In this document: in pieces, positions 1 to 64,000 of the stretch
Layout: every line of letters starts with the position of its first letter
Position numbering within the stretch: the first letter of the stretch is position 1
Assembly (NCBI GenBank): GCA_049509995.1
Contig: JBEKZJ010000030.1
Coordinates: 12,088-76,087 of the forward strand
DNA: 64,000 nucleotides
Source of the DNA: Terracidiphilus sp.
GTDB lineage: Bacteria; Acidobacteriota; Terriglobia; Terriglobales; Acidobacteriaceae
Reading direction: 5' to 3'
Notes under the pieces: model-generated
The model's database searches: none
What the model saw: only the letters and a program-made list of their open reading frames with translations
Told to the model about the DNA's origin: nothing
Translations under genes and position numbers: made by a program

Positions 1-726
1 TTCGAGATGGGGTACTCGGCTTTCGACCTGGCGGAGCGGATCCAGACGCCGGTGTTTGTGCTGAGCGACCTGGACCTGGGGATGAACAACTGGATGTCGG
101 ATAAGTTCGAGTATCCGCAGACGCCGCTGGACCGGGGCAAGGTGCTGACGGCCGAGGACCTGGAGCGGCTGGGCGGATTTGCGCGCTATCGCGACGTGGA
201 CGGCGATGCGATCGGCTGGAGGACGCTGCCGGGAACGCGGCACCCGAAGGCGGGTTATTTCACGCGCGGCACGGGGCACAACGAAGTGGCGGTCTACAGC
301 GAGAAGCCGGAAGATTACGTTGCGGGGATGGAGCGGCTGGCGCGAAAGTTCGAGAATGCGCGGAAGCTGGTTCCGGGGCCGGTGACGGTGAAGAACGGAA
401 CCTCGAAGATCGGGTTCCTGGCTTACGGGACTACGGATTTTGCGCTGCGCGAGAGCCTGGACCAGATCAAGAAGGAATATGGGCAGGAGGTGGATTACAT
501 GCGCATCCGGGCATATCCGTTTGCGCACGAGATTCACGACTTTGTGGCTTCGCACGAGCGGGTTTACGTGGTGGAGCAGAACCGCGACGCGCAACTGGCG
601 AGCCTGCTGAAGCTCGATCTTCCCACCGAGCAGGTGATGAAGCTGCGCAGCATTCTGCACTTCAACGGATTGCCGGTGGATGCGCGCACGATTACCGAGG
701 AGTTTGCAACCAAGGAGGGCCTGTAA
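1..726 (+). CDS. korA: 2-oxoacid:ferredoxin oxidoreductase alpha subunit, C-terminal part (5' end lies upstream of the window)
   Basis: Frame is open from nt 1 (ORF track 7..726). Sequence looks like the C-terminal region of KorA/OorA-type alpha subunits. The TAA stop at 724-726 abuts the ATG of the TPP-binding beta subunit. Confidence 0.75.
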   Translation, partial: FEMGYSAFDLAERIQTPVFVLSDLDLGMNNWMSDKFEYPQTPLDRGKVLTAEDLERLGGFARYRDVDGDAIGWRTLPGTRHPKAGYFTRGTGHNEVAVYSEKPEDYVAGMERLARKFENARKLVPGPVTVKNGTSKIGFLAYGTTDFALRESLDQIKKEYGQEVDYMRIRAYPFAHEIHDFVASHERVYVVEQNRDAQLASLLKLDLPTEQVMKLRSILHFNGLPVDARTITEEFATKEGL

Positions 727-1770
727 ATGGCAAGCGCAACTGCAACGCCGGAACCCAAAGTGAATCACATCGGCCTTCCCATACTTGAGTACCGCGGCGG
801 CAAGAGCACGCTTTGCGCCGGCTGCGGGCACAACGCCATCTCCGAGCGGATCGTCCAGGCGATGTGGGAGATGGGCGTGGAGCCGGAGCGGGTGATGAAG
901 ATGAGCGGGATCGGCTGCTCGTCGAAGAGTCCGGCGTATTTCATGAGCCGGTCGCACAGCTTCAACAGCGTACACGGGCGCATGGCGGCGGTGTCGACGG
1001 GGGCGATCCTGGCCAACCACACAATGACCACGCTGGGCGTCTCAGGCGATGGGGATACTGCATCGATCGGGATGGGCGGGTTCGTTCACATGCTGCGGCG
1101 GAATCTGCCCATGATCTACATCATCGAGGACAACGGGGTGTACGGGCTGACCAAGGGCCAGTTCTCGGCGACGGCGGACCTGGGCTCGAGGCTGAAGACC
1201 GGGGTGGTGAACGATCTGCCGGCCATCGACACCTGCGCGCTGGCGATCCAACTGGGGGCGACGTTTGTGGGGCGGTCGTTCTCCGGGGACAAGAGGCAGT
1301 TGCTTTCGATGCTGAAGGCGGCGATTGCGCACAAGGGGACGGTGATGCTGGACGTGATCAGCCCCTGCGTGACGTTCAACGACCACGAGGGATCGACGAA
1401 GAGCTACAAGTTCATGCAGGACAACGACGAGCCGATCAACGAGGTGGATTTTGTGGCCAGCTTCGAGGAGATCGAAGTGGACTACGACTCGGGGCAGGTG
1501 TACGACGTGGAGATGCACGACGGCTCGAACCTGCGCCTGCGCAAGCTGCTCGAGGACTACGACCCGACGGACAAGGCGAACGCGGTGCGCACGCTGATGG
1601 AGGCGCAGGCGAACGACGAGATTCTGACCGGGGTGTTTTACATCAACACCGAGCAGCCGACGTTCATCGACCTGCTTAACGTGGTGGATGAGCCGCTGGG
1701 GACGCTGCCGGAGTCGCTGACGCGGCCGCCGAAGTCGGCGCTGGACGGATTGATGGCGAGCTTGCAGTAG
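727..1770 (+). CDS. korB: 2-oxoacid:ferredoxin oxidoreductase beta subunit (TPP-binding)
   Basis: 347 aa. Has an N-terminal CAGCGH motif and the TPP-binding block GDGD...IIEDNGVYGLTKGQ. Directly follows korA. Confidence 0.85.
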   Translation: MASATATPEPKVNHIGLPILEYRGGKSTLCAGCGHNAISERIVQAMWEMGVEPERVMKMSGIGCSSKSPAYFMSRSHSFNSVHGRMAAVSTGAILANHTMTTLGVSGDGDTASIGMGGFVHMLRRNLPMIYIIEDNGVYGLTKGQFSATADLGSRLKTGVVNDLPAIDTCALAIQLGATFVGRSFSGDKRQLLSMLKAAIAHKGTVMLDVISPCVTFNDHEGSTKSYKFMQDNDEPINEVDFVASFEEIEVDYDSGQVYDVEMHDGSNLRLRKLLEDYDPTDKANAVRTLMEAQANDEILTGVFYINTEQPTFIDLLNVVDEPLGTLPESLTRPPKSALDGLMASLQ

Positions 1771-1792
1771 GAGCCGGTTTCGAGAAGGAAGC

Positions 1793-1827
1793 GACAAAGA
1801 AGCCCCGCGTTGCGGGGCTTCTTTGTC
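1793..1827. terminator. Perfect hairpin between convergent korB and cpoB (putative bidirectional terminator)
   Basis: 16-bp stem GACAAAGAAGCCCCGC / GCGGGGCTTCTTTGTC with a 3-nt loop. There is no long T-run, so terminator function is inferred. Confidence 0.5.
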
Positions 1828-1856
1828 GATAGGTGGTTCCGCTGGTGAAGCCATTT

Positions 1857-1941
1857 CCTCAGGGCTGAGGACCGCGTCCGTTTGGCGGCGTGGATTTACC
1901 GGGACTCAAGTCCCGGCCTACCAGCCGCGCCCCTTCAAAAC
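1857..1941 (+). repeat. Intergenic repeat, 'TCAA-loop hairpin' family, copy 1
   Basis: Runs CCTCAGGGCTGAGG ... CCGGGAC-TCAA-GTCCCGG ... CCTTCAAAAC. Shares its ends and hairpin architecture with the copy at 26455-26530. Confidence 0.55.
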
Positions 1942-1965
1942 TGTCTCAGCCCTTTCATAGCCGGG

Positions 1966-2889
1966 TCAGTGCGCTGGAGTTGGCGTGATGCGGATGCCCA
2001 TGCCGTTTAGCTTGGCGCGGGCCTGGGCGGCTTCAGGGGTTTGGGGATGGCGCTGAATGAGCAGGCGGAGCTCGTGAATGCCGGCGTCCCGCTTGTTCAA
2101 CTGCAAGAGCGCGAGTCCCTTGCGGAGTTGCGCGGCGGCAGCCTTGGGGCTGCCGGGGAAGCCTTCGAGGACGGCGTTGTAGGCCTTGACCGCATCGGGG
2201 TAGTTTTGCTGGCGATAGGCGATCTCGCCAAGGTAGAACTGGGCGGTTCCGGCCATTTCGTCGAGGGGATAGTAGCGGAGCACGTCCTGGAATTCACCGG
2301 CGGCGACCGCGTAGTGGGCGGAGTTGTAGTCGCGCAGGCCGGCCTGAAAGGTTTCCTGGAGCGGGGGCGCGACGTTGGCCGGCGGAGCAGAGGGCACGGG
2401 GGTTGCGCCGGTATCGGACGGCTGGGCGTTCTGGTCAGGATTCTGGGTTGCGGGAGCGGCGCCGGCGGGCGGGCTCTGGATGTTCTGCAACTGCGCCTGC
2501 AGGTCATGGACGGACTTGTCCAGCTTGGCGATGCGGGACTTGAGCTCGTCGACCGAGTCGTTGAGAGACTGGACCTGGCCGGAGACGGTGTCCAGTTTGC
2601 CGTTGCCGGCTTCGCTTTGCGCATTGATCTTCTGCTGCAGGGCATTGACGGTGACGGACATCTGGTTGGCGTTGTCGGCGGTCTGCTCGACCAGGTGCTG
2701 GATGACGCCGAAGCGCCCGTCGAGGGTGGACTGGAGCCGCTGCACCATATCGAGGAGCTGCTGGACCTGGGTTTGCAGCTCGATGATCTCCTTCGAGGTG
2801 GCGTGCGCGGGGACGGGCACGGAGGCGAGAACCACGGCGAGGACGGCGACGGTGAGGAGACGGTTGCGAAGTTTTTGAGCTATCTGCAT
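1966..2889 (-). CDS. cpoB: Tol-Pal system protein YbgF/CpoB (coiled coil + TPR)
   Basis: Signal peptide, Q/L-rich coiled coil, P/A-rich linker and a C-terminal TPR block (YRQQNYPDAVKAYNAVLEGFPGSPKAAAAQL). It is the last gene of the tol-pal cluster. Confidence 0.75.
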   Translation of the reverse strand: MQIAQKLRNRLLTVAVLAVVLASVPVPAHATSKEIIELQTQVQQLLDMVQRLQSTLDGRFGVIQHLVEQTADNANQMSVTVNALQQKINAQSEAGNGKLDTVSGQVQSLNDSVDELKSRIAKLDKSVHDLQAQLQNIQSPPAGAAPATQNPDQNAQPSDTGATPVPSAPPANVAPPLQETFQAGLRDYNSAHYAVAAGEFQDVLRYYPLDEMAGTAQFYLGEIAYRQQNYPDAVKAYNAVLEGFPGSPKAAAAQLRKGLALLQLNKRDAGIHELRLLIQRHPQTPEAAQARAKLNGMGIRITPTPAH

Positions 2890-2906
2890 TGTTCACCCGT
2901 GAAGAA

Positions 2907-2953
2907 CAGCTAACAGCTAAAAGTTAACGGTCAGCAGTGGTCAGCAAGTCAGC
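2907..2953. repeat. Short-period oligo-repeat array (CAGCTAA / GGTCAGC units)
   Basis: Sequence is cagctaacagctaaaagttaacggtcagcagtggtcagcaagtcagc. Belongs to the same family as the arrays at 11968, 15757, 23212 and 35783. Confidence 0.55.
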
Positions 2954-2976
2954 TTCGAATTGCCGGCTTGAGGTAT

Positions 2977-3129
2977 CCCAGGTCTCAAAGGCGAGACCTG
3001 GGCACCCGCTTGGTTGAGGTTCGTGGTTTCCCATCCTTTCGCCAGAAGATAGGCGAAAGGATAGTGCACGGAGCTTTGTGGGTGGGTTTGCGTGTCCCAG
3101 GTCTCAAAATCGAGACCTGGGGCACCCGG
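2977..3129 (+). repeat. Composite intergenic repeat: hairpin H1 - element B - hairpin H1
   Basis: H1 is CCCAGGTCTC-AAAGGC-GAGACCTGGGCACCC at 2977-3007 and recurs at 3096-3127. Element B lies at 3012-3082 and contains the hairpin CCTTTCGCC-N8-GGCGAAAGG. Confidence 0.7.
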
Positions 3130-3168
3130 TTTACTGTTCGCTGTCAGCTTTCGGTTGTCAGCTGCATC

Positions 3169-3912
3169 TTAGCGGTCGAGGGTGAAGCCGGCGCGGCGGT
3201 TCTGCTGCCAGCACTCTTCGGTGGACTCGGAGCAGAAAGGCTTTTCCTTGCCGTAGCTGACAACGCGGATGCGGTTTGCGGCCACCCCGGCGGTGACCAG
3301 GGCGTTTTTGGCGGCGTCGGCGCGGTTCTGCCCGAGGGCCAGGTTGTACTCATTGGAGCCGCGCTCGTCGCAGTAGCCGCCGATGACGACCTTAATGTCC
3401 GGATGGCTAACCAGGAAGGAGGCATCGCGGGAGAGGACGGCCTGGGCATCGCTGCGGATATCGTATGTGTCGTAATCGAAGAAGGCGTCCTGGACCTTGG
3501 CCTTGAACTCGTCTTCGAGGCTCATGGTGGAGGTGGGCACGTTGACGACCGGGGGCGGGTTAACGGTGACGCGGGCGGTGGCGTCGGCTGTGCCGCCGGG
3601 ACCGCGGGCTACGAGGTGATAGCTGGTGGACTCGGTTGGGGTGACGGTCTTGACGCCCGAGGAGGGCACGTCGCCAAGGCCATCGATGGAGATATTGGTG
3701 GCATCGGCGGTGCGCCAGGAGAGCACAACCTGGTCACCGGCGGAGACGACCGAGGGGGTGGCAGTGATTTGCGCCGCGGGCGCCTGCACGGCGGACGCCG
3801 GCGGAGCTGTCTCCGCGGGTGAAAGCGGCTCGACTTTCTTTTTGCAACCTGCAACTGCGACTAATGCGACAAGCAAGACAGCAGGTACCAAGATGCGAAA
3901 GCGTACGTTCAA
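3169..3912 (-). CDS. pal: Peptidoglycan-associated lipoprotein Pal (OmpA-like C-terminal domain)
   Basis: OmpA-like motif NEYNLALGQNRADAAKNAL and lipobox LVAVAG-C. I prefer the TTG start at 3912 (SD GGAAGGAG at 3920-3927, 7-nt spacer) over the GTG at 3972 in the ORF track. Confidence 0.85.
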   Translation of the reverse strand: MNVRFRILVPAVLLVALVAVAGCKKKVEPLSPAETAPPASAVQAPAAQITATPSVVSAGDQVVLSWRTADATNISIDGLGDVPSSGVKTVTPTESTSYHLVARGPGGTADATARVTVNPPPVVNVPTSTMSLEDEFKAKVQDAFFDYDTYDIRSDAQAVLSRDASFLVSHPDIKVVIGGYCDERGSNEYNLALGQNRADAAKNALVTAGVAANRIRVVSYGKEKPFCSESTEECWQQNRRAGFTLDR

Positions 3913-4295
3913 TGGACTACTCCTTCCGTAAATTCGAGATTGTCTTCCGAGCGATCTGGACCTCTGCGGCACTGGACCCAGCCATCCTTGCCGACCCTCA
4001 GGAAGAACGTCGCGGGTTGAGAAAAGGGACCGCTGAACAAAACGGTTCTGGCCTCTATTCCTTCAGAAAACGTTGTTGTAACGGGCACCACCGCATTCTG
4101 CCCGGCGAACAGAAGCCGGACCGCGGAGCCGATATGTTTGCCCCCTTCAGAACGAGCCTGCGGGGATTTTTGGCAACGATAGAATGATAGTTCATAAAAG
4201 CCGGTGGGGCTGGTGGACGATTGGATTCGCAGGCCCTTTGTGGTGATTTTCCTGCGCATCCGGGCGCGGTTCGTTGGTTCGTGGGCGGGGTTCAT
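3909..4295 (-). CDS. Hypothetical protein filling the tolB-pal gap (coding status doubtful)
   Basis: 128 codons. Its ATG overlaps the tolB stop (ATGA, 4292-4295) and its stop abuts the pal start. No recognisable motif, and the second half has many A/T-ending and rare codons. Confidence 0.3.
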   Translation of the reverse strand: MNPAHEPTNRARMRRKITTKGLRIQSSTSPTGFYELSFYRCQKSPQARSEGGKHIGSAVRLLFAGQNAVVPVTTTFSEGIEARTVLFSGPFSQPATFFLRVGKDGWVQCRRGPDRSEDNLEFTEGVVH

Positions 4296-5638
4296 TTCCA
4301 GCTCCAGTTGGGCGAGAAATTGTTTCCAGAGTGCGTGAGCTCGCGCTGCTGGGTTCCGTCGGCGAGCATGGTCCAGATCTGGGTGTGTCCGCCGATGGTG
4401 CGCTCGAAGGCGATGTGCCGGCCGTCTGGAGACCAGACGGGGAAGTCGTTGCTGCCGGATTCATGGGTGAGCTGGAGATAATTCTTGGAGGCAAGGTCAA
4501 TGACATGGATGTCGACCCCGCCGGGGTCGCCGGGGCCGTACTTGCGATTCCAACTGAAGGCTAGGAGCTGGCCATTGGGCGACCATGAGGGGGAGACGGC
4601 ATAGCCGCCGTCGGTGATGCGCTGGTTGTTGGCGCCGTCGAGGTCCATGGTGTAGATCTGCGGGAGGCCAGTGCGTCCGCTGACCCAGGCCAGTTGGGCG
4701 TTGGTGCGGGGGTTCCAGGTGGGGGAGACGTTGGGGCCGCGGAAGTTGGTGAGCTTGCGCAGGTTGCCGCCGCCCGAGTCGGCTACCCAGATTTCGGGAT
4801 TGCCGGTGCGGGCGGAGGAGAAGGCGATGCGTGTGCCGTCGGCGGACCAGGCGGGGGATTGATTGCTTCCGCCCGCGGCGCCGGCGGAAAAGGCGACCAG
4901 GCGATCGAGTTCGAGCGAGTACATGCGGATGGCCCATCCGTCGCGGCCCAGGGAAGCAAAGGCGAGCCGGGAGTTATCGGGTGAGATGCGCGGGGAGAGG
5001 GAAATGGTGCCAAGGTGGGTGATGGGGTGCTGGTTCTGGCCGTCGTAGTCCATGACCCAGATCTCTTTGGAGCCGGACCGGGAACTGACGAAGTAGATTT
5101 TGGTTTCGGCGATGCCGTTGATGCCGCCGCCGAGGCGCAGGATGATCTCATCGGCGAAGCGGTGGGCGATGACGCGGGCGGATTCCTCGCTGGCGGCTTC
5201 GTTGTACTGCTTGCCGAGGACTTGCGGAGTGACGGTGTTGTGCGCATCGAAGAGCCACCCGGAGACGATCATGCGGCCGTTTGCGGCCGAGAGGGAGCCG
5301 AAGGCGACCATGGCGGCATTGGCCGGCGCGGCGGACCATTGGGACAGGTTGATCTCCTGGGGCGCACCGGGCGTGGCCTGCGGAGCAAGGCTCTTGGAGA
5401 CCAGGTCGAAGATGCCGGCACTGCCCAGGTCGCCATAGAGGGTGGCGTCGAAGATGGCCTTCAAGGCCGGGGTTTGGGGATCGTCGCCGGTGGGATTGAA
5501 GTCCGCGGCGGCGAGGCGGATGCGTTCGGCACCGAGATTGCTGCCGGTGTGGACCCAGTCCTGGGCGGTGAGTTGGGGCGCGAGGACATACACCAAGAGG
5601 AGCAAAAAGAGGGACACAAGCCGGGAATATACCTTCAT
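4292..5638 (-). CDS. tolB: Tol-Pal periplasmic beta-propeller protein TolB
   Basis: Signal peptide MKVYSRLVSLFLLLLVYVLAPQLTAQ and repeated SPxWSPDGxxIAF propeller blades. Start taken at ATG 5638 instead of 5710. Confidence 0.9.
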   Translation of the reverse strand: MKVYSRLVSLFLLLLVYVLAPQLTAQDWVHTGSNLGAERIRLAAADFNPTGDDPQTPALKAIFDATLYGDLGSAGIFDLVSKSLAPQATPGAPQEINLSQWSAAPANAAMVAFGSLSAANGRMIVSGWLFDAHNTVTPQVLGKQYNEAASEESARVIAHRFADEIILRLGGGINGIAETKIYFVSSRSGSKEIWVMDYDGQNQHPITHLGTISLSPRISPDNSRLAFASLGRDGWAIRMYSLELDRLVAFSAGAAGGSNQSPAWSADGTRIAFSSARTGNPEIWVADSGGGNLRKLTNFRGPNVSPTWNPRTNAQLAWVSGRTGLPQIYTMDLDGANNQRITDGGYAVSPSWSPNGQLLAFSWNRKYGPGDPGGVDIHVIDLASKNYLQLTHESGSNDFPVWSPDGRHIAFERTIGGHTQIWTMLADGTQQRELTHSGNNFSPNWSWK

Positions 5639-5697
5639 TGGATGAGCAGTCCTTCCTCGTTCGGGGGTGGGAAAGGCGCGTTCGAGAGCGCCAGGAC

Positions 5698-6501
5698 TCA
5701 ATACGTACAATCATAAGTGACGTCGAGCCATTGATCGTTGGATTCATTGGGCAAGTCGCCAAATGTGTCAACGCGTTCGGTGGCCAGCAGGCAGGACCGG
5801 TCAAGAGTGGGACTGCCGCTGGCGGTGTTGATCTTGAAGTTGGACGGACTGCCCTGGCGATTGACCTTGAAGTAGATTTGCACCACGGCGCCCTTGGGGG
5901 TGCGCGGGTCAACCTGGCCGCGAATCCAGTTTTGGCTGACCTTACGTTTGATGCCGTCGACGTACCAGGGGAAGCGGTTGCCGAAGTCGCCGTTGGCGAC
6001 GCTGACCGGAGTGTCGGCCGAGGAGGTCTGCGCCATGGTGGAGCGGCTCAGGACGGAGCCGGCCTGCTCGCCGAAGTGGGCGCGGTTGTCCGGTTTGGGT
6101 GGGGGCTGGTGAAGCTGGGTTTTGGGGAGGTTCTGGGTCTGCTTCTGGGGTTTCTGCTCCTTGCCGGGGATAGGAATGGCGGTTTCATCTACCGCCTGTT
6201 TGGCTTTGGGTGTGGGTTCGGCGGGGGCCTTGCTGGGGTTTTCGGTGGTGAGCACATTGTCGTTTTTGGGCTGATCGTTAGGCAAGGGAATGGCGCTGGA
6301 GTCGAGGCTGACCTGGATGGCGCTACCGGGGCCTGGGTTGCCCCAGAAATTGTGATGGAAGAGGCCGCCGAGGATGCCGTAGAGGAGGATTGCGCCGGCC
6401 AGGACGGCGTGGAGCACAAGCGAACCGGCGGCCGGCGCAGCAATGGGGTCCGGCGTCAGTTCCCGCTCGAGTTGCTCACCACCCTCCAAAATGCTGTCCA
6501 T
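5698..6501 (-). CDS. TonB/TolA-family energy transducer (in the tolA position)
   Basis: N-terminal TM helix, a Pro/Lys/Gln-rich spacer and a TonB_C-like C-terminal domain. Located between tolR and tolB. Confidence 0.7.
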   Translation of the reverse strand: MDSILEGGEQLERELTPDPIAAPAAGSLVLHAVLAGAILLYGILGGLFHHNFWGNPGPGSAIQVSLDSSAIPLPNDQPKNDNVLTTENPSKAPAEPTPKAKQAVDETAIPIPGKEQKPQKQTQNLPKTQLHQPPPKPDNRAHFGEQAGSVLSRSTMAQTSSADTPVSVANGDFGNRFPWYVDGIKRKVSQNWIRGQVDPRTPKGAVVQIYFKVNRQGSPSNFKINTASGSPTLDRSCLLATERVDTFGDLPNESNDQWLDVTYDCTY

Positions 6502-6546
6502 CGGTCTGCCTGAAACTCTCTCTTTAAAAAGGACTGTTGCGGTGCC

Positions 6547-6984
6547 CTAGTTTCCAGCGGCCGGAGAGACTTTGGCTTCCAGCGGCTGGGTAACGATGGA
6601 GATGCTGGTGATGCCGGCCTGCTTGACGGAGTCCATGACGGAGGCGAAGACGCCAAAGGGGACCTGTTCGTCGGCGCGGAGATAGATGATCTGGTGGGCC
6701 GGATCGGCGCCGTGCTGGTGGAGCTTCTGGGCCAGTTCGTGGATGTTGACGGGCTGGTCGCCGAGAAATACCTGTTGATTGCGATCGATGGTGAGGACCA
6801 GGCGCTGCTCGGTGATCTCCCTGACGGTGCGGGTTTTGGGCACGGAGACGTCGATGCCGGACTGCAGGACGGGCGCGGTGATCATGAAGATGACCAGCAG
6901 GACGAGGACCACGTCGACCAGGGGAGTGATGTTGATGTCCGCCAGGGAGGAACGGGTTTGTCCGGTGCTATTTGTAAAGGCCAC
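6547..6984 (-). CDS. tolR: Biopolymer transport protein TolR/ExbD
   Basis: 145 aa with a single TM segment (INITPLVDVVLVLLVIFMI) and a periplasmic ExbD-like domain. Overlaps tolQ by 17 nt. Confidence 0.85.
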   Translation of the reverse strand: MAFTNSTGQTRSSLADINITPLVDVVLVLLVIFMITAPVLQSGIDVSVPKTRTVREITEQRLVLTIDRNQQVFLGDQPVNIHELAQKLHQHGADPAHQIIYLRADEQVPFGVFASVMDSVKQAGITSISIVTQPLEAKVSPAAGN

Positions 6985-7771
6985 GTTCCGCCGCCTCTCT
7001 GGAGGGTTCGGGGCTGGGGTTGCGCGGGGGCAGCGGAGCAGGCGCGCGAAGGGGAATCTCCTCGAGCGAGTTCAGCAATTCCCGGGAGAAGTCGTCGATG
7101 GCGGCGGCAAAGATCCGGATGCGGGCGGTGAACTGGTTGTAGGCCACGACGGCGGGGACGGCGACAAAGAGGCCGGCGGCAGTGGTGATGAGGGCCTCGG
7201 AGATGCCGGGGGCGACGGCGCGGAGGGTAGCGGCCCCGGCGGTGCCGAGGCCGTGGAAGGCGTCGATGATGCCGACGACGGTGCCGAAGAGGCCGACGAA
7301 GGGGCTGGTGGCGGCGATGGTGGCCAGCCAGGTCATGCGACGTTCGAGGCTGGTGACGGCCTCGCTGGCGGAGGTCTGGGCGGAGCGCTCGATGGGCGCG
7401 AGATTGCGCGGCGGTCCGGAACCGCCGGTCTGGCGTCTGTAGGTCTCGTAGACATCTTCAAAGACCTGGGCCAGGGGACTGGCCTTGCAGTCGGTGGCGA
7501 CGGCGGCGATCTCCTGCAAGCGGGAGGCCTTGCGGAAGGCGCGGATGAAGCGGCGGCTCTCCTTGGTGGCTTTGCGGAAGGTGGAGGATTTGCCCAGGAT
7601 CACGGTCCAGGAGTAGAGACTGGCGATGAGCAGCAGCACCAGCACGGCCATGGCCACAACGCCAATGTTCGAGAGCATCTCCAGGAGCGCGCTGGGGCCC
7701 ATAGTCCCCGATGGGGCGGCGCCACTGTCAGCCTGCAGGATAACGAGGAAGGCAGCAGTAAGAATCGGCAT
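6968..7771 (-). CDS. tolQ: MotA/TolQ/ExbB proton-channel protein
   Basis: 267 aa with three TM segments. The conserved C-terminal stretch APGISEALITTAAGLFVAVPAVVAYN is present. Confidence 0.85.
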   Translation of the reverse strand: MPILTAAFLVILQADSGAAPSGTMGPSALLEMLSNIGVVAMAVLVLLLIASLYSWTVILGKSSTFRKATKESRRFIRAFRKASRLQEIAAVATDCKASPLAQVFEDVYETYRRQTGGSGPPRNLAPIERSAQTSASEAVTSLERRMTWLATIAATSPFVGLFGTVVGIIDAFHGLGTAGAATLRAVAPGISEALITTAAGLFVAVPAVVAYNQFTARIRIFAAAIDDFSRELLNSLEEIPLRAPAPLPPRNPSPEPSREAAERGLYK

Positions 7772-7967
7772 TCACCTCAATATCCACGGTATCAGACGGG
7801 ATGGCGGCTTCCAAGTTATCGATGTGGTGCCTCCGGGGGTTGGGGGGTCGGTTCACGAGGGGCGCGGAAGCGGCGTTCGTGCTATGCTGCGCTCGGATTG
7901 TCAGGACTGAAGCACTCGCCTACCATGGTGCTTGTCATTGGCCAGGTTCCAAGAGGGTCGCAAAAAA

Positions 7968-9650
7968 ATGCTTGTTGAGCTGCGCGCGGAGAACTACGCT
8001 GTGATCGACCACGCCATTGCGGTGTTTGGGCCGGGGCTGAACCTGCTTACGGGGGAGACGGGAGCGGGGAAGTCGATTCTGGTGGATGCGCTGGCCCTGC
8101 TGATGGGCGGCAAGGCGTGGGCGGAGGTGGTGCGGCACGGAGCGGAAAAGGCTGTGGTGGCCTGCGTGTTCGAATCGACGCCGGGAGCGGAGCAGATTCT
8201 GGAAGAGAACGGGATCGATTCGGAAGGAAACGAGATCATCCTGCGGCGGGAGATTCTGGCCACGGGCAAGGGGCGGGTGTTTGTGAACAACCAACCGGCC
8301 ACGGTAGCGGTGCTGAAGCTGCTGGCGCCGGAGTTGGCGCTGGTTCATGCGCAGAGCGAGAGCCTGAGCAGCTTCGACCAGGCGCAGCAACGGATTCTCC
8401 TGGACCGGTTTGGGGGGATTTCAACGGAGGCGGTGGGCGAGGCGTACGCGCGGTGGCGCGAGGCGCGGAAGAAGCTGGACGAGTTGGTCGAGGGCGAGCA
8501 GGACCGGCTGCGGATGGTGGACCTGTGGAACTACCAGCGCAAGGAGATCGAACAGGCGCGACTGGAGGCCGGCGAGGACGAGGCGCTGGAGACGGAGAAG
8601 CGGGTGCTGGCCAACGCGGAGAAGCTGTATGCGGCGGCGATGGGGGCGTTCGAGCAGCTCTATGAGGGCGGGGCTTCGGCGGAGGTTGCGCTGCGGGCCG
8701 CGGTCAGGAATGTGGAGGAGTTGGCGCGATACGACGGTAGATTCAAAGAGGCGGTGCAGCAACTGGAGTCGGCGCGGGCTACGGTGGGGGATGTGGGCGG
8801 GAGTCTGCGGGATTATGCGGAAGGGATCAATGCGTCGCCGGAGCGGCTGGCGGAGATCGAGGACCGGCTGGCGGCGCTGGACCGGCTGAAACGCAAGTAC
8901 GGCAAGACGGTAGCCGAGGTGATGGCGTTTGGCGACGAGGTGGCGCGGAGGCTGGCCGAGGTGGAGGATCGGGACGAGATTCTCCGGCAGTTGAGGTTGG
9001 AGTTGGACACAGCGGCGGCGGGTTATCGGACGGTTGCGAGTGCACTGAGCGGGGAGCGGAAGGCCGCGGCGGGCAAACTGGCCAAGCTGGCTGAGGGGCA
9101 GATCAACTCCCTGGCGATGAAGGTGCGGTTCGAGGTGGCGGTGACGGCGAGCGAACAGCAATCGGGATGGACGGGGAGCGGGTGGGACGAGGTGGAATGC
9201 CGGATTGCGACCAATCCTGGCGAGCCGCTGAAGGCGCTGGACCAGATTGCATCAGGCGGGGAGATGAGCCGCGTGATGCTGGCGTTGAAGGTGAGCGTGG
9301 AAGAGGGCGCAGCAAAGCCGAAGAAGAAGACGGCGACGCCGCGGACGCTGGTGTTCGACGAAATTGATATAGGGATAGGCGGGCGCGCGGCCGAGGCGGT
9401 GGGACACAAGCTTAAGGCTCTGAGCCGCGGGCAGCAGGTGCTGTGCGTGACGCATTTGCCGCAGATTGCGGCGTTCGCCGACCAGCATTTCCTAATCGAC
9501 AAGCGGGAGGCGGACGGGCGGACGAAGATGCAGGTGCGGCTGTTGGACGACCGGGCGCGGACGCACGAAGTGGCGCGGATGCTGAGCGGGGCGAAGGTGA
9601 CGGAGACCAGCTTGCAACATGCGGGGCAGATGATTGCGGGGAGCCGGTGA
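7968..9650 (+). CDS. recN: DNA repair protein RecN
   Basis: Walker A GETGAGKS, a long coiled coil, signature ASGGEMSR and Walker B LVFDEIDIGIGG. ATG 7968 (MLVELRAENYAVI) is preferred over 7932. Confidence 0.9.
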   Translation: MLVELRAENYAVIDHAIAVFGPGLNLLTGETGAGKSILVDALALLMGGKAWAEVVRHGAEKAVVACVFESTPGAEQILEENGIDSEGNEIILRREILATGKGRVFVNNQPATVAVLKLLAPELALVHAQSESLSSFDQAQQRILLDRFGGISTEAVGEAYARWREARKKLDELVEGEQDRLRMVDLWNYQRKEIEQARLEAGEDEALETEKRVLANAEKLYAAAMGAFEQLYEGGASAEVALRAAVRNVEELARYDGRFKEAVQQLESARATVGDVGGSLRDYAEGINASPERLAEIEDRLAALDRLKRKYGKTVAEVMAFGDEVARRLAEVEDRDEILRQLRLELDTAAAGYRTVASALSGERKAAAGKLAKLAEGQINSLAMKVRFEVAVTASEQQSGWTGSGWDEVECRIATNPGEPLKALDQIASGGEMSRVMLALKVSVEEGAAKPKKKTATPRTLVFDEIDIGIGGRAAEAVGHKLKALSRGQQVLCVTHLPQIAAFADQHFLIDKREADGRTKMQVRLLDDRARTHEVARMLSGAKVTETSLQHAGQMIAGSR

Positions 9651-9683
9651 GGGGTTGGGAGCGGGTTCACGCTCCCCCTGAAT

Positions 9684-9717
9684 CCCGGGTCTGAGATGCG
9701 AAGCCTGGGACACCCGG
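9684..9717 (+). repeat. Degenerate H1-type hairpin repeat
   Basis: cccgggtctgagatgcgaagcctgggacacccgg resembles CCCAGGTCTC...GAGACCTGGGCACCC. Lies between convergent recN and the L,D-transpeptidase gene. Confidence 0.3.
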
Positions 9718-9746
9718 ATTTAGTCTCTAAATCAGTCTTCCGCGGC

Positions 9747-10610
9747 TCAGGTTTTTGGCAGCCTGGGCAAGTGCCAGTGCCTTCTCAGCTTTTTGTATTG
9801 CGCCAGCGGCAACTGGACGAGGAGGGGATTTCTGGCTGGATCGAGCCAGGCGAGGATGGGTTCAAGCTGCTCCTGGGGCATGGCGGTGCAGCCGGCGGTG
9901 CCCACTCCGGGCCCACCCCAGATGTGCAGGAAGACGCAGGAGCCGAGGCCGGGAACGATGGGATTGGCGTTGTGATCGACGACAACGCCCCAGCGGTAGG
10001 CCTCGCCGGCTTGCGACATCTGTTCAGAGCTGTACCAGTCTGGCGCGACGGTGGCGCGATCGAGAACGCGGTTGTAGAAGCGGGAAGCACTATCGTCCAC
10101 GCATTCAACGGACGGCGTGAGTTTGATGTAGGGCATTTTCCATCCCGGCTGCGGCTGGGCGGCATAGCCAAAGGCGGTTTTGAGGCGGAAGACGCCGGCC
10201 GGGGATTTGCCGTCGCCCTCTTTCTTCACCGGATCCTGCGGGCTGCGCGTGGAGGGACTGTCGGTTGGAATGAGGCCCGCGCCCCATCCCAGGCCGTTCT
10301 TTCCCACGACAATGGCGACGGGGCTGCCGACTGCTTTCCAGCGCTTGCCCGGCCGGGCGCGTTCGTAGCGTTCCAGTTGGCCGGCGAAGCTGTTCCAGTC
10401 GGTCGTGGTGACGGCGATCATCTGCGTGGAGGAGCGCAGCGGCTGCTCGGCTGGCAATTGGGCGGCGGCTACGGACACCGAACATTGCAACAGCCCCGTC
10501 CAACAGGTGATGGCCAGCAAGGCAATGGGAGTGCGACGAGGATTAAGCGTGATCAACGTGTTGTCTTTCTGCTGTGGGATTGGGAAATGCCTACAGGAGT
10601 TCTGGGTCAC
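9747..10610 (-). CDS. L,D-transpeptidase (YkuD family), secreted
   Basis: Signal peptide and the YkuD catalytic motif HIWGGPGVGTAGCTAM (His ... Gly-Cys). GTG start. Confidence 0.7.
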   Translation of the reverse strand: MTQNSCRHFPIPQQKDNTLITLNPRRTPIALLAITCWTGLLQCSVSVAAAQLPAEQPLRSSTQMIAVTTTDWNSFAGQLERYERARPGKRWKAVGSPVAIVVGKNGLGWGAGLIPTDSPSTRSPQDPVKKEGDGKSPAGVFRLKTAFGYAAQPQPGWKMPYIKLTPSVECVDDSASRFYNRVLDRATVAPDWYSSEQMSQAGEAYRWGVVVDHNANPIVPGLGSCVFLHIWGGPGVGTAGCTAMPQEQLEPILAWLDPARNPLLVQLPLAQYKKLRRHWHLPRLPKT

Positions 10611-10843
10611 TATAAATGAACTCCCTTATGCGGAAGACCGGCCAGCGGGGTGGGGTAAATCCAGGTGGCTCCGCCGAAGGGGCTGTGGCTGGTGAAATCC
10701 GGGACGGGCGGCAGGTAACTGCCCTTGATTTCAGACGCCTCTTGCATCCAGCGCAGGCTGTATTCGATCCGATGCCCCGCATCCGACCAGTGGAGGGCAA
10801 GATGCCCCTTCTCCTCTTGCCATGACGATCCCATAGCAGCCAA
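10610..10843 (-). CDS. Small hypothetical protein upstream of the L,D-transpeptidase gene
   Basis: 77 codons, mostly with G/C at third positions. Its TAG stop overlaps the GTG start of the downstream gene by 1 nt. No recognisable motif. Confidence 0.3.
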   Translation of the reverse strand: MAAMGSSWQEEKGHLALHWSDAGHRIEYSLRWMQEASEIKGSYLPPVPDFTSHSPFGGATWIYPTPLAGLPHKGVHL

Positions 10844-10917
10844 CCTCCGGCGTTATGGCCGAGCCTCATTGACCACTATACCCCGGGTTTTCTTTGCTGT
10901 CCCTTCGATGGGGCGAT

Positions 10918-10926
10918 TGGTATACT
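10918..10926 (+). promoter_or_regulatory. Extended -10 promoter element upstream of ispH
   Basis: TGGTATACT fits TGnTATAAT in 5 of 6 positions. It lies inside the long ORF-track version of ispH, which argues for a downstream start. Confidence 0.3.
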
Positions 10927-11001
10927 CAAAGAGTGACCCCTACTGTGCTCGATTCCATCTCGAACGGTATCCACGTTGAGACTTCCCCCAACCGAAAGAG
11001 G

Positions 11002-11961
11002 GTGTTGTTGCTGAAGCCGCGAGGCTTTTGCGCGGGCGTGGTGCGCGCGATCGACATTGTGAAGATCGCTTTGGAAACCTTTGGCGCGCCGATTTACGTG
11101 CGCCGGGAGATTGTGCATAACCGCTATGTTGTGAATGAATTGGCGGAAAAAGGAGCGATTTTTGTTCATGAAATCGACGATGTGCCGGACGGGCAGAGGG
11201 TGATCTATTCGGCGCACGGGGTTTCCCCGGCAGTGCGGGCGCTGAGCAAGGGGCGGCACCTGAGGGTGATCGACGCGACCTGCCCGCTGGTGACCAAGGT
11301 ACACATCGAAGCGGTGAAGTTTGCCAAACAGGGCTACTCGCTGGTGCTGATTGGGCACCGGGACCACGACGAGATCGAGGGCACGCTGGGCGAGGCGCCG
11401 GAGGTGACCCAGGTGGTTTCGAACGTGGCGGAGGTTGCGGAACTGAAGGTGCCCGACCCGAACCGCGTGGCGTATCTGACGCAGACCACACTGAGCCTGG
11501 ACGAGGCGCGGGACATCATTCATGCGCTGAAGGAGAAGTTTCCGAACATTGCCGGGCCGCATTCGCAGGACATCTGCTACGCGACGGAGAACCGGCAGGT
11601 GGCGGTGCGCAACGTGGCGCACGATGCGGGGCTGGTGCTGGTGGTGGGATCGACGAACAGCTCGAACTCCAATCGGCTGGTGGAGGTTTCGCGGAACCTG
11701 GGGACGATCGGTTATTTGATCGACAACTCGCAGGCCATCGACCCCAAATGGCTGGAGGGCGTGAGTACCGTTGCGGTGACGGCAGGGGCGTCGGCACCCG
11801 AGGTGCTGGTGGAAGACGTGGTCAATTACTTGCGACTAAACGGTTTTGATAGCGTCGAAGAGGTGGAAGTGATGCCGGAAAATGTGCGGTTCGGGCTGCC
11901 GCCGGAGATTGTGCAGGCGATTGGCAGCGCGGGCGGGGCCGGGGCTGTGGCCGTGCGGTGA
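11002..11961 (+). CDS. ispH: 4-hydroxy-3-methylbut-2-enyl diphosphate reductase IspH/LytB
   Basis: The three Cys motifs RGFCAGV, DATCPLVTKVH and ICYATENRQ are present. Start placed at GTG 11002, right after SD AAGAGG; TTG 11005 or 11008 are equally possible. The ORF-track start at 10894 would add 36 residues. Confidence 0.9.
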   Translation: MLLLKPRGFCAGVVRAIDIVKIALETFGAPIYVRREIVHNRYVVNELAEKGAIFVHEIDDVPDGQRVIYSAHGVSPAVRALSKGRHLRVIDATCPLVTKVHIEAVKFAKQGYSLVLIGHRDHDEIEGTLGEAPEVTQVVSNVAEVAELKVPDPNRVAYLTQTTLSLDEARDIIHALKEKFPNIAGPHSQDICYATENRQVAVRNVAHDAGLVLVVGSTNSSNSNRLVEVSRNLGTIGYLIDNSQAIDPKWLEGVSTVAVTAGASAPEVLVEDVVNYLRLNGFDSVEEVEVMPENVRFGLPPEIVQAIGSAGGAGAVAVR

Positions 11962-11967
11962 GAAGGG

Positions 11968-12033
11968 CAGGGATCAGTGGTCAGGGATCAGGGGTCAGCT
12001 AACGGCTAACAGCTAACAAATCAAAGCTAACAG
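11968..12033. repeat. Short-period oligo-repeat array (GGTCAG/GGATCAG, then GCTAAC x4)
   Basis: Sequence is cagggatcagtggtcagggatcaggggtcagctaacggctaacagctaacaaatcaaagctaacag. Lies in the ispH-shc spacer. Confidence 0.6.
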
Positions 12034-12055
12034 ATACTGAGGCGTTTCGAACCGC

Positions 12056-14122
12056 ATGAGCAATCAGCAGGGGAAGAAGCAATCCGCGACGGCCGGAGTG
12101 GCGGCAGTGAAGGCCGCGACACCCAAGGGTGCGGCGCCGCGATTCGGCAGGCTGGACGCGGCCCTGGCGGATGTGGAGTCGGCTATTGTGCGGTCGCGGG
12201 AGTTCCTTCTCTCGCAGCAGCATCCTGAGGGGTATTGGTGTGGGGAGCTGGAGGCGGACTCGATGCTGGAGGCCGACTACATCTTCCTGCACACGCTGCT
12301 GGAGAGCGGCGATCCGGGGCGGCTGAGGCGCGCGCTGACGGAGATGATGCGCTACCAGAACGAGGATGGGAGCTGGAGCATTTATCCGGGCGGGCCGGGG
12401 AATATCTCGCTTTCAGTGAAGTGTTATTCCTCAGCCAAGCTGATGGGGATTGGCGGGGACGATCCCAGGCTGGTGACGTGCCGCGAGTGGGTGCTGGCGC
12501 ACGGCGGCGTGGTGGCGACGAACACCTTTACGAAGATGTATCTGTGCGCGCTGGGCGAGTACGACTACGATGCGGTTCCGGCGATTCCGCCGGAGATTGT
12601 TCTGTTTCCCAACTGGTTTTACTTCAATATCTACGAGATTTCTTCGTGGTCGCGGTCGATTCTTGTGCCGCTGGCGATTATGTATGCCCGGAAGCCATTC
12701 AAGAAGATTGCGCCGGAACAGGGGATCGATGAGTTGTTTGTGGGCGGGCGGGCCAACGCTACGCTGCGGCTGCGGATGGACCGCAAGAAGCTGGTGTCGT
12801 GGCGCAATTTTTTTCTGATTCTGGACAGGATCATGCATTGGGCGGAGGCGGTTCACATCCGGCCGTTGCGCACGTTGGCGTTGCGCAAAGCGGAGAAGTG
12901 GATTTTGGCGCGCCTCGAGATGACGGACGGGCTGGGCGCCATCTATCCGGCGATGTTGAACGCAATCATTGCGCTGCGCTGCCTGGGCTACTCCGAGGAC
13001 GATCCGCAGGTGATTCGCGCGCGGGACGAGTTTGAGAAGCTGGGCATCGAGCAGCCGGCGACGGCAGATGTGCCGGAGCCGACGTTTCGCATGCAGCCCT
13101 GCGCCTCGCCGGTGTGGGACACGGCGCAGGCGGTGTACGTGCTGGGCGAGGCGGGGGTGAAGCGTGACGATCCGCGGATGATCAAGGCGGCGGACTGGCT
13201 GCTGGCCAAGGAGGTGCGGCACAGGGGCGACTGGGCGGTGAAGGCGCCGAACACCGAGCCGGGCGGCTGGTATTTCGAATTCAACAACGAGTTCTATCCC
13301 GACACGGACGACACAGCGCAGGTGCTGCTGGCGCTAACCAAAGTGGAGAATCCCCGCGAAGGCTACCAGCACAAGGTGGTGCAGCGGGCCATCGAGTGGG
13401 AGTTTGCCATGCAGTGCCGCAGCGGCGGCTGGGGCAGCTTCGACAAGAACAACACCAAGATGATCTTCCAGTACATTCCGTTTGCGGATCACAACGCGAT
13501 GCTGGATCCGCCGACGGTGGACATTACGGGAAGAATCCTGGAGACGCTGGCGACCTATGGATATAGCCGCGACGACAAGCGGGTGGAGAAGGCGATCAAG
13601 TTCATCCTGAGCGAGCAGGAGCCGGACGGAAGCTGGTTTGGTCGCTGGGGAGTGAACTATATTTACGGGACATTCCTGGTGCTGCGCGGATTGGAAGCTA
13701 TCGGCATCGACAACCATGAGCCGCAGATTCAGCAGGCGGCGGAGTGGATACGGATGGTACAGAATCCGGACGGCGGCTGGGGCGAGACGTGCGGGAGTTA
13801 CGACGATCCGAATACGCGCGGCGTGGGACCGAGCACGCCTTCGCAGACAGCCTGGGCGCTGCTGGGACTGCTGGCGGCAGGGGACGACCGGTCGGACTCG
13901 ATCGCCAAGGGAGTTCGCTGGCTGCTGACGCGGCAGCAGGCGGGCGGCAGCTGGGATGAGCGGACCGGAGCTGGAATCACACGGCAGGCGCTGTACACTG
14001 GAACAGGCTTCCCCAGGGTTTTTTACCTGTCTTACAACTTGTATCGCCAATACTTCCCGTTGATGGCTTTGACCGGCTACCTTCGGGCAATGGAACGCGC
14101 CTCACTCGGCGCTGGAGGTTAA
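12056..14122 (+). CDS. shc: Squalene-hopene cyclase
   Basis: 688 aa. DxDD catalytic motif (YPDTDDTAQV) and several QW repeats (QNEDGSW, QNPDGGWG, QQAGGSW). Confidence 0.95.
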   Translation: MSNQQGKKQSATAGVAAVKAATPKGAAPRFGRLDAALADVESAIVRSREFLLSQQHPEGYWCGELEADSMLEADYIFLHTLLESGDPGRLRRALTEMMRYQNEDGSWSIYPGGPGNISLSVKCYSSAKLMGIGGDDPRLVTCREWVLAHGGVVATNTFTKMYLCALGEYDYDAVPAIPPEIVLFPNWFYFNIYEISSWSRSILVPLAIMYARKPFKKIAPEQGIDELFVGGRANATLRLRMDRKKLVSWRNFFLILDRIMHWAEAVHIRPLRTLALRKAEKWILARLEMTDGLGAIYPAMLNAIIALRCLGYSEDDPQVIRARDEFEKLGIEQPATADVPEPTFRMQPCASPVWDTAQAVYVLGEAGVKRDDPRMIKAADWLLAKEVRHRGDWAVKAPNTEPGGWYFEFNNEFYPDTDDTAQVLLALTKVENPREGYQHKVVQRAIEWEFAMQCRSGGWGSFDKNNTKMIFQYIPFADHNAMLDPPTVDITGRILETLATYGYSRDDKRVEKAIKFILSEQEPDGSWFGRWGVNYIYGTFLVLRGLEAIGIDNHEPQIQQAAEWIRMVQNPDGGWGETCGSYDDPNTRGVGPSTPSQTAWALLGLLAAGDDRSDSIAKGVRWLLTRQQAGGSWDERTGAGITRQALYTGTGFPRVFYLSYNLYRQYFPLMALTGYLRAMERASLGAGG

Positions 14123-14129
14123 CTCAAAG

Positions 14130-15248
14130 ATGGCTGTTCCTATCTCTCAGATGTGGACGGTTGCCACCTACGTGCTGAAGAAGAAGCTGGCCGGCAACAA
14201 GCGGTATCCGCTGGTGCTGATGCTGGAACCTCTCTTCCGCTGCAACCTGGCATGCGCCGGGTGCGGCAAGGTGCAGTATCCGCCACATATTTTAAGAAAA
14301 CAGCTTTCGCCGAAGGAGTGTTTTGCCGCTGTGGAAGAGTGCGGCGCGCCGATGGTGTCGCTGCCTGGCGGCGAGCCGCTGCTGCACCCGCAGATTGTGG
14401 AGATCGTCAGCGGGCTGGTGGCGCGGAAGAAGTACGTTTACCTGTGCACGAACGCTCTCGAGTTGAAGCGGCGGCTGCCGGAGTTTACGCCGTCAAAGTA
14501 CCTGACCTTTTCCGTTCACCTGGATGGGCAGCGCGAGCACCACGATTTCTCAGTTTGCCGCGAGGGCGGGTACGACATTGCGGTGGAGGGGATCAAGGAG
14601 GCGGTGAAGCGGGGGTTCCGGGTGACCACCAACGCGACCTTCTTCGACGGCACCGACCCGAACAGCGTCCGCGCTTTCTTTGACGAAGTGATGGACATGG
14701 GCGTGGAGGGGATCGTGCTTTCGCCCGGGTACAGCTACGACAAGGCGCCGGATCAGAATCGATTCATGGGACGGGCGCGGGTGCGGCGGCTGTTCCGCGC
14801 GATTTTGTCGAATCGCAAGCCGACGTGGAAGTTCAATATGTCTCCTTTGTTTCTTGAGTTTTTGATGGGCGACCGGAAGTATGAATGTACGCCGTGGGGA
14901 TCGCCGGCGTATAACATCTTCGGCTGGCAGAGACCGTGTTACCTGCTGCAGGATGGTTATACGGAGACTTACAAGGAGCTGATCGAGACCACTAAGTGGG
15001 AAGAGTACGGCGTGGCCAGCGGGAACCCGAAGTGCGCCAACTGCATGGTGAGTTGCGGTTATGAGCCAACGGCGGTGATTGAAGGGTTCACCTCGCTGAA
15101 GGGATTCTGGGGGATAGTGCGCGGGACGTTCAGCCTGTATCGCGATGAGCACGCGCTGAAGCTGCTGAATGAGGCGGCGCCGCATGGGCCTGTTTCTCTG
15201 GTGCAGATTGAGAAGCCTGCGCGCGTGCTCGAGGAGACCAACGCATGA
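14130..15248 (+). CDS. hpnH: Adenosyl-hopene transferase HpnH (radical SAM)
   Basis: Radical-SAM motif CNLACAGCGK near the N-terminus; length and context fit HpnH. Starts 7 nt after shc. Confidence 0.9.
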   Translation: MAVPISQMWTVATYVLKKKLAGNKRYPLVLMLEPLFRCNLACAGCGKVQYPPHILRKQLSPKECFAAVEECGAPMVSLPGGEPLLHPQIVEIVSGLVARKKYVYLCTNALELKRRLPEFTPSKYLTFSVHLDGQREHHDFSVCREGGYDIAVEGIKEAVKRGFRVTTNATFFDGTDPNSVRAFFDEVMDMGVEGIVLSPGYSYDKAPDQNRFMGRARVRRLFRAILSNRKPTWKFNMSPLFLEFLMGDRKYECTPWGSPAYNIFGWQRPCYLLQDGYTETYKELIETTKWEEYGVASGNPKCANCMVSCGYEPTAVIEGFTSLKGFWGIVRGTFSLYRDEHALKLLNEAAPHGPVSLVQIEKPARVLEETNA

Positions 15249-15670
15249 CGGCCGAAGTGCTGAAGTACACGCTGGAGCAGGTGGAGGCGCTGGAGCTGGC
15301 TCCGGGCGCGGAGCATGAACAGCTTGAAGGATGGGTGCCCGCGCTGGCCGACGAGGACGACTTGCGGCAGGCTCTGGAAAAGGCGTTCGACTATCGCGGG
15401 GACGTGACGCTGACGCTGAAGAGCGGGGAGCGGATCGAGGCCTTCATCTTCAATCGGCATACGGGAGCGACGCTGGCCGATTCCTATGTGCAGTACTTCA
15501 CGCCGAGCGCGCCGGAGAAGCGCAAGGTGAGTTACGCGGAGATTGCGCGGCTTGCGTTCGGCAAGGATCGGGCGGCGGGCAAGCACTGGGAAGATTGGGT
15601 GAAGAAGTACAACGAGCGCAAGGCGGCGGGCGAGCAGGGGATTGCGCTGCATCCGGAAGCGCTGGATTAG
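15245..15670 (+). CDS. Hypothetical soluble protein translationally coupled to hpnH
   Basis: 141 aa with no TM segment; acidic N-terminal half and basic C-terminus. ATGA overlap with the hpnH stop. Third positions are G/C-rich. Confidence 0.6.
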   Translation: MTAEVLKYTLEQVEALELAPGAEHEQLEGWVPALADEDDLRQALEKAFDYRGDVTLTLKSGERIEAFIFNRHTGATLADSYVQYFTPSAPEKRKVSYAEIARLAFGKDRAAGKHWEDWVKKYNERKAAGEQGIALHPEALD

Positions 15671-15756
15671 CAGGACAGCGGGCTAGCGAAGTTAGCCGCG
15701 CATCGCGCGTGATAGCGGAGTTAGCATCGAGTTGACACGCTGACTCTGCTTTTTTG

Positions 15757-15798
15757 GCTAACACCGCTAACGACGCTAACCCCGCTAACAACGCTTAC
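15757..15798 (+). repeat. Five GCTAAC-type hexamers at exact 9-nt spacing upstream of hpnA
   Basis: GCTAAC at 15757, 15766, 15775 and 15784, then GCTTAC at 15793. The array ends 12 nt before the hpnA ATG. Confidence 0.7.
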
Positions 15799-15809
15799 AC
15801 GGTTCGATC

Positions 15810-16799
15810 ATGAAAGTCTTCCTTACAGGCGCGACGGGATTTGTGGGGCACCATGTGGCGCGGGCGCTGGCGGCCGAGGGCGCGGAGCTGCGGCTGCTGG
15901 TGCGCAAGACCAGCAACCTGAAGAATCTGGAAGGCATTCGCGGCGAGACGCACGTCGGGGATTTGAGCGAGCCGGAATCGCTCAGGCCGGCGCTTGCGGG
16001 TTGCGACGCCGTAGTTCATGTGGCTGCGGACTACCGGCTGTGGATTCGCGATCCGAAGGCGATGTACCGCACGAATGTGGATGGGACGCGGGAGTTGCTG
16101 CGGTTAGCACGCGAGGCTGAGGTGCCACGGTTTGTGTATACCTCCAGCGTGGCGACGATGCACTTCAGGACCGATGGGCTGGTTATCAATGAGGACACGC
16201 CGGTTTCGCTCAAAGACATGGTGGGGCATTACAAGCGGTCGAAGTTTCTGGCCGAGCGGGAAGCGGTTGCCGCAGCGGAGGGTGGGCAGAAGGTCATCAT
16301 TCTGAATCCCACGACGCCGATCGGGCCGAACGATGCGAAGCCCACGCCGACGGGGCGGATCTTTGTGGACTTTTTGAACCGGAAGTTTCCGGCTTACATG
16401 GACACGGGGCTGAACCTGGTGGATGTGGCGGAGGTGGCGCGCACGCACGCGGCGGCGCTGACGGTGGGGACGCCGGGCAAGCGGTACATTCTGGGCGGGG
16501 AAAACCTGACTCTGAAGCAGATCCTGGACAAGATGTCGGCGATTACCGGGATTCCTTCGCCGACGGTGAAGATTCCGTTTGCGGTCGCGGCTACGTATGC
16601 GTTTTTCGAGGAGTGGATTACGGGGCGGATGCGAGGACGCGAGCCGAGAGCGACGCTCGAAGAGGTGCGGATGGGGCGGAAGAAGATGTACGCCTCGAGC
16701 GCCCACGCGCAGCAGGAACTGGGGTTCAGGATTATGCCGATTTATCCGGCGATGCGGGCAGCGATCGAATGGTTCCGGGCGCATGGGTACGCGCCTTGA
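15810..16799 (+). CDS. hpnA: Hopanoid-associated sugar epimerase/dehydratase-family protein HpnA
   Basis: NAD-binding GATGFVGHHV and catalytic YKRSK (YxxxK). N-terminus closely resembles the HpnA family. Confidence 0.85.
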   Translation: MKVFLTGATGFVGHHVARALAAEGAELRLLVRKTSNLKNLEGIRGETHVGDLSEPESLRPALAGCDAVVHVAADYRLWIRDPKAMYRTNVDGTRELLRLAREAEVPRFVYTSSVATMHFRTDGLVINEDTPVSLKDMVGHYKRSKFLAEREAVAAAEGGQKVIILNPTTPIGPNDAKPTPTGRIFVDFLNRKFPAYMDTGLNLVDVAEVARTHAAALTVGTPGKRYILGGENLTLKQILDKMSAITGIPSPTVKIPFAVAATYAFFEEWITGRMRGREPRATLEEVRMGRKKMYASSAHAQQELGFRIMPIYPAMRAAIEWFRAHGYAP

Positions 16800-17653
16800 C
16801 GCGCGTGGCGATCATTGCCGCCATGGCGGGGGAGTTGAAGCCGCTGGTGCGCGGGTGGCCGCATGAGCGGCGCAACGGCGTGGATGTGTGGCGCTGGAAA
16901 TCAGATGGGGGCGAGTGGGTGGCGGCCTGTGCAGGAGCCGGCGTGGATGCCGCGACGCGGGCCTTTGCGGAGATTGAGCGGGATGGGGCTTTCGATCAAG
17001 TGATTTCGATTGGCTGGGCGGGGGCTCTAGGCGAGGAGTTTAAGACCGGGAAGGCTTATTGGGTTGCGGGTGCGATCGATGCGCGGACCGGAGAGCGGTT
17101 TCGGACCCAAGCTTGGGAGGATGAGTCCGTTGACTCTCACCCCATTGACAAAAACAAAGACGTCGCGAGGGTAGGGCACCCAGATTTGTTCCAGTCGTTG
17201 GTGGGGCACCCAGATTTGTCCCAGTCGTTGGTGGGGCACCCAGACGATTGCTGGTTGGTGACGAGCGCGAGGGTTGCGGACAGACAGGAGAAACGGCGGC
17301 TGGCGGCGACTTATAGAGCTGGAATCGGGGTAGGGCTGGTGGACATGGAGGCGGCGGGGGTTGCGCGCCTGGCGCAGATGCGGGGTATTGCTTTTTATTG
17401 CATCAAGGGAGTGAGCGACGGGGTTCGGGACCAACTGCCTGATTTCAATCGGTTTATCTCGGCGAATGGGCGGTTCCAACTGGCCCGGTTTGTGCTTTTT
17501 GTTCTTCTTCGGCCGTGGTACTGGCTTGGATTGATGCGGATGGGTGAGAATAGCAGGAAGGCTGCCCAGGCAATGAGGGAGTCCCTGCTCGAAAATCTGG
17601 ATGGACGAGGAGCTATCACCCGGCGCAATGGCTACCCAAATCTCAAACGTTGA
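16769..17653 (+). CDS. hpnG: Hopanoid-associated phosphorylase/nucleosidase HpnG (with an extra internal insert)
   Basis: PNP/UDP-1 fold motifs (IIAAMAGELKPL, SIGWAGAL, VDMEAAGVA). Start uncertain: ATG 16769 overlaps hpnA, and GTG 16805 is also possible. Contains the 30-bp tandem repeat listed next. Confidence 0.8.
   Translation: MVPGAWVRALTRVAIIAAMAGELKPLVRGWPHERRNGVDVWRWKSDGGEWVAACAGAGVDAATRAFAEIERDGAFDQVISIGWAGALGEEFKTGKAYWVAGAIDARTGERFRTQAWEDESVDSHPIDKNKDVARVGHPDLFQSLVGHPDLSQSLVGHPDDCWLVTSARVADRQEKRRLAATYRAGIGVGLVDMEAAGVARLAQMRGIAFYCIKGVSDGVRDQLPDFNRFISANGRFQLARFVLFVLLRPWYWLGLMRMGENSRKAAQAMRESLLENLDGRGAITRRNGYPNLKR
17174..17245 (+). repeat. 30-bp tandem repeat (2.4 units) inside the hpnG coding frame
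   Basis: gggcacccagatttgt(t/c)ccagtcgttggtg occurs twice, followed by gggcacccagac. It encodes VGHPDLFQSL-VGHPDLSQSL-VGHPD. Confidence 0.9.
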
Positions 17654-17684
17654 AAGCCAGATCGACGGGAAGATTCCTGCCACC

Positions 17685-18758
17685 ATGCGGGCCGTGGTTT
17701 ACCGCGGCGTGAACGACATGCGCGTGGAGACGGTTCCGGTGCCGGCGATTGGGCCGGGCGAGTTGCTGGTCAAGGTGGCTACGTGCGGAATCTGCGGGAC
17801 GGATCTGAAGAAGATCCACACCGGTTCGCACTCGGCGCCGCGCATCTTCGGCCACGAGATGGCGGGAACCATCGTGAAAATGGGCGAGGGCGTAACGCGG
17901 TTCGAGATGGGCGAGCGGGTGGTGGTCCACCATCACGTTCCGTGCGGCGAGTGCTACTTCTGCCGCAAGCAGACGCCGGCGCAGTGTCCTCTTTACAAGA
18001 AGGTTGGGGTTACGGCGGGGTTCGAGCCCTCGGGCGGCGGCTTTGCGGAGTATATTCGAGTGCTGGACTGGATTGTGGACAGCCGGGGGGTGGTGCGGAT
18101 TCCGGACGGCGTGCCGTTTGAGCAGGCGGCGTTTGTGGAGCCGGTGAACACGGTACTGAAGGGCGTCAAGCTGTTGCATCTTGCCGCGGACGACACGGTT
18201 CTGGTGATTGGGCAGGGACCGATCGGGCTGATGCACGCGGCGCTCGCCCGGCGGGCCGGGGCGCGGGTGCTGACGTCCGATCTTTATCCGGAGCGTCACG
18301 CCATTGCCGCGAAATTCGGGCTCCGGGATCCGATCGATGCCGGCAGCGAGGATGTGGTGGGGAGGGTGTTTGAAGAGACTGGCGGGCGCGGGGCGGACGC
18401 GGCGATTCTGGCGGTGGGAGGCAATGCGCTGATCCAGACGGCGATGGACGCGGTGCGGCCGGGCGGGAAGGTGATGCTGTTTGCGCAGACGCAGCACGGG
18501 GAAGCGACCATCGACCCCGGCGCGGTGTGCATGGATGAGAAGACGCTGCTGGGCTCATACTCTGCGTCCTTCGAGATTCTGGACGAGGTGACCGATCTGG
18601 TGTTCGGCGGCTACCGGAGCGGATTCGATCTGACCCAACTGATCAGCCATCGCTTTAAGCTGGAAAAGGCGGTTGAGGCGATTGAGGTGGCTTCGCACCC
18701 CAAGGCGGACTCGATGAAGATTATGATTGAGCCTGTGCCTGGAGCCGGGGCAGAGTAG
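17685..18758 (+). CDS. Zn-dependent MDR-family alcohol/polyol dehydrogenase
   Basis: Catalytic Zn ligands CGICGTD and GHEMAG, structural Zn motif CGECYFCRKQTPAQC, Rossmann GQGPIG. Starts 31 nt after hpnG. Confidence 0.85.
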   Translation: MRAVVYRGVNDMRVETVPVPAIGPGELLVKVATCGICGTDLKKIHTGSHSAPRIFGHEMAGTIVKMGEGVTRFEMGERVVVHHHVPCGECYFCRKQTPAQCPLYKKVGVTAGFEPSGGGFAEYIRVLDWIVDSRGVVRIPDGVPFEQAAFVEPVNTVLKGVKLLHLAADDTVLVIGQGPIGLMHAALARRAGARVLTSDLYPERHAIAAKFGLRDPIDAGSEDVVGRVFEETGGRGADAAILAVGGNALIQTAMDAVRPGGKVMLFAQTQHGEATIDPGAVCMDEKTLLGSYSASFEILDEVTDLVFGGYRSGFDLTQLISHRFKLEKAVEAIEVASHPKADSMKIMIEPVPGAGAE

Positions 18759-18768
18759 GAGGGACTTG

Positions 18769-19812
18769 ATGGCGACAACCATGAAGGCCGCAATCCTCCA
18801 CGGACGCGAAGATATGCGTATCGAACGGGTGCCGGTGCCGGAGGCGGCGCCGGGCGAGTTGATCGTGCGCGTGGGCGCTGCGCTGACCTGCGGAACGGAC
18901 TTGAAGGTTTTCCGGCGCGGGTACCACGCGCGGATGATTGTGCCTCCGGCGCTGTTTGGCCATGAGTTGGCGGGGACGGTAGTGCAGGCGGGCGAGGGAG
19001 TGATCGATTTCGCTCCCGGCGACCGTGTGGTGGCGCTGAACTCGGCGCCGTGCGGGCAGTGTTATTTCTGCGGGCGAGGCCAGGAGAACCTTTGCGACGA
19101 CCTGCTGTTCAACAATGGGGCGTATGCGGAGTTCATCCGGATTCCGGCGCGGATCGTGGCCAAGAATACGCTGCATGTTCCGGACCATGTGCCGCTGGAG
19201 CACGCGGCGCTGACCGAGCCACTGGCCTGCGCGGTGCATGGGTTTGAGGACTCACGGCCACGGAGCGGGGATACGGTGGCGGTGATCGGCGGGGGCCCAT
19301 TGGGGCTGATGATTCTGCATGTGGCGGCGCTGGCCGGATGTGAAGCGATTGCGATTGTGAAGCATGACGGGCAGGTGGAAGCGGCGCGGCAACTGGGCGC
19401 GGCGCATGTGGTGCAGACGACGAGCATTCGCAGGGCCATCCGCGAGACGCGCGCGCTGACGCCGGTGAATCGGGGCGTGGATATTGCGATTGAAGCAGTT
19501 GGGGTTCCGGATGCGTGGCAAGAGGCGGTGGAACTGGTGCGCAAGGGCGGCACGGTGAACTTCTTCGGCGGCTGCGCCGTGGACACGCAGGTGACCCTGG
19601 ACACCAACCGCATACACTATAGCGACATCACGCTACGGGCCACGTTCCATCACACGCCGGCGATTTGCCGCAGGGCGCTGGAGCTGATTGCCGGGGGACG
19701 GTTCCAGGCGCAGGCGTTTATTACCGGTCACGCCCATTTGTACGAACTCAACCGCGTTTTTGAGAAGCTGATGAACCGGGGCAGCGAGATCAAGACCGCC
19801 ATTGTGCCCTGA
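18769..19812 (+). CDS. Zn-dependent MDR-family alcohol/polyol dehydrogenase (second copy)
   Basis: LTCGTD, GHELAG, CGQCYFCGRGQENLC and GGGPLG. SD AGGAGGG lies 5 nt before the ATG. It starts 10 nt after the previous gene and ends 9 nt before hpnC. Confidence 0.85.
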   Translation: MATTMKAAILHGREDMRIERVPVPEAAPGELIVRVGAALTCGTDLKVFRRGYHARMIVPPALFGHELAGTVVQAGEGVIDFAPGDRVVALNSAPCGQCYFCGRGQENLCDDLLFNNGAYAEFIRIPARIVAKNTLHVPDHVPLEHAALTEPLACAVHGFEDSRPRSGDTVAVIGGGPLGLMILHVAALAGCEAIAIVKHDGQVEAARQLGAAHVVQTTSIRRAIRETRALTPVNRGVDIAIEAVGVPDAWQEAVELVRKGGTVNFFGGCAVDTQVTLDTNRIHYSDITLRATFHHTPAICRRALELIAGGRFQAQAFITGHAHLYELNRVFEKLMNRGSEIKTAIVP

Positions 19813-19821
19813 GGGGAAGCG

Positions 19822-20853
19822 ATGAGCGTGGCATCGGAGCAAACGGGCAAGGAAGCGGCGGCGCCGGAGACAGGAGCGCTGGATAGGGATGAGCTGCTTG
19901 CGCGCGGCTGGGCGGCGCTGCCGGAGAGCTATCGGATTCCCGAGGTTGCGCCGGCGCTGGACGAAGCGCGGGCTTATTGCCAACGGCTGGCGGAGACGCA
20001 CTACGAGAATTTTCACGTGGTCTCGTGGTTCCTGCCCAAAGCGCTGCGGCCGCATTTTCACGCGATCTATGCGTACTGCAGGATTTCAGACGATCTGGGC
20101 GACGAGGTGGGCGGGACGGCCGAGGCGCTGGCGCTCCTGGAGCTTTGGGGCGAAGAGCTGGATGCGTGCTACGCGGGCAAGGCGCGGCATCCGGTGTTTG
20201 TGGCGCTTAAGGAGACGATCCGCGAATGCTCGATTCCCAAGGAGCCGTTTGCGGACCTGCTGACAGCGTTCCGGCAGGACCAGACAGTTACACGGTACGC
20301 AACCATGGAGGACGTGCTGGCGTACTGCCGGTACTCGGCCAATCCGGTGGGGCGGCTGGTGCTTTATGCCTGCGGCGAGGCGCCGACTGAGGGATCTGAC
20401 GAGCGATTCCGGCTTTCCGACGCGACCTGTACGGCGCTGCAACTGGCCAATTTTTGGCAGGATGTGCGCGAGGACTACGCCATGGGACGGGTGTATTTGC
20501 CGCAGAAGGACATGCAGTTCTATCACGTGAGCGATGTGAACATCGGCGAAGGGATTGCGACGCCGGAGTTTCGCGCGCTGCTGCATTGCGAGGTGGAATA
20601 CGCGCGGGGGCTGTTTGAAGAGGGATTGCCGCTGATCGGGATGGTGAACCGGGATCTGGCGGTGGACCTGGAACTTTTCAGCCGCGGGGGTCTGGAGATT
20701 CTGCGGGCCATCGAGCAGCGAGACTACGACGTCCTGAGCGCGCGGCCAGCAATCTCGAAGATGACCAAGGCCGGGCTTGCGCTGCGGGCAGCGACGGCCA
20801 AGCTGCTGCCGTTTTTGAGACTCGGCGGGCGGCGCACAGAGCAGGCGGATTGA
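19822..20853 (+). CDS. hpnC: Squalene synthase-family protein HpnC (hydroxysqualene synthase)
   Basis: Trans-isoprenyl diphosphate synthase head-to-head fold (YENFHVVSWFLPKALRPHFHAIYAYCRISDDLGDE). First gene of an hpnCDE triplet. Confidence 0.85.
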   Translation: MSVASEQTGKEAAAPETGALDRDELLARGWAALPESYRIPEVAPALDEARAYCQRLAETHYENFHVVSWFLPKALRPHFHAIYAYCRISDDLGDEVGGTAEALALLELWGEELDACYAGKARHPVFVALKETIRECSIPKEPFADLLTAFRQDQTVTRYATMEDVLAYCRYSANPVGRLVLYACGEAPTEGSDERFRLSDATCTALQLANFWQDVREDYAMGRVYLPQKDMQFYHVSDVNIGEGIATPEFRALLHCEVEYARGLFEEGLPLIGMVNRDLAVDLELFSRGGLEILRAIEQRDYDVLSARPAISKMTKAGLALRAATAKLLPFLRLGGRRTEQAD

Positions 20854-21791
20854 GGCAGGAAGCTCCATTGAACGGGCGGAGGGAGGGAGGGCTCACGCTG
20901 GATGAGGCCTACGCGGCGTGCCGGGCGATTGCCAGGCGCGAGGCGAAGAACTTCTATTATGCGTTTGTGGCGCTGCCCGAGGCGCGGCGCAACGCGATCT
21001 GCGCCATCTATGCTTTCATGCGCCAGGCCGACGATTTGGCCGACGACGAAGGCTTTTCCCTCGAAGAACGGCGCTACCGCCTGGATGCGTGGCTCAAGGC
21101 ATGGCGCGGGGTTTGCGCGGACGGCCGGAGCGATGACCCGGTTTTTGTAGCGGTGCGCGATGCGACGGTGCGGTTTGCGATTCCATTGGGGCTGCTGGAT
21201 GAGCTGGTGGCCGGAGTGACGATGGACCTGAAGCAGGCTGCGACGGATGCGCCGGACACGTACGCGACGTTTGCCGAGTTATACCGTTATTGCTACCTGG
21301 TGGCTTCGGTGGTGGGGCTGGTTTGCATTCGCATCTTTGGTTACACAGACCGCAAGGCGGAGAAACTGGCGGAAGAGACGGGGATTGCTTTCCAGTTGAC
21401 GAACATTCTGCGCGACGTGGCCGAGGATGCGGAGCGAAATCGCGTGTATCTGCCCCTAGAAGATTTGAAAGCTCAAGGGGTTGCGCTGGATTCGCTGCTG
21501 CACCGGGCGCCCGGTGCGGCGCCGACGGCGAATGAGCGGGCGTTGCTCAAAGAAATTGGGCGGCGGGCTGAAACCTATTACCAATCGGCGCAGGCATTGA
21601 TGCCGCTGATCGACACGGAGAGCCGGCCGGCGCTGTGGGTGCTGGTGCGGATCTATCATGCGTTGCTGAAGCGGATTGAGCGGGCGGATTTCGATGTGTT
21701 TTCGCGGCGGGCGAGCGTGCCGATGATGGAGAAGCTGGGAATTCTGGCGGTGGGATTGGCGCGGATGGGGTGGGCGCGGTTGGTTGGGTGA
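20850..21791 (+). CDS. hpnD: Presqualene diphosphate synthase HpnD
   Basis: NFYYAFVALPEARRNAICAIYAFMRQADDLADD motif. 4-nt overlap with hpnC. Confidence 0.85.
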   Translation: MRQEAPLNGRREGGLTLDEAYAACRAIARREAKNFYYAFVALPEARRNAICAIYAFMRQADDLADDEGFSLEERRYRLDAWLKAWRGVCADGRSDDPVFVAVRDATVRFAIPLGLLDELVAGVTMDLKQAATDAPDTYATFAELYRYCYLVASVVGLVCIRIFGYTDRKAEKLAEETGIAFQLTNILRDVAEDAERNRVYLPLEDLKAQGVALDSLLHRAPGAAPTANERALLKEIGRRAETYYQSAQALMPLIDTESRPALWVLVRIYHALLKRIERADFDVFSRRASVPMMEKLGILAVGLARMGWARLVG

Positions 21792-23247
21792 TGGGGAGAC
21801 GTTGAGCGGTTTGGAGCAGACTTCGGGGAGAACCGTCACGGTGGTGGGCGGGGGCGTGGCGGGGATGAGCGCGGCTTGCGCCCTGGCCGAGGAGGGCCTG
21901 CGCGTGCAATTGGTGGAGCGGCGCGGGTATTTGGGCGGACGGGCGAGTTCGTATCTGCATCCGGGAGTAGACGAGGTCATCGATAACTGCCAGCATGTGC
22001 TGTTTGGCTGCTGCACGAACTTGCAGGGATTCTACCGGCGGATCGGGGTTGCGGACCAGATTCACTGGACCAGCGAGATGACGATGATCGAGCCGGGTGG
22101 AAGGCGTTCGCGGCTTGGTCCTTCGTGGCTGCCTGCGCCGCTGCACGGGCTGCCGAAGCTGATGGCAGCCAAGGCCTTCTCGTTTGCTGACAAGTTGGCG
22201 CTGGGGCGGGCGTTTGCGGCGCTGATGCGGCCAGTGCCGGGCAGCTCGACTGAAAGCCTGGGGGATTGGCTGCGGCGGCATAAGCAGACCGAGGGCGCGC
22301 TCAATCGCTTCTGGCGGCTGGTGATTGCGAGCGCGCTCAATGCGGACATCGATTCGATTGCGTTGCCGTATGCGGCGAAGGTGATCCGCGAGTTGTTCAT
22401 GAATTCGGCGTTCGCCGGCAGCATGGGGATGAGTACTGTGCCGCTGAGCGCGCTCTATGCGGGGGCGGCGAGTTTTTTGCGGGAACGCGGCTCGAGCATT
22501 CTGTTCAACACGAGTGTGGAGTCGGCGGGGTGGGATGAGGAGACTTCGCAATGGACAGTGGCTACACGAAGCGGCGCGCTGGCGGCGGAGTTTCTGGTGC
22601 TGGCGCTACCGTTTGAGGCTACGGCCAAGCTGCTGCCGCACATGCCGGCGACCGATGGGTCCGATGCGCTGGCCGCGCAGATTGAACGGCACGAGCATGG
22701 GCCGATTTGCAGCGTGCATCTGTGGTTCGACCGGGAGATTACGGAGTTGGAGCACGCGGTGCTGCTGGACCGGGAGATTCACTGGCTGTACAACAAGAGC
22801 CGGTTGCAACCATGGCGCAAGGACAAGGGGAGTTATGTGGAGCTGGTGGTGAGCGCTTCGCGCGGGTTTGCGCAACTGAGCCGCGAGGAGGCGATTGCGA
22901 AGGCGGTGGGGGAGCTGGGCGAGTTCTTTCCTCAGGTTGCGGCGGCCAGGTTGGAGAAAGCGGTGCTGGTGAAGGAGATGCGGGCTACGTTTGGCGTGTC
23001 GCCGGGGATCGATGCGTCGCGGCCTACGGCTGTCTCGCCGTGGCCGAATTGCTTTCTGGCCGGGGATTGGACGGCGACAGGGTGGCCTTCAACGATGGAG
23101 AGCGCGGCACGGTCGGGGCATCTGGCGGCGGAGGCTGTTTGCGCGAGCATCGGGGGGCCGCGAAGGATTCTGGATGCGGATTTGAGGCCGCGGGGGTTGA
23201 TGCGGTTGGTTGGGACCAGGGACCAGGGACTTAGGGACCAGGATTAG
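21784..23247 (+). CDS. hpnE: Hydroxysqualene dehydroxylase HpnE (FAD amine-oxidase fold)
   Basis: N-terminal FAD motif VTVVGGGVAGMSAACALAEEG. TTG start overlaps the hpnD stop. The C-terminal residues are encoded by GGGACCA heptamer repeats at 23212-23242. Confidence 0.85.
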   Translation: MGDGETLSGLEQTSGRTVTVVGGGVAGMSAACALAEEGLRVQLVERRGYLGGRASSYLHPGVDEVIDNCQHVLFGCCTNLQGFYRRIGVADQIHWTSEMTMIEPGGRRSRLGPSWLPAPLHGLPKLMAAKAFSFADKLALGRAFAALMRPVPGSSTESLGDWLRRHKQTEGALNRFWRLVIASALNADIDSIALPYAAKVIRELFMNSAFAGSMGMSTVPLSALYAGAASFLRERGSSILFNTSVESAGWDEETSQWTVATRSGALAAEFLVLALPFEATAKLLPHMPATDGSDALAAQIERHEHGPICSVHLWFDREITELEHAVLLDREIHWLYNKSRLQPWRKDKGSYVELVVSASRGFAQLSREEAIAKAVGELGEFFPQVAAARLEKAVLVKEMRATFGVSPGIDASRPTAVSPWPNCFLAGDWTATGWPSTMESAARSGHLAAEAVCASIGGPRRILDADLRPRGLMRLVGTRDQGLRDQD

Positions 23248-23639
23248 TGCGCGAGAAAGTAGACGCCGATGCAGACGAGGACGGCGGCGGACCAGCGGCG
23301 GCGGTCTACGTTTTCCTTGAGGAAGATTTTGCCGGCGATGGCGTTGGTGACCAGCGTGAGCGAGGCCGAGGCGGGGGCGACGAGCGAGAGGTTGAGGTGG
23401 TTGAGGGCGAAGAGCAGCGAGAAGAAGGCGAGGGCCAGGAAACTGACGCCGGCAAAGAAGAGCGGACAGGTGAGGACGGCGCGGATGGCGCCTTTCAGGC
23501 CTGAATGGGCGCGAATGTCGTCGAGGTCGCCGAAGGACTTCATGGCGGCGGCGGTGAGGACCTCGCCGGTGGTGGACAAGAGGACGATGGCGGCGATCAT
23601 GGCGGCGGCGGCCCAGGGATTCGGGTAGGGGAGGGTCAT
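23244..23639 (-). CDS. Half-size EamA/DMT-family membrane protein (4 TM)
   Basis: 131 aa with four hydrophobic helices. Its stop codon overlaps the convergent hpnE stop at 23244-23247. Confidence 0.65.
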   Translation of the reverse strand: MTLPYPNPWAAAAMIAAIVLLSTTGEVLTAAAMKSFGDLDDIRAHSGLKGAIRAVLTCPLFFAGVSFLALAFFSLLFALNHLNLSLVAPASASLTLVTNAIAGKIFLKENVDRRRWSAAVLVCIGVYFLAH

Positions 23640-24139
23640 CGCGGCTGGGCCTCTTCCCTGATGGCGCCGGAAACTGCGGGTTCCGGGACTTGGTCGAGCG
23701 GGCCTTCGATGGCGAGGCCACTGGCGACGAGCAGCTTATCGACGGGGCGTTCAGTGAGGGAAGGGCCCTGGGCGACGAAGCTGACGCCGAGGGTGATGAG
23801 GGCAATGCCGGTCCAGCGCTGGATCGAGATGGGCTCTTGGAGCCAGAAGCGGGAGAGCAGGGCGACGATGACGTTGCCGAAGGCGGTGGCGGGGAGAACA
23901 TAGGTGAGATCGGCCCAGGAGAGAGCGGTGAGATAGCTGGCAAAGAAACCGATGAGCAGGGCGATACCGAGGGCGATCCAGGGCGTGAAGACGGCGGCGA
24001 TGAGGGTGGCGGGATGGGCGAGGGAGATGGCCGGCAGGGTGGTCATGCCGCGCGAGAGGCAGGAATCGCCGAGGGGGGCGCAGATGGCGACCAGCAACAG
24101 GATCATGTATTGGCGCGGCGAGAGTCTTGGGTGAGGCAT
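23636..24139 (-). CDS. Half-size EamA/DMT-family membrane protein (4 TM + hydrophilic tail)
   Basis: About 167 aa from ATG 24139. The ORF-track start at 24289 would read through repeat element B. ATGA overlap with the downstream partner at 23636-23639. Confidence 0.6.
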   Translation of the reverse strand: MPHPRLSPRQYMILLLVAICAPLGDSCLSRGMTTLPAISLAHPATLIAAVFTPWIALGIALLIGFFASYLTALSWADLTYVLPATAFGNVIVALLSRFWLQEPISIQRWTGIALITLGVSFVAQGPSLTERPVDKLLVASGLAIEGPLDQVPEPAVSGAIREEAQPR

Positions 24140-24168
24140 TGGCTTCCTGGTCCTGATGAAGGGACGCC

Positions 24169-24239
24169 GGTTGAGGTTCGTGGTTTCCCACCCTTTCGCC
24201 AGTAAAAAGGCGAAAGGATGAGGCACGGAACTCTTGGGG
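24169..24239 (+). repeat. Intergenic repeat element B, copy 2
   Basis: ggttgaggttcgtggtttcccaccctttcgccagtaaaaaggcgaaaggatgaggcacggaactcttgggg. Near-identical to the copy at 3012-3082. Confidence 0.75.
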
Positions 24240-24299
24240 TCGGCCGACGGGGTTGAAAAGTGCAGCGCCGCCCCCGAACGAGCCTTCAACGAGCGGCGA

Positions 24300-25790
24300 T
24301 CAGGCGCCGGCGTTTACGGGGGCAGGCGGATCGGCCTGGTGGCTGCGGGCAACTTTGACCATCTTGTTGCGCTGCGCGCGGAGCTTGAGGAAGGCCTTGG
24401 ACTCGACGTAGAGCCGGGGCAGATCGCGATTCACGAAGGCCTTCCAGACCACGCGGAAAGCGGCCTTGGGGCGGAAGTAGTACTCGTCGTAGAAGCGGTG
24501 GACCATTTCGAGGACGTAGTCGGTGGGCAGGCCGGGATATTCGATGTGGGCCATCTGGTGGCCGCCTTCATCGCTCATCGCCGCTGAATTCACGATGAAA
24601 CCGTTGGCCTTGGCGTAGTCGTAAAACTCGGTGCCGGGGTAGGCGTGGGCGATGGAGACCTGGAGGGTTTCAACGTCCAGCGACTTGGCGAAGTTGATGG
24701 TGTTGCGGATCGATTCCTTGGTTTCTCCGGGCAGGCCGAGGATGAAGTCGCCGTGAACGGTGAGGCCCAGGTCGTGGCAATCCTTGGCGAACTGGCGGGC
24801 GCGCTCGACGGTGGCGCCCTTCTTGATGTTCTTGAGGATCTGGGGGTCGCCGGACTCAAAGCCGACGATGAGCAGGCGGCAGCCGGCCTCCTTCATGGCC
24901 TTGAGGGTGTCGTAGTCGGTGGTGACGCGCGAGGTGCAGCTCCAGGTGAGGTTGAGGGGCTTCAGCTTTTCGCATAACTCGATGGTGCGGACCTTCTGGA
25001 TGTTGAAGGTGTCGTCGTCGAAGAAGAACTCCTTGACCTCGGGGAAGTTTTCCTTCGCCCATTTCAGCTCGGCGGCGACGTCGTCGGTGGATCGCTTGCG
25101 CCAGGCGTGGCCGCTGAGGGTCTGGGGCCAGAGGCAGAAGGTACACTGCGCGGGGCAACCGCGGGTGGAGTAGAGCGCGATGAAGGGATGAAGCAGGAAG
25201 GGGACGTTATAGCGGGTAACGTCCATGTCGCGCTTGTAGATTTTGGTGGCCCAGGGCATGGCGTCGAGGTCTTCGACCTGGGGACGGTCGGGATTGTGGA
25301 GGATCTTGCCGTCGAGCCTGTAGCTGATGCCGAGGATCTCGTTGAGGGGCTTGCCCTGGGCAAACTCGACCACGGAGTAGTCGAACTCGCGGCGGCAGAT
25401 GAAGTCCAGGGCGGCGCACTCGTTGAGGGCGCGTTCCGGGTCGGTGGTGACCGGCGGGCCGACGAAGGCGATGCGGATGGAGGGGTTGGCGGCCTTGATG
25501 GCCACGGCCAGGTGCTGGTCGCTCTTCCAGCCGACGGTGGAGGTGAAGAGGACAAGGAACTCGTAGTCCTTGCAGATCTTGATGGTTTCCGCGGCGGAGA
25601 CGTGGTGCGGGGGCGCATCCAGCAGGCGCGAACCCTCCAGCAGGCCTGCCGGGTAGGCGAGCCAGACGGGGTACCAGTAGGATTCAATCTCGCGCGTTGC
25701 GGGCCAGCGCGAACTCGCGCCACCGTCAAAGTTCTCGAACGAGGGCGGATTCAGTAACAGCGTTTTCAGGGGCATAGGCATCTCTTTCAT
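24300..25790 (-). CDS. hpnJ: Hopanoid biosynthesis radical SAM protein HpnJ (B12-binding class)
   Basis: N-terminus LLLNPPSFENFDGGASSRW and cluster motif CPAQCTFC. The internal ATG at 25775 (MPLKTLLL) may be the true start. Confidence 0.85.
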   Translation of the reverse strand: MKEMPMPLKTLLLNPPSFENFDGGASSRWPATREIESYWYPVWLAYPAGLLEGSRLLDAPPHHVSAAETIKICKDYEFLVLFTSTVGWKSDQHLAVAIKAANPSIRIAFVGPPVTTDPERALNECAALDFICRREFDYSVVEFAQGKPLNEILGISYRLDGKILHNPDRPQVEDLDAMPWATKIYKRDMDVTRYNVPFLLHPFIALYSTRGCPAQCTFCLWPQTLSGHAWRKRSTDDVAAELKWAKENFPEVKEFFFDDDTFNIQKVRTIELCEKLKPLNLTWSCTSRVTTDYDTLKAMKEAGCRLLIVGFESGDPQILKNIKKGATVERARQFAKDCHDLGLTVHGDFILGLPGETKESIRNTINFAKSLDVETLQVSIAHAYPGTEFYDYAKANGFIVNSAAMSDEGGHQMAHIEYPGLPTDYVLEMVHRFYDEYYFRPKAAFRVVWKAFVNRDLPRLYVESKAFLKLRAQRNKMVKVARSHQADPPAPVNAGA

Positions 25791-25799
25791 TCTACCATT

Positions 25800-25815
25800 C
25801 CGTCTATTTAGACGG
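25800..25815. promoter_or_regulatory. Inverted repeat just upstream of hpnJ (candidate operator)
   Basis: CCGTCTA-TT-TAGACGG lies 10 nt from the hpnJ ORF start. A TAGAAT-like -10 is adjacent on the minus strand. Function unproven. Confidence 0.25.
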
Positions 25816-26410
25816 GTGTTATTCGGGTATTTGGTCTAGATGAATATCAACCCTGAGACTGCGGGAGGCTCCGCTGAGGATGGCAGCTCTTAGAACCTGT
25901 CCAAGGACTCGCGGGCAGCGCCCGCACGGGAGCAGAGGGCGAGCATGGCCGGGAGAGCGCAAGCAGCAGGGGGTTGCCGTTTGTTGCACTTTATATACGG
26001 CCCCCCTACCCCCCCCGTCTCTGGAAGGAAATTCCTTGTTTTCAGTGGGTTACGACAGGGGTTTCGCTCCAAATTCTTGATTCGAAACGAGTTATTTGCA
26101 GAATATAGACGTTAAAGGAGTTATGCCGCTTTTTCGGTATCCGGGCGATCTTCGCATCCCACATTCCGGGAGACGAGGCCCCCCTCCTTGCGCGCCTGCC
26201 TGCGCGCAGCTTCCTGACCTGTGCTTCGCATGGTGAAACTCACCAACTTTGCTGTCGGGCTATATCGCCCTATTCAATTCACATTGTGCACCGTAGGCAC
26301 ATAATTTACTGCAAAAGGTTAGCCGCTTTCCGGATGCGATGGGGAAAGTACCCTGGGATGAAGCACCGTATCCGGCTTTGCAGGTTTTTGGAAAGGTTCT
26401 TAAGGACTAC

Positions 26411-26575
26411 ACAGGTTGCGGAAAAGCCCCAAAGGTATGGCGAAACCTGAAAGAAACCTTCCCTCAGGGGCTAAAGCCCTGTTCATTCCATTGGCTTTAT
26501 CGGCACGGCTCAAGCCGTGCCCTTTCAAAACAACGGCGGAAACGAGTTGCGGAAACGAGTTTTTCCGCAACCTGT
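26411..26575. repeat. MITE-like unit: perfect 15-bp terminal inverted repeats enclosing a TCAA-loop hairpin repeat (family copy 2)
   Basis: ACAGGTTGCGGAAAA (26411-26425) and TTTTCCGCAACCTGT (26561-26575). The internal hairpin is GGCACGGC-TCAA-GCCGTGCC at 26502-26521. Confidence 0.55.
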
Positions 26576-26669
26576 AAAGCCCGTACCCTTCGCCCAGGAC
26601 CGAGTTATTGGACAGGTTCTTATATTCATCAAGCATTTACAGGCAGGCCATATGGCGATGAATCCTGGT

Positions 26670-28031
26670 CTATTTTCCGTGCAGTTCGTGGAGCCAGTCT
26701 TCCATGTGGCCGAGGGCGCGGAGCAGACTTAGCCGGGCCTTTGCGAGGTCGAAACCGGCGTCCAACGCGTCCTGATACTTCTGGCGCTCGTCGATGCGAG
26801 CCAGTTGCTCTGCTTTGGGGGAGAGTTGCGGCTGGGCGGTTGGACCGGTTCCGGATCCGTTTCCCAGCTCCAGTTGCGCGAGTACGGATTTGAGCTGTTC
26901 ATCGGCGATCTGCCGCTTCAGGCCGGCAACTTCGGCCAGAGCGTCCAGCTCGCGCAGGCTGCCGGTGAGGGTGGCAATCTGGACGTCGTTCTGGCGCTGG
27001 GCCTGTTCGATTTCCACGGTCGCGCGCAGGGCTTCAGCCGCGGTTTCCTTGGCCTTGGCGCGAAGGGCAAAGTCAAAAAAAGGAAACGTGATCTGGAGGC
27101 CGAAGCTAACGTTGTTGGGGGTGAAGTTCTTGTAGTAGGTGCTGTAGCTGTTCAGCTCATTTGAGTCGTAGTTGTAGACGGCTCCGAATCCGATCTGGGG
27201 CCGGCGCCACGCCAGGTCGTCTCCCCTGGCCTGGAGTTGCTTGGAGCGCGCGAGTGCGGCGGCGGCTTCGATTCCGGGGAGGCTGCGCGGAGCTTGATCG
27301 GCGGTGACGGCGGGAATCTCAGGGATGCTGGCGTGGTCCGGGAGGACGGAGCCGACGGGCAGGCCGGTGAGAACTGCAAGTTGCTTGGCCAGCGTCACGG
27401 CGCGGGATTCAAGACGAACCCGCTGAAGCTTGAGCTCGGCGGCTTTTAGGCGGGCTTGCCACAGGTCCAAGTCGGAGTCGACGCCGGCTTCGGAGCGCTG
27501 TTGCTCGATCCGGAGGAGGTTGCCGACAAAGGATTCCTGCTGGCGGGCAGCGTCGAGTTCGCGATTGACGGTGTCCAACTCAATGTAGGTCGTGGAGGCG
27601 TCGAGAGCCACCTGTTCACGGGCATCGTTGAGGCTCAGGTTGGCGGCGTCAATCCCGGCGTGGGCAGCTTTGGAGTATTGGCGCTGGGAATAGCTGAAAA
27701 CCAGCGACTGCATGGTGGCGCTTCCAACGGAAGGCTGGCCGGTGGGGAAGCCATGTGAGTATCCGACATTGGAACCGATCACGAAATTGGGGATATACGC
27801 GTCCAGGGTCTGGGCGAGAGCGGCTTGTGCCCTTTGGACATCGGCTTCGGCGAGCTTGACGGCGCTGGAGTTGCGCTGGGCCAGGTCTACCACCGTGGCC
27901 AGCGAGACCTGGGCCGGCGCGAGGGTGGGCGCAGCCGCAAGCGCAACTGCTAGAAGGATTGGCGCGGGAAGGACTGGCGGCCAGGCCGAGCGCGGATTGT
28001 GAGCGATCTTCACGCGGATTTTTCCAGTCAA
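26670..28031 (-). CDS. TolC-family outer-membrane efflux protein
   Basis: 453 aa. Signal peptide and a two-fold repeated coiled-coil/beta pattern typical of outer-membrane factor proteins. Confidence 0.8.
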   Translation of the reverse strand: MTGKIRVKIAHNPRSAWPPVLPAPILLAVALAAAPTLAPAQVSLATVVDLAQRNSSAVKLAEADVQRAQAALAQTLDAYIPNFVIGSNVGYSHGFPTGQPSVGSATMQSLVFSYSQRQYSKAAHAGIDAANLSLNDAREQVALDASTTYIELDTVNRELDAARQQESFVGNLLRIEQQRSEAGVDSDLDLWQARLKAAELKLQRVRLESRAVTLAKQLAVLTGLPVGSVLPDHASIPEIPAVTADQAPRSLPGIEAAAALARSKQLQARGDDLAWRRPQIGFGAVYNYDSNELNSYSTYYKNFTPNNVSFGLQITFPFFDFALRAKAKETAAEALRATVEIEQAQRQNDVQIATLTGSLRELDALAEVAGLKRQIADEQLKSVLAQLELGNGSGTGPTAQPQLSPKAEQLARIDERQKYQDALDAGFDLAKARLSLLRALGHMEDWLHELHGK

Positions 28032-29047
28032 TTTCTGGCTTCCTGGGGTCTGGTTTGCTGTGCGGGCTTGTATTCATGGGCCAGGGCGAGAGCCGCGGCG
28101 CGTTCGCGATCTGCGGCGGCGGGGTCGCCGAGCTGATCTTCGAGGCGGGCCAGGCGGATGTGGGCGATAAACGCCGGGGCTTCCTCGGTTTTTGCGGAGC
28201 CGGCCAGATAATCATCGAGCATTTTGGCGGCCAGCGCCGGGTCGCGGTTGGATTCGGCGAGCAGGCCGGCGCCGTCATAGAGCGCAACAGCTGCGTGCTT
28301 GTCATGCGCGGTTGCGCCGATGAGGCTGCGCACTGCCGATTCCATCTCATCGAAGCGCTTGCGGCGGGAATAGAAGCCGGCCAGGGTGGTCCACTGGAGG
28401 GCGGGATGCGCACCGGCCGCGACGGCCTGCTTGAACTCCTGCTCCGCGGTGGCGTAGTCCTTGCGTTGCTCGGCAATGCGTCCGCGAAGTTCATGCGCGC
28501 GCGCCGGGTCCACCTTGTCCAGTTGAGCGGCGATGGCCTGAGCTTTTTCAATGCCTCCGCCGACCACTCCGGGGGCCTGGCGGTAAAAATCGCCCAGGTC
28601 GGCCAGGGCTTCAGCATTGCGGGGATTGAGGCGCGCGGACTCTTCAAACTCGGCACGGGTCCGCTTGGCGAGGGAAAAGGCGCTGAGGAAGGAGGCGCGG
28701 GCAGCCTTCTCGCCCAGGGCGCGGCCGAGCCAGAGGTGATAGTCGGAGTTTTGGCCGTCGAGGCGGACAGCCTGGTCGCACTCGGCTACGGCGGCATCCC
28801 ACTGCTCGAGGGTGAAGCGCACGCGGCATTGAAGATTGTGCGCCTCTGCCAGGCTGGCGCTGGAGGGGGGAAGAGAGTTGAGCAGAGCCAGGGCCTTGTC
28901 CGCCTCACCGGCTTGCAATGCGAGGTTGGCCTGGGCCAGGGACTGGGCCAATGGCGACCTGGGGGCCTGCGCGGACGCTGTAATGGTGACGGCTGCCGCC
29001 AGCAACCCTGCCGGCAGTCCACCCACCGCAAGGGGCAATCGCATCAC
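28028..29047 (-). CDS. Secreted TPR-repeat protein
   Basis: Signal peptide followed by consecutive TPR-like Ala/Leu/Tyr-patterned repeats. 4-nt overlaps with both neighbouring genes. Confidence 0.7.
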   Translation of the reverse strand: MMRLPLAVGGLPAGLLAAAVTITASAQAPRSPLAQSLAQANLALQAGEADKALALLNSLPPSSASLAEAHNLQCRVRFTLEQWDAAVAECDQAVRLDGQNSDYHLWLGRALGEKAARASFLSAFSLAKRTRAEFEESARLNPRNAEALADLGDFYRQAPGVVGGGIEKAQAIAAQLDKVDPARAHELRGRIAEQRKDYATAEQEFKQAVAAGAHPALQWTTLAGFYSRRKRFDEMESAVRSLIGATAHDKHAAVALYDGAGLLAESNRDPALAAKMLDDYLAGSAKTEEAPAFIAHIRLARLEDQLGDPAAADRERAAALALAHEYKPAQQTRPQEARN

Positions 29048-30282
29048 CGCACAACCTTGATTGGAACGCCCTCCTGCAAGGGCAGTCCATTGGTTGTCCC
29101 AGTGGCCACAATGTCTCCCTCCTGCAGTCCGGAAAGGATGGGCGCCAGGATCAGATTGGGAATTCCGATGGTTACCGGGGTTCGTACCAGCCCGTTGCCA
29201 ACCACCTTGTAGACGTAGGGTTTTCCGTTCTCAACGTGGAGCGCATCGCGGGGCACACTGAGGGCGTTGGGCTCGCTGGAGGTGGTGACGGTTACGGTGA
29301 CGTTGGTATCCGGCAGGAGATCGCCGTCGGCGCCGTCGATGTCGATGAGCACTTCACCAACGGTGCGCGTGCCGTAAATGATCACCGTTGAGGGGGTGCG
29401 AACAATGTGGCCCTGCCACACACGGCCGGGCTTGGCGTCCCACTTGATCTGAACCTTCTGGCCGACGGCCAGTTGGCCGATGTCGGGCTCGTCGAAGTAG
29501 GCCATCACGTGCACATGGTGCAGGTCAGCCACCTGCAGCAGCAGCTTACCCTCCTCGGCAAACTCGGTGCGCCCGGTATTGAGACTGTAAACCGTTCCGG
29601 CCAGGGCAGCGCGCGGGGCTGTCTTGGCCAACACATCCCGTGCCGCGGCCAGATTGGCTTCCGCGTCGGCGAGCTCTGCCTGCGCCCGCGCCACCTCAGC
29701 CGGCGAGTAGCGGCTGTGTGAACTCTGATCGGATGCGTGCAGGGCAACTTCGGCTGAATCCAGCCGCTGTTGGGCAGCGGCCACCTCGCTGGCCGAGGCC
29801 GCGCCTATGGATTGGAGCCTGGTGAGCGCATCCAGGTCGTGGCGGGCCTGATCGCGGTCGATGCGGGCACGGGCAACGTCGGCCGCTACCCCCTGGCGCT
29901 CTTGCAGGGTTCCGTTGTGGGTGGCCGCTTCCACGGCGGCCTGGGCTGTCTTGACGCCGCTTTCGGCGGTTGCCACACGGGCGCGCGCCTGCACGTCGTC
30001 CAGTTCCAACAGGAGCTTGCCGGCCGGGACCTGGTCGCCCTGCTGCACATAGAGCGCCTTGACGATGGCCGGGATGGGGCTGTGAACCTCGTCGTTGACC
30101 ACCGGCTCGACGTGCCCGTTGGTGCTGACGGTGTTCGCCATTGGCTGGTGGCTCACCCGCGCCTCACGCACCGGCAGCCGATCCCGCATGAAGTAGCGCG
30201 CCGCGAAGAAGACGATGATAATCAGGATGGCCGCGCCCAGCCAAAGCCAGAGCCGTCCCGTTTGCTTTCTCTGTTCTGCCAT
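29044..30282 (-). CDS. HlyD/MacA-type periplasmic adaptor (membrane fusion protein)
   Basis: N-terminal TM anchor, lipoyl-like halves, a long Ala/Gln/Arg coiled-coil hairpin and a beta-barrel C-terminus. Start at ATG 30282 (MAEQRKQTGRLWLWLGAAIL). Confidence 0.8.
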   Translation of the reverse strand: MAEQRKQTGRLWLWLGAAILIIIVFFAARYFMRDRLPVREARVSHQPMANTVSTNGHVEPVVNDEVHSPIPAIVKALYVQQGDQVPAGKLLLELDDVQARARVATAESGVKTAQAAVEAATHNGTLQERQGVAADVARARIDRDQARHDLDALTRLQSIGAASASEVAAAQQRLDSAEVALHASDQSSHSRYSPAEVARAQAELADAEANLAAARDVLAKTAPRAALAGTVYSLNTGRTEFAEEGKLLLQVADLHHVHVMAYFDEPDIGQLAVGQKVQIKWDAKPGRVWQGHIVRTPSTVIIYGTRTVGEVLIDIDGADGDLLPDTNVTVTVTTSSEPNALSVPRDALHVENGKPYVYKVVGNGLVRTPVTIGIPNLILAPILSGLQEGDIVATGTTNGLPLQEGVPIKVVR

Positions 30283-30390
30283 GCACTTAACCAGAGTCAG
30301 TATATAGGACTCAAAAAAGGCTTCGGAGGAGCAGAAAAATGCAAGAGGAGCATAACTGGTTAGCGGTCGCCAGGCTCGTACAATGAGAAT

Positions 30391-30789
30391 ATGGCTCTGG
30401 GACCGCGCTATACCGACGAACACGCCAAGGCTGGGCTGGACTTTGCCTTTCCGGCGATCGAGACCTGGCAGAACCAGTTTCCCGGCTATGAAATATCGAT
30501 CGACGACCCGGAGCTGACTTCGGTTTGCCCGAAGACGGGGCTGCCGGATTTCGGCGTGCTGACCATCCGGTATATGCCGCGGGACCGGTGTCTGGAGCTG
30601 AAATCGCTGAAAGAGTACCTGTTCAGTTACCGCAATCTTGGAATTTTCCAGGAAAACATCGTGAATAAGGTTCTGGAAGACGTGGTGAAGGCGTGCGACC
30701 CGGTGTGGGCGGTGGTGAAGGGCGAGTTCCGGCCGCGGGGCGGGATTGGGACAACCGTGGAAGCGCGCTGGCCACGGCCGGCAATGTAG
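30391..30789 (+). CDS. queF: NADPH-dependent 7-cyano-7-deazaguanine (preQ0) reductase QueF, unimodular type
   Basis: Catalytic Cys context SVCPKTGLPDFG and QueF motif ELKSLKEYLFSYR. Confidence 0.9.
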   Translation: MALGPRYTDEHAKAGLDFAFPAIETWQNQFPGYEISIDDPELTSVCPKTGLPDFGVLTIRYMPRDRCLELKSLKEYLFSYRNLGIFQENIVNKVLEDVVKACDPVWAVVKGEFRPRGGIGTTVEARWPRPAM

Positions 30790-30873
30790 GGTCGCTCATA
30801 AAGAGGTGGGTCTTCGGCAGCCAGTTGTGATATTCGTGTAAGCTCGCACGGGATATCCGCGAGATAAGACCTT

Positions 30874-32112
30874 TTGCCCACTTTGCCCAAGACGTTTCGC
30901 ACGCGCATTAACCCCGCTGTGGGGACGCTGGTGCTGCTGATCGGGCTGAATCTTCTGAATTATATTGACCGCTATATTCTGCCGGGCGCGCAGCCGCTGA
31001 TCCAGCGGGAGTTTCACGCGACCGATGAGCAGATGGGCGCGCTGACGACGGCGCTGTTTTTCTTCTACATGTTTGCGGCGCCGGCGACGGGCTGGCTGGG
31101 AGACCACTTTCGGCGCAAGCCGCTGATTATTGCCGGGGCGGTGCTGTGGAGCGTGGCTACGCTGGGGACGGCCTGGGTTCACGACTACCGGACTCTGTTC
31201 ATCCGCCATGCGCTGGTGGGGGTGGGCGAGGCCACGTTCGGCATCTTTGCGCCGGCGGTGCTGGCCGATTTCTACCCGGAACGGGATCGCAACCGGATCC
31301 TGTCGATTTTCTATCTGGCGATTCCGGTGGGCGCGGCGCTGGGCTACCTGGCGGGCGGGGAACTGGGGACGCTTTGGGGTTGGCGGGCGCCGTTCTTCCT
31401 CTGCGCGATTCCGGGGCTGGCGATTGCGGCGCTGTACGGGTGGATGGGCCGCGAGCCTGAGCGCGGAGCGAGCGACCATGTGCGTGCTACGGCCAAACGC
31501 AGCACGGTGCTGGGGCTGTTCAAGAATCCGGCGTTTCTCGCGGCGACTTTTGGCCTCGCGACGCTGACGTTTGCGATGGGCGGCATTTCGGCGTGGATGC
31601 CCACGTTTCTGCACCGGTCCGCGGGGCTCTCAGTAGGCGACGCCAGCCTGGCCGTGGGTGCGATTACGGTGGTGGACGGGATTGCGGGAACGCTGGTAGG
31701 CGGCTGGGTTGCGCAGCGCTGGCTAAGGACCAATTACCGGGCGTTGTATCTGCTGTCTTTCTGGAGCGTGGCGCTGACGCTGCCGTGCGGCGTGGTGGTG
31801 TTTTTCGGGCCGAGGGCGTGGGCCATTCCCGCGCTGTTTGTTACCGAGTTTTTTCTCTTCCTGAATACAGGACCACTGAACGCGGCGATCGTGAACTCGG
31901 TTTCGGCTCCGGTGCGGGCGACGGCGATTTCATTCAATCTGTTTTGCATCCACTTTTTTGGGGATTCGTTTTCGCCGCAGATTATCGGGGCGATCTCCGA
32001 CCGGTCGAATCTGCGCATTGGGCTGGGGGTTACGCTGATTTTTCTGGTCATCTCGAGCGTGATTCTGCGCATGGGGGCGCGGTTTGCACCGCCGCTGGAA
32101 GAGACGGGCTGA
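30874..32112 (+). CDS. MFS transporter
   Basis: 412 aa with about 12 hydrophobic segments. N-terminus (LLNYIDRYILPG) is typical of MFS_1/spinster-like proteins. Confidence 0.8.
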   Translation: MPTLPKTFRTRINPAVGTLVLLIGLNLLNYIDRYILPGAQPLIQREFHATDEQMGALTTALFFFYMFAAPATGWLGDHFRRKPLIIAGAVLWSVATLGTAWVHDYRTLFIRHALVGVGEATFGIFAPAVLADFYPERDRNRILSIFYLAIPVGAALGYLAGGELGTLWGWRAPFFLCAIPGLAIAALYGWMGREPERGASDHVRATAKRSTVLGLFKNPAFLAATFGLATLTFAMGGISAWMPTFLHRSAGLSVGDASLAVGAITVVDGIAGTLVGGWVAQRWLRTNYRALYLLSFWSVALTLPCGVVVFFGPRAWAIPALFVTEFFLFLNTGPLNAAIVNSVSAPVRATAISFNLFCIHFFGDSFSPQIIGAISDRSNLRIGLGVTLIFLVISSVILRMGARFAPPLEETG

Positions 32113-32150
32113 TTTTCGGTTTGCGGTAGTGGCGGCAACTTGCGGAGAGC

Positions 32151-32672
32151 TTACTTTGCCGGCCGGGTTTCCTGGTCGCGGGTGTTCATGAAGGCGCGGC
32201 CAGCGCCCTGGGAGCGGAGGTTGGGGTCGTTGACGGGCGGGCGGGACTGGTCGGCGTTGAAACCTCGGACGAGTTTGGGGTTGGGCTTGAATTTGGGCGG
32301 GCCGCCGAAGAACTGGCGGGCGTGGCTGAGGACCATTCCGGCACGGCCGTGCATGGGCTGGACGATGCCGCGGACCTGCACGTCCATGTCGCGGTATTTG
32401 CGGAGTTCGCCGACTTCGTCGTGGTCTTCCCAGAGACTGATGATGGTGAAGCGGCAGGCTTCGTCGGGAGTCTGCGGCGTACAGACGTCGAGGAAGCGGG
32501 TTCCGTCGGGGATCTGGACCACGTCATAGACGTGGGCGGTGACGCAGACGTCCTTGTTGAGGAGCTTGGAGGCTTGGTCGGCAGTGAGGCAGGGCTTTTG
32601 CGGGGCGGCAAGGGCCAAGACGGGTGTAGACGCGGCCAGAAGCACGAACCAGGACAGCCGACGAGCGAGCAT
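32151..32672 (-). CDS. Hypothetical secreted protein
   Basis: Signal peptide MLARRLSWFVLLAASTPVLALAAP. No motif I recognise. Coding-like codon usage. Confidence 0.55.
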   Translation of the reverse strand: MLARRLSWFVLLAASTPVLALAAPQKPCLTADQASKLLNKDVCVTAHVYDVVQIPDGTRFLDVCTPQTPDEACRFTIISLWEDHDEVGELRKYRDMDVQVRGIVQPMHGRAGMVLSHARQFFGGPPKFKPNPKLVRGFNADQSRPPVNDPNLRSQGAGRAFMNTRDQETRPAK

Positions 32673-32792
32673 AGTGGCTCTTTCCGGGGAGTGTGGAGAG
32701 AATAGCGCGAAATGGGCTGTAAGGGAAGCGAATTTATACCCTATCCGATCCAGAATGGATATACAATAGAGCCGTATATCTGGAGGTGCGCT

Positions 32793-33101
32793 TTGAAGTT
32801 CGCAAAATGGGGAAACAGTGTCGCTATCCGAGTTCCCGCCAAAGTGGTCGCGGAACTTGGGATTTCTCCCGACGAGGAGGCTCAGATCAGAGTGACCGGG
32901 GAATACTCCTTTGAGGTCACGCGCGACCGCAGGCGCGAGGAAGCGATCGAGGCGATCCGCAAGCTGGCCCGGCCGCTTCCGCCGGGGTACAAGTTCAATC
33001 GCGACGAGATTTATGACCGTTATGAACGTGGAGTGATGCGACGCCAGGAATCGAGCCTTGAATCGAACCCGGAATCGAACCGGGAGCAGGATGCGCGGTG
33101 A
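32793..33101 (+). CDS. vapB: AbrB/SpoVT-fold antitoxin (VapB-type)
   Basis: KWGNSVAIRVPAKV swapped-hairpin motif. TTG start at 32793, 6 nt after SD GGAGG. Its stop overlaps the vapC GTG (GTGA). Confidence 0.75.
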   Translation: MKFAKWGNSVAIRVPAKVVAELGISPDEEAQIRVTGEYSFEVTRDRRREEAIEAIRKLARPLPPGYKFNRDEIYDRYERGVMRRQESSLESNPESNREQDAR

Positions 33102-33511
33102 GCGCCGACAGGTTTTTGGACACGAACGTTCTGGTCTATGCCAACAGCCAAGGGGATTCTCGAGCGGCTACCGCGAGACAGTTGTTGCTTGATGGCGGAG
33201 TGGTTGGAGTGCAGGTGCTGAATGAGTTTGCGTCGGTTGCGCGGGCCAAACTTTCCATGACATGGGCGGAAGTTCAAGAGACGATCGAAAACATCGTGAT
33301 TCTCTGCCCGAACCCCAGACCCCTGGGCATCGAGACACACCTGCATGCTCTGAGCATAAGCAAGAGATATGGGTTTTCCATCTGGGATGGTTTGATCGTG
33401 GCTGCGGCAGCCGAGGCCCGCTGCTCGAAGCTACTGACAGAGGATTTGCAGCATGGGCAGGTGGTGGAGGGGGTGCGGATTGAGAATCCGTTTCTTGCAG
33501 CGGGAACTTGA
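33098..33511 (+). CDS. vapC: PIN-domain ribonuclease toxin VapC
   Basis: N-terminal FLDTNVLVYA plus further conserved acidic positions. 137 aa. Coupled to vapB. Confidence 0.85.
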   Translation: MSADRFLDTNVLVYANSQGDSRAATARQLLLDGGVVGVQVLNEFASVARAKLSMTWAEVQETIENIVILCPNPRPLGIETHLHALSISKRYGFSIWDGLIVAAAAEARCSKLLTEDLQHGQVVEGVRIENPFLAAGT

Positions 33512-33571
33512 GTCTCCTGGATTGAGTTACCAACGCTTTCGAGAACCCGAGTGTTGCTCCGAAGGAGTGCA

Positions 33572-34230
33572 ATGAGAGTTATCAAGCAGAACGTGGATCG
33601 GAGAACAATCATCGAAGCATACGGCAGGTACGACTGCTCAAAAAAGGGCCTACAAGCCCCGAACTTTGAGGGTTGGAATTGGACGGATGCCGACACCATT
33701 GATCGTGAAATGTGCAACGCGAAACTCAAGACTGGCATTCTCGCAGGCTACCTACTGTGGGACGAAGTCGAAGTCTCAATTCCGGATCTCCGCGAATGCG
33801 CGGTGGTTTCCAGTATTTTTCCACGGAAGGCGCGAGCACTCGGAATCCTTGAACGTGCTGGCGAACTTGCAGGTTGGAAGCCGGATCGACCGACCTCATG
33901 GTACGAGAGGATTGCAAGTGGCCAAACTCTCGACGAACCGGCCCTTTTGCTGCTGCGCCTGCAGTCAGGAGTGAGTTCCCCGCCCGTTGGTATTTCGAGG
34001 ATGGAAGTGGACGGGTGACCGCTTTCCTTGCAAAACAGATTCTTTTCGGCGCCTCACAGACCATAGCTACCGGTTACCTGGGACGTGTGCCCGATAAGAA
34101 CAGCTCTTTCATGCGGGAAAGTTCCTGGAACTTCTTCAAGTATGAAGTGGCGACCAAACCGGCATTCAACCCTGAATTTCCAAATGCGAAACTTGGGGTG
34201 CTGAGCGATAGGCTACCTTGCGCCGACTAA
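33572..34230 (+). pseudogene. Unknown gene apparently split by a frameshift
   Basis: ORFs 33572..34018 and 33874..34230 overlap in different frames. They read as one product of about 219 aa if one base is gained or lost near CCCTTTT at 33942-33948. SD GAAGGAG precedes ATG 33572. AT-richer than the flanks. Confidence 0.35.
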
Positions 34231-35463
34231 CTCTTCGTTTTTTGCACCCTGGCCGTAGTGGCTCTCTACGTAGTGGTCGAGGATTTGCTTGAAGTCGGCT
34301 ACGATGGTGTCGCCGCGGAGGGTGGTGGAGAGTTTGCCGTCGATGTAGACGGGGGCTTTGGGCTCTTCAAAGGTGCCGGGGAGACTGATGCCGAGGTTGG
34401 CGTGCTTGGATTCGCCGGGGCCGTTGACCACGCAGCCCATGACGGCTAGCTTGAGTTCTTCGACGCCGGGGTACTTCTTGCGCCACTCGGGCATGGAGGT
34501 CCGCAGATAACTCTGTATCTGCTCGGCTAACTCCTGGAAATAGGTGCTGGTGGTGCGGCCGCAGCCGGGGCAGCTTGTAACTTGCGGCATGAAGCTGCGG
34601 ATGGAGAGGGATTGGAGAATCTGCTGCGCGGCCAGGACTTCTTCGGTGCGGTCGCCGTTGGGCTTGGGGGTCAGGCTGACGCGGATGGTGTCTCCGATGC
34701 CGGCGAGGAGCAGCGGCGCGAGGCCGGCGGTGGAGGCGATGAGGCCCTTGGCGCCCATGCCGGCTTCAGTAAGGCCTAAGTGGAGGGCGTAGTCGCAGCG
34801 GGCGGCGAGGGTGGTGTAGACGTCGATGAGGTCGCGGACGCCGGAGACCTTGGCGGAGAGGATGATCTGGTCGGGCCGGAGGCCGTAGCGCTCGGCGGCT
34901 TTGGCAGATTCGAGGGCGCTGACGACCATGGCTTCCATCATCACTTCGCGAGCGGGCCTGGGCTCGGCGAGACGGCTGTTGGCATCCATCATGCGGGTGA
35001 GGAGGGCCTGGTCCAGAGAGCCCCAGTTGACGCCGATGCGGACAGGCTTCTGGTTTTCAACGGCGCACTCGACCATGACCTGAAAATTGTCGTTGTCTTT
35101 CTTGCCGATCGATGCGTTGCCGGGGTTGATGCGGTATTTGGCGAGGGCGCGGGCGGCGGCGGGGAATTTCTTGAGGAGCAGGTGGCCGTTGTAGTGGAAG
35201 TCGCCGACGATGGGGACGTTGAGACCTTGCTGCGCGAGGCCATCGACGATGTGCGGAACGGCGGCGGCGGCGTCCTCGTTGTTGACGGTGACGCGGACGA
35301 TCTCAGAGCCGGCTAGAGCCAGGGCCGCGACCTGTTCGATGCTGCCGGGAATGTCGGCCGTGTCGGTGTTGGTCATGGACTGGACGACGACCGGGACCTC
35401 CCAGCCGACGCGAACGTGCCCGATTTTGACCGTGGGTGTTTTTCTGCGCTGAATCTCCGCCAT
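34213..35463 (-). CDS. ispG: 4-hydroxy-3-methylbut-2-en-1-yl diphosphate synthase IspG/GcpE
   Basis: Cluster motifs [10 protein letters not shown] and [10 protein letters not shown]. 416 aa. Confidence 0.9.
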
Positions 35464-35548
35464 GTATGTAGTTTAACCGGTGGACGGCGTGCAGCAAAAG
35501 CGAATCGCCTGACTTTTCGCCGCGCTCGGCTTTTGAGGAATGGACGAC

Positions 35549-35630
35549 GGCTGAGGTTTGTGGTCTTCCGCCCTTGCGCTGTCTTTTCCTCGAAGAGAGG
35601 GCGCAAGAATAAGCACGGGGCTTTTGTGGG
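35549..35630 (+). repeat. Intergenic repeat element B, diverged copy 4
   Basis: Conserved ends (ggctgaggtttgtggtc ... gcacggggcttttgtggg). The central stem is replaced by CTTGCGC...GCGCAAG, which still pairs. Confidence 0.6.
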
Positions 35631-35782
35631 ACGAGGAGACGGATGGATTGGGCTTTGCTGTTTCCCCGGCCTCAGAAGCAGGATCTGGGGCGCCTGGCAC
35701 CGGCCTTCGACGGTAGAGGGGGGTCACGGATTTTGATGTGCAAAAGGCAGCGAGTCAGCACCCGCTGGCGCGGGGATAGCGA

Positions 35783-35813
35783 GTTAGCAAGTTAGCAAGT
35801 TAGCGGAGTTGCG
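35783..35813. repeat. GTTAGC hexamers at 8-9-nt spacing (reverse complement of the GCTAAC arrays)
   Basis: GTTAGC at 35783, 35791 and 35799; GTTGCG at 35808. Confidence 0.6.
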
Positions 35814-35865
35814 GGGGATAAGACGGTATGGGCTGTGGGGGCGGGTGAGTGGAGACAAAACGCCG

Positions 35866-35938
35866 GGTTGAGGTTTGTGGTCTCCAACCCTTTCGCCAGA
35901 AAAAAGGCGAAAGGATGGGGCACGGGGCTTTTGTGGGG
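35866..35938 (+). repeat. Intergenic repeat element B, copy 3
   Basis: ggttgaggtttgtggtctccaaccctttcgccagaaaaaaggcgaaaggatggggcacggggcttttgtgggg. Confidence 0.75.
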
Positions 35939-35983
35939 AATCTGGCGCGAAGTTCATTTGTGGGGAATCTGGCGCGGAATTCA
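35930..35983 (+). repeat. 27-bp tandem duplication at the 3' edge of element B copy 3
   Basis: tttgtggggaatctggcgcgaagttca followed by tttgtggggaatctggcgcggaattca (2 mismatches). Confidence 0.8.
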
Positions 35984-36051
35984 TTATTCAAAAAGCTGAA
36001 GGGAAAATGCGGTAGTCTGGGGCGAAGACGGATGGGACAAAAAGTGCGGGG

Positions 36052-37074
36052 ATGGGAGCGATGACCGAGGGAGGAAGTGTTGCCGTGCCGGCAGCGAAAG
36101 CGCGGACAGGGACGCAGGCGGACGGTCCTACGCTGCTGCTGCGTGGAGTGCGGAAGGCCTTTGCGGATGTGCAGGCGGTGGATGGGCTGGACCTGGAGGT
36201 GGCGCGGGGCGAATGCTTCGGGCTGCTGGGGCCGAATGGGGCAGGGAAGACGACGACCATCGAGATTTGCGAGGGGCTGACCGCGCCCGATGAGGGGACG
36301 GTGGAAGTGCTGGGGCTGAACTGGCGCACGGGAGCCGATGAGCTGCGGCAGCGGATCGGGATTCAACTGCAGGAGACGCAGTTTCCGGACAAGCTGACGG
36401 TCGAAGAGACGCTCAGGCTGTTCAGGAGTTTTTTCAGGCGCGGGATCGCGGTGGAGGAGTCGATCGAGACGGCGCAGCTTGAAGAGAAGCGCAGTTCGCG
36501 GGTGGGGGGATTGTCGGGCGGGCAGAAGCAGAGGCTGGCGATGGCCTGCGCGCTGGTGGGAGATCCGGAGCTGCTGTTTCTGGATGAGCCGACGACGGGG
36601 CTCGATCCGCAGGCGCGGCGGCACTTGTGGGACCTGGTGGATGGGCTGAAGCAGGCGGGGCGGACGATTATTTTGACCACGCACTATATGGAAGAGGCGG
36701 AGCGGCTTTGCGACCGGGTGGCAATCATGGATCATGGGCGGGTAATTGCGCTGGGGACTCCGCAACAACTGATTGCCACGGTGGGCGGGGAGGACATTGT
36801 GGAGTTTGCCGTGAGCGGCGGCGAGACGGGGAGCCATGAGGGCGGGAACGGCGTGGTGGATGCGGCACCGCTGACGGCGATTGCGGGGGTGCAGTCGCAC
36901 CGCGTGGATGAAGGGCTGCACCAACTTTCAGTGAGCGAACTGCACCTGGCGGTGCCGCGGATTTTTGCCGCGCTCAAGGAACAGGGGCTGCATCTGAGCG
37001 AGTTTCGCACCCACTCGGCGACGCTGGAGGACGTGTTTGTGCGGCTGACGGGAAGGTACTTGCGCGATGAATAA
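36052..37074 (+). CDS. ABC transporter ATP-binding protein (ABC-2/DrrA-like)
   Basis: Walker A GPNGAGKTT, signature LSGGQKQRL and Walker B LLFLDEPTTGLD. Confidence 0.85.
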   Translation: MGAMTEGGSVAVPAAKARTGTQADGPTLLLRGVRKAFADVQAVDGLDLEVARGECFGLLGPNGAGKTTTIEICEGLTAPDEGTVEVLGLNWRTGADELRQRIGIQLQETQFPDKLTVEETLRLFRSFFRRGIAVEESIETAQLEEKRSSRVGGLSGGQKQRLAMACALVGDPELLFLDEPTTGLDPQARRHLWDLVDGLKQAGRTIILTTHYMEEAERLCDRVAIMDHGRVIALGTPQQLIATVGGEDIVEFAVSGGETGSHEGGNGVVDAAPLTAIAGVQSHRVDEGLHQLSVSELHLAVPRIFAALKEQGLHLSEFRTHSATLEDVFVRLTGRYLRDE

Positions 37075-38098
37075 GCTGGAGCTGAGCAGCCTTTATCAAT
37101 TGACGATGGCGCGCTTCAGGCTGATCTGGCGCGAGCCGGAGGCGATTTTCTGGATCTTCATTTTTCCGATTCTGCTGGCGGTGGGGCTCGGGATTGCGTT
37201 CCGCAACCGGCCGGCGGATGTGCTGCAGGTGGGCGCGACGACGGAGCAACTGACGCAGGCGCTCACCCGCGACGAGGGGCTGACAGCGACGACGATGAAT
37301 GAGGAAGACGGCACGCGGGCGCTGGCGACGGGGCGGATTCTGCTGCTGGCGATCCCGAGGGCGGATGGGGTGGCGTACAAGTACGACGACACGAATCCGG
37401 ATGCGCGGACGGCGCGGTTGCTGGTGGATGGGGCGATTCAGACGGCGGCGGGGCGGCGCGAGGCGGTGCGCGCCGAGAACGAGCTGGTGCATGAGACGGG
37501 GGCGCGTTATATCGACTTTGTGGTGCCGGGCCTGCTGGGGATGAATCTGATGGGGTCGGCGATGTGGGGGCTGGGCTTTGCGATCGTGGAGGCCAGGCAA
37601 AAGAAGCTGCTGAAGCGGCTGGTGGCTTCGCCGATGCCGCGCTGGCAGTATCTGGCGTCGTTTCTGCTCTCGAGGCTGGCGATGCTGATCATCGAGGTTG
37701 CGGTGTTTCTGGGGTTTGCGCGGGTGGCGTTTGGAGTGCCGTTTCGCGGGTCGGTGTGGGAGCTGGGATTGCTCTGCGTGCTGACTTCGCTGGCGTTTTC
37801 CGCTCTGGGGCTGCTGGTGTCGTCGCGGGCCAGGACGATGGAAGCGGCTTCGGGATTGATGAACCTGGTGATGCTCCCGATGTGGATCTTGTCGGGAGTG
37901 TTCTTTTCGGCGACGCGGTTTCCCGCGGTGATTCAGCCGCTGGTGCGGGCGCTGCCGCTGACGGCGGCGATCGATGCGCTGCGCGGGAATATGCTGCAAG
38001 GGATGAACCTGGGACAGCTCATTGCGCAAGTGGGCATCCTGCTGGCGTGGTTCGTGGTTCCGTTTGCGGTTTCTCTGCGCATCTTCCGGTGGAGATAG
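37067..38098 (+). CDS. ABC-2 type transporter permease
   Basis: 343 aa: an N-terminal TM segment, a large loop, then five or six TM segments. 8-nt overlap with the ATPase gene. Confidence 0.8.
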   Translation: MNKLELSSLYQLTMARFRLIWREPEAIFWIFIFPILLAVGLGIAFRNRPADVLQVGATTEQLTQALTRDEGLTATTMNEEDGTRALATGRILLLAIPRADGVAYKYDDTNPDARTARLLVDGAIQTAAGRREAVRAENELVHETGARYIDFVVPGLLGMNLMGSAMWGLGFAIVEARQKKLLKRLVASPMPRWQYLASFLLSRLAMLIIEVAVFLGFARVAFGVPFRGSVWELGLLCVLTSLAFSALGLLVSSRARTMEAASGLMNLVMLPMWILSGVFFSATRFPAVIQPLVRALPLTAAIDALRGNMLQGMNLGQLIAQVGILLAWFVVPFAVSLRIFRWR

Positions 38099-38666
38099 CG
38101 GAAGATGAAGGCGAGTCGAGTGGAGTTAGAGCGTCCGATTCAAGAAAGTCCCGGCCGAGCATAGCTCTCCTATCGGCAGTTACCCATGGCCTTCCCATAC
38201 TGGGTCAAGGAGGCAGCCTCTGTGAGTACGGAGCGAGCCTTGCGGAGGGGTGCGTGCGGTTGCGCGGGATTAACAGAGGGCAGTCTTGCCAATGGGGCGG
38301 GGCAGTCATCACGAAAGTTGTGTGATCGGACGCACATCCCAAACCTGCCTATCAGTGTCAAAGTCCACACGGACATTTTTTTCGGGGAGATGGCTGCGCC
38401 AAAAGCGCTGCGCCTAAAGGTGTAGTGTGCTTATTGGCCAGCCACGGGAGATGCAAACAGCGAATTCCCTTTTCTTTTTGTTTTTTCTGCGGAGAAATGG
38501 TCCAGAAACAGAGGAAGGGTCGGCTCATGTCTCCCTCTCAATCCCGCAACCTCAAACCCTACACACAGCTGCTGCGCCACTGGTCTGCGGATGGTGGCGA
38601 TGGCTCTCGGCCCCCGTGGTTTTCACTGAAGCGAGCAGCCGGCCAAGGGGAGCCTGGAGAGGAGAA

Positions 38667-39209
38667 ATGATGCAGAATGTCGCCGAGGAAGTTCCCGATG
38701 CCCGTGAAAGGTTGCTGATAGACCATGTGATCGCCCAGCACGAGGGCCGTCCCGGAGCACTGCTGGGAATTCTTGAATCGGTTCAGTCCGCCAATGCGCA
38801 TAAATTCCTGTCGATGGGGTCGTTACGCTACATCGCGGAGAAAACAGGGATTCCTCCGGCAAGAATCTATAGCGCCGCGACCTTCTATGCGCTGTTCAAC
38901 CTCGATCCGCAAGGCGATAACGTGGTCTGCGTCTGCCGCGGGACGGCCTGCCACACCAGGGGTTCTCGCGATCTGTTGCAAAAGCTGTGCCTGGGCCTGG
39001 GGCTGATCGGACAGGATCTGAGCGAGACCAACGATGCCGACAAGCTGGCGCTGACTACACCGGACCGGAAGTTCACCGTTCGCACGGTTGCCTGCTTCGG
39101 CCAGTGCGCGCTGGCGCCAGTGGTTGAAGTGAACCACCACATTCTGAGCCACGTGAATGAACGCACGCTGCAACGGGAAGTGAAAGCACTGAAGCAGGGG
39201 AGGCAGTGA
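38667..39209 (+). CDS. NuoE/HoxE-type [2Fe-2S] thioredoxin-fold subunit
   Basis: Cluster ligands CRGTAC (Cx4C) and CFGQC (Cx3C). ATG 38667 follows SD GGAGAGGAG. The ORF-track start at 38427 adds a non-coding-looking leader. Confidence 0.85.
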   Translation: MMQNVAEEVPDARERLLIDHVIAQHEGRPGALLGILESVQSANAHKFLSMGSLRYIAEKTGIPPARIYSAATFYALFNLDPQGDNVVCVCRGTACHTRGSRDLLQKLCLGLGLIGQDLSETNDADKLALTTPDRKFTVRTVACFGQCALAPVVEVNHHILSHVNERTLQREVKALKQGRQ

Positions 39210-42200
39210 TGCCGCGAATTCAGGACATTGGGGCGTTCAACGCGGTACGGGAATCCGGGCTGGCCAAACTGCTGCCGGCCATTCCGCGGGTTGCAGTGGG
39301 GATGGGGACCTGCGGACGCGGCAATGGCGCGGAAGAGGTGTATCACGCCTTGAATGAGGCGATCGAACGCAGTGGGCAGGAGGTGCTGCTCGTGCCGGTG
39401 GGCTGCTTTGGCGCCTGTTTTCAGGAGCCGCTGGTAAGCGTCCGGCTGCCAGGAGCTCCGCTGGTGATGCTGCGGCGCGTACACGCCAACGATGCCACGC
39501 GCATCCTGGAGAGCCTTTTCAACCATGGAATGCCGCCTGATCTCATTTACTGCAAGCTCGAGGAATGGGATCACATTACGGGGCATTTGAAATACGGCCA
39601 GGATTATCCCGATGTGGCGCCGTGGGACGCGATTCCATTCTTCAAGGGACAAAAGAAGATTGTTCTGCGGAATTGCGGGCTGATCAGTCCCGAGGACATT
39701 GAAGAATACTTCGCAGTTGGCGGGTACCAGGCCCTCTACAAGGTGCTGATCGACGGACGCGGGGAAAGCGTGATTGAACAGATCAAGGCATCGCGGCTGC
39801 GCGGGCGGGGCGGGGCGGGCTTCCTGACCGGCAACAAGTGGGATTTTCTTGCCAAGGCCAAAGCAGATGCCAAGTACATTGTGTGCAACGCCGATGAGGG
39901 CGATCCCGGCGCCTACATGAATCGGAATGAGATCGAAGGCGATCCTCATTCTCTGCTGGAGGGCATGATCATAGGCGCTTACGTGATGGGGGCGACCGAG
40001 GGCATCGTGTATGTGCGGGCCGAGTATCCCCTGGCGGTGCGGCGGTTGAGCCGCGCCATCGAACAGGCGCGCGAATACGGGCTGCTGGGCAAGAACATCC
40101 TGGACCGCGGATTCAACTTCGATATCGAACTGGTGCAGGGAGCGGGGGCGTTTGTGTGCGGCGAGGAAACGGCCCTGATCGCTTCGCTGGAGGGCTTTGC
40201 CGGCAGGCCGCATCCCCGCCCGCCGTTTCCGGCGCAAAAAGGATTGTGGGGCAAGCCCACCAACATCAACAACGTGGAAACCTGGTGCAATGTTGCCCCG
40301 ATCGTAAGCCGGGGTCCGGCATGGTTCACGGAGACGGGCAGCGTGAAGAGTCCGGGGACCAAGGTTTTTTCGCTGGTGGGCAAGATCCAGAACACGGGGC
40401 TGGTGGAGATGCCGCTGGGCACTCCGCTGCGGAACTTCATCTATGACATCGGAGAAGGAGCGATAGCCGGACGCCGCGTGAAGGCAGTGCAAACAGGAGG
40501 GCCCTCCGGGGGATGCATACCCGTGGAGATGCTGGACACGCCCGTGGACTACGAGAGCCTGGCGCATATTGGCTCCATCATGGGTTCGGGCGGCATGGTA
40601 GTGATGGACGAAGACAACTGCATGGTGGATGTGGCGCGCTATTTCGTCGAGTTCACGCATTCGGAGTCCTGCGGCAAGTGCGTGCCGTGCAGGGTGGGAC
40701 TGGACAAGGCGCTCCGCGTCCTGAATTTGATCACCGAAGGAAGCGGAACCTCGGAGCACCTGAACCGGCTGGATGAGCTGGGGCGGATGATCCGCGAATG
40801 CTCTCTCTGCGGGCTGGGGCAGACGGCGCCGAATCCGGTGCTGACCACCATCCGCCACTTCCGCGAGGAGTATGAAGACCACATCATGGCCCGGCGATGC
40901 CGCGCCGGGGTGTGCCAGGAACTGGCGCTGTCTCCCTGTGAAAACAGTTGCCCGCTGCGGATGAACATTCCGCGTTTTCTGGAACTTTACCAGGAGGGCC
41001 GGCTCGAAGACGCATTCGAATCCGTCATCCTCGACAATCCACTGCCCGCGTCGACGGGGAGAGTTTGCCAGCACCCGTGCGACAACCGCTGCCGCCGGCA
41101 GTCGTTCGATGAGGTTGTCAACATGCGCGAAGTGCATCGCTTCATCGCGGACGCGATCTATCAATCCGATCGCTTTGAGGCGATGGTGGAGCGGGTCGTG
41201 GCGCACAAGCTGGAGCCCACAGGGCACAAGGTTGCCGTGGCCGGCGCCGGCCCGACGGGCCTGACGGCCGCGTTCTATCTGGCCTTGCTGGGGCACGACG
41301 TGACGATCTTCGAGGAGCGCGGCGAGGCGGGCGGGATGCTTCGCTTCGCCATTCCGGAGTACCGGCTGCCCAAGGCCGTGCTGCGGCGCGAACTGGAACT
41401 GATCGAGAGAACCGGCGTGAAGATGGTGTTCAACACCAGGGTGGGATTCGATCTTCCGCTGAACGAAATGGCAAGCCAGTTCGATGCGGTGTTTCTCTCC
41501 ATCGGCACGTGGAAGGAATCCTGGCTCTACCTTCCCGGGACGGAGTTGAAGGGCGTCTATCCGGCTCTGCCGTTCCTGGAATCCGTGGCCAAGCAGGAGA
41601 AGGTGCGTTCCGGTTTCAGAGTTGCGGTGATTGGCGGCGGCAACGCGGCCATCGATTCGGCGCGCACCATGCTGCGCAAGGGCGCCGCGGTAACCATCCT
41701 CTACCGGCGCGAACGCAACGACATGCCCGCAATCGACGAGGAGATTCAGGCGGCCGAGGACGAAGGCGTGCGGTTTGAGTTTCTAGCCGCGCCGCACCGT
41801 ATTCTAGGCGATGCCGATGGGAATGTGAAGGCCATCGAGATGGTGAAAACGCGGCTGGGAGAATACGATAAATCGGGGCGCAAGCGGCCGATTCCCACCG
41901 ACGAGGTGCAGCGCTTTGCATGCGACAGCGTGATCCTTGCCGTGGGCGAGACGTTCGATCTGGACTTCTGCCGCGCGTCCGGCCTGGAGCTCAAAGAGGA
42001 AGGCACGATCGTGGTGGATCGCCTCTCGCTGGAGACCAGCCGGCCTGGTTTCTATGCAGGCGGCGACGTGATTACCGGCGCATCGAACGTATCCAACGCC
42101 ATGGGCGGGGGCAAGCAGGCGGCGCAAAAGATCGATGAGCGCCTGATGGGCGGAGGACGCTGGAAACGGCTCTTTCCGCAGTTCGAATATAGCCGCCAGG

Positions 42201-42370
42201 CGCCGGGAGAACCGAGCCTTAGCCGCCGCCACACGGCTCACGCCGTGCCCGCGGAGGTTCGGGTTCGCTCGCAGGAGGAAGTGGTTGCCGGCCTCGACGC
42301 GAAAGAGGCGCTGGAGGAAAGCCGCCGTTGCCTTCGTTGCGATCTGCGAGCCGCTGTGATTGCCGATTGA
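39209..42370 (+). CDS. Fusion protein: NuoF/HoxF/HydB-type FMN/NADH/[4Fe-4S] module + GltD/NfnB-type FAD/NADPH module
   Basis: NuoF part: GRGGAGFLTGNKW, CNADEGDPGAYMNR, ESCGKCVPCR, CGLGQTAPNP. GltD part, from about nt 40930: CENSCP...CQHPCDNRCRR, GAGPTGLTAA, GGGNAAIDSA...YRR. The start overlaps the stop of the NuoE-like gene. Confidence 0.85.
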   Translation: MPRIQDIGAFNAVRESGLAKLLPAIPRVAVGMGTCGRGNGAEEVYHALNEAIERSGQEVLLVPVGCFGACFQEPLVSVRLPGAPLVMLRRVHANDATRILESLFNHGMPPDLIYCKLEEWDHITGHLKYGQDYPDVAPWDAIPFFKGQKKIVLRNCGLISPEDIEEYFAVGGYQALYKVLIDGRGESVIEQIKASRLRGRGGAGFLTGNKWDFLAKAKADAKYIVCNADEGDPGAYMNRNEIEGDPHSLLEGMIIGAYVMGATEGIVYVRAEYPLAVRRLSRAIEQAREYGLLGKNILDRGFNFDIELVQGAGAFVCGEETALIASLEGFAGRPHPRPPFPAQKGLWGKPTNINNVETWCNVAPIVSRGPAWFTETGSVKSPGTKVFSLVGKIQNTGLVEMPLGTPLRNFIYDIGEGAIAGRRVKAVQTGGPSGGCIPVEMLDTPVDYESLAHIGSIMGSGGMVVMDEDNCMVDVARYFVEFTHSESCGKCVPCRVGLDKALRVLNLITEGSGTSEHLNRLDELGRMIRECSLCGLGQTAPNPVLTTIRHFREEYEDHIMARRCRAGVCQELALSPCENSCPLRMNIPRFLELYQEGRLEDAFESVILDNPLPASTGRVCQHPCDNRCRRQSFDEVVNMREVHRFIADAIYQSDRFEAMVERVVAHKLEPTGHKVAVAGAGPTGLTAAFYLALLGHDVTIFEERGEAGGMLRFAIPEYRLPKAVLRRELELIERTGVKMVFNTRVGFDLPLNEMASQFDAVFLSIGTWKESWLYLPGTELKGVYPALPFLESVAKQEKVRSGFRVAVIGGGNAAIDSARTMLRKGAAVTILYRRERNDMPAIDEEIQAAEDEGVRFEFLAAPHRILGDADGNVKAIEMVKTRLGEYDKSGRKRPIPTDEVQRFACDSVILAVGETFDLDFCRASGLELKEEGTIVVDRLSLETSRPGFYAGGDVITGASNVSNAMGGGKQAAQKIDERLMGGGRWKRLFPQFEYSRQAPGEPSLSRRHTAHAVPAEVRVRSQEEVVAGLDAKEALEESRRCLRCDLRAAVIAD

Positions 42371-42385
42371 GAAAGGAGCGCCGCA

Positions 42386-43114
42386 TTGCCGACCAAAACG
42401 ATTTCCGTCCGAATTGATGGCGAATTAGTGACCGCGCAGGAAGGGCAGTCGATTCTGGAAGCGGCCCGCGCCAACGGGAAGCAGATTCCGACGCTCTGCT
42501 ATCTGAAGGGACTGAGCGCGGTGGGAGCCTGCCGGGTGTGCATTGTGGAGCTGGCGGGCACCGACCGGCTGCTCCCGGCCTGCACAACTCCCATCCAGGA
42601 GGGCATGTCGATCAAGACCACCTCGGCCAAGCTCACGCTCTACCGGCAGATGGCGGTCGAGTTGTTGCTGGTGGAGCGCAACCACATCTGCTCGGCATGC
42701 GTATCCAACAGTCATTGTGAGCTGCAGGCGCTGGCGCAATCGCTGGGCGTCACCCATGTGCGCTACTCCTACAACAATCCGCGCGTGCAGGTGGATATGA
42801 CCCACCCTCGCTTCGTCCTCGATCACAACCGGTGCATCCTGTGTACGCGCTGCGTGCGGGTGTGCGCTGAAGTGGAAGGAGCGAATGTGTGGGAGGTTGC
42901 ATCGCGCGGCATCTATTCCCGCATCGTCAGCGATCTGAGGGAGGATTGGGGGCAAACGCGGAACTGCACCGGCTGCGGCAAGTGCGTGCAGGCGTGCCCT
43001 ACAGGAGCGCTTGCGGAGAAGGGCTTTTCAGTCCACGAAATGGTGAAGCAGAGCGATGGGGTCACCCGGTTGGCGCTGCAGAGAGCGCACCAAGCGGGCA
43101 GTCCTTTCCGGTAA
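42386..43114 (+). CDS. HoxU / NuoG-N-terminal-type poly-FeS subunit ([2Fe-2S] + [4Fe-4S] clusters)
   Basis: CYLKGLSAVGACRVC, NHICSACVSNSHC, CILCTRCVRVC and CTGCGKCVQACP. TTG start 7 nt after SD AAGGAG. Confidence 0.8.
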   Translation: MPTKTISVRIDGELVTAQEGQSILEAARANGKQIPTLCYLKGLSAVGACRVCIVELAGTDRLLPACTTPIQEGMSIKTTSAKLTLYRQMAVELLLVERNHICSACVSNSHCELQALAQSLGVTHVRYSYNNPRVQVDMTHPRFVLDHNRCILCTRCVRVCAEVEGANVWEVASRGIYSRIVSDLREDWGQTRNCTGCGKCVQACPTGALAEKGFSVHEMVKQSDGVTRLALQRAHQAGSPFR

Positions 43115-43473
43115 GAGGCTACTGCTTTGCCCCTGGCGCGGAGTTTCGATCGGCCGTCTCCGCGCCTGGCCTGGGAAGAGCGGAAGGCCCGGGCCTTGCG
43201 CAGCGCGGCTTTCAGCCCGCTTCGGCCATTTGTTGGACCGCCGGTTCCAGATGACTCCATGGTCTTTGTCGAGATAACATGAACGCTCGCAACCAATGCT
43301 GAGTGGCAATCGAGAGTTTATTCTGCACTCAGCAAGTTCCAGAGAGGACCCGGATGAGACTCTCTTTGATTTGCATTCATCTACTGGGCGTCAACTAGGA
43401 ACGCGGAGCGTCGGAAACGTCGCGGAGCATTCGCGGCATGCGCCATGGGTCGCGCACGAAACTGGGGGGTAAC

Positions 43474-44004
43474 ATGTTCACAAAGTCAGGACACCAACTT
43501 GTACGACGGGCGATCATAACAGTTGGCATACTTCTCTTTGGGCCGTTTGGCTCTGGCCAGAAGGATTACCAAACTTGGCGACGTCCTGAGGTCCAGGTGC
43601 CAATCTCTCTCGCGGTTGGTACTGTGCGGACCCCTCCATTTCACGTCAAGAAAGCGCGCTATGCCGTCATCATCCAGGTAGCAAAGCGGCTTCCTTTCGA
43701 TAATCTAAAGTGCATGATAGGCGCACCTGTGTGGCGAGGCGAGGTCACCCACTGCAGCGGGGACAGTCTTCTTCAGGCGGAGTGGACACTACTAAGCGAA
43801 GATAGGCACGTTGTAGCTCAAGGCTCCGCCCCCGGGGGGACAAGTTTTGTATTTCTAAGTGACTATTTGCTCAAATACATCGGCAACTTTAAGGGGGAGC
43901 CCGGCAAGACTTATACCCTCGAGGTCAAGTTTACGAAAGACGGTTCTCCACTCAACGTATGCGATCCTCAATTGATCGTCATGCGAGCCGGAGCGTTTGA
44001 CTAA
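43474..44004 (+). CDS. Hypothetical protein with N-terminal hydrophobic anchor/signal
   Basis: About 176 aa from ATG 43474 (MFTKSGHQLVRRAIITVGILLFGPFGSG). AT-richer than neighbouring genes. No motif recognised. Confidence 0.45.
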   Translation: MFTKSGHQLVRRAIITVGILLFGPFGSGQKDYQTWRRPEVQVPISLAVGTVRTPPFHVKKARYAVIIQVAKRLPFDNLKCMIGAPVWRGEVTHCSGDSLLQAEWTLLSEDRHVVAQGSAPGGTSFVFLSDYLLKYIGNFKGEPGKTYTLEVKFTKDGSPLNVCDPQLIVMRAGAFD

Positions 44005-44266
44005 ATCGATTAGACTCGGCCGCGGGAAGCATCATGACGGGCGGGTGACCCAGGTCTCGGGATGCTGTCCCTCGCCAAAATCCCATCCGCGTGGGAAATG
44101 CGCATGCGCCCGGAATGCAGCAGGCAATTTAAGGGTTGTCCCTCGACGGGCGGCCCACCCTTGACTTGTCACCTAGGAGGGTGAGCGCCGACTGACGATC
44201 CGGGAAGGCGCCCACCACTTAAGGTCTCAAATGTGCGCAGCGAGGCTCTGCCGTCGGAGGATGCGG

Positions 44267-44299
44267 CCGGCAGGCGGGCAACTCATGCCCGCCTGCCGG
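44267..44299. terminator. Perfect 14-bp hairpin between convergent genes (putative bidirectional terminator)
   Basis: CCGGCAGGCGGGCA-ACTCA-TGCCCGCCTGCCGG, followed by TTTG on the plus strand. Lies 12 nt from the TonB-receptor stop. Confidence 0.5.
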
Positions 44300-44311
44300 T
44301 TTGACGTTGCA

Positions 44312-47300
44312 TCAGAATGTAAACTTCGACCCGAACTGGAACTGACGCGGGGTGTTGGAGGTGCTGTAAATCTGGCCGAAATTCACATAGCCGGAGGATG
44401 GCGAGGATACATTCGGCGCTGAAAACTGCGCCTTGTTGGTGACGTTGTAGGAAGAGATCTCGAAACGCAGCTCTCTCTCTTTTCCGATCGTGAAGCTCTT
44501 GAACAGAGACAGGTCCAGCTCCTGGGCGCCCATGGTGCGGACGTTGTCGAGGAATTCCGGCGCTGTTCCTGGGACAAAAGGGCTGGCCGGGGTGGTGAAG
44601 CAGGTGGGAGTGAACCACTCCGTCGCCGTATGGGGCGCGCCCTTGCTGGGATTGCAGGCCATGTTGGTGCGCTGATTGAAGTAACCGAACGGCGCGCCCA
44701 CGACCGGCGCGGCGATGGGAACGCCATCGCTGAGATAGACAACTCCATTGGCTGTCCAGTTGCCCAGGATAGCATTGCTCACGCCGTTGAGATCCAGCGC
44801 GCGGCCCTTGCCCATGGGCAGATCGTAGGACACCTGCGAGGTGAATTGGAACTTCACTTCCTGAGGGCTTACCGAGTGCTCGAAGTTCATGTTCTTCCAG
44901 TCCTGTGGCGAACCATTGTGGAAGCCGACAAACCCCAGCGGAGGCTGGCTGTCGTCGGTGATCAGCTTGGCCCAGGTGAACGAGGTCAGGGTCGTGAAGT
45001 GCTGGGTCAGGCGTTTCTGCAGCTTGGTCTGCAGGGAGCTGTACTCAGAGTCGCCGCCTGGATAGCCATGGATGGCGACGCCGCTGCCGCAGCAAGCTCC
45101 GCCGCTGCCGAACTGCGGAAACTGCTGCAGCGACACCCACAGCGGCACGGTGGCCTGACCATAATAGAAGTTTGTCGATGGCTGAATGACCGCCCACTGA
45201 TTAGGCACCATGGTGTTGACCAGTGCTGTCTGGTATTTTGCGATGGCGCCTAGATCGAGCTGGTTCAGATCTTCTGAGCCCAGCGGCAGAAACAGGCCTC
45301 GGCTGCCCACATAGCCGGCGCTGAGCGTGAAGCCATGCGAGAAGTTGATCTCCCAGCCCAGGTTGAAGTTGTAGGTGGTCTGGGTGCGCTGGGAGTGGAA
45401 CATGGTGCTCAGCGGGGAGCCAAGGTCGGTGGCCAATCCCTGCGACGAGCCGATGATTTGTGTGACGCCCGCCGGGAACGGATTGCTGAGCGAGTAGGGG
45501 CCCGTGGGGCTGGGCGCGGGGCCCCCGGGCGAACCTGGATCCAGGCTGCTCCCGTAGAGTACCGAATTGCCCAGGTTGGTGCCGCCGTTGAATGGGTTTG
45601 TATTCCCATCCTTGTTCCAGCTGGTGGCATTCCAGTTGGTCGAAGACGAGAAGCCGTCGCTGTTCTCTCCGACGCCGCTGACCATTTGCGCGCTGGGGCC
45701 ATAGTAGAAGCCCGCGCCGCCGTGGACGACGAGGTTCTTGCCCGGCTGCCAGGCAAAGCCCAGGCGGGGACCGAAGTTGGTCAGGTTGGTGGTAAAGGGA
45801 GAGCGGTTGCCGCTGCTGGCGAAGACCTCGCCACCGGTATACGAGACGCCGTTGGTCGAGCCCTGCGCCGTTGGATCGAAGTACTCCAGGCGGTTGTGGC
45901 GCTCCGTCTTGCCGCCAAAGATATCCCAGCGAACTCCCGCGGTGATGGTCAGCGACGGGCTCAGATGGTAGGTGTCCTGAATGAAGGTGGCGTAGTAGGG
46001 GCTGGATTCGGCGACGAACAAATCCTTGGTGAAGTTGCCGCCTTCACTTCCCGGCGACGTTCCCATGCCCATCAGGAACGAGGCAAAGTCGCTGCCTCCC
46101 ACGGGCGAGGCTGCGCCGGTGGTCTGGTCGGTGGCGGAAAAGTCGAAGTAGTAGTTGCCGGAGGGTGAGCCCGGCTGGCCCACGTTCATGAAGCGCTTCA
46201 TGTACTCGAAGCCGGCGCCGATCTCGTGCTTGCCCTTCACCTTGGTGAGGCTGGCAATGGCGTCGCTGTTCTCGCTGGCGAACTGGAAGGTGTTATCGCA
46301 GCAGGTGCCGCCGATGGCCCCGCCCACGTCGTTGAAATTCATCAGGGGAAGGTTTTTGTAGACTTGCTGCGCGGCCAGCGAGGAGGGAAATCCCAGGGTG
46401 GTGATGTCGAACCCATTTTGCGCAGGGTCGCCTCCCTGGTTCTCATAGTGGCGCGTGAAGGAGTAGCGCAGTTGCAGGACCGTGGTCGGGTTCAGGGTCA
46501 GGTCGTCCCCGACGATCACATTGCGCGCATTGGTCACGTTCTGGGCGTAGTCCGGATCCCACATGTTGCCGAAGGCGTTGAAGGTCGCGTTCAGCGTCCG
46601 GGTAAAGGAGAAGCGGCCAAAGATACGCTGCATCTCGCTCTTGTAGTAGTCCATGCGAATGTCGAACTTATGCCCGGTGGTCGGGTCCAGGCCGGGAAGA
46701 TAGAGGTTATTGATGGCGCCGTACGGGGACGCGGCCGTGGCTGCTTCGCAGGTGCTGGGGCTGGGCTGGTTGCATTTGGGGAACATGGAGAGATATTTCA
46801 ACGCGGCGGGATTGGGGTTGGCGATCTTGTTGCCGGCCAGCGGCTGACGCGTTCCGGCCAGCGGCCCGGTGGCGACGTCGGGCTGGGTGGGGTCGTAGAT
46901 GGTGTAGTTGTCGGCCGAAAAATCGCCCGTCCGCTCCGCGGTGGTGGGAACAGAGAAGTAGTTTGATCCGTCAAACAGCTGCTGCTGCGTGGCTTCATAA
47001 TCGCCAAAGAAGAACAGTTTCTTGTGCAGGATGGGCCCGCTGATGGAACCGCCTTCCTGGTAACGATGAAAACTGGGCGGCGTGTTGGCGGCGCCGCTGG
47101 CCAACTGGCTTTGCTTGTTGAACCAATCGTTGGCCGCCAGAATGTCGGGCCGGAAGATGCCGAAGGCGTCGCCATGGAATGAGTCGCCGCCGGATTTGCT
47201 CACCAGGCTGATGACCCCCGCGCCGCCGCTCTGGTAGGAAACCGGGGTATTTTGCGTCTCGACACGATACTCGTCCACGCCATCCTCGGGAATCTCGGAC

Positions 47301-47992
47301 ATGGGCATGATGGCGGCGATATTGTTTTCGGCAATGCCCAGGGGGCTGCCGTCGAGCATGTAATAAACCGAGCCGACGACGGCGCCGTTGATGCTGTAGG
47401 ACGACACATCGATTCCCGGGCGCCCGCTCGAGATGTTGATGATGGCCTCGGAATTGGAGGAGTTGGGCGAGCCGTTGGCCGGGCTGACGCCGGCGCTCAG
47501 TTGCACCAGATCGTAGACGTTGCGCGAAAAGAGCGGAACGCGATCGATGGTTTCGGCGCCGATCAGCTGACCGACCGTCGAGTTGTTGGTGTCAATGATC
47601 TCCGCGCTGCTTGAAACGGTCACTACCTCGTTGATGCTTCCCACCTGCAGCGCGATGTTGAGGGCGGTGACCTGGTCGACGCTGACCGTGACGTTATCCT
47701 GGGCGACAGCCTCAAAGCCCTTCGAACTGGCCGTAACCCGATAGCTGCCCGGGTTGAGGGAGACGAAGGAATAGAATCCGGCCCCGGTGCTCACCGTCGA
47801 CTGGGAGACTCCGGTGGCGTGGTCGAGCGCGGTCACCCTGGCCCCTGGTACGACGGCGCCGGTGGGGTCGGTGACGGTGCCGTTGATGCCGCCGCGGCCG
47901 GCCTGGGCCCAGGCGGCTGTTCCGGCCGCCAGGAGAAGCATCCAGATACAGAGGAAAATGCGCAGGAACGAGGTAGTTGCTTTGGTGTTCAT
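44312..47992 (-). CDS. TonB-dependent outer-membrane receptor with N-terminal CarboxypepD_reg-like domain
   Basis: Signal peptide and the GGINGTVTDPTGAVVPGARV...SYRVTASSKGF domain. The roughly 1200-aa barrel ends in SKFTF. ATG 47992 is preferred over the ORF-track TTG at 48007. Confidence 0.85.
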   Translation of the reverse strand: MNTKATTSFLRIFLCIWMLLLAAGTAAWAQAGRGGINGTVTDPTGAVVPGARVTALDHATGVSQSTVSTGAGFYSFVSLNPGSYRVTASSKGFEAVAQDNVTVSVDQVTALNIALQVGSINEVVTVSSSAEIIDTNNSTVGQLIGAETIDRVPLFSRNVYDLVQLSAGVSPANGSPNSSNSEAIINISSGRPGIDVSSYSINGAVVGSVYYMLDGSPLGIAENNIAAIMPMSEIPEDGVDEYRVETQNTPVSYQSGGAGVISLVSKSGGDSFHGDAFGIFRPDILAANDWFNKQSQLASGAANTPPSFHRYQEGGSISGPILHKKLFFFGDYEATQQQLFDGSNYFSVPTTAERTGDFSADNYTIYDPTQPDVATGPLAGTRQPLAGNKIANPNPAALKYLSMFPKCNQPSPSTCEAATAASPYGAINNLYLPGLDPTTGHKFDIRMDYYKSEMQRIFGRFSFTRTLNATFNAFGNMWDPDYAQNVTNARNVIVGDDLTLNPTTVLQLRYSFTRHYENQGGDPAQNGFDITTLGFPSSLAAQQVYKNLPLMNFNDVGGAIGGTCCDNTFQFASENSDAIASLTKVKGKHEIGAGFEYMKRFMNVGQPGSPSGNYYFDFSATDQTTGAASPVGGSDFASFLMGMGTSPGSEGGNFTKDLFVAESSPYYATFIQDTYHLSPSLTITAGVRWDIFGGKTERHNRLEYFDPTAQGSTNGVSYTGGEVFASSGNRSPFTTNLTNFGPRLGFAWQPGKNLVVHGGAGFYYGPSAQMVSGVGENSDGFSSSTNWNATSWNKDGNTNPFNGGTNLGNSVLYGSSLDPGSPGGPAPSPTGPYSLSNPFPAGVTQIIGSSQGLATDLGSPLSTMFHSQRTQTTYNFNLGWEINFSHGFTLSAGYVGSRGLFLPLGSEDLNQLDLGAIAKYQTALVNTMVPNQWAVIQPSTNFYYGQATVPLWVSLQQFPQFGSGGACCGSGVAIHGYPGGDSEYSSLQTKLQKRLTQHFTTLTSFTWAKLITDDSQPPLGFVGFHNGSPQDWKNMNFEHSVSPQEVKFQFTSQVSYDLPMGKGRALDLNGVSNAILGNWTANGVVYLSDGVPIAAPVVGAPFGYFNQRTNMACNPSKGAPHTATEWFTPTCFTTPASPFVPGTAPEFLDNVRTMGAQELDLSLFKSFTIGKERELRFEISSYNVTNKAQFSAPNVSSPSSGYVNFGQIYSTSNTPRQFQFGSKFTF

Positions 47993-48020
47993 TTTGGCCA
48001 TCTCCAATCAAATTGTTGAC

Positions 48021-48036
48021 ATTCAAACGATTGAAT
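48021..48036. promoter_or_regulatory. LacI-family operator candidate, site 1 (5' leader of the TonB receptor gene)
   Basis: ATTCAAACGATTGAAT is a near-perfect palindrome around a central CG. A 15-nt core identical to it occurs at 49455-49469. Confidence 0.45.
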
Positions 48037-48047
48037 AGTAAAAAGCA

Positions 48048-48076
48048 AATTTAGGAGCAAATTTTTCGGGTGTCAA
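48048..48076 (-). promoter_or_regulatory. Sigma70-type promoter for the TonB receptor gene
   Basis: On the minus strand: TTGACA (48076-48071), a 17-nt spacer, then TAAATT (48053-48048). The operator lies just downstream. Confidence 0.4.
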
Positions 48077-48312
48077 GGGAAAAATCGGAAGGCTTAGTTT
48101 TTGTGTAGTTTGTCGCTTCTCAGTATTGGACATCGCGGCGGCCATGGGCCTCTGGAACACCCTGGTTGTGGGGGATGGGCGGTTTTGCCTCTCGGCGCCC
48201 TGCCGGACGCGCCAGCCACCACGGGAAGTTGCGGGCAGGGCAGCTGTGGCAGAATAGCGCAAAGCCACCGTGCCCTGGAGACAAAAGGCAGCAACGCGCG
48301 GGAGGAAGAGAG

Positions 48313-49422
48313 TTGGCACAACGCAGATCCGGTCATGTGACCTTGCTGGATGTTGCCCGCGCCTGCGGGTTCTCGGTGTCCACGGTATCGATAGTGCTCA
48401 GCGAGGCGCCTCTTTCACAGAATGTCGCGGAGAAGACACGGCAGCAGATCCGGGCCATGGCCCAGCAGCTTGGGTACCATCCCGACGCGTTTGCACGGTC
48501 CTTGCGGCGGCGGCGCAGCCAGACCATCGGAGTGCTGGCCTACGATCTTTCCGATCCTTACTGCATCCCCATCGTGCGGGGGATCCAGGCGGGTTTGCAG
48601 CCGGCCAGCTACCTGCCGCTGCTGATGGACGCACAGACCGAGCGGGGACGGTTCGACAGCTATCTGGAGATGATTCTGGAGCGGCGCGCGGAAGGTGTGA
48701 TCGTGATCGCCAGCTGGGTGTTCGATGAAACCAACCTGCTGAGCGACGTCGAGAAGAACAACGTTCCCATTGTGATCGTAAGCCGCGATCTAACCGAACG
48801 CGGGGTGAGCTCGGTGCTGGTGGACAACGAAGCGGGAGGCGCAATGGCCATGCGCCACCTGCATGAACTCGGACATCGCAGGATCGCGGTGATCCGTGGA
48901 CCGGAAGAGCTGTTTGACAGTGCGCCCCGCTGGGCCGGGGTGCAGGGTGCGGCGGCGGCAGCCGGCATCCAACTGGATCCGCGCCTGGTGTTCCAACTGC
49001 CAAGCCTGGCGGACCCTGCCTCAGGCTTTGAGGGCGGACTGGATTGCGCGCGGCGGATGCTGGCGTCGGGCCGCGCATTCACCGCCGTGCTTGCGTTCGA
49101 CGATTTGACGGCGCTGGGCGTGGTGCGAGGCCTGATGGGCGCCGGGTTGCGGGTGCCTGAGGATTGCTCAGTGCTGGGCTTTGACGACGTGCTGCCGGCG
49201 GCAGTGGCGACGCCGGGGATTACCACCATCCGCCAGCCGCTGCGGGAGATGGGACTGCTGGCGGCGGAATGGGTGGTAGAGGCGATCGAGGCGCGCGAGC
49301 ATAGACGAGAGCAGACAGCGCGTTTACATCGGGCGCCGCCGGAACTGGTGGTGCGGATGTCCTCAGCCGGCCCGGCAGGAAGGACGAAGCGAGTTGGAGG
49401 GCGGCGTGACGAGGGGACTTGA
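48313..49422 (+). CDS. LacI-family transcriptional regulator
   Basis: HTH VTLLDVARACGFSVSTVSIVLS plus a periplasmic-binding-protein-like core. TTG 48313 lies 7 nt after SD GGAGG. The ORF-track start at 48166 is probably too long. Confidence 0.85.
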   Translation: MAQRRSGHVTLLDVARACGFSVSTVSIVLSEAPLSQNVAEKTRQQIRAMAQQLGYHPDAFARSLRRRRSQTIGVLAYDLSDPYCIPIVRGIQAGLQPASYLPLLMDAQTERGRFDSYLEMILERRAEGVIVIASWVFDETNLLSDVEKNNVPIVIVSRDLTERGVSSVLVDNEAGGAMAMRHLHELGHRRIAVIRGPEELFDSAPRWAGVQGAAAAAGIQLDPRLVFQLPSLADPASGFEGGLDCARRMLASGRAFTAVLAFDDLTALGVVRGLMGAGLRVPEDCSVLGFDDVLPAAVATPGITTIRQPLREMGLLAAEWVVEAIEAREHRREQTARLHRAPPELVVRMSSAGPAGRTKRVGGRRDEGT

Positions 49423-49447
49423 CAGGACGTTCAAATTGGGAGATATT
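49419..49447 (+). promoter_or_regulatory. Sigma70-type promoter for the GH2-permease operon
   Basis: TTGACA (49419-49424), a 17-nt spacer, then GATATT (49442-49447). It overlaps the lacI-family stop codon. Confidence 0.4.
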
Positions 49448-49453
49448 CCCAAT

Positions 49454-49469
49454 GTTCAAACGATTGAAT
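49454..49469. promoter_or_regulatory. LacI-family operator candidate, site 2
   Basis: GTTCAAACGATTGAAT lies immediately downstream of the -10 box. Confidence 0.45.
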
Positions 49470-49585
49470 CTGGATTCCTCCGCGGAGATTCCATCCATTG
49501 TCAGAGTGATGCACAAACCCGGGTAGACAATCCCAGCCTGGTTCGAACAAGAGGTACAGGTGCTTATGAATAAAAGGATGCTGAT

Positions 49586-52102
49586 TTGCTTTCCGCTTTT
49601 TTTGGCGCTGCCGCCGATTCTTCCGGCGGGAATCGTAACGCCTTTGCGCGAAGGGTGGCAGTTACAATCGGCCTGCAAGCTGCAGGCCACGGGCGACTGC
49701 GCCAGATTTTGGGCACGACTTATCCGATCGGCCACATTTTTGCGAACATGCCGATGGCGCAGGACAGCCCATACCGGTGCGGCTGGTGGTATCGCACGGA
49801 GTTTACGGCGCCGGCTGCAGCGCATGAAGGCGAGCGCCAGTGGGTGCACTTTGGGGGCATCAACTACCGGGGCGACGTGTGGCTGAACGGGCACAAGATC
49901 GCGGATACAACGAAGGTTGCGGGCGCCTATCGCACGTATGACTTCGATGTTACTGAGTTTCTGAAGCCCGGTAAGTCGAATGTGCTGGCGGTGGAGACCT
50001 TTGCGCCCACGGAAAAGGATCTGGGCATCAATTGGGTGGATTGGAATCCCTGTCCGCCGGATAAGGATATGGGTTTGTGGGGCGCCGTCGATCTGGTCAC
50101 CACTGGCGCGGTGACTTTGCGTTCGCCGCTGGCGGTGACGCACTTCCATGACAGCACGCTCAGTTCCGCGGAGCTGACGGTTTACGCCGAGTTGCACAAC
50201 GGCAGCGATCGCGCGGTAAAGGGCGTGGTTGAGGGTACAGCGGCCGGAGTGAAGTTTGAGCAGCCGGTGGAGCTGGCGGCGCATGAGGACCGGAGCGTTG
50301 CATTCACGCCGGAGCAGTTTCCGCAACTGCGCATTCGCGATCCCAAGCCGTGGTGGCCGCACCAGATGGGGGAGCCGCATCTGGAGCGCCTGACGATGAG
50401 CTTTCGAGCGCCAGGCCAACTGGCGGATGAGCAGAGCGTGGAGTTCGGAATTCGCGAGATTACCTCTGAGCTTACGGTGAACGGAAGCCGGCTGTTTCGG
50501 GTGAATGGGAAGCCGATCTTGATTCGCGGCGGTGGGTGGTCGCAGGATATGCTGTTGCGGACCGATGAGGGCCGGTTGCGCGACCAGTTCCGGCTGGTGC
50601 GGGATATGAATCTGAACACCATTCGCCTGGAGGGCAAGCTGGACACGGATGAGTTCTTTCATCTTGCCGATGAGCAGGGCGTCCTGGTGATGGCGGGCTG
50701 GTGCTGTTGCGATCACTGGGAGCACTGGAAGGACTGGACCGCGGAGGACCTGACGATTGCCACTGCGTCGTTGCGGGCGCAGATGCTGCGGTTGCGGCAC
50801 CATGCAAGTCTGCTGGTATGGCTGAACGGCAGCGACAACGCTCCGCCGGCAGACGTGGAGCGCGCCTATCTGAATGTGGAAGCGGAGACGCATTGGCCGA
50901 ACCCGGTGCTTTCGGCGGCGTCGGCGCAGGTGACTGCGGGCGGAGGCGAAAACGGGGTGAAGATGACGGGGCCGTACGATTACGTTGCGCCCAGTTACTG
51001 GTATCTGGACAAGCAAAACGGCGGGGCGTACGGATTCAACACGGAGACCAGCCCTGGACCGGCGATACCTTCGCTTGCGAGCCGGGAAAAGTTTTTGCCC
51101 GATGCGCAGGCGTGGCCTCCGACGGCGACGTGGAGTTATCACTTTGGCGGCGGGGAATTCACCAATCTGAAAGTCATGGATGCGGCGATGGCAGCCGTCT
51201 ACGCGAAGCCGCAATCCGCGGCCGACTATGAGCGGGTGGCGGGGACAATGGAGTACGACTCCGAGCGCGCCATGTTCGAAGCTTACAGCAGAAACAAGTA
51301 CGCGTCGACAGGGGTGATTCAATGGATGCTGAACAACGCGTGGCCCTCGATGATCTGGCACCTGTATGACTATTACCTCGATGCAGGGGCGGGATATTTC
51401 GGGACCAAGAAGGCATGCGAGCCTGTGCACATCCAGTATTCCTACGACGATCGTTCGATTGTGGTGGTGAACAGCACGTATCAGTCCATTGCCGGACTTC
51501 ATGCAAGCGTGCAGGTTCACAACGTGGCGTGGAAGGAACTGTACAGCGCAGAGGCGCCGGTGGATGCGGGAGTGGACAGTTCGCAAATTGTGTTCACGGT
51601 TCCGGAGAGCCTCTACTCCGGCGCGGAAAGGATCTTCTTCATCGACTTGACTCTGACGGATGGCGCGGGCAAGGTTTTTAGCCGCAACTTCTACTGGGTG
51701 CCTGGAACGCTGACCACCTTCGATTGGCCGAGGACCGACTATACACACACGCCGGCCGCGCGCCATGAAGACCTGACCGCGCTCGCGAACCTGCCGCCAG
51801 CCAAACTGGTTGCGCATGCGGAGTTGGAGAAGACTGCGCGAGGACGGGAGTTACGCGTTGAGCTCGAGAACCCGTCCATGGCGCTTGCTTTTCAGGTCAG
51901 CGCCGCGGTGCGCACACAGTCCGGCGGACTGATTGCTCCGGTAATCTGGTCGGACAACTGGATTGAGCTTGTTCCGGGAGAGAAACGCGTGCTGACCGCG
52001 CTGTTGCCGGAAAGCGGCGCTGGCGCGCCCGTCGTGCAGATCGAAGGCTGGAACATCGCCCCGGAAACCATCACACCCAATGCTGCCATTGCGGCACACT
52101 GA
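49586..52102 (+). CDS. Glycoside hydrolase family 2 enzyme (exo-beta-glucosaminidase/mannosidase-like); N-terminus possibly frame-disrupted
   Basis: WWYRTEF, the jelly-roll/Ig/TIM-barrel order, and WLNGSDN in place of the usual GNE acid/base region. The signal peptide and first conserved strand (GWQLQS) lie in a different frame (49566 onward). Confidence 0.75.
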   Translation: MLSAFFGAAADSSGGNRNAFARRVAVTIGLQAAGHGRLRQILGTTYPIGHIFANMPMAQDSPYRCGWWYRTEFTAPAAAHEGERQWVHFGGINYRGDVWLNGHKIADTTKVAGAYRTYDFDVTEFLKPGKSNVLAVETFAPTEKDLGINWVDWNPCPPDKDMGLWGAVDLVTTGAVTLRSPLAVTHFHDSTLSSAELTVYAELHNGSDRAVKGVVEGTAAGVKFEQPVELAAHEDRSVAFTPEQFPQLRIRDPKPWWPHQMGEPHLERLTMSFRAPGQLADEQSVEFGIREITSELTVNGSRLFRVNGKPILIRGGGWSQDMLLRTDEGRLRDQFRLVRDMNLNTIRLEGKLDTDEFFHLADEQGVLVMAGWCCCDHWEHWKDWTAEDLTIATASLRAQMLRLRHHASLLVWLNGSDNAPPADVERAYLNVEAETHWPNPVLSAASAQVTAGGGENGVKMTGPYDYVAPSYWYLDKQNGGAYGFNTETSPGPAIPSLASREKFLPDAQAWPPTATWSYHFGGGEFTNLKVMDAAMAAVYAKPQSAADYERVAGTMEYDSERAMFEAYSRNKYASTGVIQWMLNNAWPSMIWHLYDYYLDAGAGYFGTKKACEPVHIQYSYDDRSIVVVNSTYQSIAGLHASVQVHNVAWKELYSAEAPVDAGVDSSQIVFTVPESLYSGAERIFFIDLTLTDGAGKVFSRNFYWVPGTLTTFDWPRTDYTHTPAARHEDLTALANLPPAKLVAHAELEKTARGRELRVELENPSMALAFQVSAAVRTQSGGLIAPVIWSDNWIELVPGEKRVLTALLPESGAGAPVVQIEGWNIAPETITPNAAIAAH

Positions 52103-52110
52103 GGATACGC

Positions 52111-53502
52111 GTGGCAGACGCTCAAGGAAACGCGCAACCAAGAGCCATCGGCCTCCATCGCACGCTCGGCCTGTGGAACCTCATCATCATCGGCATGGTC
52201 ATTATCCAGCCGACGGCGCCCATGGGGATCTACGGCGTCATCAGCAACAAGGCCCATGGCCATGTGGTTACCACCATCCTCATCGCCATGGTCGCCATGC
52301 TGTTTACGGCCATAAGCTATGGCCGCATGGCGCGCGTCTATCCCAGCGCCGGGTCAGCTTACACATACGTCGGCCAGGAGATGCACTCGGCCGCCGGCTA
52401 TATTGTCGGCTGGGGCATGGTGATGGACTATCTGATCAACCCGCTCATCTGTACGGCCTTCTGCGCCAAGGCCGCCATGAATATCCTCCCCGGCCTCTCC
52501 TTCTACGTCTGGATTCTCTTCTTTGCGGCTCTCTTCAGCTGGTTGAACCTGCGCGGCATCAAGACCTCGGCCCAGTTGAATGAGGCCCTGTGCGCCGGCA
52601 TGGTGGTTGTTGTCCTCCTGTTCCTGGGTTGCGTCATCCGCGCGGTGCTGCACATTCACCACGACCCGGGATTCTTTACCCATCCCTTTTACGAGCCAGG
52701 CAGCTTCCACCCGTCGAGCGTCTTTGCCGGCACATCGGTGGCCGTGCTCACCTACATCGGCTTCGATGCCGTCTCCACGTTCTCTGAGGAGGTTCGGAAT
52801 CCGCGCCGCAACATTATGCTGGCCACGGTTCTGGTGTGCCTGATCACCGGCGTCCTCTCCGGGATGGAAGTCTATGCGGCGCAACTGATATGGGGATCGA
52901 AGCCCTTCCCCAGCGATCAGGTCGAGTCGGCCTTTGCCATGGTCTCGCGTCAGGCCGGCGGCGCGATTCTCTTCCAGATCATCAACTTCACGCTGCTGAT
53001 CGCCAACATGGGCTCAGGAATGGGTTCGCAACTGGCCGCCGGACGACTCCTCTACGGCATGGGACGGGGCAACGCGCTGCCCAAATCGTTTTTCGGCGTC
53101 ATCGAGCCCAAACGCCGCATTCCGCGCAACAATATCCTGGCTGTGGGAGCCTTTGCGCTGGTCGGAGCCGGTCTGCTGGAGTTCTTCTCAAACAAGCTGG
53201 GCGGAGGCGCCTACGAGATCGGCGCCGAGTGTCTCAACTTCGGCGCCTTTGTCGCCTTCATGGGCGTCAATGCCGCCGCCTTCGTCCACCATTGGCGGCA
53301 TGAGAAGAGACGGAATCTGGGCGGCTACATCGTGCCCACTCTGGGCTTCGTGATCTGCTTTTTCATCTGGAGACATCTCAGCTTCCCGGCGCAGGTGCTG
53401 GGCTTCACCTGGATGGGCGCAGGCATCCTTTACGGGGCGATTCGCACCCGCGGCTTCCGTTCCGAACTAGTCACCTTTGAGGTTCCTTCAGACGTGGCGT
53501 AA
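52111..53502 (+). CDS. APC-superfamily amino acid/polyamine permease
   Basis: 463 aa with about 12 TM segments. N-terminus LGLWNLIIIGMVIIQPTAPMG. GTG start 5 nt after SD GAGGA. Starts 8 nt after the GH2 gene. Confidence 0.85.
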   Translation: MADAQGNAQPRAIGLHRTLGLWNLIIIGMVIIQPTAPMGIYGVISNKAHGHVVTTILIAMVAMLFTAISYGRMARVYPSAGSAYTYVGQEMHSAAGYIVGWGMVMDYLINPLICTAFCAKAAMNILPGLSFYVWILFFAALFSWLNLRGIKTSAQLNEALCAGMVVVVLLFLGCVIRAVLHIHHDPGFFTHPFYEPGSFHPSSVFAGTSVAVLTYIGFDAVSTFSEEVRNPRRNIMLATVLVCLITGVLSGMEVYAAQLIWGSKPFPSDQVESAFAMVSRQAGGAILFQIINFTLLIANMGSGMGSQLAAGRLLYGMGRGNALPKSFFGVIEPKRRIPRNNILAVGAFALVGAGLLEFFSNKLGGGAYEIGAECLNFGAFVAFMGVNAAAFVHHWRHEKRRNLGGYIVPTLGFVICFFIWRHLSFPAQVLGFTWMGAGILYGAIRTRGFRSELVTFEVPSDVA

Positions 53503-53530
53503 CAGGCCGGGCGCCTCATCATTGCCGCGC

Positions 53531-53653
53531 CGCTTCCTTGCCGCCGCGCATGCGAAGAATCGCATTCCGCGTAACAGCGTGCTGCTCATCGGCGCCATCT
53601 GCCTGGCGGGCGCACTGGTCTTCAGCGCGATGGCATCGCGTGGACCCTCTTGA
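53531..53653 (+). pseudogene. Relic fragment of a second APC permease
   Basis: Translates to RFLAAAHAKNRIPRNSVLLIGAICLAGALVFS. This parallels SFFGVIEPKRRIPRNNILAVGAFALVGAGLLEFFS of the intact permease just upstream. Confidence 0.4.
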
Positions 53654-53679
53654 CAAAAGGGGGGTTCGCGGCGTAAAAA
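53650..53679 (+). promoter_or_regulatory. Sigma70-type promoter candidate for the tetR efflux operon
   Basis: TTGACA (53650-53655), an 18-nt spacer, then TAAAAA (53674-53679). Confidence 0.3.
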
Positions 53680-53682
53680 ATA

Positions 53683-53708
53683 TGACTGGCAGTCGAGATT
53701 GCCTGACA
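53683..53708. promoter_or_regulatory. Imperfect 26-nt palindrome between promoter and tetR start (candidate TetR operator)
   Basis: TGACTGGCAGTCGAGATTGCCTGACA. By my hand count about 17 of 26 positions are self-complementary. Confidence 0.3.
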
Positions 53709-53715
53709 ATCGTTT

Positions 53716-54402
53716 ATGAATAGCAGTCAAGTTATTCGTTCGACCACTCCCGCCGATGCTCTTGCGCCCGGAGCGGTGCCTCGTTCGTCCGGCATTGGAC
53801 GCCGTGAGCGGCGCGCCGCGGAGACGCGTGTGCGGCTGTTCCGGTGCGCGCTTCAACTCTTTGCTGAGCGGGGGTTCCCCAACGTCACCGTAGAAGACAT
53901 TACCGAAGCCGCGGACGTGGGCAAGGGGACTTTCTTCAATTACTTCGAGACCAAGGATCATGTGCTGGGCGTGATGGCCGAGATTCAGCTTGGCAAGGTG
54001 AGAGAAGCGGCTTCGACGGCCAAGCAAACCAAGCGGACGGTTCATTCCGTGCTGCACCGGCTGGTGCTGTGTCTGGCCGAGGAACCCGGACGCAGTCCCA
54101 GCCTCGCTCGCGCAATGATCTCATCGTTTCTGGCCAGTGAGGGTGTTCGCGGCATGATTGAACTCCAGATGCACGAGGGCCGCAAGATGATCGCGGAGGT
54201 CGTGGCGGCGGGGCAAGAGCGTGGAGAGATCGACTCACGCCTGGACAAGGACAAGGTTGCGCTTCAACTGCAACAGGCGGTCATGGGAACGGTACTGCTG
54301 TGGTCGCTGCATGGGAAGCCAGCGCTCGCAGCGTGGATCGAAGACAGCTTTCAACAATTTTGGAGGGCGATCGCCCTCCGCGGTCAAGAGCAGGGACTAT
54401 GA
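53716..54402 (+). CDS. TetR/AcrR-family transcriptional regulator
   Basis: HTH FAERGFPNVTVEDITEAADVGKGTFFNYFETKDHVL. Confidence 0.85.
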   Translation: MNSSQVIRSTTPADALAPGAVPRSSGIGRRERRAAETRVRLFRCALQLFAERGFPNVTVEDITEAADVGKGTFFNYFETKDHVLGVMAEIQLGKVREAASTAKQTKRTVHSVLHRLVLCLAEEPGRSPSLARAMISSFLASEGVRGMIELQMHEGRKMIAEVVAAGQERGEIDSRLDKDKVALQLQQAVMGTVLLWSLHGKPALAAWIEDSFQQFWRAIALRGQEQGL

Positions 54403-55769
54403 GATCCAGATTTTGCATCGGGGTTCTTCTTGCGCTGGCGTGCCTGATTGTTGGCCCGATCACAGGGCCGCTCACAAGTGCGATTTGCGCGGCGCAGCAA
54501 TCGTCGCCGTACCGCCTGACGCTCGAGGATGCGATACAAAAGGCGCTCGAAGCCAACCTGAGCGTGCTGGCTGCCGGCACAAGGGTGGAAGAGGCCGAGG
54601 GAACACGCACGCGCCGGTTGTCGGCCGCGCTGCTTCCGCGCATCAACGCACAAACCTACGCCAATGTACAGAACCGCGACCTGCGCGCCTTCGGGCTCTC
54701 GTTGCCGGGCTTCCCGATCCCCAACGTTGTGGGACCGTTTTCGAACTACGATTTTCGTGTCTATGCGCAGCAGAATATTTTCGATCTGGAAAGTTATCGC
54801 GGGCTGAAGGCGAGCGAGCGGGCGCTCGACGCGGGCAAGATGGATTACCAGGATGCGAGGGATCTTATCGTTCGCTCGATTGCCGGGCTCTATCTGAACG
54901 CGCAGTCTGCCGCGGCGCGCGCGGATGCGGCCCAGTCGCGAGTGACGGATTCAAACACCCTGTTCAGGCTGGCCAAGGACAAGCACGACGCGGGGACGGC
55001 GACGGGCGTGGACGTGCTGCGCGCCGAGGTGCAGCTTGCGAACGACAGGCAGGCGTTGCTGGTGGCCGAGAACCAGTTGAAACAGTCGCTGCTGTCGCTT
55101 GCACGGAACCTGGGCATGAGTCCGGACACGCCTTTGGAACTGGCCGAGCCGCTCCGTTACCAGGCCCTGGCCCAGCCTGAAGCCGAGACGCTGGTGCCCG
55201 CGGCGCTGCTGACGCGCGCCGATTACCTTTCGCTTGCCAGCCAGCGGCAGAGCCTGGCGGAGCAGGAGCGCGCCAATCGAGCCCGTTTCTATCCAAAGCT
55301 GAGCATCAACGGCAACTTCGGCGAGATCGGACGGAGCATTGGCAGTGTCGCGAGCACAGGCCTGATTCAAGGCCAGATCGACTTCACGGTCTTCGATCGC
55401 GACCGCAAAGGGGAGGCGCAGGAGCTTGCCAGCCGCATGAAGCGGATCGACGATCAGATTGCCGATTTGCGGCGGGGGATCGAAGAGGATATCCGCGAAG
55501 CGCTGCTGAATCTGGATTCCGCGGCAGAGCAGGTAGCTGTTGCCAGGGAAGGGCAGGAGCTGGCGCAGCGGGAACTGGAACTTGCGCAGGATCGTTTTCA
55601 GTCGGGCACGGCCAACAATGTTGAGGTGGTTACCGCCCAGGATGAACTTGCCCGCGCGCAGGAGAACTATATTCTTGCCGTTTCCAGTCATGTGGATGCA
55701 AAGTTTGCGGTTGCTCGCGCGATGGGCGATACGGAGAAGAACATTTTGCAATTCACGGGGAATCCTTAA
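54399..55769 (+). CDS. TolC-family outer-membrane efflux protein
   Basis: ATG 54399 overlaps the tetR stop (ATGA). Signal peptide, then the outer-membrane-factor repeat pattern. Confidence 0.8.
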   Translation: MRSRFCIGVLLALACLIVGPITGPLTSAICAAQQSSPYRLTLEDAIQKALEANLSVLAAGTRVEEAEGTRTRRLSAALLPRINAQTYANVQNRDLRAFGLSLPGFPIPNVVGPFSNYDFRVYAQQNIFDLESYRGLKASERALDAGKMDYQDARDLIVRSIAGLYLNAQSAAARADAAQSRVTDSNTLFRLAKDKHDAGTATGVDVLRAEVQLANDRQALLVAENQLKQSLLSLARNLGMSPDTPLELAEPLRYQALAQPEAETLVPAALLTRADYLSLASQRQSLAEQERANRARFYPKLSINGNFGEIGRSIGSVASTGLIQGQIDFTVFDRDRKGEAQELASRMKRIDDQIADLRRGIEEDIREALLNLDSAAEQVAVAREGQELAQRELELAQDRFQSGTANNVEVVTAQDELARAQENYILAVSSHVDAKFAVARAMGDTEKNILQFTGNP

Positions 55770-55823
55770 GCGGTTTTTCTCAGAGGGCCGCAACCCGGAT
55801 TCCCGCTTGCGAGGTTCAATGCT

Positions 55824-56861
55824 ATGAAGCGACTTATCCTTGTTCTGATCTTGTTAGGCGCGGCAGTTACTGCCGGCTTTTATCTGTACCCACGGCTGAT
55901 CAAGAAGCCGGCGCCTGTGAATCAGCTCACGCTCTCCGGAAACATTGAAGCGCATGAGAGCCTGGTGAGCTTCAAGGTGCAGGGGCGGATCATCGACTTG
56001 CCGGTCGAGGAAGGCCAGCAGGTTGAGCGAGGGGCATTGCTGGCGCGCCTGGAAGACGCCGACTTCAGGCAGAAGGTGCGGATCGACGAGGCCACGGTTC
56101 GCGTGCGCGAGTCCGATCTTTCGCTCACGCTGGCGGGAACACGGGAGCAGGAAGTGAGGGCGTCGCAGCAATCCATGATCGATGCGCAGGCCGATCTGGA
56201 AGAGAAGAAGCTGGACAACGATCGCGCGCAGCGCCTATACAGCAAAGACGAGATATCCGCGCAGGACCGCGACTTGGCGGCAACCGCCCTGAAGCGCGCA
56301 GAGGCGGTTTTCAAGGCAGCGCAACAGCGTTACAACGAGGCTGTAGAGGGCAGCCGGAAGGAAGATATTGCGATTGCGCGCGCGAATCTGAACGAGGCCA
56401 ACGCAAATCTCGGTTTGAGCCGAGTGAATCTGGGTTACACGAATCTGCGCGCGCCTTCCAGCGGCGTGATCACGGTGCGTCAGGCGGAGTTGGGAGAGGT
56501 GGTCGCCCCGGGGTCTCCGGTGGTCACGCTTGCCGACCTGGATCACATCTGGCTGCGGGCTTATATCGCGGAGAACGATCTGGGCAGCATTCACTGGGGC
56601 CAGGACGCAGCCGTCACCACAGATACCTATCCGGGCAAACAGTACCATGGGCGCATTTCGTTTATCTCATCGAATGCTGAATTCACGCCCAAGAGTATTC
56701 AGACCTACAAAGAGCGGGTCACGCTGGTCTACCGGATCAAGATCGATATCGACAATCCCAATCACGAGCTAAAGCCCGGCATGCCCGCCGATGCTCACAT
56801 TGATCTGGCCGCGGCCAGGCCGGAGGCACAGACCTCGGGATCTGCGCCGGCCAAGCGATGA
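55824..56861 (+). CDS. HlyD-family membrane fusion protein (YbhG-like)
   Basis: TM anchor, lipoyl halves, coiled-coil hairpin and beta-barrel (NPNHELKPGMPADAHIDL). Confidence 0.85.
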   Translation: MKRLILVLILLGAAVTAGFYLYPRLIKKPAPVNQLTLSGNIEAHESLVSFKVQGRIIDLPVEEGQQVERGALLARLEDADFRQKVRIDEATVRVRESDLSLTLAGTREQEVRASQQSMIDAQADLEEKKLDNDRAQRLYSKDEISAQDRDLAATALKRAEAVFKAAQQRYNEAVEGSRKEDIAIARANLNEANANLGLSRVNLGYTNLRAPSSGVITVRQAELGEVVAPGSPVVTLADLDHIWLRAYIAENDLGSIHWGQDAAVTTDTYPGKQYHGRISFISSNAEFTPKSIQTYKERVTLVYRIKIDIDNPNHELKPGMPADAHIDLAAARPEAQTSGSAPAKR

Positions 56862-57817
56862 CGGAGCAGCTCCAATCCGCGAACAGGTCCGCTATCAAGG
56901 CCGAAGGGCTGACGAAGAGTTTTCCGGGCGTGCGCGCTGTGGAAGCGCTGAGCTTTGATGTGCGCGCCGGGGAGATCTTTGGCCTGGTCGGTCCCGACGG
57001 GGCAGGGAAGACGACCACGCTGCGGATGCTCGCGGGCGTCATGCCGCCCGATGCAGGCAAAGCCACGGTTGCCGCCTTCGATGTGGTCCGCGATCCGGAG
57101 GGCGCCAAGCACGCTCTCAGTTATATGCCGCAGCGTTTCGGTCTTTACGACGACCTCACCGTGGATGAAAACATCCGTTTCTACGCCGACCTGTTCGGAG
57201 TGAGGCGGGCTGAGCGTGAAGAGCGTTCCACAGAACTGCTGAAGGCAGCGGGGATGAGCGAATTCCGGAAGCGGCTGGCAGGGAAGCTTTCCGGCGGCAT
57301 GAAGCAGAAACTGGGCCTGGTCTGTGCGCTCATTCATCGCCCCAAGGTGATCCTGTTGGATGAGCCGACCACTGGTGTCGATCCCATCTCTCGCCGCGAC
57401 TTCTGGCGCATACTCTATGAGCTCATCGCGGAGGGCGTGGCGATCCTCATCACGACTGCTTACCTTGACGAAGCCGAGCGCTGCCATCGCGTGGCGCTGC
57501 TCAATCAGGGCAAGCTGCTGTTTTGCGACACGCCGGCGAACCTCAAGGCCAGGATAGGCAAAGACGTATTGTCCGTGATCGCGCCGGAGCCACGCAGATT
57601 GCGCAGTGCACTCGAGCACGCGGACGGAATCTCAAGCCTTGTGCTGACCGGCGACGGGCTGCACGTAGTCGTTGACGATGCGGCCCGGCGCATTCCGGAG
57701 TTTGAGGCCCGCCTGAAGAGCGCGAACGTGCCCTTCGACGCGATTCATCAGGTAGCGCCAACGATCGAGGACCTGTTTGTGGATGCGGTGGCGGGTGGAG
57801 CATCGTCCCATGCCTGA
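56858..57817 (+). CDS. ABC transporter ATP-binding protein (first of two)
   Basis: GPDGAGKTT, LSGGMKQKL and ILLDEPTTGVD. ATGA overlap with the adaptor gene. Confidence 0.85.
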   Translation: MTEQLQSANRSAIKAEGLTKSFPGVRAVEALSFDVRAGEIFGLVGPDGAGKTTTLRMLAGVMPPDAGKATVAAFDVVRDPEGAKHALSYMPQRFGLYDDLTVDENIRFYADLFGVRRAEREERSTELLKAAGMSEFRKRLAGKLSGGMKQKLGLVCALIHRPKVILLDEPTTGVDPISRRDFWRILYELIAEGVAILITTAYLDEAERCHRVALLNQGKLLFCDTPANLKARIGKDVLSVIAPEPRRLRSALEHADGISSLVLTGDGLHVVVDDAARRIPEFEARLKSANVPFDAIHQVAPTIEDLFVDAVAGGASSHA

Positions 57818-58766
57818 ACAAGAGACTTCAGTCGCGGTGGAGAACCTGGTGAAGCGATTCGGCGATTTTGTGGCCGTGGACCGGATCAATCTTGATATAC
57901 GCAAAGGTGAGGTCTTCGGCTTTCTCGGACCGAACGGAGCCGGCAAGTCCACCACCATTCGCATGCTCTGCGGTCTGCTGAAGCCAACCTCGGGCCGGGC
58001 GCGGGTTGCGGGATACGATGTGGCCCGTGAGCCCGAAGCCGTGCGCCAGAACATCGGCTACATGTCGCAGAAGTTTTCTCTCTATAACGATTTGAAGGTG
58101 ATCGAAAACATAAGGCTATTCGCCGGCCTTTATAGCGTGACTCCCGGCAAGCTCAAGGAACGGATTGAATGGGCACTGGCGATGGCGAACCTCAAGGGCC
58201 GGGAGAACCTCATCACCGGGACTCTTCCCGGCGGATGGAAACAGCGGCTGGCGCTGGGCTGCGCGGTGCTGCACAAGCCGCCGATCATCTTTCTGGACGA
58301 GCCCACTTCCGGCGTCGACCCCATTTCGCGGCGCCAGTTCTGGGATCTCATTCACCAGATGGCGGAAGAGGGCGTTACTGTTTTTGTGACCACGCATTAC
58401 ATGGAGGAGGCTGAATACTGCAACCGCCTGGCGCTGATTTTTCGCGGGAAGATCGTAGCTCTCGGCACGCCCTCCGAGTTGAAGCGTGACGCGATGAAAG
58501 GAGAACTTCTTCTGATCGAGTGTGAGCCGCTCGGCAGTGCGGTGGAAGCGCTGCAATCGGCTCCGGACGTGATGGATGCCGCGGTATTCGGAAACGCTCT
58601 GCACCTGGTTGTTCCGGATGCCGATGCCGCCGTGCCGCGGATGGAGAAATATCTGGCGAATCACGGAATCGTCGTTAGCCGCATCGAGAAGATACGCCCC
58701 AGCCTGGAAGATGTTTTCGTCTCTCTCACCACAGCGCGCGATGCGGGAGAGGAGCGCACGGCATGA
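57810..58766 (+). CDS. ABC transporter ATP-binding protein (second of two)
   Basis: GPNGAGKST, LPGGWKQRL and IFLDEPTSGVD. Start ATG 57810 overlaps the previous gene by 8 nt. Together the two resemble a split YbhF-type double ATPase. Confidence 0.85.
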   Translation: MPEQETSVAVENLVKRFGDFVAVDRINLDIRKGEVFGFLGPNGAGKSTTIRMLCGLLKPTSGRARVAGYDVAREPEAVRQNIGYMSQKFSLYNDLKVIENIRLFAGLYSVTPGKLKERIEWALAMANLKGRENLITGTLPGGWKQRLALGCAVLHKPPIIFLDEPTSGVDPISRRQFWDLIHQMAEEGVTVFVTTHYMEEAEYCNRLALIFRGKIVALGTPSELKRDAMKGELLLIECEPLGSAVEALQSAPDVMDAAVFGNALHLVVPDADAAVPRMEKYLANHGIVVSRIEKIRPSLEDVFVSLTTARDAGEERTA

Positions 58767-59896
58767 GTTTCACGCGCCTGCTGGCCGTGGCCAGGAAAGA
58801 GGTCATTCAGATTCTGCGCGATTCGCGCAGCCTGGCCATTGTGGTCATCATGCCGGTGACTCTGATGCTGCTGTTCGGTTACGGCGTCAATCTGGATCTG
58901 AAGGGGTTGCCGGTTTATGTGTACGACCGCGACGGCAGCCAGCAGAGCCAGGACCTGCTGAAGCGCTTCCAGGCCAGCGAATATTTCCATGTGGTGCGCG
59001 TGGTGAACGACTATCCCGCAATAACGCGGGCGCTGGACGACGGGCACGCCAAGATGGGGATCGTCATTCCGTGGGATTTTTCTTCGCAACTGGGCCAGGG
59101 CGGCCCCGTCCAGGTTCAGGCGCTCGTCGATGGCACCGACGACAACACGGCCAATGTGCTCATCGGCTATGCCCAGGCGGTGGTTCAGGGCTATTCAACG
59201 GAAATTCAACTCAACTGGCTTCGCGGCCGCGGCCAGTCGATCCAGCCCGCGCTGGTGAGCGTGGAAACCCGCACCTGGTACAACGAGGATCTGGAGAGCA
59301 GCGCGTTCATCGTTCCTGGCGTGCTTGCCCTGGTCATGTCGGTGATCGGCGCGTTTCTCACTTCTCTGACTATCGCACGGGAGTGGGAGCGCGGATCGAT
59401 GGAACAGTTGATTTCAACGCCCGTGAGCGCGATGGAGATCATGCTGGGCAAACTGGCGCCCTATTTTGTTCTCGGGATGTTCGACGTCATTGTCTGCGCC
59501 GTGATCGCGATCTACTGGTTCCAAGTACCGTTTCGCGGCTCATATATAACGCTGCTTGTCAGTTCCGCGTTGTTCCTGATGGTCGTGCTTTCGCTCGGAT
59601 TCTTCATTTCCGTGCTCGCAAAGAACCAGTTTGCCGCATGCCAGATCGCGCTGCTGGTCACCTTCCTTCCAGCTTTCCTGCTGTCTGGATTCCTGTTTTC
59701 GATCGAGCAAATGCCAGTAGCTCTGCGGTGGATCACCAGCGTTGTGCCGGCGCGGTACTATGTCTCATTGCTGAAGAAGATATTCCTCAAGGGGACTCCC
59801 ACGGCTATGCTCTACGCCGATTTGATACCGCTGACTGTGTTTGCACTTGTGCTTGCGTTGCTGGCTACCCGCTCATTCCACAAGAGGCTGGAGTAA
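58763..59896 (+). CDS. ABC-2 type permease (YbhS/YbhR-like)
   Basis: 377 aa: an N-terminal TM segment, a large periplasmic loop, then five TM segments. ATGA overlap. Confidence 0.8.
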   Translation: MSFTRLLAVARKEVIQILRDSRSLAIVVIMPVTLMLLFGYGVNLDLKGLPVYVYDRDGSQQSQDLLKRFQASEYFHVVRVVNDYPAITRALDDGHAKMGIVIPWDFSSQLGQGGPVQVQALVDGTDDNTANVLIGYAQAVVQGYSTEIQLNWLRGRGQSIQPALVSVETRTWYNEDLESSAFIVPGVLALVMSVIGAFLTSLTIAREWERGSMEQLISTPVSAMEIMLGKLAPYFVLGMFDVIVCAVIAIYWFQVPFRGSYITLLVSSALFLMVVLSLGFFISVLAKNQFAACQIALLVTFLPAFLLSGFLFSIEQMPVALRWITSVVPARYYVSLLKKIFLKGTPTAMLYADLIPLTVFALVLALLATRSFHKRLE

Positions 59897-59908
59897 AGGA
59901 GAGAACGT

Positions 59909-61042
59909 ATGCTGGGGCGCCTGAAGCAGATGTTGATCAAGGAATTCATCCAGGTCTTCCGCGACAAACGGACGCGGTTTCTGCTGTTCGGGCCGCCGAT
60001 CATTCAGATGCTGGTGTTTGGATACGCGGCCACCTTCGAGATCCATTACGTTCCGACCGTTGTGCTGGATATGGATCACAGCCAGGAGAGCCGTGAACTG
60101 ATCTCGCGCTTTACATCGAGCCCTTATTTCGACGTGCAGCGGCAACTGACCGACTCGCGCCAAATACACGATCTCATCGATCAGGGAAAGGCTACGGTGG
60201 GTCTGGAGATCGATGCCGGTTTTGCCCAGAAGCTGCGCGGGGGCCAGACGGCGCCGCTGCAAGTGATTGTGGACGCGACCAACTCCAACACGGCCCTGAT
60301 CGCCTCCAGTTACATTACGCAGATTGCGCTTGGCTTTGCGCATGACTACCAGCAGGACCGTATCTACCGGATTGCGCCGCAAATGATCGACGCGATTCCT
60401 TCGGTCGAGCTGGAACAACGGCCGTGGTACAACCCGGACCTGAGTAGCCGGTGGTTCTTTGTGCCGGGAGTGATCGGCAGCCTGACCCTGGTGCTGGTAA
60501 TCACTGTAACGGCCTTTGGGGTGGTTCGCGAGCGGGAGATCGGCACTCTGGAGCAGATCATGGTGACGCCCATCCGCCCGGCCGAGTTCATTCTCGGCAA
60601 GACAGTGCCCGCCTTCCTGATTGGCCTGTTCGACGTAACGCTGATTGCGACTGTCGGGACGTTTTGGTTCAAGATTCCATTTCGCGGTAACATTCTGGTA
60701 TTGCTGACGGGCTCGGTGCTTTTCATTCTGTGCATGCTGGGTGTGGGGCTGCTCATTTCAACGGTTTCCAAGACGCAACAGCAGGCCATGGTGACAGCCT
60801 TCTTCTTTATCATGCCGGCCATCAGTTTCTCAGGGTTCGGGTTCCCCATCAGCACCATGCCGCAGTGGATGCAATATTTCAGCTATGCGATCCCATTACG
60901 CTATTTCCTGATCGTGCTCCGCGGCACTTATCTGAAAGGCGTGGGGATGGACATTCTGTGGCCGCAGATGGCAGCCATGGCAGGCCTCGGACTGAGCCTG
61001 CTGACGTTCGCCATACTCCGCTTCCACAAGGCGCTTGACTGA
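59909..61042 (+). CDS. ABC-2 type permease (YbhS/YbhR-like), paralogue
   Basis: 377 aa with the same architecture. SD AAGGAGAG precedes the ATG. Confidence 0.8.
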   Translation: MLGRLKQMLIKEFIQVFRDKRTRFLLFGPPIIQMLVFGYAATFEIHYVPTVVLDMDHSQESRELISRFTSSPYFDVQRQLTDSRQIHDLIDQGKATVGLEIDAGFAQKLRGGQTAPLQVIVDATNSNTALIASSYITQIALGFAHDYQQDRIYRIAPQMIDAIPSVELEQRPWYNPDLSSRWFFVPGVIGSLTLVLVITVTAFGVVREREIGTLEQIMVTPIRPAEFILGKTVPAFLIGLFDVTLIATVGTFWFKIPFRGNILVLLTGSVLFILCMLGVGLLISTVSKTQQQAMVTAFFFIMPAISFSGFGFPISTMPQWMQYFSYAIPLRYFLIVLRGTYLKGVGMDILWPQMAAMAGLGLSLLTFAILRFHKALD

Positions 61043-61636
61043 GATTCGGGCGATGGACCGGCTCATCCAAGCCACAAAGGTTCGAGGCGGGCACTCGAAA
61101 TGTCCTATATGTTGAGACGCCGTAGCGCAAAACGAGACGAGGGAGTTTCAATTGCGATGCGGCATCAAAAAAGCCCTCCCTTCGTCCGTTTCGGCGCACG
61201 TCCTGAATATTGCACCTGCGAGGGTGGCTGAGGGCCATCGACCGGGCAAGCAATTCTCAAATGTTAAGGCCTCCCCGGCACAGCGCAAGAATCCAGGCCA
61301 GGTTAGACGGGTGGAGCGGGTTGTTCCGCCTATTCATTCCATTGGGCTTACCGGAGGGATTGCAGGCCCCCTCCAGTGACCGTGCGAAGAGGGCAGGGAG
61401 TTCGGCGCAAAAAAGCGCCAATGGCCGCACACACGCAGCCAGCCGTGCAGGTCAGGGGTTACAATCACAGGTTCCAGCAGTTTCGACCTCATGGATGTTA
61501 CTTTAACTTTTGGCCGCGTTTGGGCCGATATCGATGAGCCGAACCGGCGGACCGGACCGCACCCTCCAGCGGATGCGGGATCCGCGCCATGGCTGGCAGG
61601 ACGAGTGGCAGGAAGAGATTGGGAGCTCGGTTTCTT

Positions 61637-64000
61637 ATGATGGAATTCCACATTTCGGGGAATGCGCGTGAACGGTACCAGTTCGCGGGGTCTCTTTTTT
61701 CGTATACGGGGAACGTCGTTTTCGCCAATATCGCCGCGTGCCGCGAGTTCGCGTACCGCATCAACCAGGTTCGCGAGGTGCAAGAGCATCCCGAGCGGGC
61801 GATTCATGCCGGGGCGCTTTACGCCATGGGCGTGATCGACGAGGCCAGCCACATACTGATAGAGTGCTTCCGCGAGCAGTTCGACGCCAAGGTGATGACC
61901 GACGCCCTCGCCTGGTTTTCCTCGTCGGTGGGCGCCGAGGCTCTGGACACGATGCTGCTCACTTTCGTGGAGCAGTTTCCGGGAACCAGTGTGATTCGCG
62001 GGCTGGAGACGCCCCGGCAATGGCTGGCCGGCGAAACCGACGGCACCTCCCACCGGGCCGCGGCGCTCGAGGAGCTGATGCTGCTGTGGACCGCCAACCG
62101 CAACGAAGCCTTCCAGCCGTTCGATGAGCTGTTCGAGGATAAGACCCTGGCCGAAAAGACCGTTTACCATCAGGTCACCGAACAGTTGCCCGGCTACTTT
62201 GCTACCCGGCCGCTGGTGCCGATGGAGGGCTCCGGGCCTGTCACCCTGCTGGAACTGCTGCGCGCCCCGGCCTTGCGCTCTCCGCGCTCGCTCAGCGAGC
62301 AGCTCGCCCTCATTCTCCGGCTGTGGAAGCCGCTGCTCGGCGACAGGCTGGAGCGTTTCCTGCGCATGGCCGGTGAGATTCTCAACGAAGAAGAGCTGGC
62401 CATCTGGATGCAGTTCCATCCTCCCGTCGCGGCGCAAGGGCCTTCCGTCGTCAGCCATTCCGAGGTGCCGGTCTTCGGCGATCCGGCCCGCGAGTACGAG
62501 AGGTTCAGCCAGGACACGGCCTGGATGCCCAGCGCCGTGCTGATCGCCAAGAGCACTTACGTTTGGATGGCGCAGCTGAGCAAGCAGCACGGCCGCAGAA
62601 TCTCCCGCCTGGATGAGATCCCCGATGAAGAACTTGCAACGCTGGCGCGGCGCGGGCTCAATTCGCTGTGGCTGATCGGCATCTGGGAGCGGAGCCGCGC
62701 GTCGAGGACCATCAAGCAGCTCTGCGGCAACTCGGACGCCGTGGCTTCAGCCTACTCGCTGTTCAGCTATTCGATCGCCGAGGATCTGGGCGGCGAGGCA
62801 GCCTACATCAACCTGCGCGACCGCGCCTATCGGCATGGCGTCAGATTGGCCAGCGACATGGTGCCGAACCACATGGGCATCGACTCTCCCTGGGTCGTCG
62901 AGCATCCCGATTGGTTCATCTCCCGGCAGGATTCGCCCTATCCGGCCTATAGCTTCAACGGCCCCGATGTCTCCCATGATGGGCGCGTGGAACTCAAGAT
63001 CGAAGACCACTACTTTACTCAGAGTGACGCAGCGGTGGTCTTTCGCCGCCGCGACCGGGCCAGCGGCGAGACGCGCTACATCTATCACGGCAACGATGGC
63101 ACCAGCTTTCCCTGGAACGACACGGCGCAGCTCGACTACCTGAATCCGGCGGTGCGGGAACAGGTGATCCAGACCATCCTGCATGTGGCGCGGCTGTTTC
63201 CGGTCATCCGCTTCGATGCCGCGATGACCCTGGCCAAGCGGCACTTCCACCGGCTCTGGTTTCCCGGTCCTGGAACCAGCGGCGCCATCCCCTCCCGCGC
63301 CGAGTATGGCATGAGCCAGGCTGAATTCGACCGGTGCATGCCGCACGAATTCTGGCGGGAGGTCGTCGACCGCGTGGCCGTCGAAGTGCCCGGCACCTTG
63401 CTGCTGGCTGAGGCCTTCTGGCTGATGGAGGGCTACTTCGTCCGCACCCTGGGCATGCACCGCGTCTACAACAGCGCCTTCATGAACATGATGCGCGACG
63501 AGGAAAACGCCAAGTATCGCTCGGTCATCAAGAATACCCTGGAATTCGACCCCGACATCATGAAGCGCTACGTCAACTTCATGAGCAATCCGGACGAGCG
63601 CACCGCCATCGACCAGTTCGGCACGGGCGACAAGTGCTTCGGCGTGGCCGCGCTGATGGCTACGCTGCCCGGCCTGCCCATGTTCGGGCACGGCCAGATT
63701 GAGGGATTCACCGAGAAATACGGGATGGAGTACCAGCGGCCCCGCTACGATGAGACTCCCGACCACTGGCTGGTGGAACGCCACGAACGGGAGATCGCTC
63801 CGCTGTTGCGCCGCCGCTGGCTCTTCGCCGAAAGCAGCAATTTCCTGCTCTACGACTTCTTTCGGGACTCGGGTACGGTGGATGAGAACGTATTTGCCTA
63901 CTCCAACCGCAACGGCGGCGAACGCGCCCTGGTGGTCTACAACAACCGCTACGCCACCGCGCACGGCACCATCGATTTCTCGGCGGCATACGCCGACAAG
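61637..64000 (+). CDS. Alpha-amylase-family (GH13-like) glycoside hydrolase, 3' end beyond the window
   Basis: Translated by hand: the frame is open from the TGA at 61535 to the window end. MMEFHISGNARERYQF at the start; the four GH13 regions are DMVPNHMG, IRFDAAMTLAKRH, LLAEAFW and FMSNPDE. Absent from the ORF track because it has no stop in the window. ATG 61589 is an alternative start. Confidence 0.8.
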   Translation, partial: MMEFHISGNARERYQFAGSLFSYTGNVVFANIAACREFAYRINQVREVQEHPERAIHAGALYAMGVIDEASHILIECFREQFDAKVMTDALAWFSSSVGAEALDTMLLTFVEQFPGTSVIRGLETPRQWLAGETDGTSHRAAALEELMLLWTANRNEAFQPFDELFEDKTLAEKTVYHQVTEQLPGYFATRPLVPMEGSGPVTLLELLRAPALRSPRSLSEQLALILRLWKPLLGDRLERFLRMAGEILNEEELAIWMQFHPPVAAQGPSVVSHSEVPVFGDPAREYERFSQDTAWMPSAVLIAKSTYVWMAQLSKQHGRRISRLDEIPDEELATLARRGLNSLWLIGIWERSRASRTIKQLCGNSDAVASAYSLFSYSIAEDLGGEAAYINLRDRAYRHGVRLASDMVPNHMGIDSPWVVEHPDWFISRQDSPYPAYSFNGPDVSHDGRVELKIEDHYFTQSDAAVVFRRRDRASGETRYIYHGNDGTSFPWNDTAQLDYLNPAVREQVIQTILHVARLFPVIRFDAAMTLAKRHFHRLWFPGPGTSGAIPSRAEYGMSQAEFDRCMPHEFWREVVDRVAVEVPGTLLLAEAFWLMEGYFVRTLGMHRVYNSAFMNMMRDEENAKYRSVIKNTLEFDPDIMKRYVNFMSNPDERTAIDQFGTGDKCFGVAALMATLPGLPMFGHGQIEGFTEKYGMEYQRPRYDETPDHWLVERHEREIAPLLRRRWLFAESSNFLLYDFFRDSGTVDENVFAYSNRNGGERALVVYNNRYATAHGTIDFSAAYADK

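Follow-up and report, generated by a model that had tools for sequence, protein, structure and literature searches.

In the hopanoid operon of a Terracidiphilus-like acidobacterium, two adjacent genes, here called MDR1 and MDR2, encode Zn-dependent MDR dehydrogenases that, judged by their sequences, form an old, ordered and catalytically intact two-gene module. The pair combines an apparently NAD-type with an apparently NADP-type enzyme; this combination is the unit under selection and is older than its link to hopanoids. The reading favoured here, with a probability of roughly 35%, is a hopanoid-linked redox module that may act on the C35 side chain, oxidation being followed by reduction. Bacteriohopanepolyols are major bacterial membrane lipids and the source of hopane biomarkers in geochemistry; the stereoisomers of bacteriohopanetetrol (BHT) serve as biomarkers, and Acidobacteria are dominant in soil and peat. 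For functions in the BHT step or in the formation of stereoisomers, a conserved oxidoreductase pair in the acidobacterial hopanoid operon is a sensible starting point.

The window, which is the whole 64-kb stretch of DNA that was analysed, carries the operon in the order ispH-shc-hpnH-hpnA-hpnG-MDR1-MDR2-hpnC-hpnD-hpnE, with the following features.

10894-11961, + strand: ispH, from its translation; upstream part of the hopanoid cluster
12056-14122, + strand: shc, from its translation; upstream part of the hopanoid cluster
14130-15248, + strand: hpnH (NCBIfam TIGR03470, 535 bits, above the curated cut-off)
15245-15670, + strand: "ug3", a small ORF conserved in relatives
15810-16799, + strand: hpnA, an SDR, "hopanoid-associated sugar epimerase" (TIGR03466, 464 bits, above cut-off)
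16796-17653, + strand: hpnG, hopanoid-associated nucleoside phosphorylase (best match TIGR03468, with Pfam PNP_UDP_1; start uncertain)
17628-18758, + strand: MDR1 ("ug1"), Zn-dependent MDR dehydrogenase of the subunit-1 class (Pfam, NCBIfam, motifs)
18769-19812, + strand: MDR2 ("ug2"), Zn-dependent MDR dehydrogenase of the subunit-2 class (Pfam, NCBIfam, motifs)
19822-20853, + strand: hpnC, hydroxysqualene synthase (TIGR03464, 340 bits, above cut-off), 9 nt past MDR2
20850-21791, + strand: hpnD, presqualene diphosphate synthase (best match TIGR03465, 242 bits)
21784-23247, + strand: hpnE, hydroxysqualene dehydroxylase (TIGR03467, 436 bits, above cut-off)
23244-24289: EamA-type ORFs (Pfam EamA matches), preceding the convergent hpnJ
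24300-25790, - strand: hpnJ, a B12-binding radical SAM enzyme (TIGR03471, 749 bits, above cut-off), convergent with the operon

HpnG scores 75 bits against a TIGR03468 cut-off of 187 and is named from best match and position; HpnD, at 242 bits against 279, is likewise named from best match and its place between hpnC and hpnE. For ug3, NCBIfam and Pfam give no family match. A 30-bp tandem repeat lies within hpnG at 17170-17244.

The clustering of these genes has been described before. In a study of Acidobacteria (Sinninghe Damsté et al. 2017, Front Microbiol 8:968, PMC5462960), hpnA-hpnG-ug1 forms cluster C and ug2-hpnC-hpnD-hpnE forms cluster A, the clusters being concatenated in Terracidiphilus gabretensis. 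There, ug2, about 350 aa long, is called a Zn-binding alcohol dehydrogenase and is found in all SD1 and SD3 Acidobacteria; SD3 members keep ug1 beside hpnA-hpnG though other genes are scattered, SD1 strains without hpnC and hpnE retain ug2, and C. thermophilum lacks ug2. That account proposes hpnA for the ribosylhopane step and leaves ug1 and ug2 without an assigned function. MDR1 and MDR2 are ug1 and ug2, the same genes in the same places, and their clustering was thus already known. Set against what is available of that study, the additions made here are that ug1 is also an MDR dehydrogenase and a paralogue of ug2, that the two form a fixed pair with NAD and NADP signatures, and that the pair occurs outside Acidobacteria and outside hopanoid clusters.

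The conversion of ribosylhopane to BHT has been without an assigned gene for more than a decade. The first-pass annotation had already called the step unassigned, and the literature supports it; a review of August 2026 calls the step "predicted to be nonenzymatic" (PMC13459092). A cell-free system has been reported to reduce ribosylhopane to BHT (Bodlenner 2015). In work cited in PMC5462960, Burkholderia reportedly does not need HpnA to make BHT (Schmerk 2015), and HpnC, HpnD and HpnE are described as enough by themselves to turn farnesyl diphosphate into squalene (Pan 2015).

Both genes are intact ORFs on the + strand, and the MDR motifs first quoted for them are present. Each protein belongs to the Zn-dependent MDR superfamily, with ADH_N (PF08240) and ADH_zinc_N (PF00107) above their gathering scores (95.6 and 74.5 bits in MDR1, 85.4 and 79.4 bits in MDR2) and with the Zn ligands in place. 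MDR1 is 376 aa long if it begins at ATG 17628 and 357 aa if it begins at ATG 17685. Its start is probably the former, which overlaps the hpnG stop (17653) by 26 nt, because the N-terminal extension (MATQxSNxES...IPATM), in-frame and stop-free, is conserved in relatives and the majority of gene callers assign 376 aa. The spacings of 31, 10 and 9 nt given in the first-pass annotation are therefore right for the starts it chose, but the 31-nt gap probably does not exist. MDR1 carries CGICGTD, GHEMAG, CGECYFCRKQTPAQC and GQGPIG, together with a class-specific loop, YKKVGVTAGFEPSGGGFAEY. The catalytic Zn ligands are C37, H57, E58 and E152, and the structural ones are C87, C90, C93 and C101. CGICGTD had been taken as a whole for the catalytic Zn motif; the ligand within it is the second Cys (C37), the counterpart in the alignment of the only Cys that MDR2 and threonine dehydrogenase (TDH) have at this site. 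All eight ligands and D199 are invariant across 158 orthologues. At the position of Asp199, NAD-dependent TDH, xylitol DH and TADH have their acidic residue and the NADP-dependent ketose reductase 1e3j has Ala, so that the cofactor signature of MDR1 is of NAD type as far as alignment can tell. An AF2 model of MDR1 (pLDDT 79.8, pTM 0.83) matches MDR structures with TM-scores of 0.8-0.85 (Foldseek).

MDR2, of 347 aa, is preceded by a strong AGGAGG ribosome-binding site. Its motifs are LTCGTD, GHELAG, CGQCYFCGRGQENLC and GGGPLG, with an invariant FHHTP motif. The catalytic ligands C41, H65, E66 and E150 and the structural ligands C95, C98, C101 and C109 are invariant across 132 orthologues. At positions 197-199 MDR2 has V197-K198-H199, and the orthologues V/G, K/R and H/R (n = 132). 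In the NADP(H)-dependent ketose reductase 1e3j, A-R stands where MDR2 has V197-K198; NAD-dependent TDH has Glu at the position of K198. The predicted cofactor type of MDR2 is thus NADP in most lineages; in two distant ones, L167 and L170, the NADP-type signature is missing.

By similarity, both proteins group with the threonine, polyol and secondary-alcohol dehydrogenases within the MDR family. The best NCBIfam matches of MDR1 are IolM and Tdh. For L-threonine 3-dehydrogenase (TIGR00692 and NF003808, respectively), MDR1 reaches 166.9 against 458.35 and 170.7 against 380, and MDR2 165.4 against 458.35 and 163.1 against 380. Scores for scyllo-inosose 3-dehydrogenase IolM (NF041097) are 172.9 (MDR1) and 153.6 (MDR2) bits against a cut-off of 450, and the 64-kb window contains no iol genes. 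The NADPH-dependent aldehyde reductase Ahr (NF047908), used as a proxy for aldehyde-reducing MDRs, gives 67.7 (MDR1) and 82.0 (MDR2) bits against 470. All three assignments are rejected. JGI names the proteins L-iditol 2-dehydrogenase, an automatic orthology label (K00008).

The two genes are paralogues (34% identity, E = 3e-53) and behave as a unit. MDR2 lies directly downstream of MDR1 in 137 of 138 loci, and in many lineages the MDR1 and MDR2 start and stop codons overlap by 4 nt. Each class is orthologous across lineages at 36-59% identity, against just 23-36% between classes. Judged by identity, MDR1 and MDR2 are as conserved as shc and hpnH and more conserved than hpnC, hpnD, hpnE and hpnG, the last being the least conserved cluster gene (median identity 53%). 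The pair evolves in step with shc and hpnH, and in Acidobacteriota it is a conserved part of the squalene/hopanoid operon. Essentially all loci with enough flank (80 species-level genomes) keep the order hpnG-MDR1-MDR2-hpnC, which is more than chance would give. The interval from hpnG to hpnC has neither a promoter-like site nor a convincing terminator, counts being at shuffle level, which is consistent with the proposed placement inside one hopanoid transcription unit.

Across lineages, neighbours were searched in the flanks of the loci (8-10 kb). The order hpnA-hpnG-MDR1-MDR2-hpnC is found in the 80 species genomes and in three further deep clades, and the pair sits in the hopanoid clusters of five deep clades, probably all acidobacterial, with MDR1 identity down to about 48%. 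In one of these, clade e, the order is ispH-hpnA-MDR1-MDR2-hpnD-shc: hpnD is present, hpnC is not beside the pair, and hpnG and hpnH are absent within 10 kb of it. hpnA lies upstream in all five clades, including the one without hpnG, and is the most constant upstream neighbour within Acidobacteriota. In 111 of 136 loci the gene just upstream of the pair is hpnG, and in 116 of 124 the gene just downstream is hpnC or hpnD. In Armatimonadota the arrangement is MDR1'-MDR2'-hpnC-hpnD-hpnE; HpnC and HpnE exceed the NCBIfam cut-offs there, HpnD is named from a best match below cut-off, and shc, hpnG and hpnH are not near the pair. Another lineage, L167, has MDR1'-MDR2'-hpnC-hpnD with 4-nt overlaps, and where acidobacterial clusters are split (L136, L144, L152) the pair remains with hpnCDE. 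Among isoprenoid genes, hpnC/hpnD is therefore a more constant neighbour than hpnG or any other, and the tie to hpnC/hpnD is at least as tight as that to hpnG.

Pairs of the same two classes also occur in contexts without isoprenoid genes. Some lie downstream of proline dehydrogenase; others, with hpnG absent within 8-10 kb, stand alone; in Armatimonadota a pair also follows threonine aldolase. One relative (38% identity) occurs as a fusion with a nucleotidyltransferase and adjoins a CDP-alcohol phosphatidyltransferase, an arrangement that resembles polyol-phosphate activation. Membership in hopanoid clusters is thus found in Acidobacteriota and in part in Armatimonadota, where only hpnC-D-E are nearby, and the pair is neither general to hopanoid producers nor restricted to them. 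The position after hpnG, which had been regarded as the telling feature, loses that standing with clade e, Armatimonadota and the stand-alone pairs. Orthologues lying mainly outside hopanoid clusters had been named as a sign against a hopanoid role; this is not so for close orthologues, but it is so at 40-50% identity. No single side-chain substrate explains every context, because the pair is also found without hpnG/hpnH and outside hopanoid clusters.

In the favoured reading, MDR1 and MDR2 would cooperate, sequentially or as a putative hetero-oligomer, at a secondary-alcohol or lactol carbon of a hydroxylated pathway intermediate, the preferred candidate being the ribosyl/polyol C35 side chain that HpnH and HpnG produce. 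MDR1, of NAD type, would turn a hydroxyl into a carbonyl, and MDR2, of NADP type, would carry out the reduction of a carbonyl. In place of one simple aldehyde reduction, the side chain would on balance undergo a redox isomerisation, a stereoinversion or a conversion like that of the polyol pathway. The substrate is proposed from synteny and family alone: the polyol side chain is favoured because the closest characterised relatives (threonine, xylitol, sorbitol and secondary-alcohol dehydrogenases) oxidise polyol CHOH groups and the C35 chain is, to our knowledge, the sole polyol of the hopanoid pathway. Against it stand the varied contexts of the pair, the two distant lineages whose MDR2 is not of NADP type, and the many hopanoid producers with no such genes in their clusters.

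The pair could instead belong to soluble metabolism, as a generic NAD/NADP two-step system for a polyol, sugar or beta-hydroxy amino acid that does not touch hopanoids and is merely co-located or co-regulated with their genes, for instance in a stress response. This is doubtful, though the threonine dehydrogenase and scyllo-inosose dehydrogenase matches point towards it, as do the pairs beside proline dehydrogenase or threonine aldolase or alone and the nucleotidyltransferase-fused relative. Same-strand, tight or overlapping placement in the hopanoid operons of five deep clades is not chance, however; chance co-location also fails for the placement before hpnC in a second phylum, and the evolution in step with shc and hpnH speaks against it. 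The link to hpnC/hpnD suggests another possibility, that the pair assists HpnC, HpnD and HpnE by acting on hydroxysqualene or on a by-product that arises from presqualene diphosphate, for example by stereoinversion or salvage of off-pathway alcohols, in which case the position after hpnG in Acidobacteriota would be secondary. The neighbour counts, Armatimonadota, L167 and the split clusters agree with this, and hydroxysqualene is the sole alcohol of that route. We know of no role for an NAD(P) dehydrogenase in the HpnC/D/E route to squalene. Such an accessory function looks improbable, since the three enzymes are described as sufficient for squalene (Pan 2015), clade e has hpnD only, SD1 strains without hpnC/hpnE keep ug2 (PMC5462960), most organisms that use HpnCDE lack the pair, and polyol- and threonine-type relatives suit a C30 hydrocarbon alcohol poorly.

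The first-pass annotation had put the two genes forward as ribosylhopane reductases. In this reading MDR2, which fits best, or both enzymes would reduce the open-chain aldehyde to BHT, at least in Acidobacteriota. Their standing as conserved cluster members survives, and the gap at the BHT step, hpnG before the pair in most loci, conservation equal to that of hpnH and the NADP-type signature of MDR2 all suit it. The cell-free reduction of ribosylhopane reportedly needs NADPH. On the other side, one reduction needs one enzyme, yet two are conserved and MDR1 is of NAD type; the Ahr scores are low (68 and 82 bits against 470), the nearest relatives use secondary alcohols and ketones, and some copies of the pair have no hpnG/hpnH close by or are not in a hopanoid cluster at all. 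No additional candidate is present in the hpn clusters of Alphaproteobacteria, yet 27 of 46 strains make BHT, and C. thermophilum is without ug2 (PMC5462960). Because BHT producers without the pair exist, it cannot be the universal enzyme, and a reductase role is a minority candidate, quite unlikely as the main function. Genome comparison neither proves nor clearly favours the pair as the missing BHT-forming step.

A wider version, in which the pair supplies the missing enzymology after HpnG in Acidobacteriota, is unlikely too, and could take either of two forms. The NADPH-type MDR2 might reduce ribosylhopane to BHT while the NAD-type MDR1 re-oxidises a side-chain hydroxyl, or the two might jointly produce BHT stereoisomers or keto-BHPs through inversion or isomerisation at a carbon of the side chain such as C-34. 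If true, these would be the first genes for BHT formation or side-chain stereochemistry and would define a widespread two-subunit NAD/NADP-coupled MDR redox module. A single missing reductase after hpnG is probably too simple. On the pair-level view both enzymes have to be considered together, and several intermediates, stereoisomers and keto/lactone forms therefore become relevant, beyond the loss of BHT.

Among known systems, the L-threonine 3-dehydrogenase of Pyrococcus horikoshii (2dfv, 2d8a) has the same fold, the Cys/His/Glu/Glu ligands and the four structural Zn Cys. For both proteins TDH ranks among the best sequence matches in NCBIfam and the PDB, and its Foldseek TM-score is about 0.8. 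It differs in sequence (about 30% identity) and lacks the extra conserved loop of MDR1 (GVTAGFEPSGGG); a 2-amino-3-ketobutyrate ligase gene is not found near MDR1/MDR2, and neither protein is a TDH orthologue. Sorbitol DH/ketose reductase (1e3j), xylitol DH (7y9p) and L-iditol 2-dehydrogenase belong to the same MDR subgroup and oxidise the CHOH beside a terminal CH2OH, a group present in the BHT side chain. 1e3j has the Ala/Val-Arg/Lys NADP determinant in common with MDR2, but the E-values for these enzymes are just 1e-28 to 1e-38, at about 25-30% identity. The best solved-structure match of MDR2 (E = 1e-43) is a putative zinc-binding dehydrogenase of Sinorhizobium meliloti (4ej6/4ejm), which also ranks first in Foldseek for the MDR1 model (TM 0.82-0.85) and offers no functional lead. 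HpnA (TIGR03466) is another NAD(P)-dependent oxidoreductase of the operon, once proposed for the same BHT step; it belongs to the SDR superfamily, not MDR, and is widespread in hopanoid producers of other phyla.

Two-enzyme NAD+/NADPH relays are known from the polyol pathway (aldose reductase and sorbitol DH), from fungal pentose catabolism and from alcohol stereoinversion in Candida parapsilosis. Their reductases are mostly AKR or SDR proteins, unlike the MDR pair, and common ancestry is not claimed. The likeness is limited to mechanism: a reductase that uses NADPH and a dehydrogenase that uses NAD+ act in turn to isomerise or epimerise one carbon skeleton, as MDR1 and MDR2 may do.

MDR1 and MDR2, two Zn-dependent MDR dehydrogenases encoded between hpnG and hpnC, belong to a hopanoid gene cluster that spans 10.9-25.8 kb of the window on the plus strand, as assigned from translations and NCBIfam matches.

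Genes of the hopanoid cluster: window position, strand, identification, and median identity of close relatives to the window protein
10894-11961, plus: ispH; 91%
12056-14122, plus: shc; 85%
14130-15248, plus: hpnH, NCBIfam score above cut-off; 87%
15245-15670, plus: ug3, small ORF of 141 aa
15810-16799, plus: hpnA, NCBIfam score above cut-off; 86%
about 16796-17653, plus: hpnG, from its best NCBIfam match (75 bits, cut-off 187) plus position; 53% (78 close relatives)
17685-18758 (start of the first-pass annotation), plus: MDR1 (ug1), ADH_N and ADH_zinc_N domains; 84%
18769-19812, plus: MDR2 (ug2), ADH_N and ADH_zinc_N domains; 89%
19822-20853, plus: hpnC, NCBIfam score above cut-off; 74%
20850-21791, plus: hpnD, from its best NCBIfam match (242 bits, cut-off 279) plus position; 74%
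21784-23247, plus: hpnE, NCBIfam score above cut-off; 73%
23244-24289, minus: EamA-type ORFs
24300-25790, minus: hpnJ, NCBIfam score above cut-off; 89%

All of the motifs quoted in the first-pass annotation are found in MDR1 and MDR2, and its gaps of 31, 10 and 9 nt from hpnG through to hpnC are correct for the starts it had chosen. MDR1 more likely begins at ATG 17628, a start that lies within hpnG and makes the two genes overlap by 26 nt, because its relatives share a conserved N-terminal extension (MATQxSNxES...IPATM) that is in frame and free of stops, and 376-aa gene calls are the commonest among them. A promoter and terminator scan found no promoter-like or convincing terminator-like sites between the cluster genes, with counts at shuffle level. 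The first 4 nt of ug3 are also the last 4 nt of hpnH; this ORF has no match in Pfam or NCBIfam searches, is retained behind hpnH in 53 close relatives (median identity 80%) and shows 53-57% identity in more distant loci. Within hpnG, a 30-bp tandem repeat at 17170-17244 (2.5 copies, 95% match) encodes the repeated peptide VGHPDL(F/S)QSL within an insertion of HpnG.

Family searches of the whole 64-kb window returned no hpnI, hpnK, hpnN or hpnO. The suggestion that the pair is linked to hpnJ-type cyclitol chemistry is rejected, since hpnI and hpnK are absent from the window and hpnJ from many pair-bearing loci. In this cluster HpnJ may do something other than form cyclitol ethers; its gene is invariably accompanied by EamA-type transporter ORFs, which in the window are 23244-23639 and 23636-24289 (4-nt overlap, one EamA domain each). 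Elsewhere the window carries a Tol-Pal cluster (1966-7771), ispG (34213-35463) and, at 38427-43114 on the plus strand, HoxE-, HoxF/NuoF-GltD fusion- and HoxU-like genes, which together make up the diaphorase portion of a complex resembling a bidirectional hydrogenase. GC skew on the plus strand is strongly and continuously positive over 1-52000 (0.07-0.29 per 2-kb window); near 52 kb, and once more at the end of the window, it sinks to roughly zero.

MDR1 and MDR2 are paralogues with 34% identity (E = 3e-53). Their matches to L-threonine 3-dehydrogenase models (163-171 bits, cut-off 380-458), to the scyllo-inosose 3-dehydrogenase IolM (MDR1 173 and MDR2 154 bits, cut-off 450) and to the aldehyde reductase Ahr (68 and 82 bits, cut-off 470) fall so far under the cut-offs that true orthology to threonine dehydrogenase, sorbitol dehydrogenase, IolM or Ahr is ruled out. 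The closest solved structures (E-values 1e-35 to 1e-44) are Pyrococcus threonine dehydrogenase, xylitol dehydrogenase, whitefly NADP(H)-dependent ketose reductase, Thermus TADH and Sinorhizobium 4ej6, the last itself uncharacterised. An AlphaFold2 model of MDR1 (pLDDT 79.8, pTM 0.83) retrieves the same generic MDR set in Foldseek at TM-scores of 0.78-0.85, with no substrate class singled out. These family matches and structural neighbours place both proteins, as judged from sequence, in the threonine/polyol/secondary-alcohol branch of the Zn-MDR family, orthologous to no characterised enzyme. A conserved class-specific loop, YKKVGVTAGFEPSGGGFAEY, is present in MDR1 and missing from threonine dehydrogenase and MDR2; it falls in a low-confidence region of the model.

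The two enzymes carry opposite cofactor signatures. In MDR enzymes the choice between NAD and NADP is classically set at the end of the second Rossmann strand, where MDR1 has an invariant Asp199. In the alignment this residue matches Glu or Asp in the NAD-dependent enzymes (threonine dehydrogenase, xylitol dehydrogenase, TADH) and Ala in the NADP-dependent ketose reductase. MDR2 reads V/G-K/R-H/R at this position; V/G-K/R aligns with Ala-Arg in the NADP(H)-dependent ketose reductase, and the Lys stands opposite the Glu of threonine dehydrogenase. From these residues MDR1 is predicted to prefer NAD(H) and MDR2 to prefer NADP(H). Class 2 shows the NADP-type signature in Acidobacteriota, a proline-dehydrogenase clade, Armatimonadota and a marine lineage, and not in loci L167 and L170.

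A protein search and a genome-collection scan with MDR1 returned relatives that are all at least 81% identical and all from Acidobacteriaceae. The order hpnG-MDR1-MDR2-hpnC is held in 80 species-level genomes (MDR1 81-96% identical) wherever the contig permits; the genomes closest to the window are Terracidiphilus and Acidobacteriaceae MAGs, and in locus L001 MDR1 and MDR2 are 96% and 100% identical to the window proteins. In Acidobacteriota the pair is a stable component of the squalene/hopanoid operon and evolves slowly; hpnG is much more variable than any other gene of the cluster. The four catalytic and four structural zinc ligands are invariant across 158 MDR1 and 132 MDR2 orthologues drawn from the fetched loci. 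This rules out a dead paralogue among the two, and neither is decaying.

In a search of 1.84 billion cluster representatives, one tight core cluster is followed by no more than about ten full-length clusters at 42-50% identity, beyond which lies the generic MDR continuum. A metagenome scan with a five-sequence alignment of distant representatives yielded 80 loci, and these, with a neighbour-joining tree, define five deep hopanoid-linked clades: a (SD1, that is, Acidobacteria subdivision 1, including the window), b (L094), c (loci with fused hpnCD, an SD2 hallmark according to the cluster descriptions of Sinninghe Damsté et al., 2017; PMC5462960), d (L120, L143, L160) and e (L092, L095 and relatives). 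Clades a, c and d share the order hpnA-hpnG-MDR1-MDR2-hpnC(D), HpnG being the best NCBIfam match under its cut-off. Clade e has a compact ispH-hpnA-MDR1-MDR2-hpnD-shc arrangement followed by asd-lysC-dapB-dapA (L095, L161, L162, L163), with no hpnG, hpnH, hpnC or hpnE within 10 kb of the pair, even on a 6.9-Mb contig of ENA ERZ21831019. Its single SQS_PSY gene scores as HpnD in L095 (286 bits, cut-off 279). The clade probably belongs to Acidobacteriota, judging from one named match of its neighbour SucC ("Acidobacteriota bacterium", 81% identity).

More distant lineages also encode the pair. In two Armatimonadota genomes (GCA_028871815.1 and GCA_028871005.1; cluster P0138, L165 and L166) the order is threonine aldolase-MDR1'-MDR2'-89-aa ORF-hpnC-hpnD-hpnE-trpA, where MDR1' and MDR2' are the class-1 and class-2 counterparts. 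The aldolase is of the GntG/LtaE family (394 bits), HpnC and HpnE exceed their NCBIfam cut-offs, HpnD is a best match below its cut-off (237 against 279), and out to 8 kb from the pair there is no shc, hpnA, hpnG or hpnH. An FA_hydroxylase gene is found upstream on the opposite strand. In L167 (P0129), MDR1'-MDR2'-hpnC-hpnD follow one another with 4-nt overlaps. A sister clade of very high GC (P0124, L081-L091) encodes proline dehydrogenase-MDR1'-MDR2' (e.g., L084 8919-12106) with no hpn or isoprenoid gene in up to 10 kb; a response-regulator/GAF/HD-GYP gene is sometimes inserted there on the opposite strand. Members of the marine lineage (P0146, P0140) likewise have the pair with no isoprenoid genes nearby, and a cyanobacterial relative has one MDR only. 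Locus L173 (841-2649; P0157, 38% identical) encodes a nucleotidyltransferase domain fused to an MDR1-like dehydrogenase, adjoining a CDP-alcohol phosphatidyltransferase; the arrangement is reminiscent of the activation of a polyol phosphate, as by TarI/TarJ, to build a lipid head group.

Across 164 loci, a sample biased towards Acidobacteriaceae, MDR2 lies immediately behind MDR1 in 137 of 138 cases and hpnC or hpnD behind the pair in 116 of 124, while the gene preceding MDR1 (136 loci) is hpnG in 111, hpnA in 8, proline dehydrogenase in 2 (with 4 more within 2 kb) and another in 15. What selection maintains is two intact MDR enzymes together, encoded in a fixed order and often with coupled translation. 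Across phyla, hpnC/hpnD rather than hpnG is the isoprenoid neighbour found most consistently beside the pair, and the same two classes are also paired where no isoprenoid gene is near. When eight pairs are aligned, two orthologous classes emerge, and since identity is higher within them (36-59%) than between them (23-36%), the MDR1/MDR2 duplication is older than all lineages compared. Class 1 is marked by the loop GTTAGFEPxGGG, class 2 by ALTCGTD...HARMIxPP and FHHTP.

The clustering of the pair with hpn genes in Acidobacteria is already published, its functions are not. The cluster descriptions of Sinninghe Damsté et al. (2017; PMC5462960) give three clusters for SD1, namely A (ug2-hpnC-hpnD-hpnE), B (isoprenoid gene-shc-hpnH-ug3) and C (hpnA-hpnG-ug1), concatenated in Terracidiphilus gabretensis exactly as in the window. 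The same descriptions class ug2, some 350 aa long, as an alcohol dehydrogenase that binds Zn, and suggest hpnA for the conversion of ribosylhopane to bacteriohopanetetrol (BHT). Locus L127 (JAABUK010000006.1) exemplifies the split between clusters C and A: it is the sole locus where an MDR1 standing behind hpnA-hpnG (72% identical) is followed by neither MDR2 nor hpnC-D-E over the next 10 kb. An August 2026 review calls the ribosylhopane to BHT step "predicted to be nonenzymatic" (PMC13459092). HpnE is described in a citing paper as FADH2-dependent. Literature searches on zinc dehydrogenases in hopanoid or HpnCDE clusters, or on BHT stereoisomer genes, gave nothing further than the 2017 study.

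MDR1 and MDR2 would act jointly on one substrate family, the pair presumably performing one NAD-linked oxidation and one NADPH-linked reduction. For Acidobacteriota the favoured substrate, at a probability of roughly 0.35, is the C35 ribosyl/polyol side chain made via HpnH and HpnG, because the pathway contains no other polyol, the enzymes related to the pair are polyol-type dehydrogenases and MDR1 keeps with hpnA-hpnG in SD3 genomes. The first-pass annotation had proposed a special case of this, a single aldehyde reduction of ribosylhopane to BHT. Here MDR2 is the better candidate. A cell-free system is reported to reduce ribosylhopane to BHT, a reaction that depends on NADPH. The proposal is unlikely as it stands, leaving unexplained both the conservation of a second, NAD-type enzyme and the contexts without hpnG and hpnH, and it is not a universal solution since BHT producers lacking the pair exist.

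Cross-phylum synteny agrees with a role beside HpnCDE, acting on hydroxysqualene, yet no chemical need for this is known, and clade e and the SD1 strains that retain ug2 without hpnC and hpnE contradict it, making such a role improbable. A generic function on a soluble metabolite, merely co-regulated with the hopanoid genes, would suit the stand-alone pairs and is possible, if doubtful, given that deep conservation inside the operon does not fit it. The pair supplies concrete genes with which the old question of how ribosylhopane becomes BHT can be tested, but the computational evidence for the specific assignment is mixed.

MDR1 and MDR2 are uncharacterised new members of a well-known family, and their cluster description in Acidobacteria dates from 2017. 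New here are their paralogous, fixed-pair nature and opposite cofactor signatures, the extension of the hpnC/hpnD association to Armatimonadota, a hopanoid cluster variant without hpnG or hpnH, and the non-isoprenoid sister contexts of the pair.

Follow-up and report, generated by a model that had tools for sequence, protein, structure and literature searches.

A HoxE – HoxF::GltD – HoxU diaphorase module of a hydrogenase subtype, encoded apart from hydrogenase genes in a Terracidiphilus lineage

Three tightly coupled plus-strand genes (38667–43114) in the window, as we call the whole 64-kb stretch of Terracidiphilus DNA analysed here, encode a HoxE/NuoE-type protein, a NuoF::GltD fusion, and a HoxU-type protein, which are predicted to form a soluble three-subunit iron–sulfur flavoprotein. 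The trio is the diaphorase (electron-input/output) module of a soluble hydrogenase subtype that is widespread and has the layout HoxE – HoxF::GltD – HoxU, in which the partner is HoxYH or an [FeFe] HydA serving as third subunit. In the lineage of the window, the trio is detached from these hydrogen-activating subunits.

A first-pass annotation of this DNA had described three co-directional, coupled genes, and all three are present where it placed them. The hoxE/hydC/nuoE-like gene (38667–39209, 180 aa) overlaps gene 2 (39209–42370, 1053 aa), its TGA stop and the following ATG start sharing the sequence TGATG. The hoxU-type gene (42386–43114, 242 aa) starts with TTG, 15 nt past the gene 2 stop. 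Because the synteny of all three genes is kept in every related locus that covers them, this arrangement of ORFs is not down to chance. Gene 1 matches Pfam 2Fe-2S_thioredx (PF01257, E 8e-35) and carries CxxxxC and CxxxC motifs, as expected from its earlier reading as a NuoE/HoxE-type [2Fe-2S] protein. These features identify it as a predicted thioredoxin-like [2Fe-2S] subunit, the counterpart of cluster C1 in Bfu enzymes. Its top NCBIfam model is HoxE (NF005747), with a score of 105.3 bits that falls under the cut-off of 224, and its closest solved structures are StnA (9bov_C), HydC (8a6t_C), and 7t2r_C.

Gene 2 contains Complex1_51K (residues 192–363), NADH_4Fe-4S (474–558), Fer4_20 (560–652), and Pyr_redox_2 (674–968) domains. 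The first two belong to a HoxF/HydB/BfuB-type module (residues 1–572, 39209–40924) and the last two to a GltD/NfnB-type module (residues 573–1053, 40925–42370). In the NuoF half, the N-terminal thioredoxin-like domain retains three of four cysteines and is followed by the FMN site RGRGGAGF, the NADH site CNADEGDPGAYM, an SLBB domain with GGPSG, the [4Fe-4S] B1 motif CGKCVPC...C, and a terminal RRCxxxxC. Among solved chains, this half is most similar to NiFe-HydB of Acetomicrobium mobile (7t2r_B, 645 bits), onto whose residues 8–539 it aligns with residues 28–572, ending short of the 2x[4Fe-4S] C-terminal domain of that 597-residue chain. NfnB (9n5u_B) and StnB are further solved relatives; the listed alignments to HydB, NfnB, and StnB chains stop at about residues 526–539 of 584–602, and it is there that the GltD module begins. 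Besides Fer4_20, the Pfam scan of gene 2 gave no Fer4-type match.

The GltD half has cysteines to ligate two [4Fe-4S] clusters (PCxxxCP, CxxxCxxxC, and a C-terminal RCLRC), the FAD motif GAGPTGLTAA (residues 679–688), and the NADPH motif GGGNAAIDSA...YRR (809–818 and 832–834). We infer NADPH specificity solely from the GxGxxA...YRR motif. Among solved structures, this half is closest to StnC (9bov_A residues 102–567, 359 bits), followed by NfnA (9n5u_A, 336 bits) and NfnI-L (5jca_L, 323 bits), and its CxxC lies, by permutation, at the C-terminus, a feature shared with StnC. The motifs of both halves are kept in 15 sequences of the orphan clade, as we call the relatives described below whose trio adjoins no hydrogenase genes, and those of the NuoF half also in hydrogenase-linked relatives. 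A few orphan-clade sequences have single substitutions in the NuoF half and some have conservative ones in the GltD half, in each case at non-ligand positions. Gene 2 had been read as a fusion of complete NuoF and GltD/NfnB modules, and the domains, the FAD and NADPH motifs then quoted, and every other cofactor motif bear this out. No cofactor ligand is missing from the aligned sequences, and HMM annotation upholds the domain readings of all three genes.

Gene 3 clears the NCBIfam HoxU equivalog (NF005745) with 342.3 bits against a cut-off of 333, in agreement with its description as a HoxU/NuoG-N-terminal-like protein with several iron–sulfur clusters. It contains Fer2_4, NADH-G_4Fe-4S_3, and Fer4 domains, giving one [2Fe-2S] and three [4Fe-4S] sites, and ends in a C-terminal tail, AEKGFSVHEMVK...RLA, of the 'fused-operon' type. 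Its closest solved relative is A. mobile NiFe-HydA (7t2r_A, 205 bits), ahead of SH HoxU (5xf9_B, 130 bits). In trimeric [FeFe] hydrogenases (HydABC, group A3; 'group A6' in NCBIfam) the third subunit carries the H-cluster, whereas the 242 residues of gene 3 include neither a TSCCPxW motif nor an H-cluster domain.

The absence of a HoxYH, H-cluster, or Mo/W partner, noted earlier from the local sequence, extends to the entire window. Searches with HoxY, HoxH, and a group-4 large subunit by tblastn gave zero matches, no ORF contains [NiFe] or [FeFe] signature motifs, and no formate dehydrogenase or hydrogenase gene is encoded. There is also no ferredoxin gene linked to the trio and, although the GltD half resembles NfnI-L of NfnSL (NfnAB), no ORF for the small NfnA/S subunit (FNR-like, with a [2Fe-2S] cluster, FAD, and an NADH site) inside or adjoining the operon. 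Nearby ORFs encode an ABC-2 transporter, IspG, an MFS transporter, a LacI-family regulator, a GH2 enzyme, and similar proteins. Downstream of the trio, the elements listed in the first-pass annotation were all located: an ORF without Pfam or NCBIfam matches (43438–44004) in a stretch poorer in GC (0.56 versus 0.61–0.63), a perfect 13-bp hairpin (44267–44299), and a convergent minus-strand gene for a CarboxypepD_reg/beta-barrel outer-membrane protein (44312–48007).

The fusion of the GltD module to NuoF, earlier thought to be an undescribed topology, is in fact common, with relatives in at least 598 GTDB species-level loci. All but one of the best 120 database matches are 1041–1061 aa long, and 'NuoF' is their usual label. 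A published peat MAG, SbA1, has the fused form annotated simply as hoxEFYH, and a HydB with a glutamate-synthase domain has been described in archaeal group F hybrid [FeFe]/[NiFe] hydrogenases (Cell 2024, PMC11216029). Compared by description, the archaeal protein is likewise a NuoF-like diaphorase subunit fused to a glutamate-synthase-type domain in a hydrogenase operon, and modelling alone led to the proposal that this domain may be a second-acceptor site (PMC11216029). Unlike the window trio, it is not an orphan but part of a five-subunit hybrid complex. Hydrogenase linkage also prevails among relatives of the window trio. A hydrogenase includes the trio in 50 of the 65 loci that could be classified: hoxYH ([NiFe]) lies directly 3' of it in 35, and in 15 the third gene encodes a full [FeFe] HydA of 583–643 aa, which in the one locus tested (L045) clears NF040763 with 876 bits against 765. 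Among 80 loci that encode the cognate HoxH type, the fused F gene lies upstream in 78. The remaining 15 classifiable loci are orphan. Orphan status, claimed from the window, therefore fails for the family as a whole, where hoxYH so often adjoins the trio, and stands for the window and its own clade.

All orphans share at least 79% identity with the window protein, come from Terracidiphilus-like Acidobacteriaceae, and form a monophyletic clade nested inside the hoxYH-linked clade. Their operons occupy unrelated, non-syntenic neighbourhoods, and neither the window nor the orphan loci contain a HoxY or HoxH remnant. All three genes are under strong purifying selection in this clade (dN/dS 0.05–0.15 overall, 0.06–0.15 for gene 1, and 0.07–0.12 for gene 3). 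Together with the conserved cofactor ligands, these ratios exclude a decaying, functionless remnant.

The orphan clade also has its own upstream region. A palindrome resembling an operator, TCAC-N8-TGTGA-N6-GCACA (38309..38336, plus strand), lies 346 nt 5' of the hoxE ATG and is followed by a conserved block and then by a leader of variable length. The motif occurs once in the window, with 0 matches expected from shuffles, and 20 orphan-clade loci have the same composite motif 5' of hoxE. About 160 other loci lack it, save for one stray match, as do the hoxYH-linked and relinked loci. The leader (38337..38666, plus strand) shows patchy conservation in the upstream alignment of orphan loci and may hold a short upstream ORF (38527–38670). 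Rfam gave zero matches over 38050–38720, and no sigma-70-like site was found on the plus strand of the upstream region. The predicted, clade-specific operator would govern expression of the trio. In one locus (L084), an extra flavoprotein gene (Pfam Pyr_redox_2) stands under the same motif; judged by eye, its product has an adrenodoxin-reductase-like look.

The nearest solved relatives of all parts of the trio are Bfu-family enzymes, in keeping with the Bfu/Stn kinship first proposed. Measured against the definition of BfuABC (Schut et al., 2022; Li et al., 2025), gene 1 supplies the single [2Fe-2S] cluster C1 of BfuC, HoxU has the [2Fe-2S] and 4Fe-4S ferredoxin-type domains of BfuA, and the NuoF half conserves the Nuo51-type FMN/NADH, SLBB, and B1 elements of BfuB (RGRGGAGF, CNADEGDPGA, GGPSG, CGKCVPC...C). 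BfuB additionally has a C-terminal 2x[4Fe-4S] domain (B3/B4), the low-potential ferredoxin exit, as part of the Bfu definition (PMC9304861). Pfam and the HydB, NfnB, and StnB alignments place no such ferredoxin-type domain (IPR017896) in gene 2. The A. mobile HydABCSL complex (7T2R), a bifurcating [NiFe] hydrogenase of the Bfu family, shares its FMN, NADH, B1, and C1 sites with the window trio, is the best solved relative of both the NuoF half and HoxU, and is among the top HoxE matches. It resembles related trio loci in feeding a group-3 [NiFe] small/large pair. However, its HydB ends in the B3/B4 domain for ferredoxin where the window protein has a complete GltD FAD/NADPH module, its HydA is 692 aa long versus 242 aa for HoxU, and the window lacks counterparts of its HydSL (HoxYH) genes.

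The Stn/NfnABC transhydrogenases of Sporomusa ovata (8OH5/9BOV) and Caldicellulosiruptor saccharolyticus (9N5U) are built from the same four blocks as the window trio (NuoE-like, NuoF-like, NuoG-N-terminal-like, and GltD/NfnB-like), and they too lack a hydrogenase or formate dehydrogenase domain. The FAD–NADPH module of the window is most like that of StnC/NfnA, including the C-terminally permuted RCLxC ligands. The topology differs. Stn carries its GltD-like module on the NuoG-like StnC (PMC7483475), as the first-pass annotation had stated; in Stn/NfnABC the module is inserted in a large A subunit of about 960–1180 aa, and the BfuB retains its ferredoxin-reducing C-terminal domain. In the window, it is the B subunit that bears the module, where that domain would otherwise be, and HoxU, a minimal A subunit of 242 aa, has no Pyr_redox domain.

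These likenesses raise the conjecture of a true Bfu-type bifurcating transhydrogenase, in which B1-FMN-C1 would couple NADH, NADPH, and ferredoxin as in Stn/NfnABC with the NADPH module on B. Bfu enzymes, Stn/NfnABC among them, are the closest solved homologues of the three subunits and of the GltD module; B1-FMN-C1, defined as the minimal site for bifurcation (PMC11829005), is intact by sequence; and the three residue signatures put forward by Losey et al. for bifurcating beta subunits (A..M, F, and GGPSG; PMC7311640) are present. Since canonical HoxF has these signatures too, they have no discriminating power here. We consider bifurcation improbable, given that the GltD module replaces B3/B4, that no ferredoxin gene is linked, and that NADP(H) would lie on the 'low-potential' branch, where coupling with ferredoxin would not be expected to operate as it does in Nfn.

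A rather stronger, though still doubtful, alternative is that the orphan trio acts in trans, joining HoxYH from a canonical operon to make a second, NADPH-capable bidirectional [NiFe] hydrogenase whose expression conditions would be set by the clade-specific predicted operator. Canonical HoxEFU (group 3d bidirectional [NiFe] hydrogenases of cyanobacteria and of Terracidiphilus hoxEFUYH) has the same E-F-U order; the window HoxU passes the HoxU equivalog, and orthologous trios are followed by hoxYH. Canonical HoxF, about 51% identical to the NuoF half, is about 530 aa long and ends just after CxxxxC, and its N-terminal domain has four cysteines rather than three; the window HoxE falls under the HoxE model cut-off, and the tail of the window HoxU is unlike the canonical one. 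Group 3d hydrogenases also encode hoxY and hoxH with the diaphorase genes, whereas the window does not. At least 4 of the 15 verified orphan-trio genomes do possess a canonical hoxEFUYH operon as well, namely JBEKHZ01 (on one contig with the trio, about 120 kb away), CAWJDN01, CAVZDT01, and JBEKDB01. The host lineage, previously characterised as aerobic heterotrophs, is accordingly not hydrogenase-free. In three genomes (L085–L087), the canonical locus has had its hoxEFU replaced by an orphan-type trio, directly 5' of hoxYH; the flanks on both sides match canonical loci at 83–90% identity, and the right junction falls within hoxU. This replacement indicates that the module can still serve a hydrogenase and is compatible with HoxYH of that type. 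HoxU and its tail also remain constrained in the orphans (tail-to-core identity ratio 0.70, versus 0.80 in hoxYH-linked relatives), which fits a lasting protein partner such as HoxY. On the other hand, the canonical operon encodes a full diaphorase of its own and already supplies stoichiometric HoxEFU, the recombinant trio bears the canonical rather than the orphan-type HoxU tail, so docking may require the former, and the orphan operons are unlinked to hox genes and separately regulated, with co-occurrence seen in the minimum of four genomes given above.

That the module serves some other catalytic partner whose genes lie elsewhere, for example a formate dehydrogenase or a group-4 [NiFe] hydrogenase-like complex, seems to us the least probable explanation, even when pooled with the decaying remnant. 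Three loci (L007, L011, and L012) have, 6–7 kb from the trio, a gene for a group-4-type large subunit with both [NiFe] motifs, and the gene adjoins hox operons in four (L008, L116, L141, and L161). Against this, the orphan loci encode it on the strand opposite the trio, its linkage is inconsistent, and the window has none.

Our preferred reading, to which we assign a probability of roughly 0.45, is a detached module for hydrogenase-independent NADH/NADPH redox balancing, acting as a transhydrogenase or diaphorase with HoxU as its carrier port. The intact domains and cofactor ligands, the purifying selection, and the trio's own operator-like motif and leader favour this reading, and the canonical operon's separate diaphorase, the recombinant's canonical HoxU tail, and the L084 flavoprotein count towards independence from hydrogenase. 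The constrained HoxU tail, the hoxYH genes elsewhere in some orphan genomes, and the L085–L087 relinking count against it. In the proposed mechanism, NAD(H) would react at the FMN of the HoxF half, beside [4Fe-4S] B1 and the HoxE [2Fe-2S] C1, and NADP(H) at the FAD of the GltD half, whose two [4Fe-4S] clusters would occupy the place of the Bfu ferredoxin-reducing C-terminal domain. The four clusters of HoxU would form a third wire towards the protein surface, making HoxU a possible port to a small carrier, for example ferredoxin or flavodoxin. Since the operon of this lineage stays intact despite the loss of its hydrogen-splitting subunits, the complex now probably moves electrons among NADH, NADPH, and one further partner.

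The three co-directional, tightly coupled ORFs described in the first-pass annotation are present at window positions 38667–43114 on the forward strand. The first, a hoxE-like gene (38667–39209, +), encodes a 180-aa protein with a Pfam 2Fe-2S_thioredx domain (E = 8e-35), and its TGA overlaps the ATG of the fusion gene (39209–42370, +; TGATG), whose product is 1053 aa long. The third, a hoxU-type gene (42386–43114, +; 242 aa), starts 15 nt after the stop codon of the fusion gene, and its product scores above the curated NCBIfam HoxU equivalog cut-off (342 vs 333 bits). The suggestion that the second gene joins a NuoF-type module to a GltD/NfnB-type module was borne out by Pfam (Complex1_51K at residues 192–363, NADH_4Fe-4S at 474–558, Fer4_20 at 560–652, and Pyr_redox_2 at 674–968) and by NCBIfam (a nuoF-family match at residues 161–559 and GltD/NfnB-type matches at about 529–1047).

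The nearest solved relatives of every part of the trio are bifurcating enzymes of the flavin-based Bfu family. The NuoF half matches A. mobile NiFe-HydB (645 bits), Csac NfnB, and S. ovata StnB, and the GltD half matches StnC (residues 102–567), NfnA (104–502), and then NfnI-L. HoxE is related to StnA and HydC, while HoxU matches A. mobile HydA above the HoxU of the NAD-reducing hydrogenase 5XF9. Alignments to HydB, NfnB, and StnB end at about residue 526–539 of 584–602, just past a conserved CxxxxC. Following this motif, Bfu enzymes carry a C-terminal domain with two [4Fe-4S] clusters (B3/B4), whereas the window protein continues at exactly this point with the GltD module. Cryo-EM structures indicate that the B3/B4 domain takes the low-potential electron from the mobile [2Fe-2S] cluster C1 and hands it to ferredoxin (PMC11829005). 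The kinship with Bfu enzymes speaks for true Bfu-type bifurcation by the trio, and the GltD module in place of the B3/B4 domain speaks against it; we consider such bifurcation unlikely. The GltD module has two [4Fe-4S] sites (PCxxxCP, CxxxCxxxC, and a C-terminal RCLRC, permuted as in StnC), followed by an FAD site and then a GxGxxA...YRR site that is, by motif, typical of NADPH binding. Three of four Cys are present in the N-terminal thioredoxin-like domain, as they are in Csac NfnB, in which the three-Cys site holds zinc (PMC11829005).

Overall, the trio complex would work like, and is homologous to, both Bfu/Stn-type complexes and HoxEFU, and is a member of neither as defined. The Bfu definition requires the C-terminal ferredoxin domain of BfuB, which the window protein lacks (PMC9304861); the Stn/NfnABC transhydrogenases carry the GltD module on a different subunit (PMC7483475); and, relative to canonical Hox, HoxF is extended and HoxE falls below the NCBIfam model cut-off. 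We also considered the residue criteria of Losey et al. for bifurcating beta subunits (PMC7311640) and set them aside as not diagnostic here, as the fused protein and canonical HoxF both score positive.

Tblastn searches of the 64-kb window gave no match to HoxY, HoxH, or a group-4 large subunit, and [NiFe]/[FeFe] signature motifs occur in no window ORF, in agreement with the initial reading that no hydrogenase partner lies near the trio. No hoxY/hoxH remnants were found 3' of hoxU, either in the window or in other loci where the trio has no adjacent hydrogenase (orphan loci). The neighbouring genes are unrelated (an ABC-2 transporter, ispG, an MFS transporter, a LacI-type regulator, a GH2 enzyme, hopanoid genes, and a CarboxypepD_reg outer-membrane barrel). 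No flank synteny was found between the window and its closest loci, so these neighbours are uninformative on function. hoxU is followed by a 1.2-kb gap of lower GC (0.56) containing a 188-aa ORF (43438–44004) with an N-terminal hydrophobic stretch and no Pfam or NCBIfam match; a search of 80 related loci gave no counterpart either. A perfect 13-bp inverted repeat with a 7-nt loop (44267–44299; CCGGCAGGCGGGC / GCCCGCCTGCCGG) lies 12 nt from the stop codon of the convergent outer-membrane protein gene and is most likely the terminator of that gene, not part of the trio. The hopanoid-type set at 19822–25790 comprises two squalene/phytoene synthase-family genes, an amine-oxidase-type flavoprotein, and a B12-binding radical SAM gene. 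Along with the CarboxypepD_reg barrel, this set fits an Acidobacteriaceae origin.

The best 120 protein-database matches to the fusion protein are 1041–1061 aa long, except one of 1022 aa, with query coverage of 97–100% and identity of 83–97%. The majority carry either no name or the label 'NADH-quinone oxidoreductase subunit F', and in the few cases where an organism is given it belongs to Terriglobia. A scan of one genome per species yielded at least 598 loci with a fusion relative, assigned by record titles to Acidobacteriota, Bacteroidota, Spirochaetota, Omnitrophota, Verrucomicrobiota, Chloroflexota, Proteobacteria, Hydrogenedentota, and others. The gene order E–F::GltD–U is constant in every related locus that covers the trio. 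When 80 retained loci were sorted by partner, 15 proved too short to classify. hoxY and hoxH stand straight after hoxU in 35 of the 80 (hoxYH-linked), with RxCGxC and DPCxxCxxH in HoxH. In 15 others the third gene is a full [FeFe] HydA of 583–643 aa with TSCCPxW (HydA-linked); the one HydA tested passes the NCBIfam model 'NADH-dependent [FeFe] hydrogenase, group A6'. A further 15 are orphan, each with at least 2 kb of downstream sequence. The trio thus goes with a hydrogenase in most classifiable relatives, an outcome that the first-pass annotation had named as refuting its reading. A reverse search from a linked-locus HoxH found a fused F gene upstream in 78 of the 80 best loci, among them that of the published peat MAG SbA1, whose 'hoxEFYH' was reported to be up-regulated in anoxic, butyrate-amended microcosms. 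The HoxF/HydB::GltD fusion is a mark of a large subtype of soluble hydrogenases. In one Hydrogenedentota MAG (L056:4157–8909), two [NiFe] small/large subunit pairs precede the fused trio rather than following it; one is 57% identical to the HoxH of the type found at related locus L013, and the other is distant (26%).

The open-access literature searched contained no biochemical study of the HoxF/HydB::GltD fusion, and archaeal HydB was the only NuoF-GltD or HoxF-GltD fusion found there; an earlier description elsewhere is possible. In the archaeal hybrid hydrogenases, modelling indicated a NuoF-type subunit (HydB) with a glutamate-synthase domain (PMC11216029). Automatic annotation names the fusion 'NuoF', the HydDB rule would put [FeFe]-linked relatives in group A3 on NuoF presence alone, and the published Bfu census leaves the fusion out by definition, for want of the C-terminal ferredoxin domain (PMC9304861). 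The family is under-described rather than unknown. An orphan, separately regulated trio was not mentioned in the open-access literature searched.

All 15 orphan loci encode fusion proteins at least 79% identical to that of the window; the hoxYH-linked loci reach at most 76%, except L008 (83%), a relinked locus in which an orphan-type trio precedes canonical HoxYH. Neighbour-joining with canonical HoxF as the root recovers a monophyletic orphan clade nested in the hoxYH-linked clade, with the HydA-linked clade outside. The orphan operons occupy neighbourhoods unrelated to one another. Within the clade, dN/dS is 0.05–0.15 for all three genes at dS of 0.6–1.6 and the cofactor motifs are conserved throughout, indicating that the genes are functional and not decaying. 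A role with another partner, or no function at all, we regard as very improbable. A single clade has evolved the orphan state and keeps it under selection. No unlinked L013-type HoxH was found in orphan-clade genomes among the 80 best loci. In the hoxYH-linked locus L021, hoxH is broken after codon 37 by about 1.4 kb (14540–15905) with IS110-like transposase ORFs on the opposite strand, and frameshifts split hoxH in L029, L053, L066, and L070. These disruptions could be snapshots of catalytic-gene loss or long-read sequencing errors.

Upstream of the trio lies a palindrome, TCAC-N8-TGTGA-N6-GCACA (38309–38336, +), which is the window's only match and has none in shuffled sequences. The composite form TCAC-N7/8-TGTGA-N6-GCACA is found upstream of hoxE in 20 orphan-clade loci (L001–L006, L009, L010, L012, L020, L030, L039, L042, L063, L078, L079, and L081–L084), at a distance of 211–514 nt in the window and in all but one of the 20 carriers. 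It occurs in no hoxYH-linked or relinked locus, and the remaining loci, about 160, contain a single stray match. The palindrome is a putative operator-like element specific to the orphan clade, with half-sites that we take to resemble CRP/FNR- or Rex-type regulator sites. It is followed by a conserved block, TCAAtgTTCC..GGACA..TCT..GGGGAGAAG, and then by a patchily conserved leader. A sigma-54 promoter reading of the GGCACA half-site was rejected, there being no TTGC element at the right spacing. An Rfam scan of the hoxE leader returned no family, no sigma-70-like site was found on the forward strand upstream of the trio, and the promoter/terminator scan was nowhere above shuffle expectation. 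The leader also contains a possible 47-codon uORF (38527–38670; MSPSQSRNLKPYTQ...) whose stop codon overlaps the start of hoxE. The uORF's own start region (ATGTCGCCCTCTC) shows weak conservation in L001–L004, L009, and L042, and the leader is much shorter in other orphan loci. At the remaining palindrome carrier, L084 (a close relative, 87% identity; 3.55-Mb contig), the operator (7646–7672) is about 1.8 kb upstream of hoxE, ahead of an inserted gene for a 459-aa flavoprotein (8029–9408; Pfam Pyr_redox_2) that looks, by eye, adrenodoxin-reductase/FprA-like.

A search with the HoxH beside the L008 trio returned at least 80 Terracidiphilus/Acidobacteriaceae loci. Complete canonical hoxE-hoxF-hoxU-hoxY-hoxH operons are present in 69 of the 80 listed; five others are cut by a contig end before hoxE, and three have a partial operon. 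Canonical HoxF, unfused and about 530 aa long, shares about 51% identity with the NuoF half of the window protein. Several Terracidiphilus-like genomes also carry, near orphan trios or directly 5' of canonical hox operons, a gene for a 360-aa NuoD/group-4-type [NiFe] large subunit with RVCGICS and DPCYSCTDR that is absent from the window (L007:2202–3284(−), L011:221–1420(−), L012:~1990–3070(−), L008:1–723, L116:312–1391, L141:1291–2370, and L161:380–1459).

Canonical operon and orphan trio occur together in at least four assemblies (JBEKHZ01, CAWJDN01, CAVZDT01, and JBEKDB01), about 120 kb apart on one contig in JBEKHZ01. Such co-occurrence with hoxYH would suit a trio that serves canonical HoxYH in trans; the full diaphorase of the canonical operon favours independence. 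Three relinked genomes (L085–L087, = L008) place an orphan-type trio directly ahead of canonical-type HoxYH. The tree places their F proteins within the orphan clade, and their HoxU is chimeric: residues 1 to about 205 are orphan-type (75–92% identical to the window), and the last 35 or so, after CGKCVQxCPTGAL, are 81% identical to canonical HoxU vs 36% to the window. The 1 kb upstream of hoxE (L086:1–1010) and everything downstream of hoxH are 83–90% DNA-identical to canonical loci. The syntenic flanks and chimeric HoxU indicate that an orphan-type cassette replaced canonical hoxEFU in situ by recombination. The module can thus still serve a hydrogenase, a point in favour of in-trans service. 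The canonical HoxU tail travelled with canonical HoxYH, and this tail swap favours independence. The HoxU tail of the orphans, compared with the core as a test for loss of a docking partner, seems still constrained (tail/core identity ratio of 0.70 vs 0.80 in hoxYH-linked loci, a small difference), which would favour a hydrogenase link; their putatively separate regulation favours independence. We consider in-trans service possible but doubtful; the evidence separating it from an independent role is thin.

Together, these data establish the trio as an intact, selected, and probably separately regulated hydrogenase diaphorase module without its hydrogenase. We infer that it passes electrons among NADH, NADPH, and one further partner: NAD(H) at FMN and NADP(H) at FAD would be joined through C1 and the GltD clusters, with HoxU as a third branch. 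In linked operons the hydrogenase would talk to both nicotinamide pools, and in the orphan operon the HoxU branch has no encoded partner. Our tentative preference, at a probability of roughly 0.45, is for a hydrogenase-independent role in NADH/NADPH balancing, in which HoxU might engage ferredoxin or flavodoxin. Reactions of this kind are catalysed by isolated Synechocystis HoxEFU, which provides a precedent, and a function of its own has long been suspected for cyanobacterial HoxEFU. A more specific, and improbable, version of the hydrogenase-independent role is a three-port enzyme under a dedicated operator, in which the BfuB [4Fe-4S] cluster B1, FMN, and C1 would couple NADH at FMN to NADPH at the GltD module, standing in the usual place of the ferredoxin-reducing domain, and ferredoxin or flavodoxin would dock on HoxU. 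If so, soil Acidobacteria, usually regarded as aerobes, would have turned a hydrogenase diaphorase into an electron-confurcating/bifurcating transhydrogenase of a new architecture.

If NADP(H) replaces ferredoxin at the GltD position, enzymes with the HoxF/HydB::GltD fusion would connect H2, NADH, and NADPH directly, which would bear on the balance of redox pools in fermenters and soil bacteria. The window alone supports the more modest description of a conserved orphan redox module. The Terracidiphilus-type lineage is a natural experiment in which the module was kept without hydrogenase subunits and with its own regulatory site, and in which an orphan-type module was swapped back ahead of a hydrogenase at least once. 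It makes testable whether diaphorases of the HoxEFU type act in their own right.
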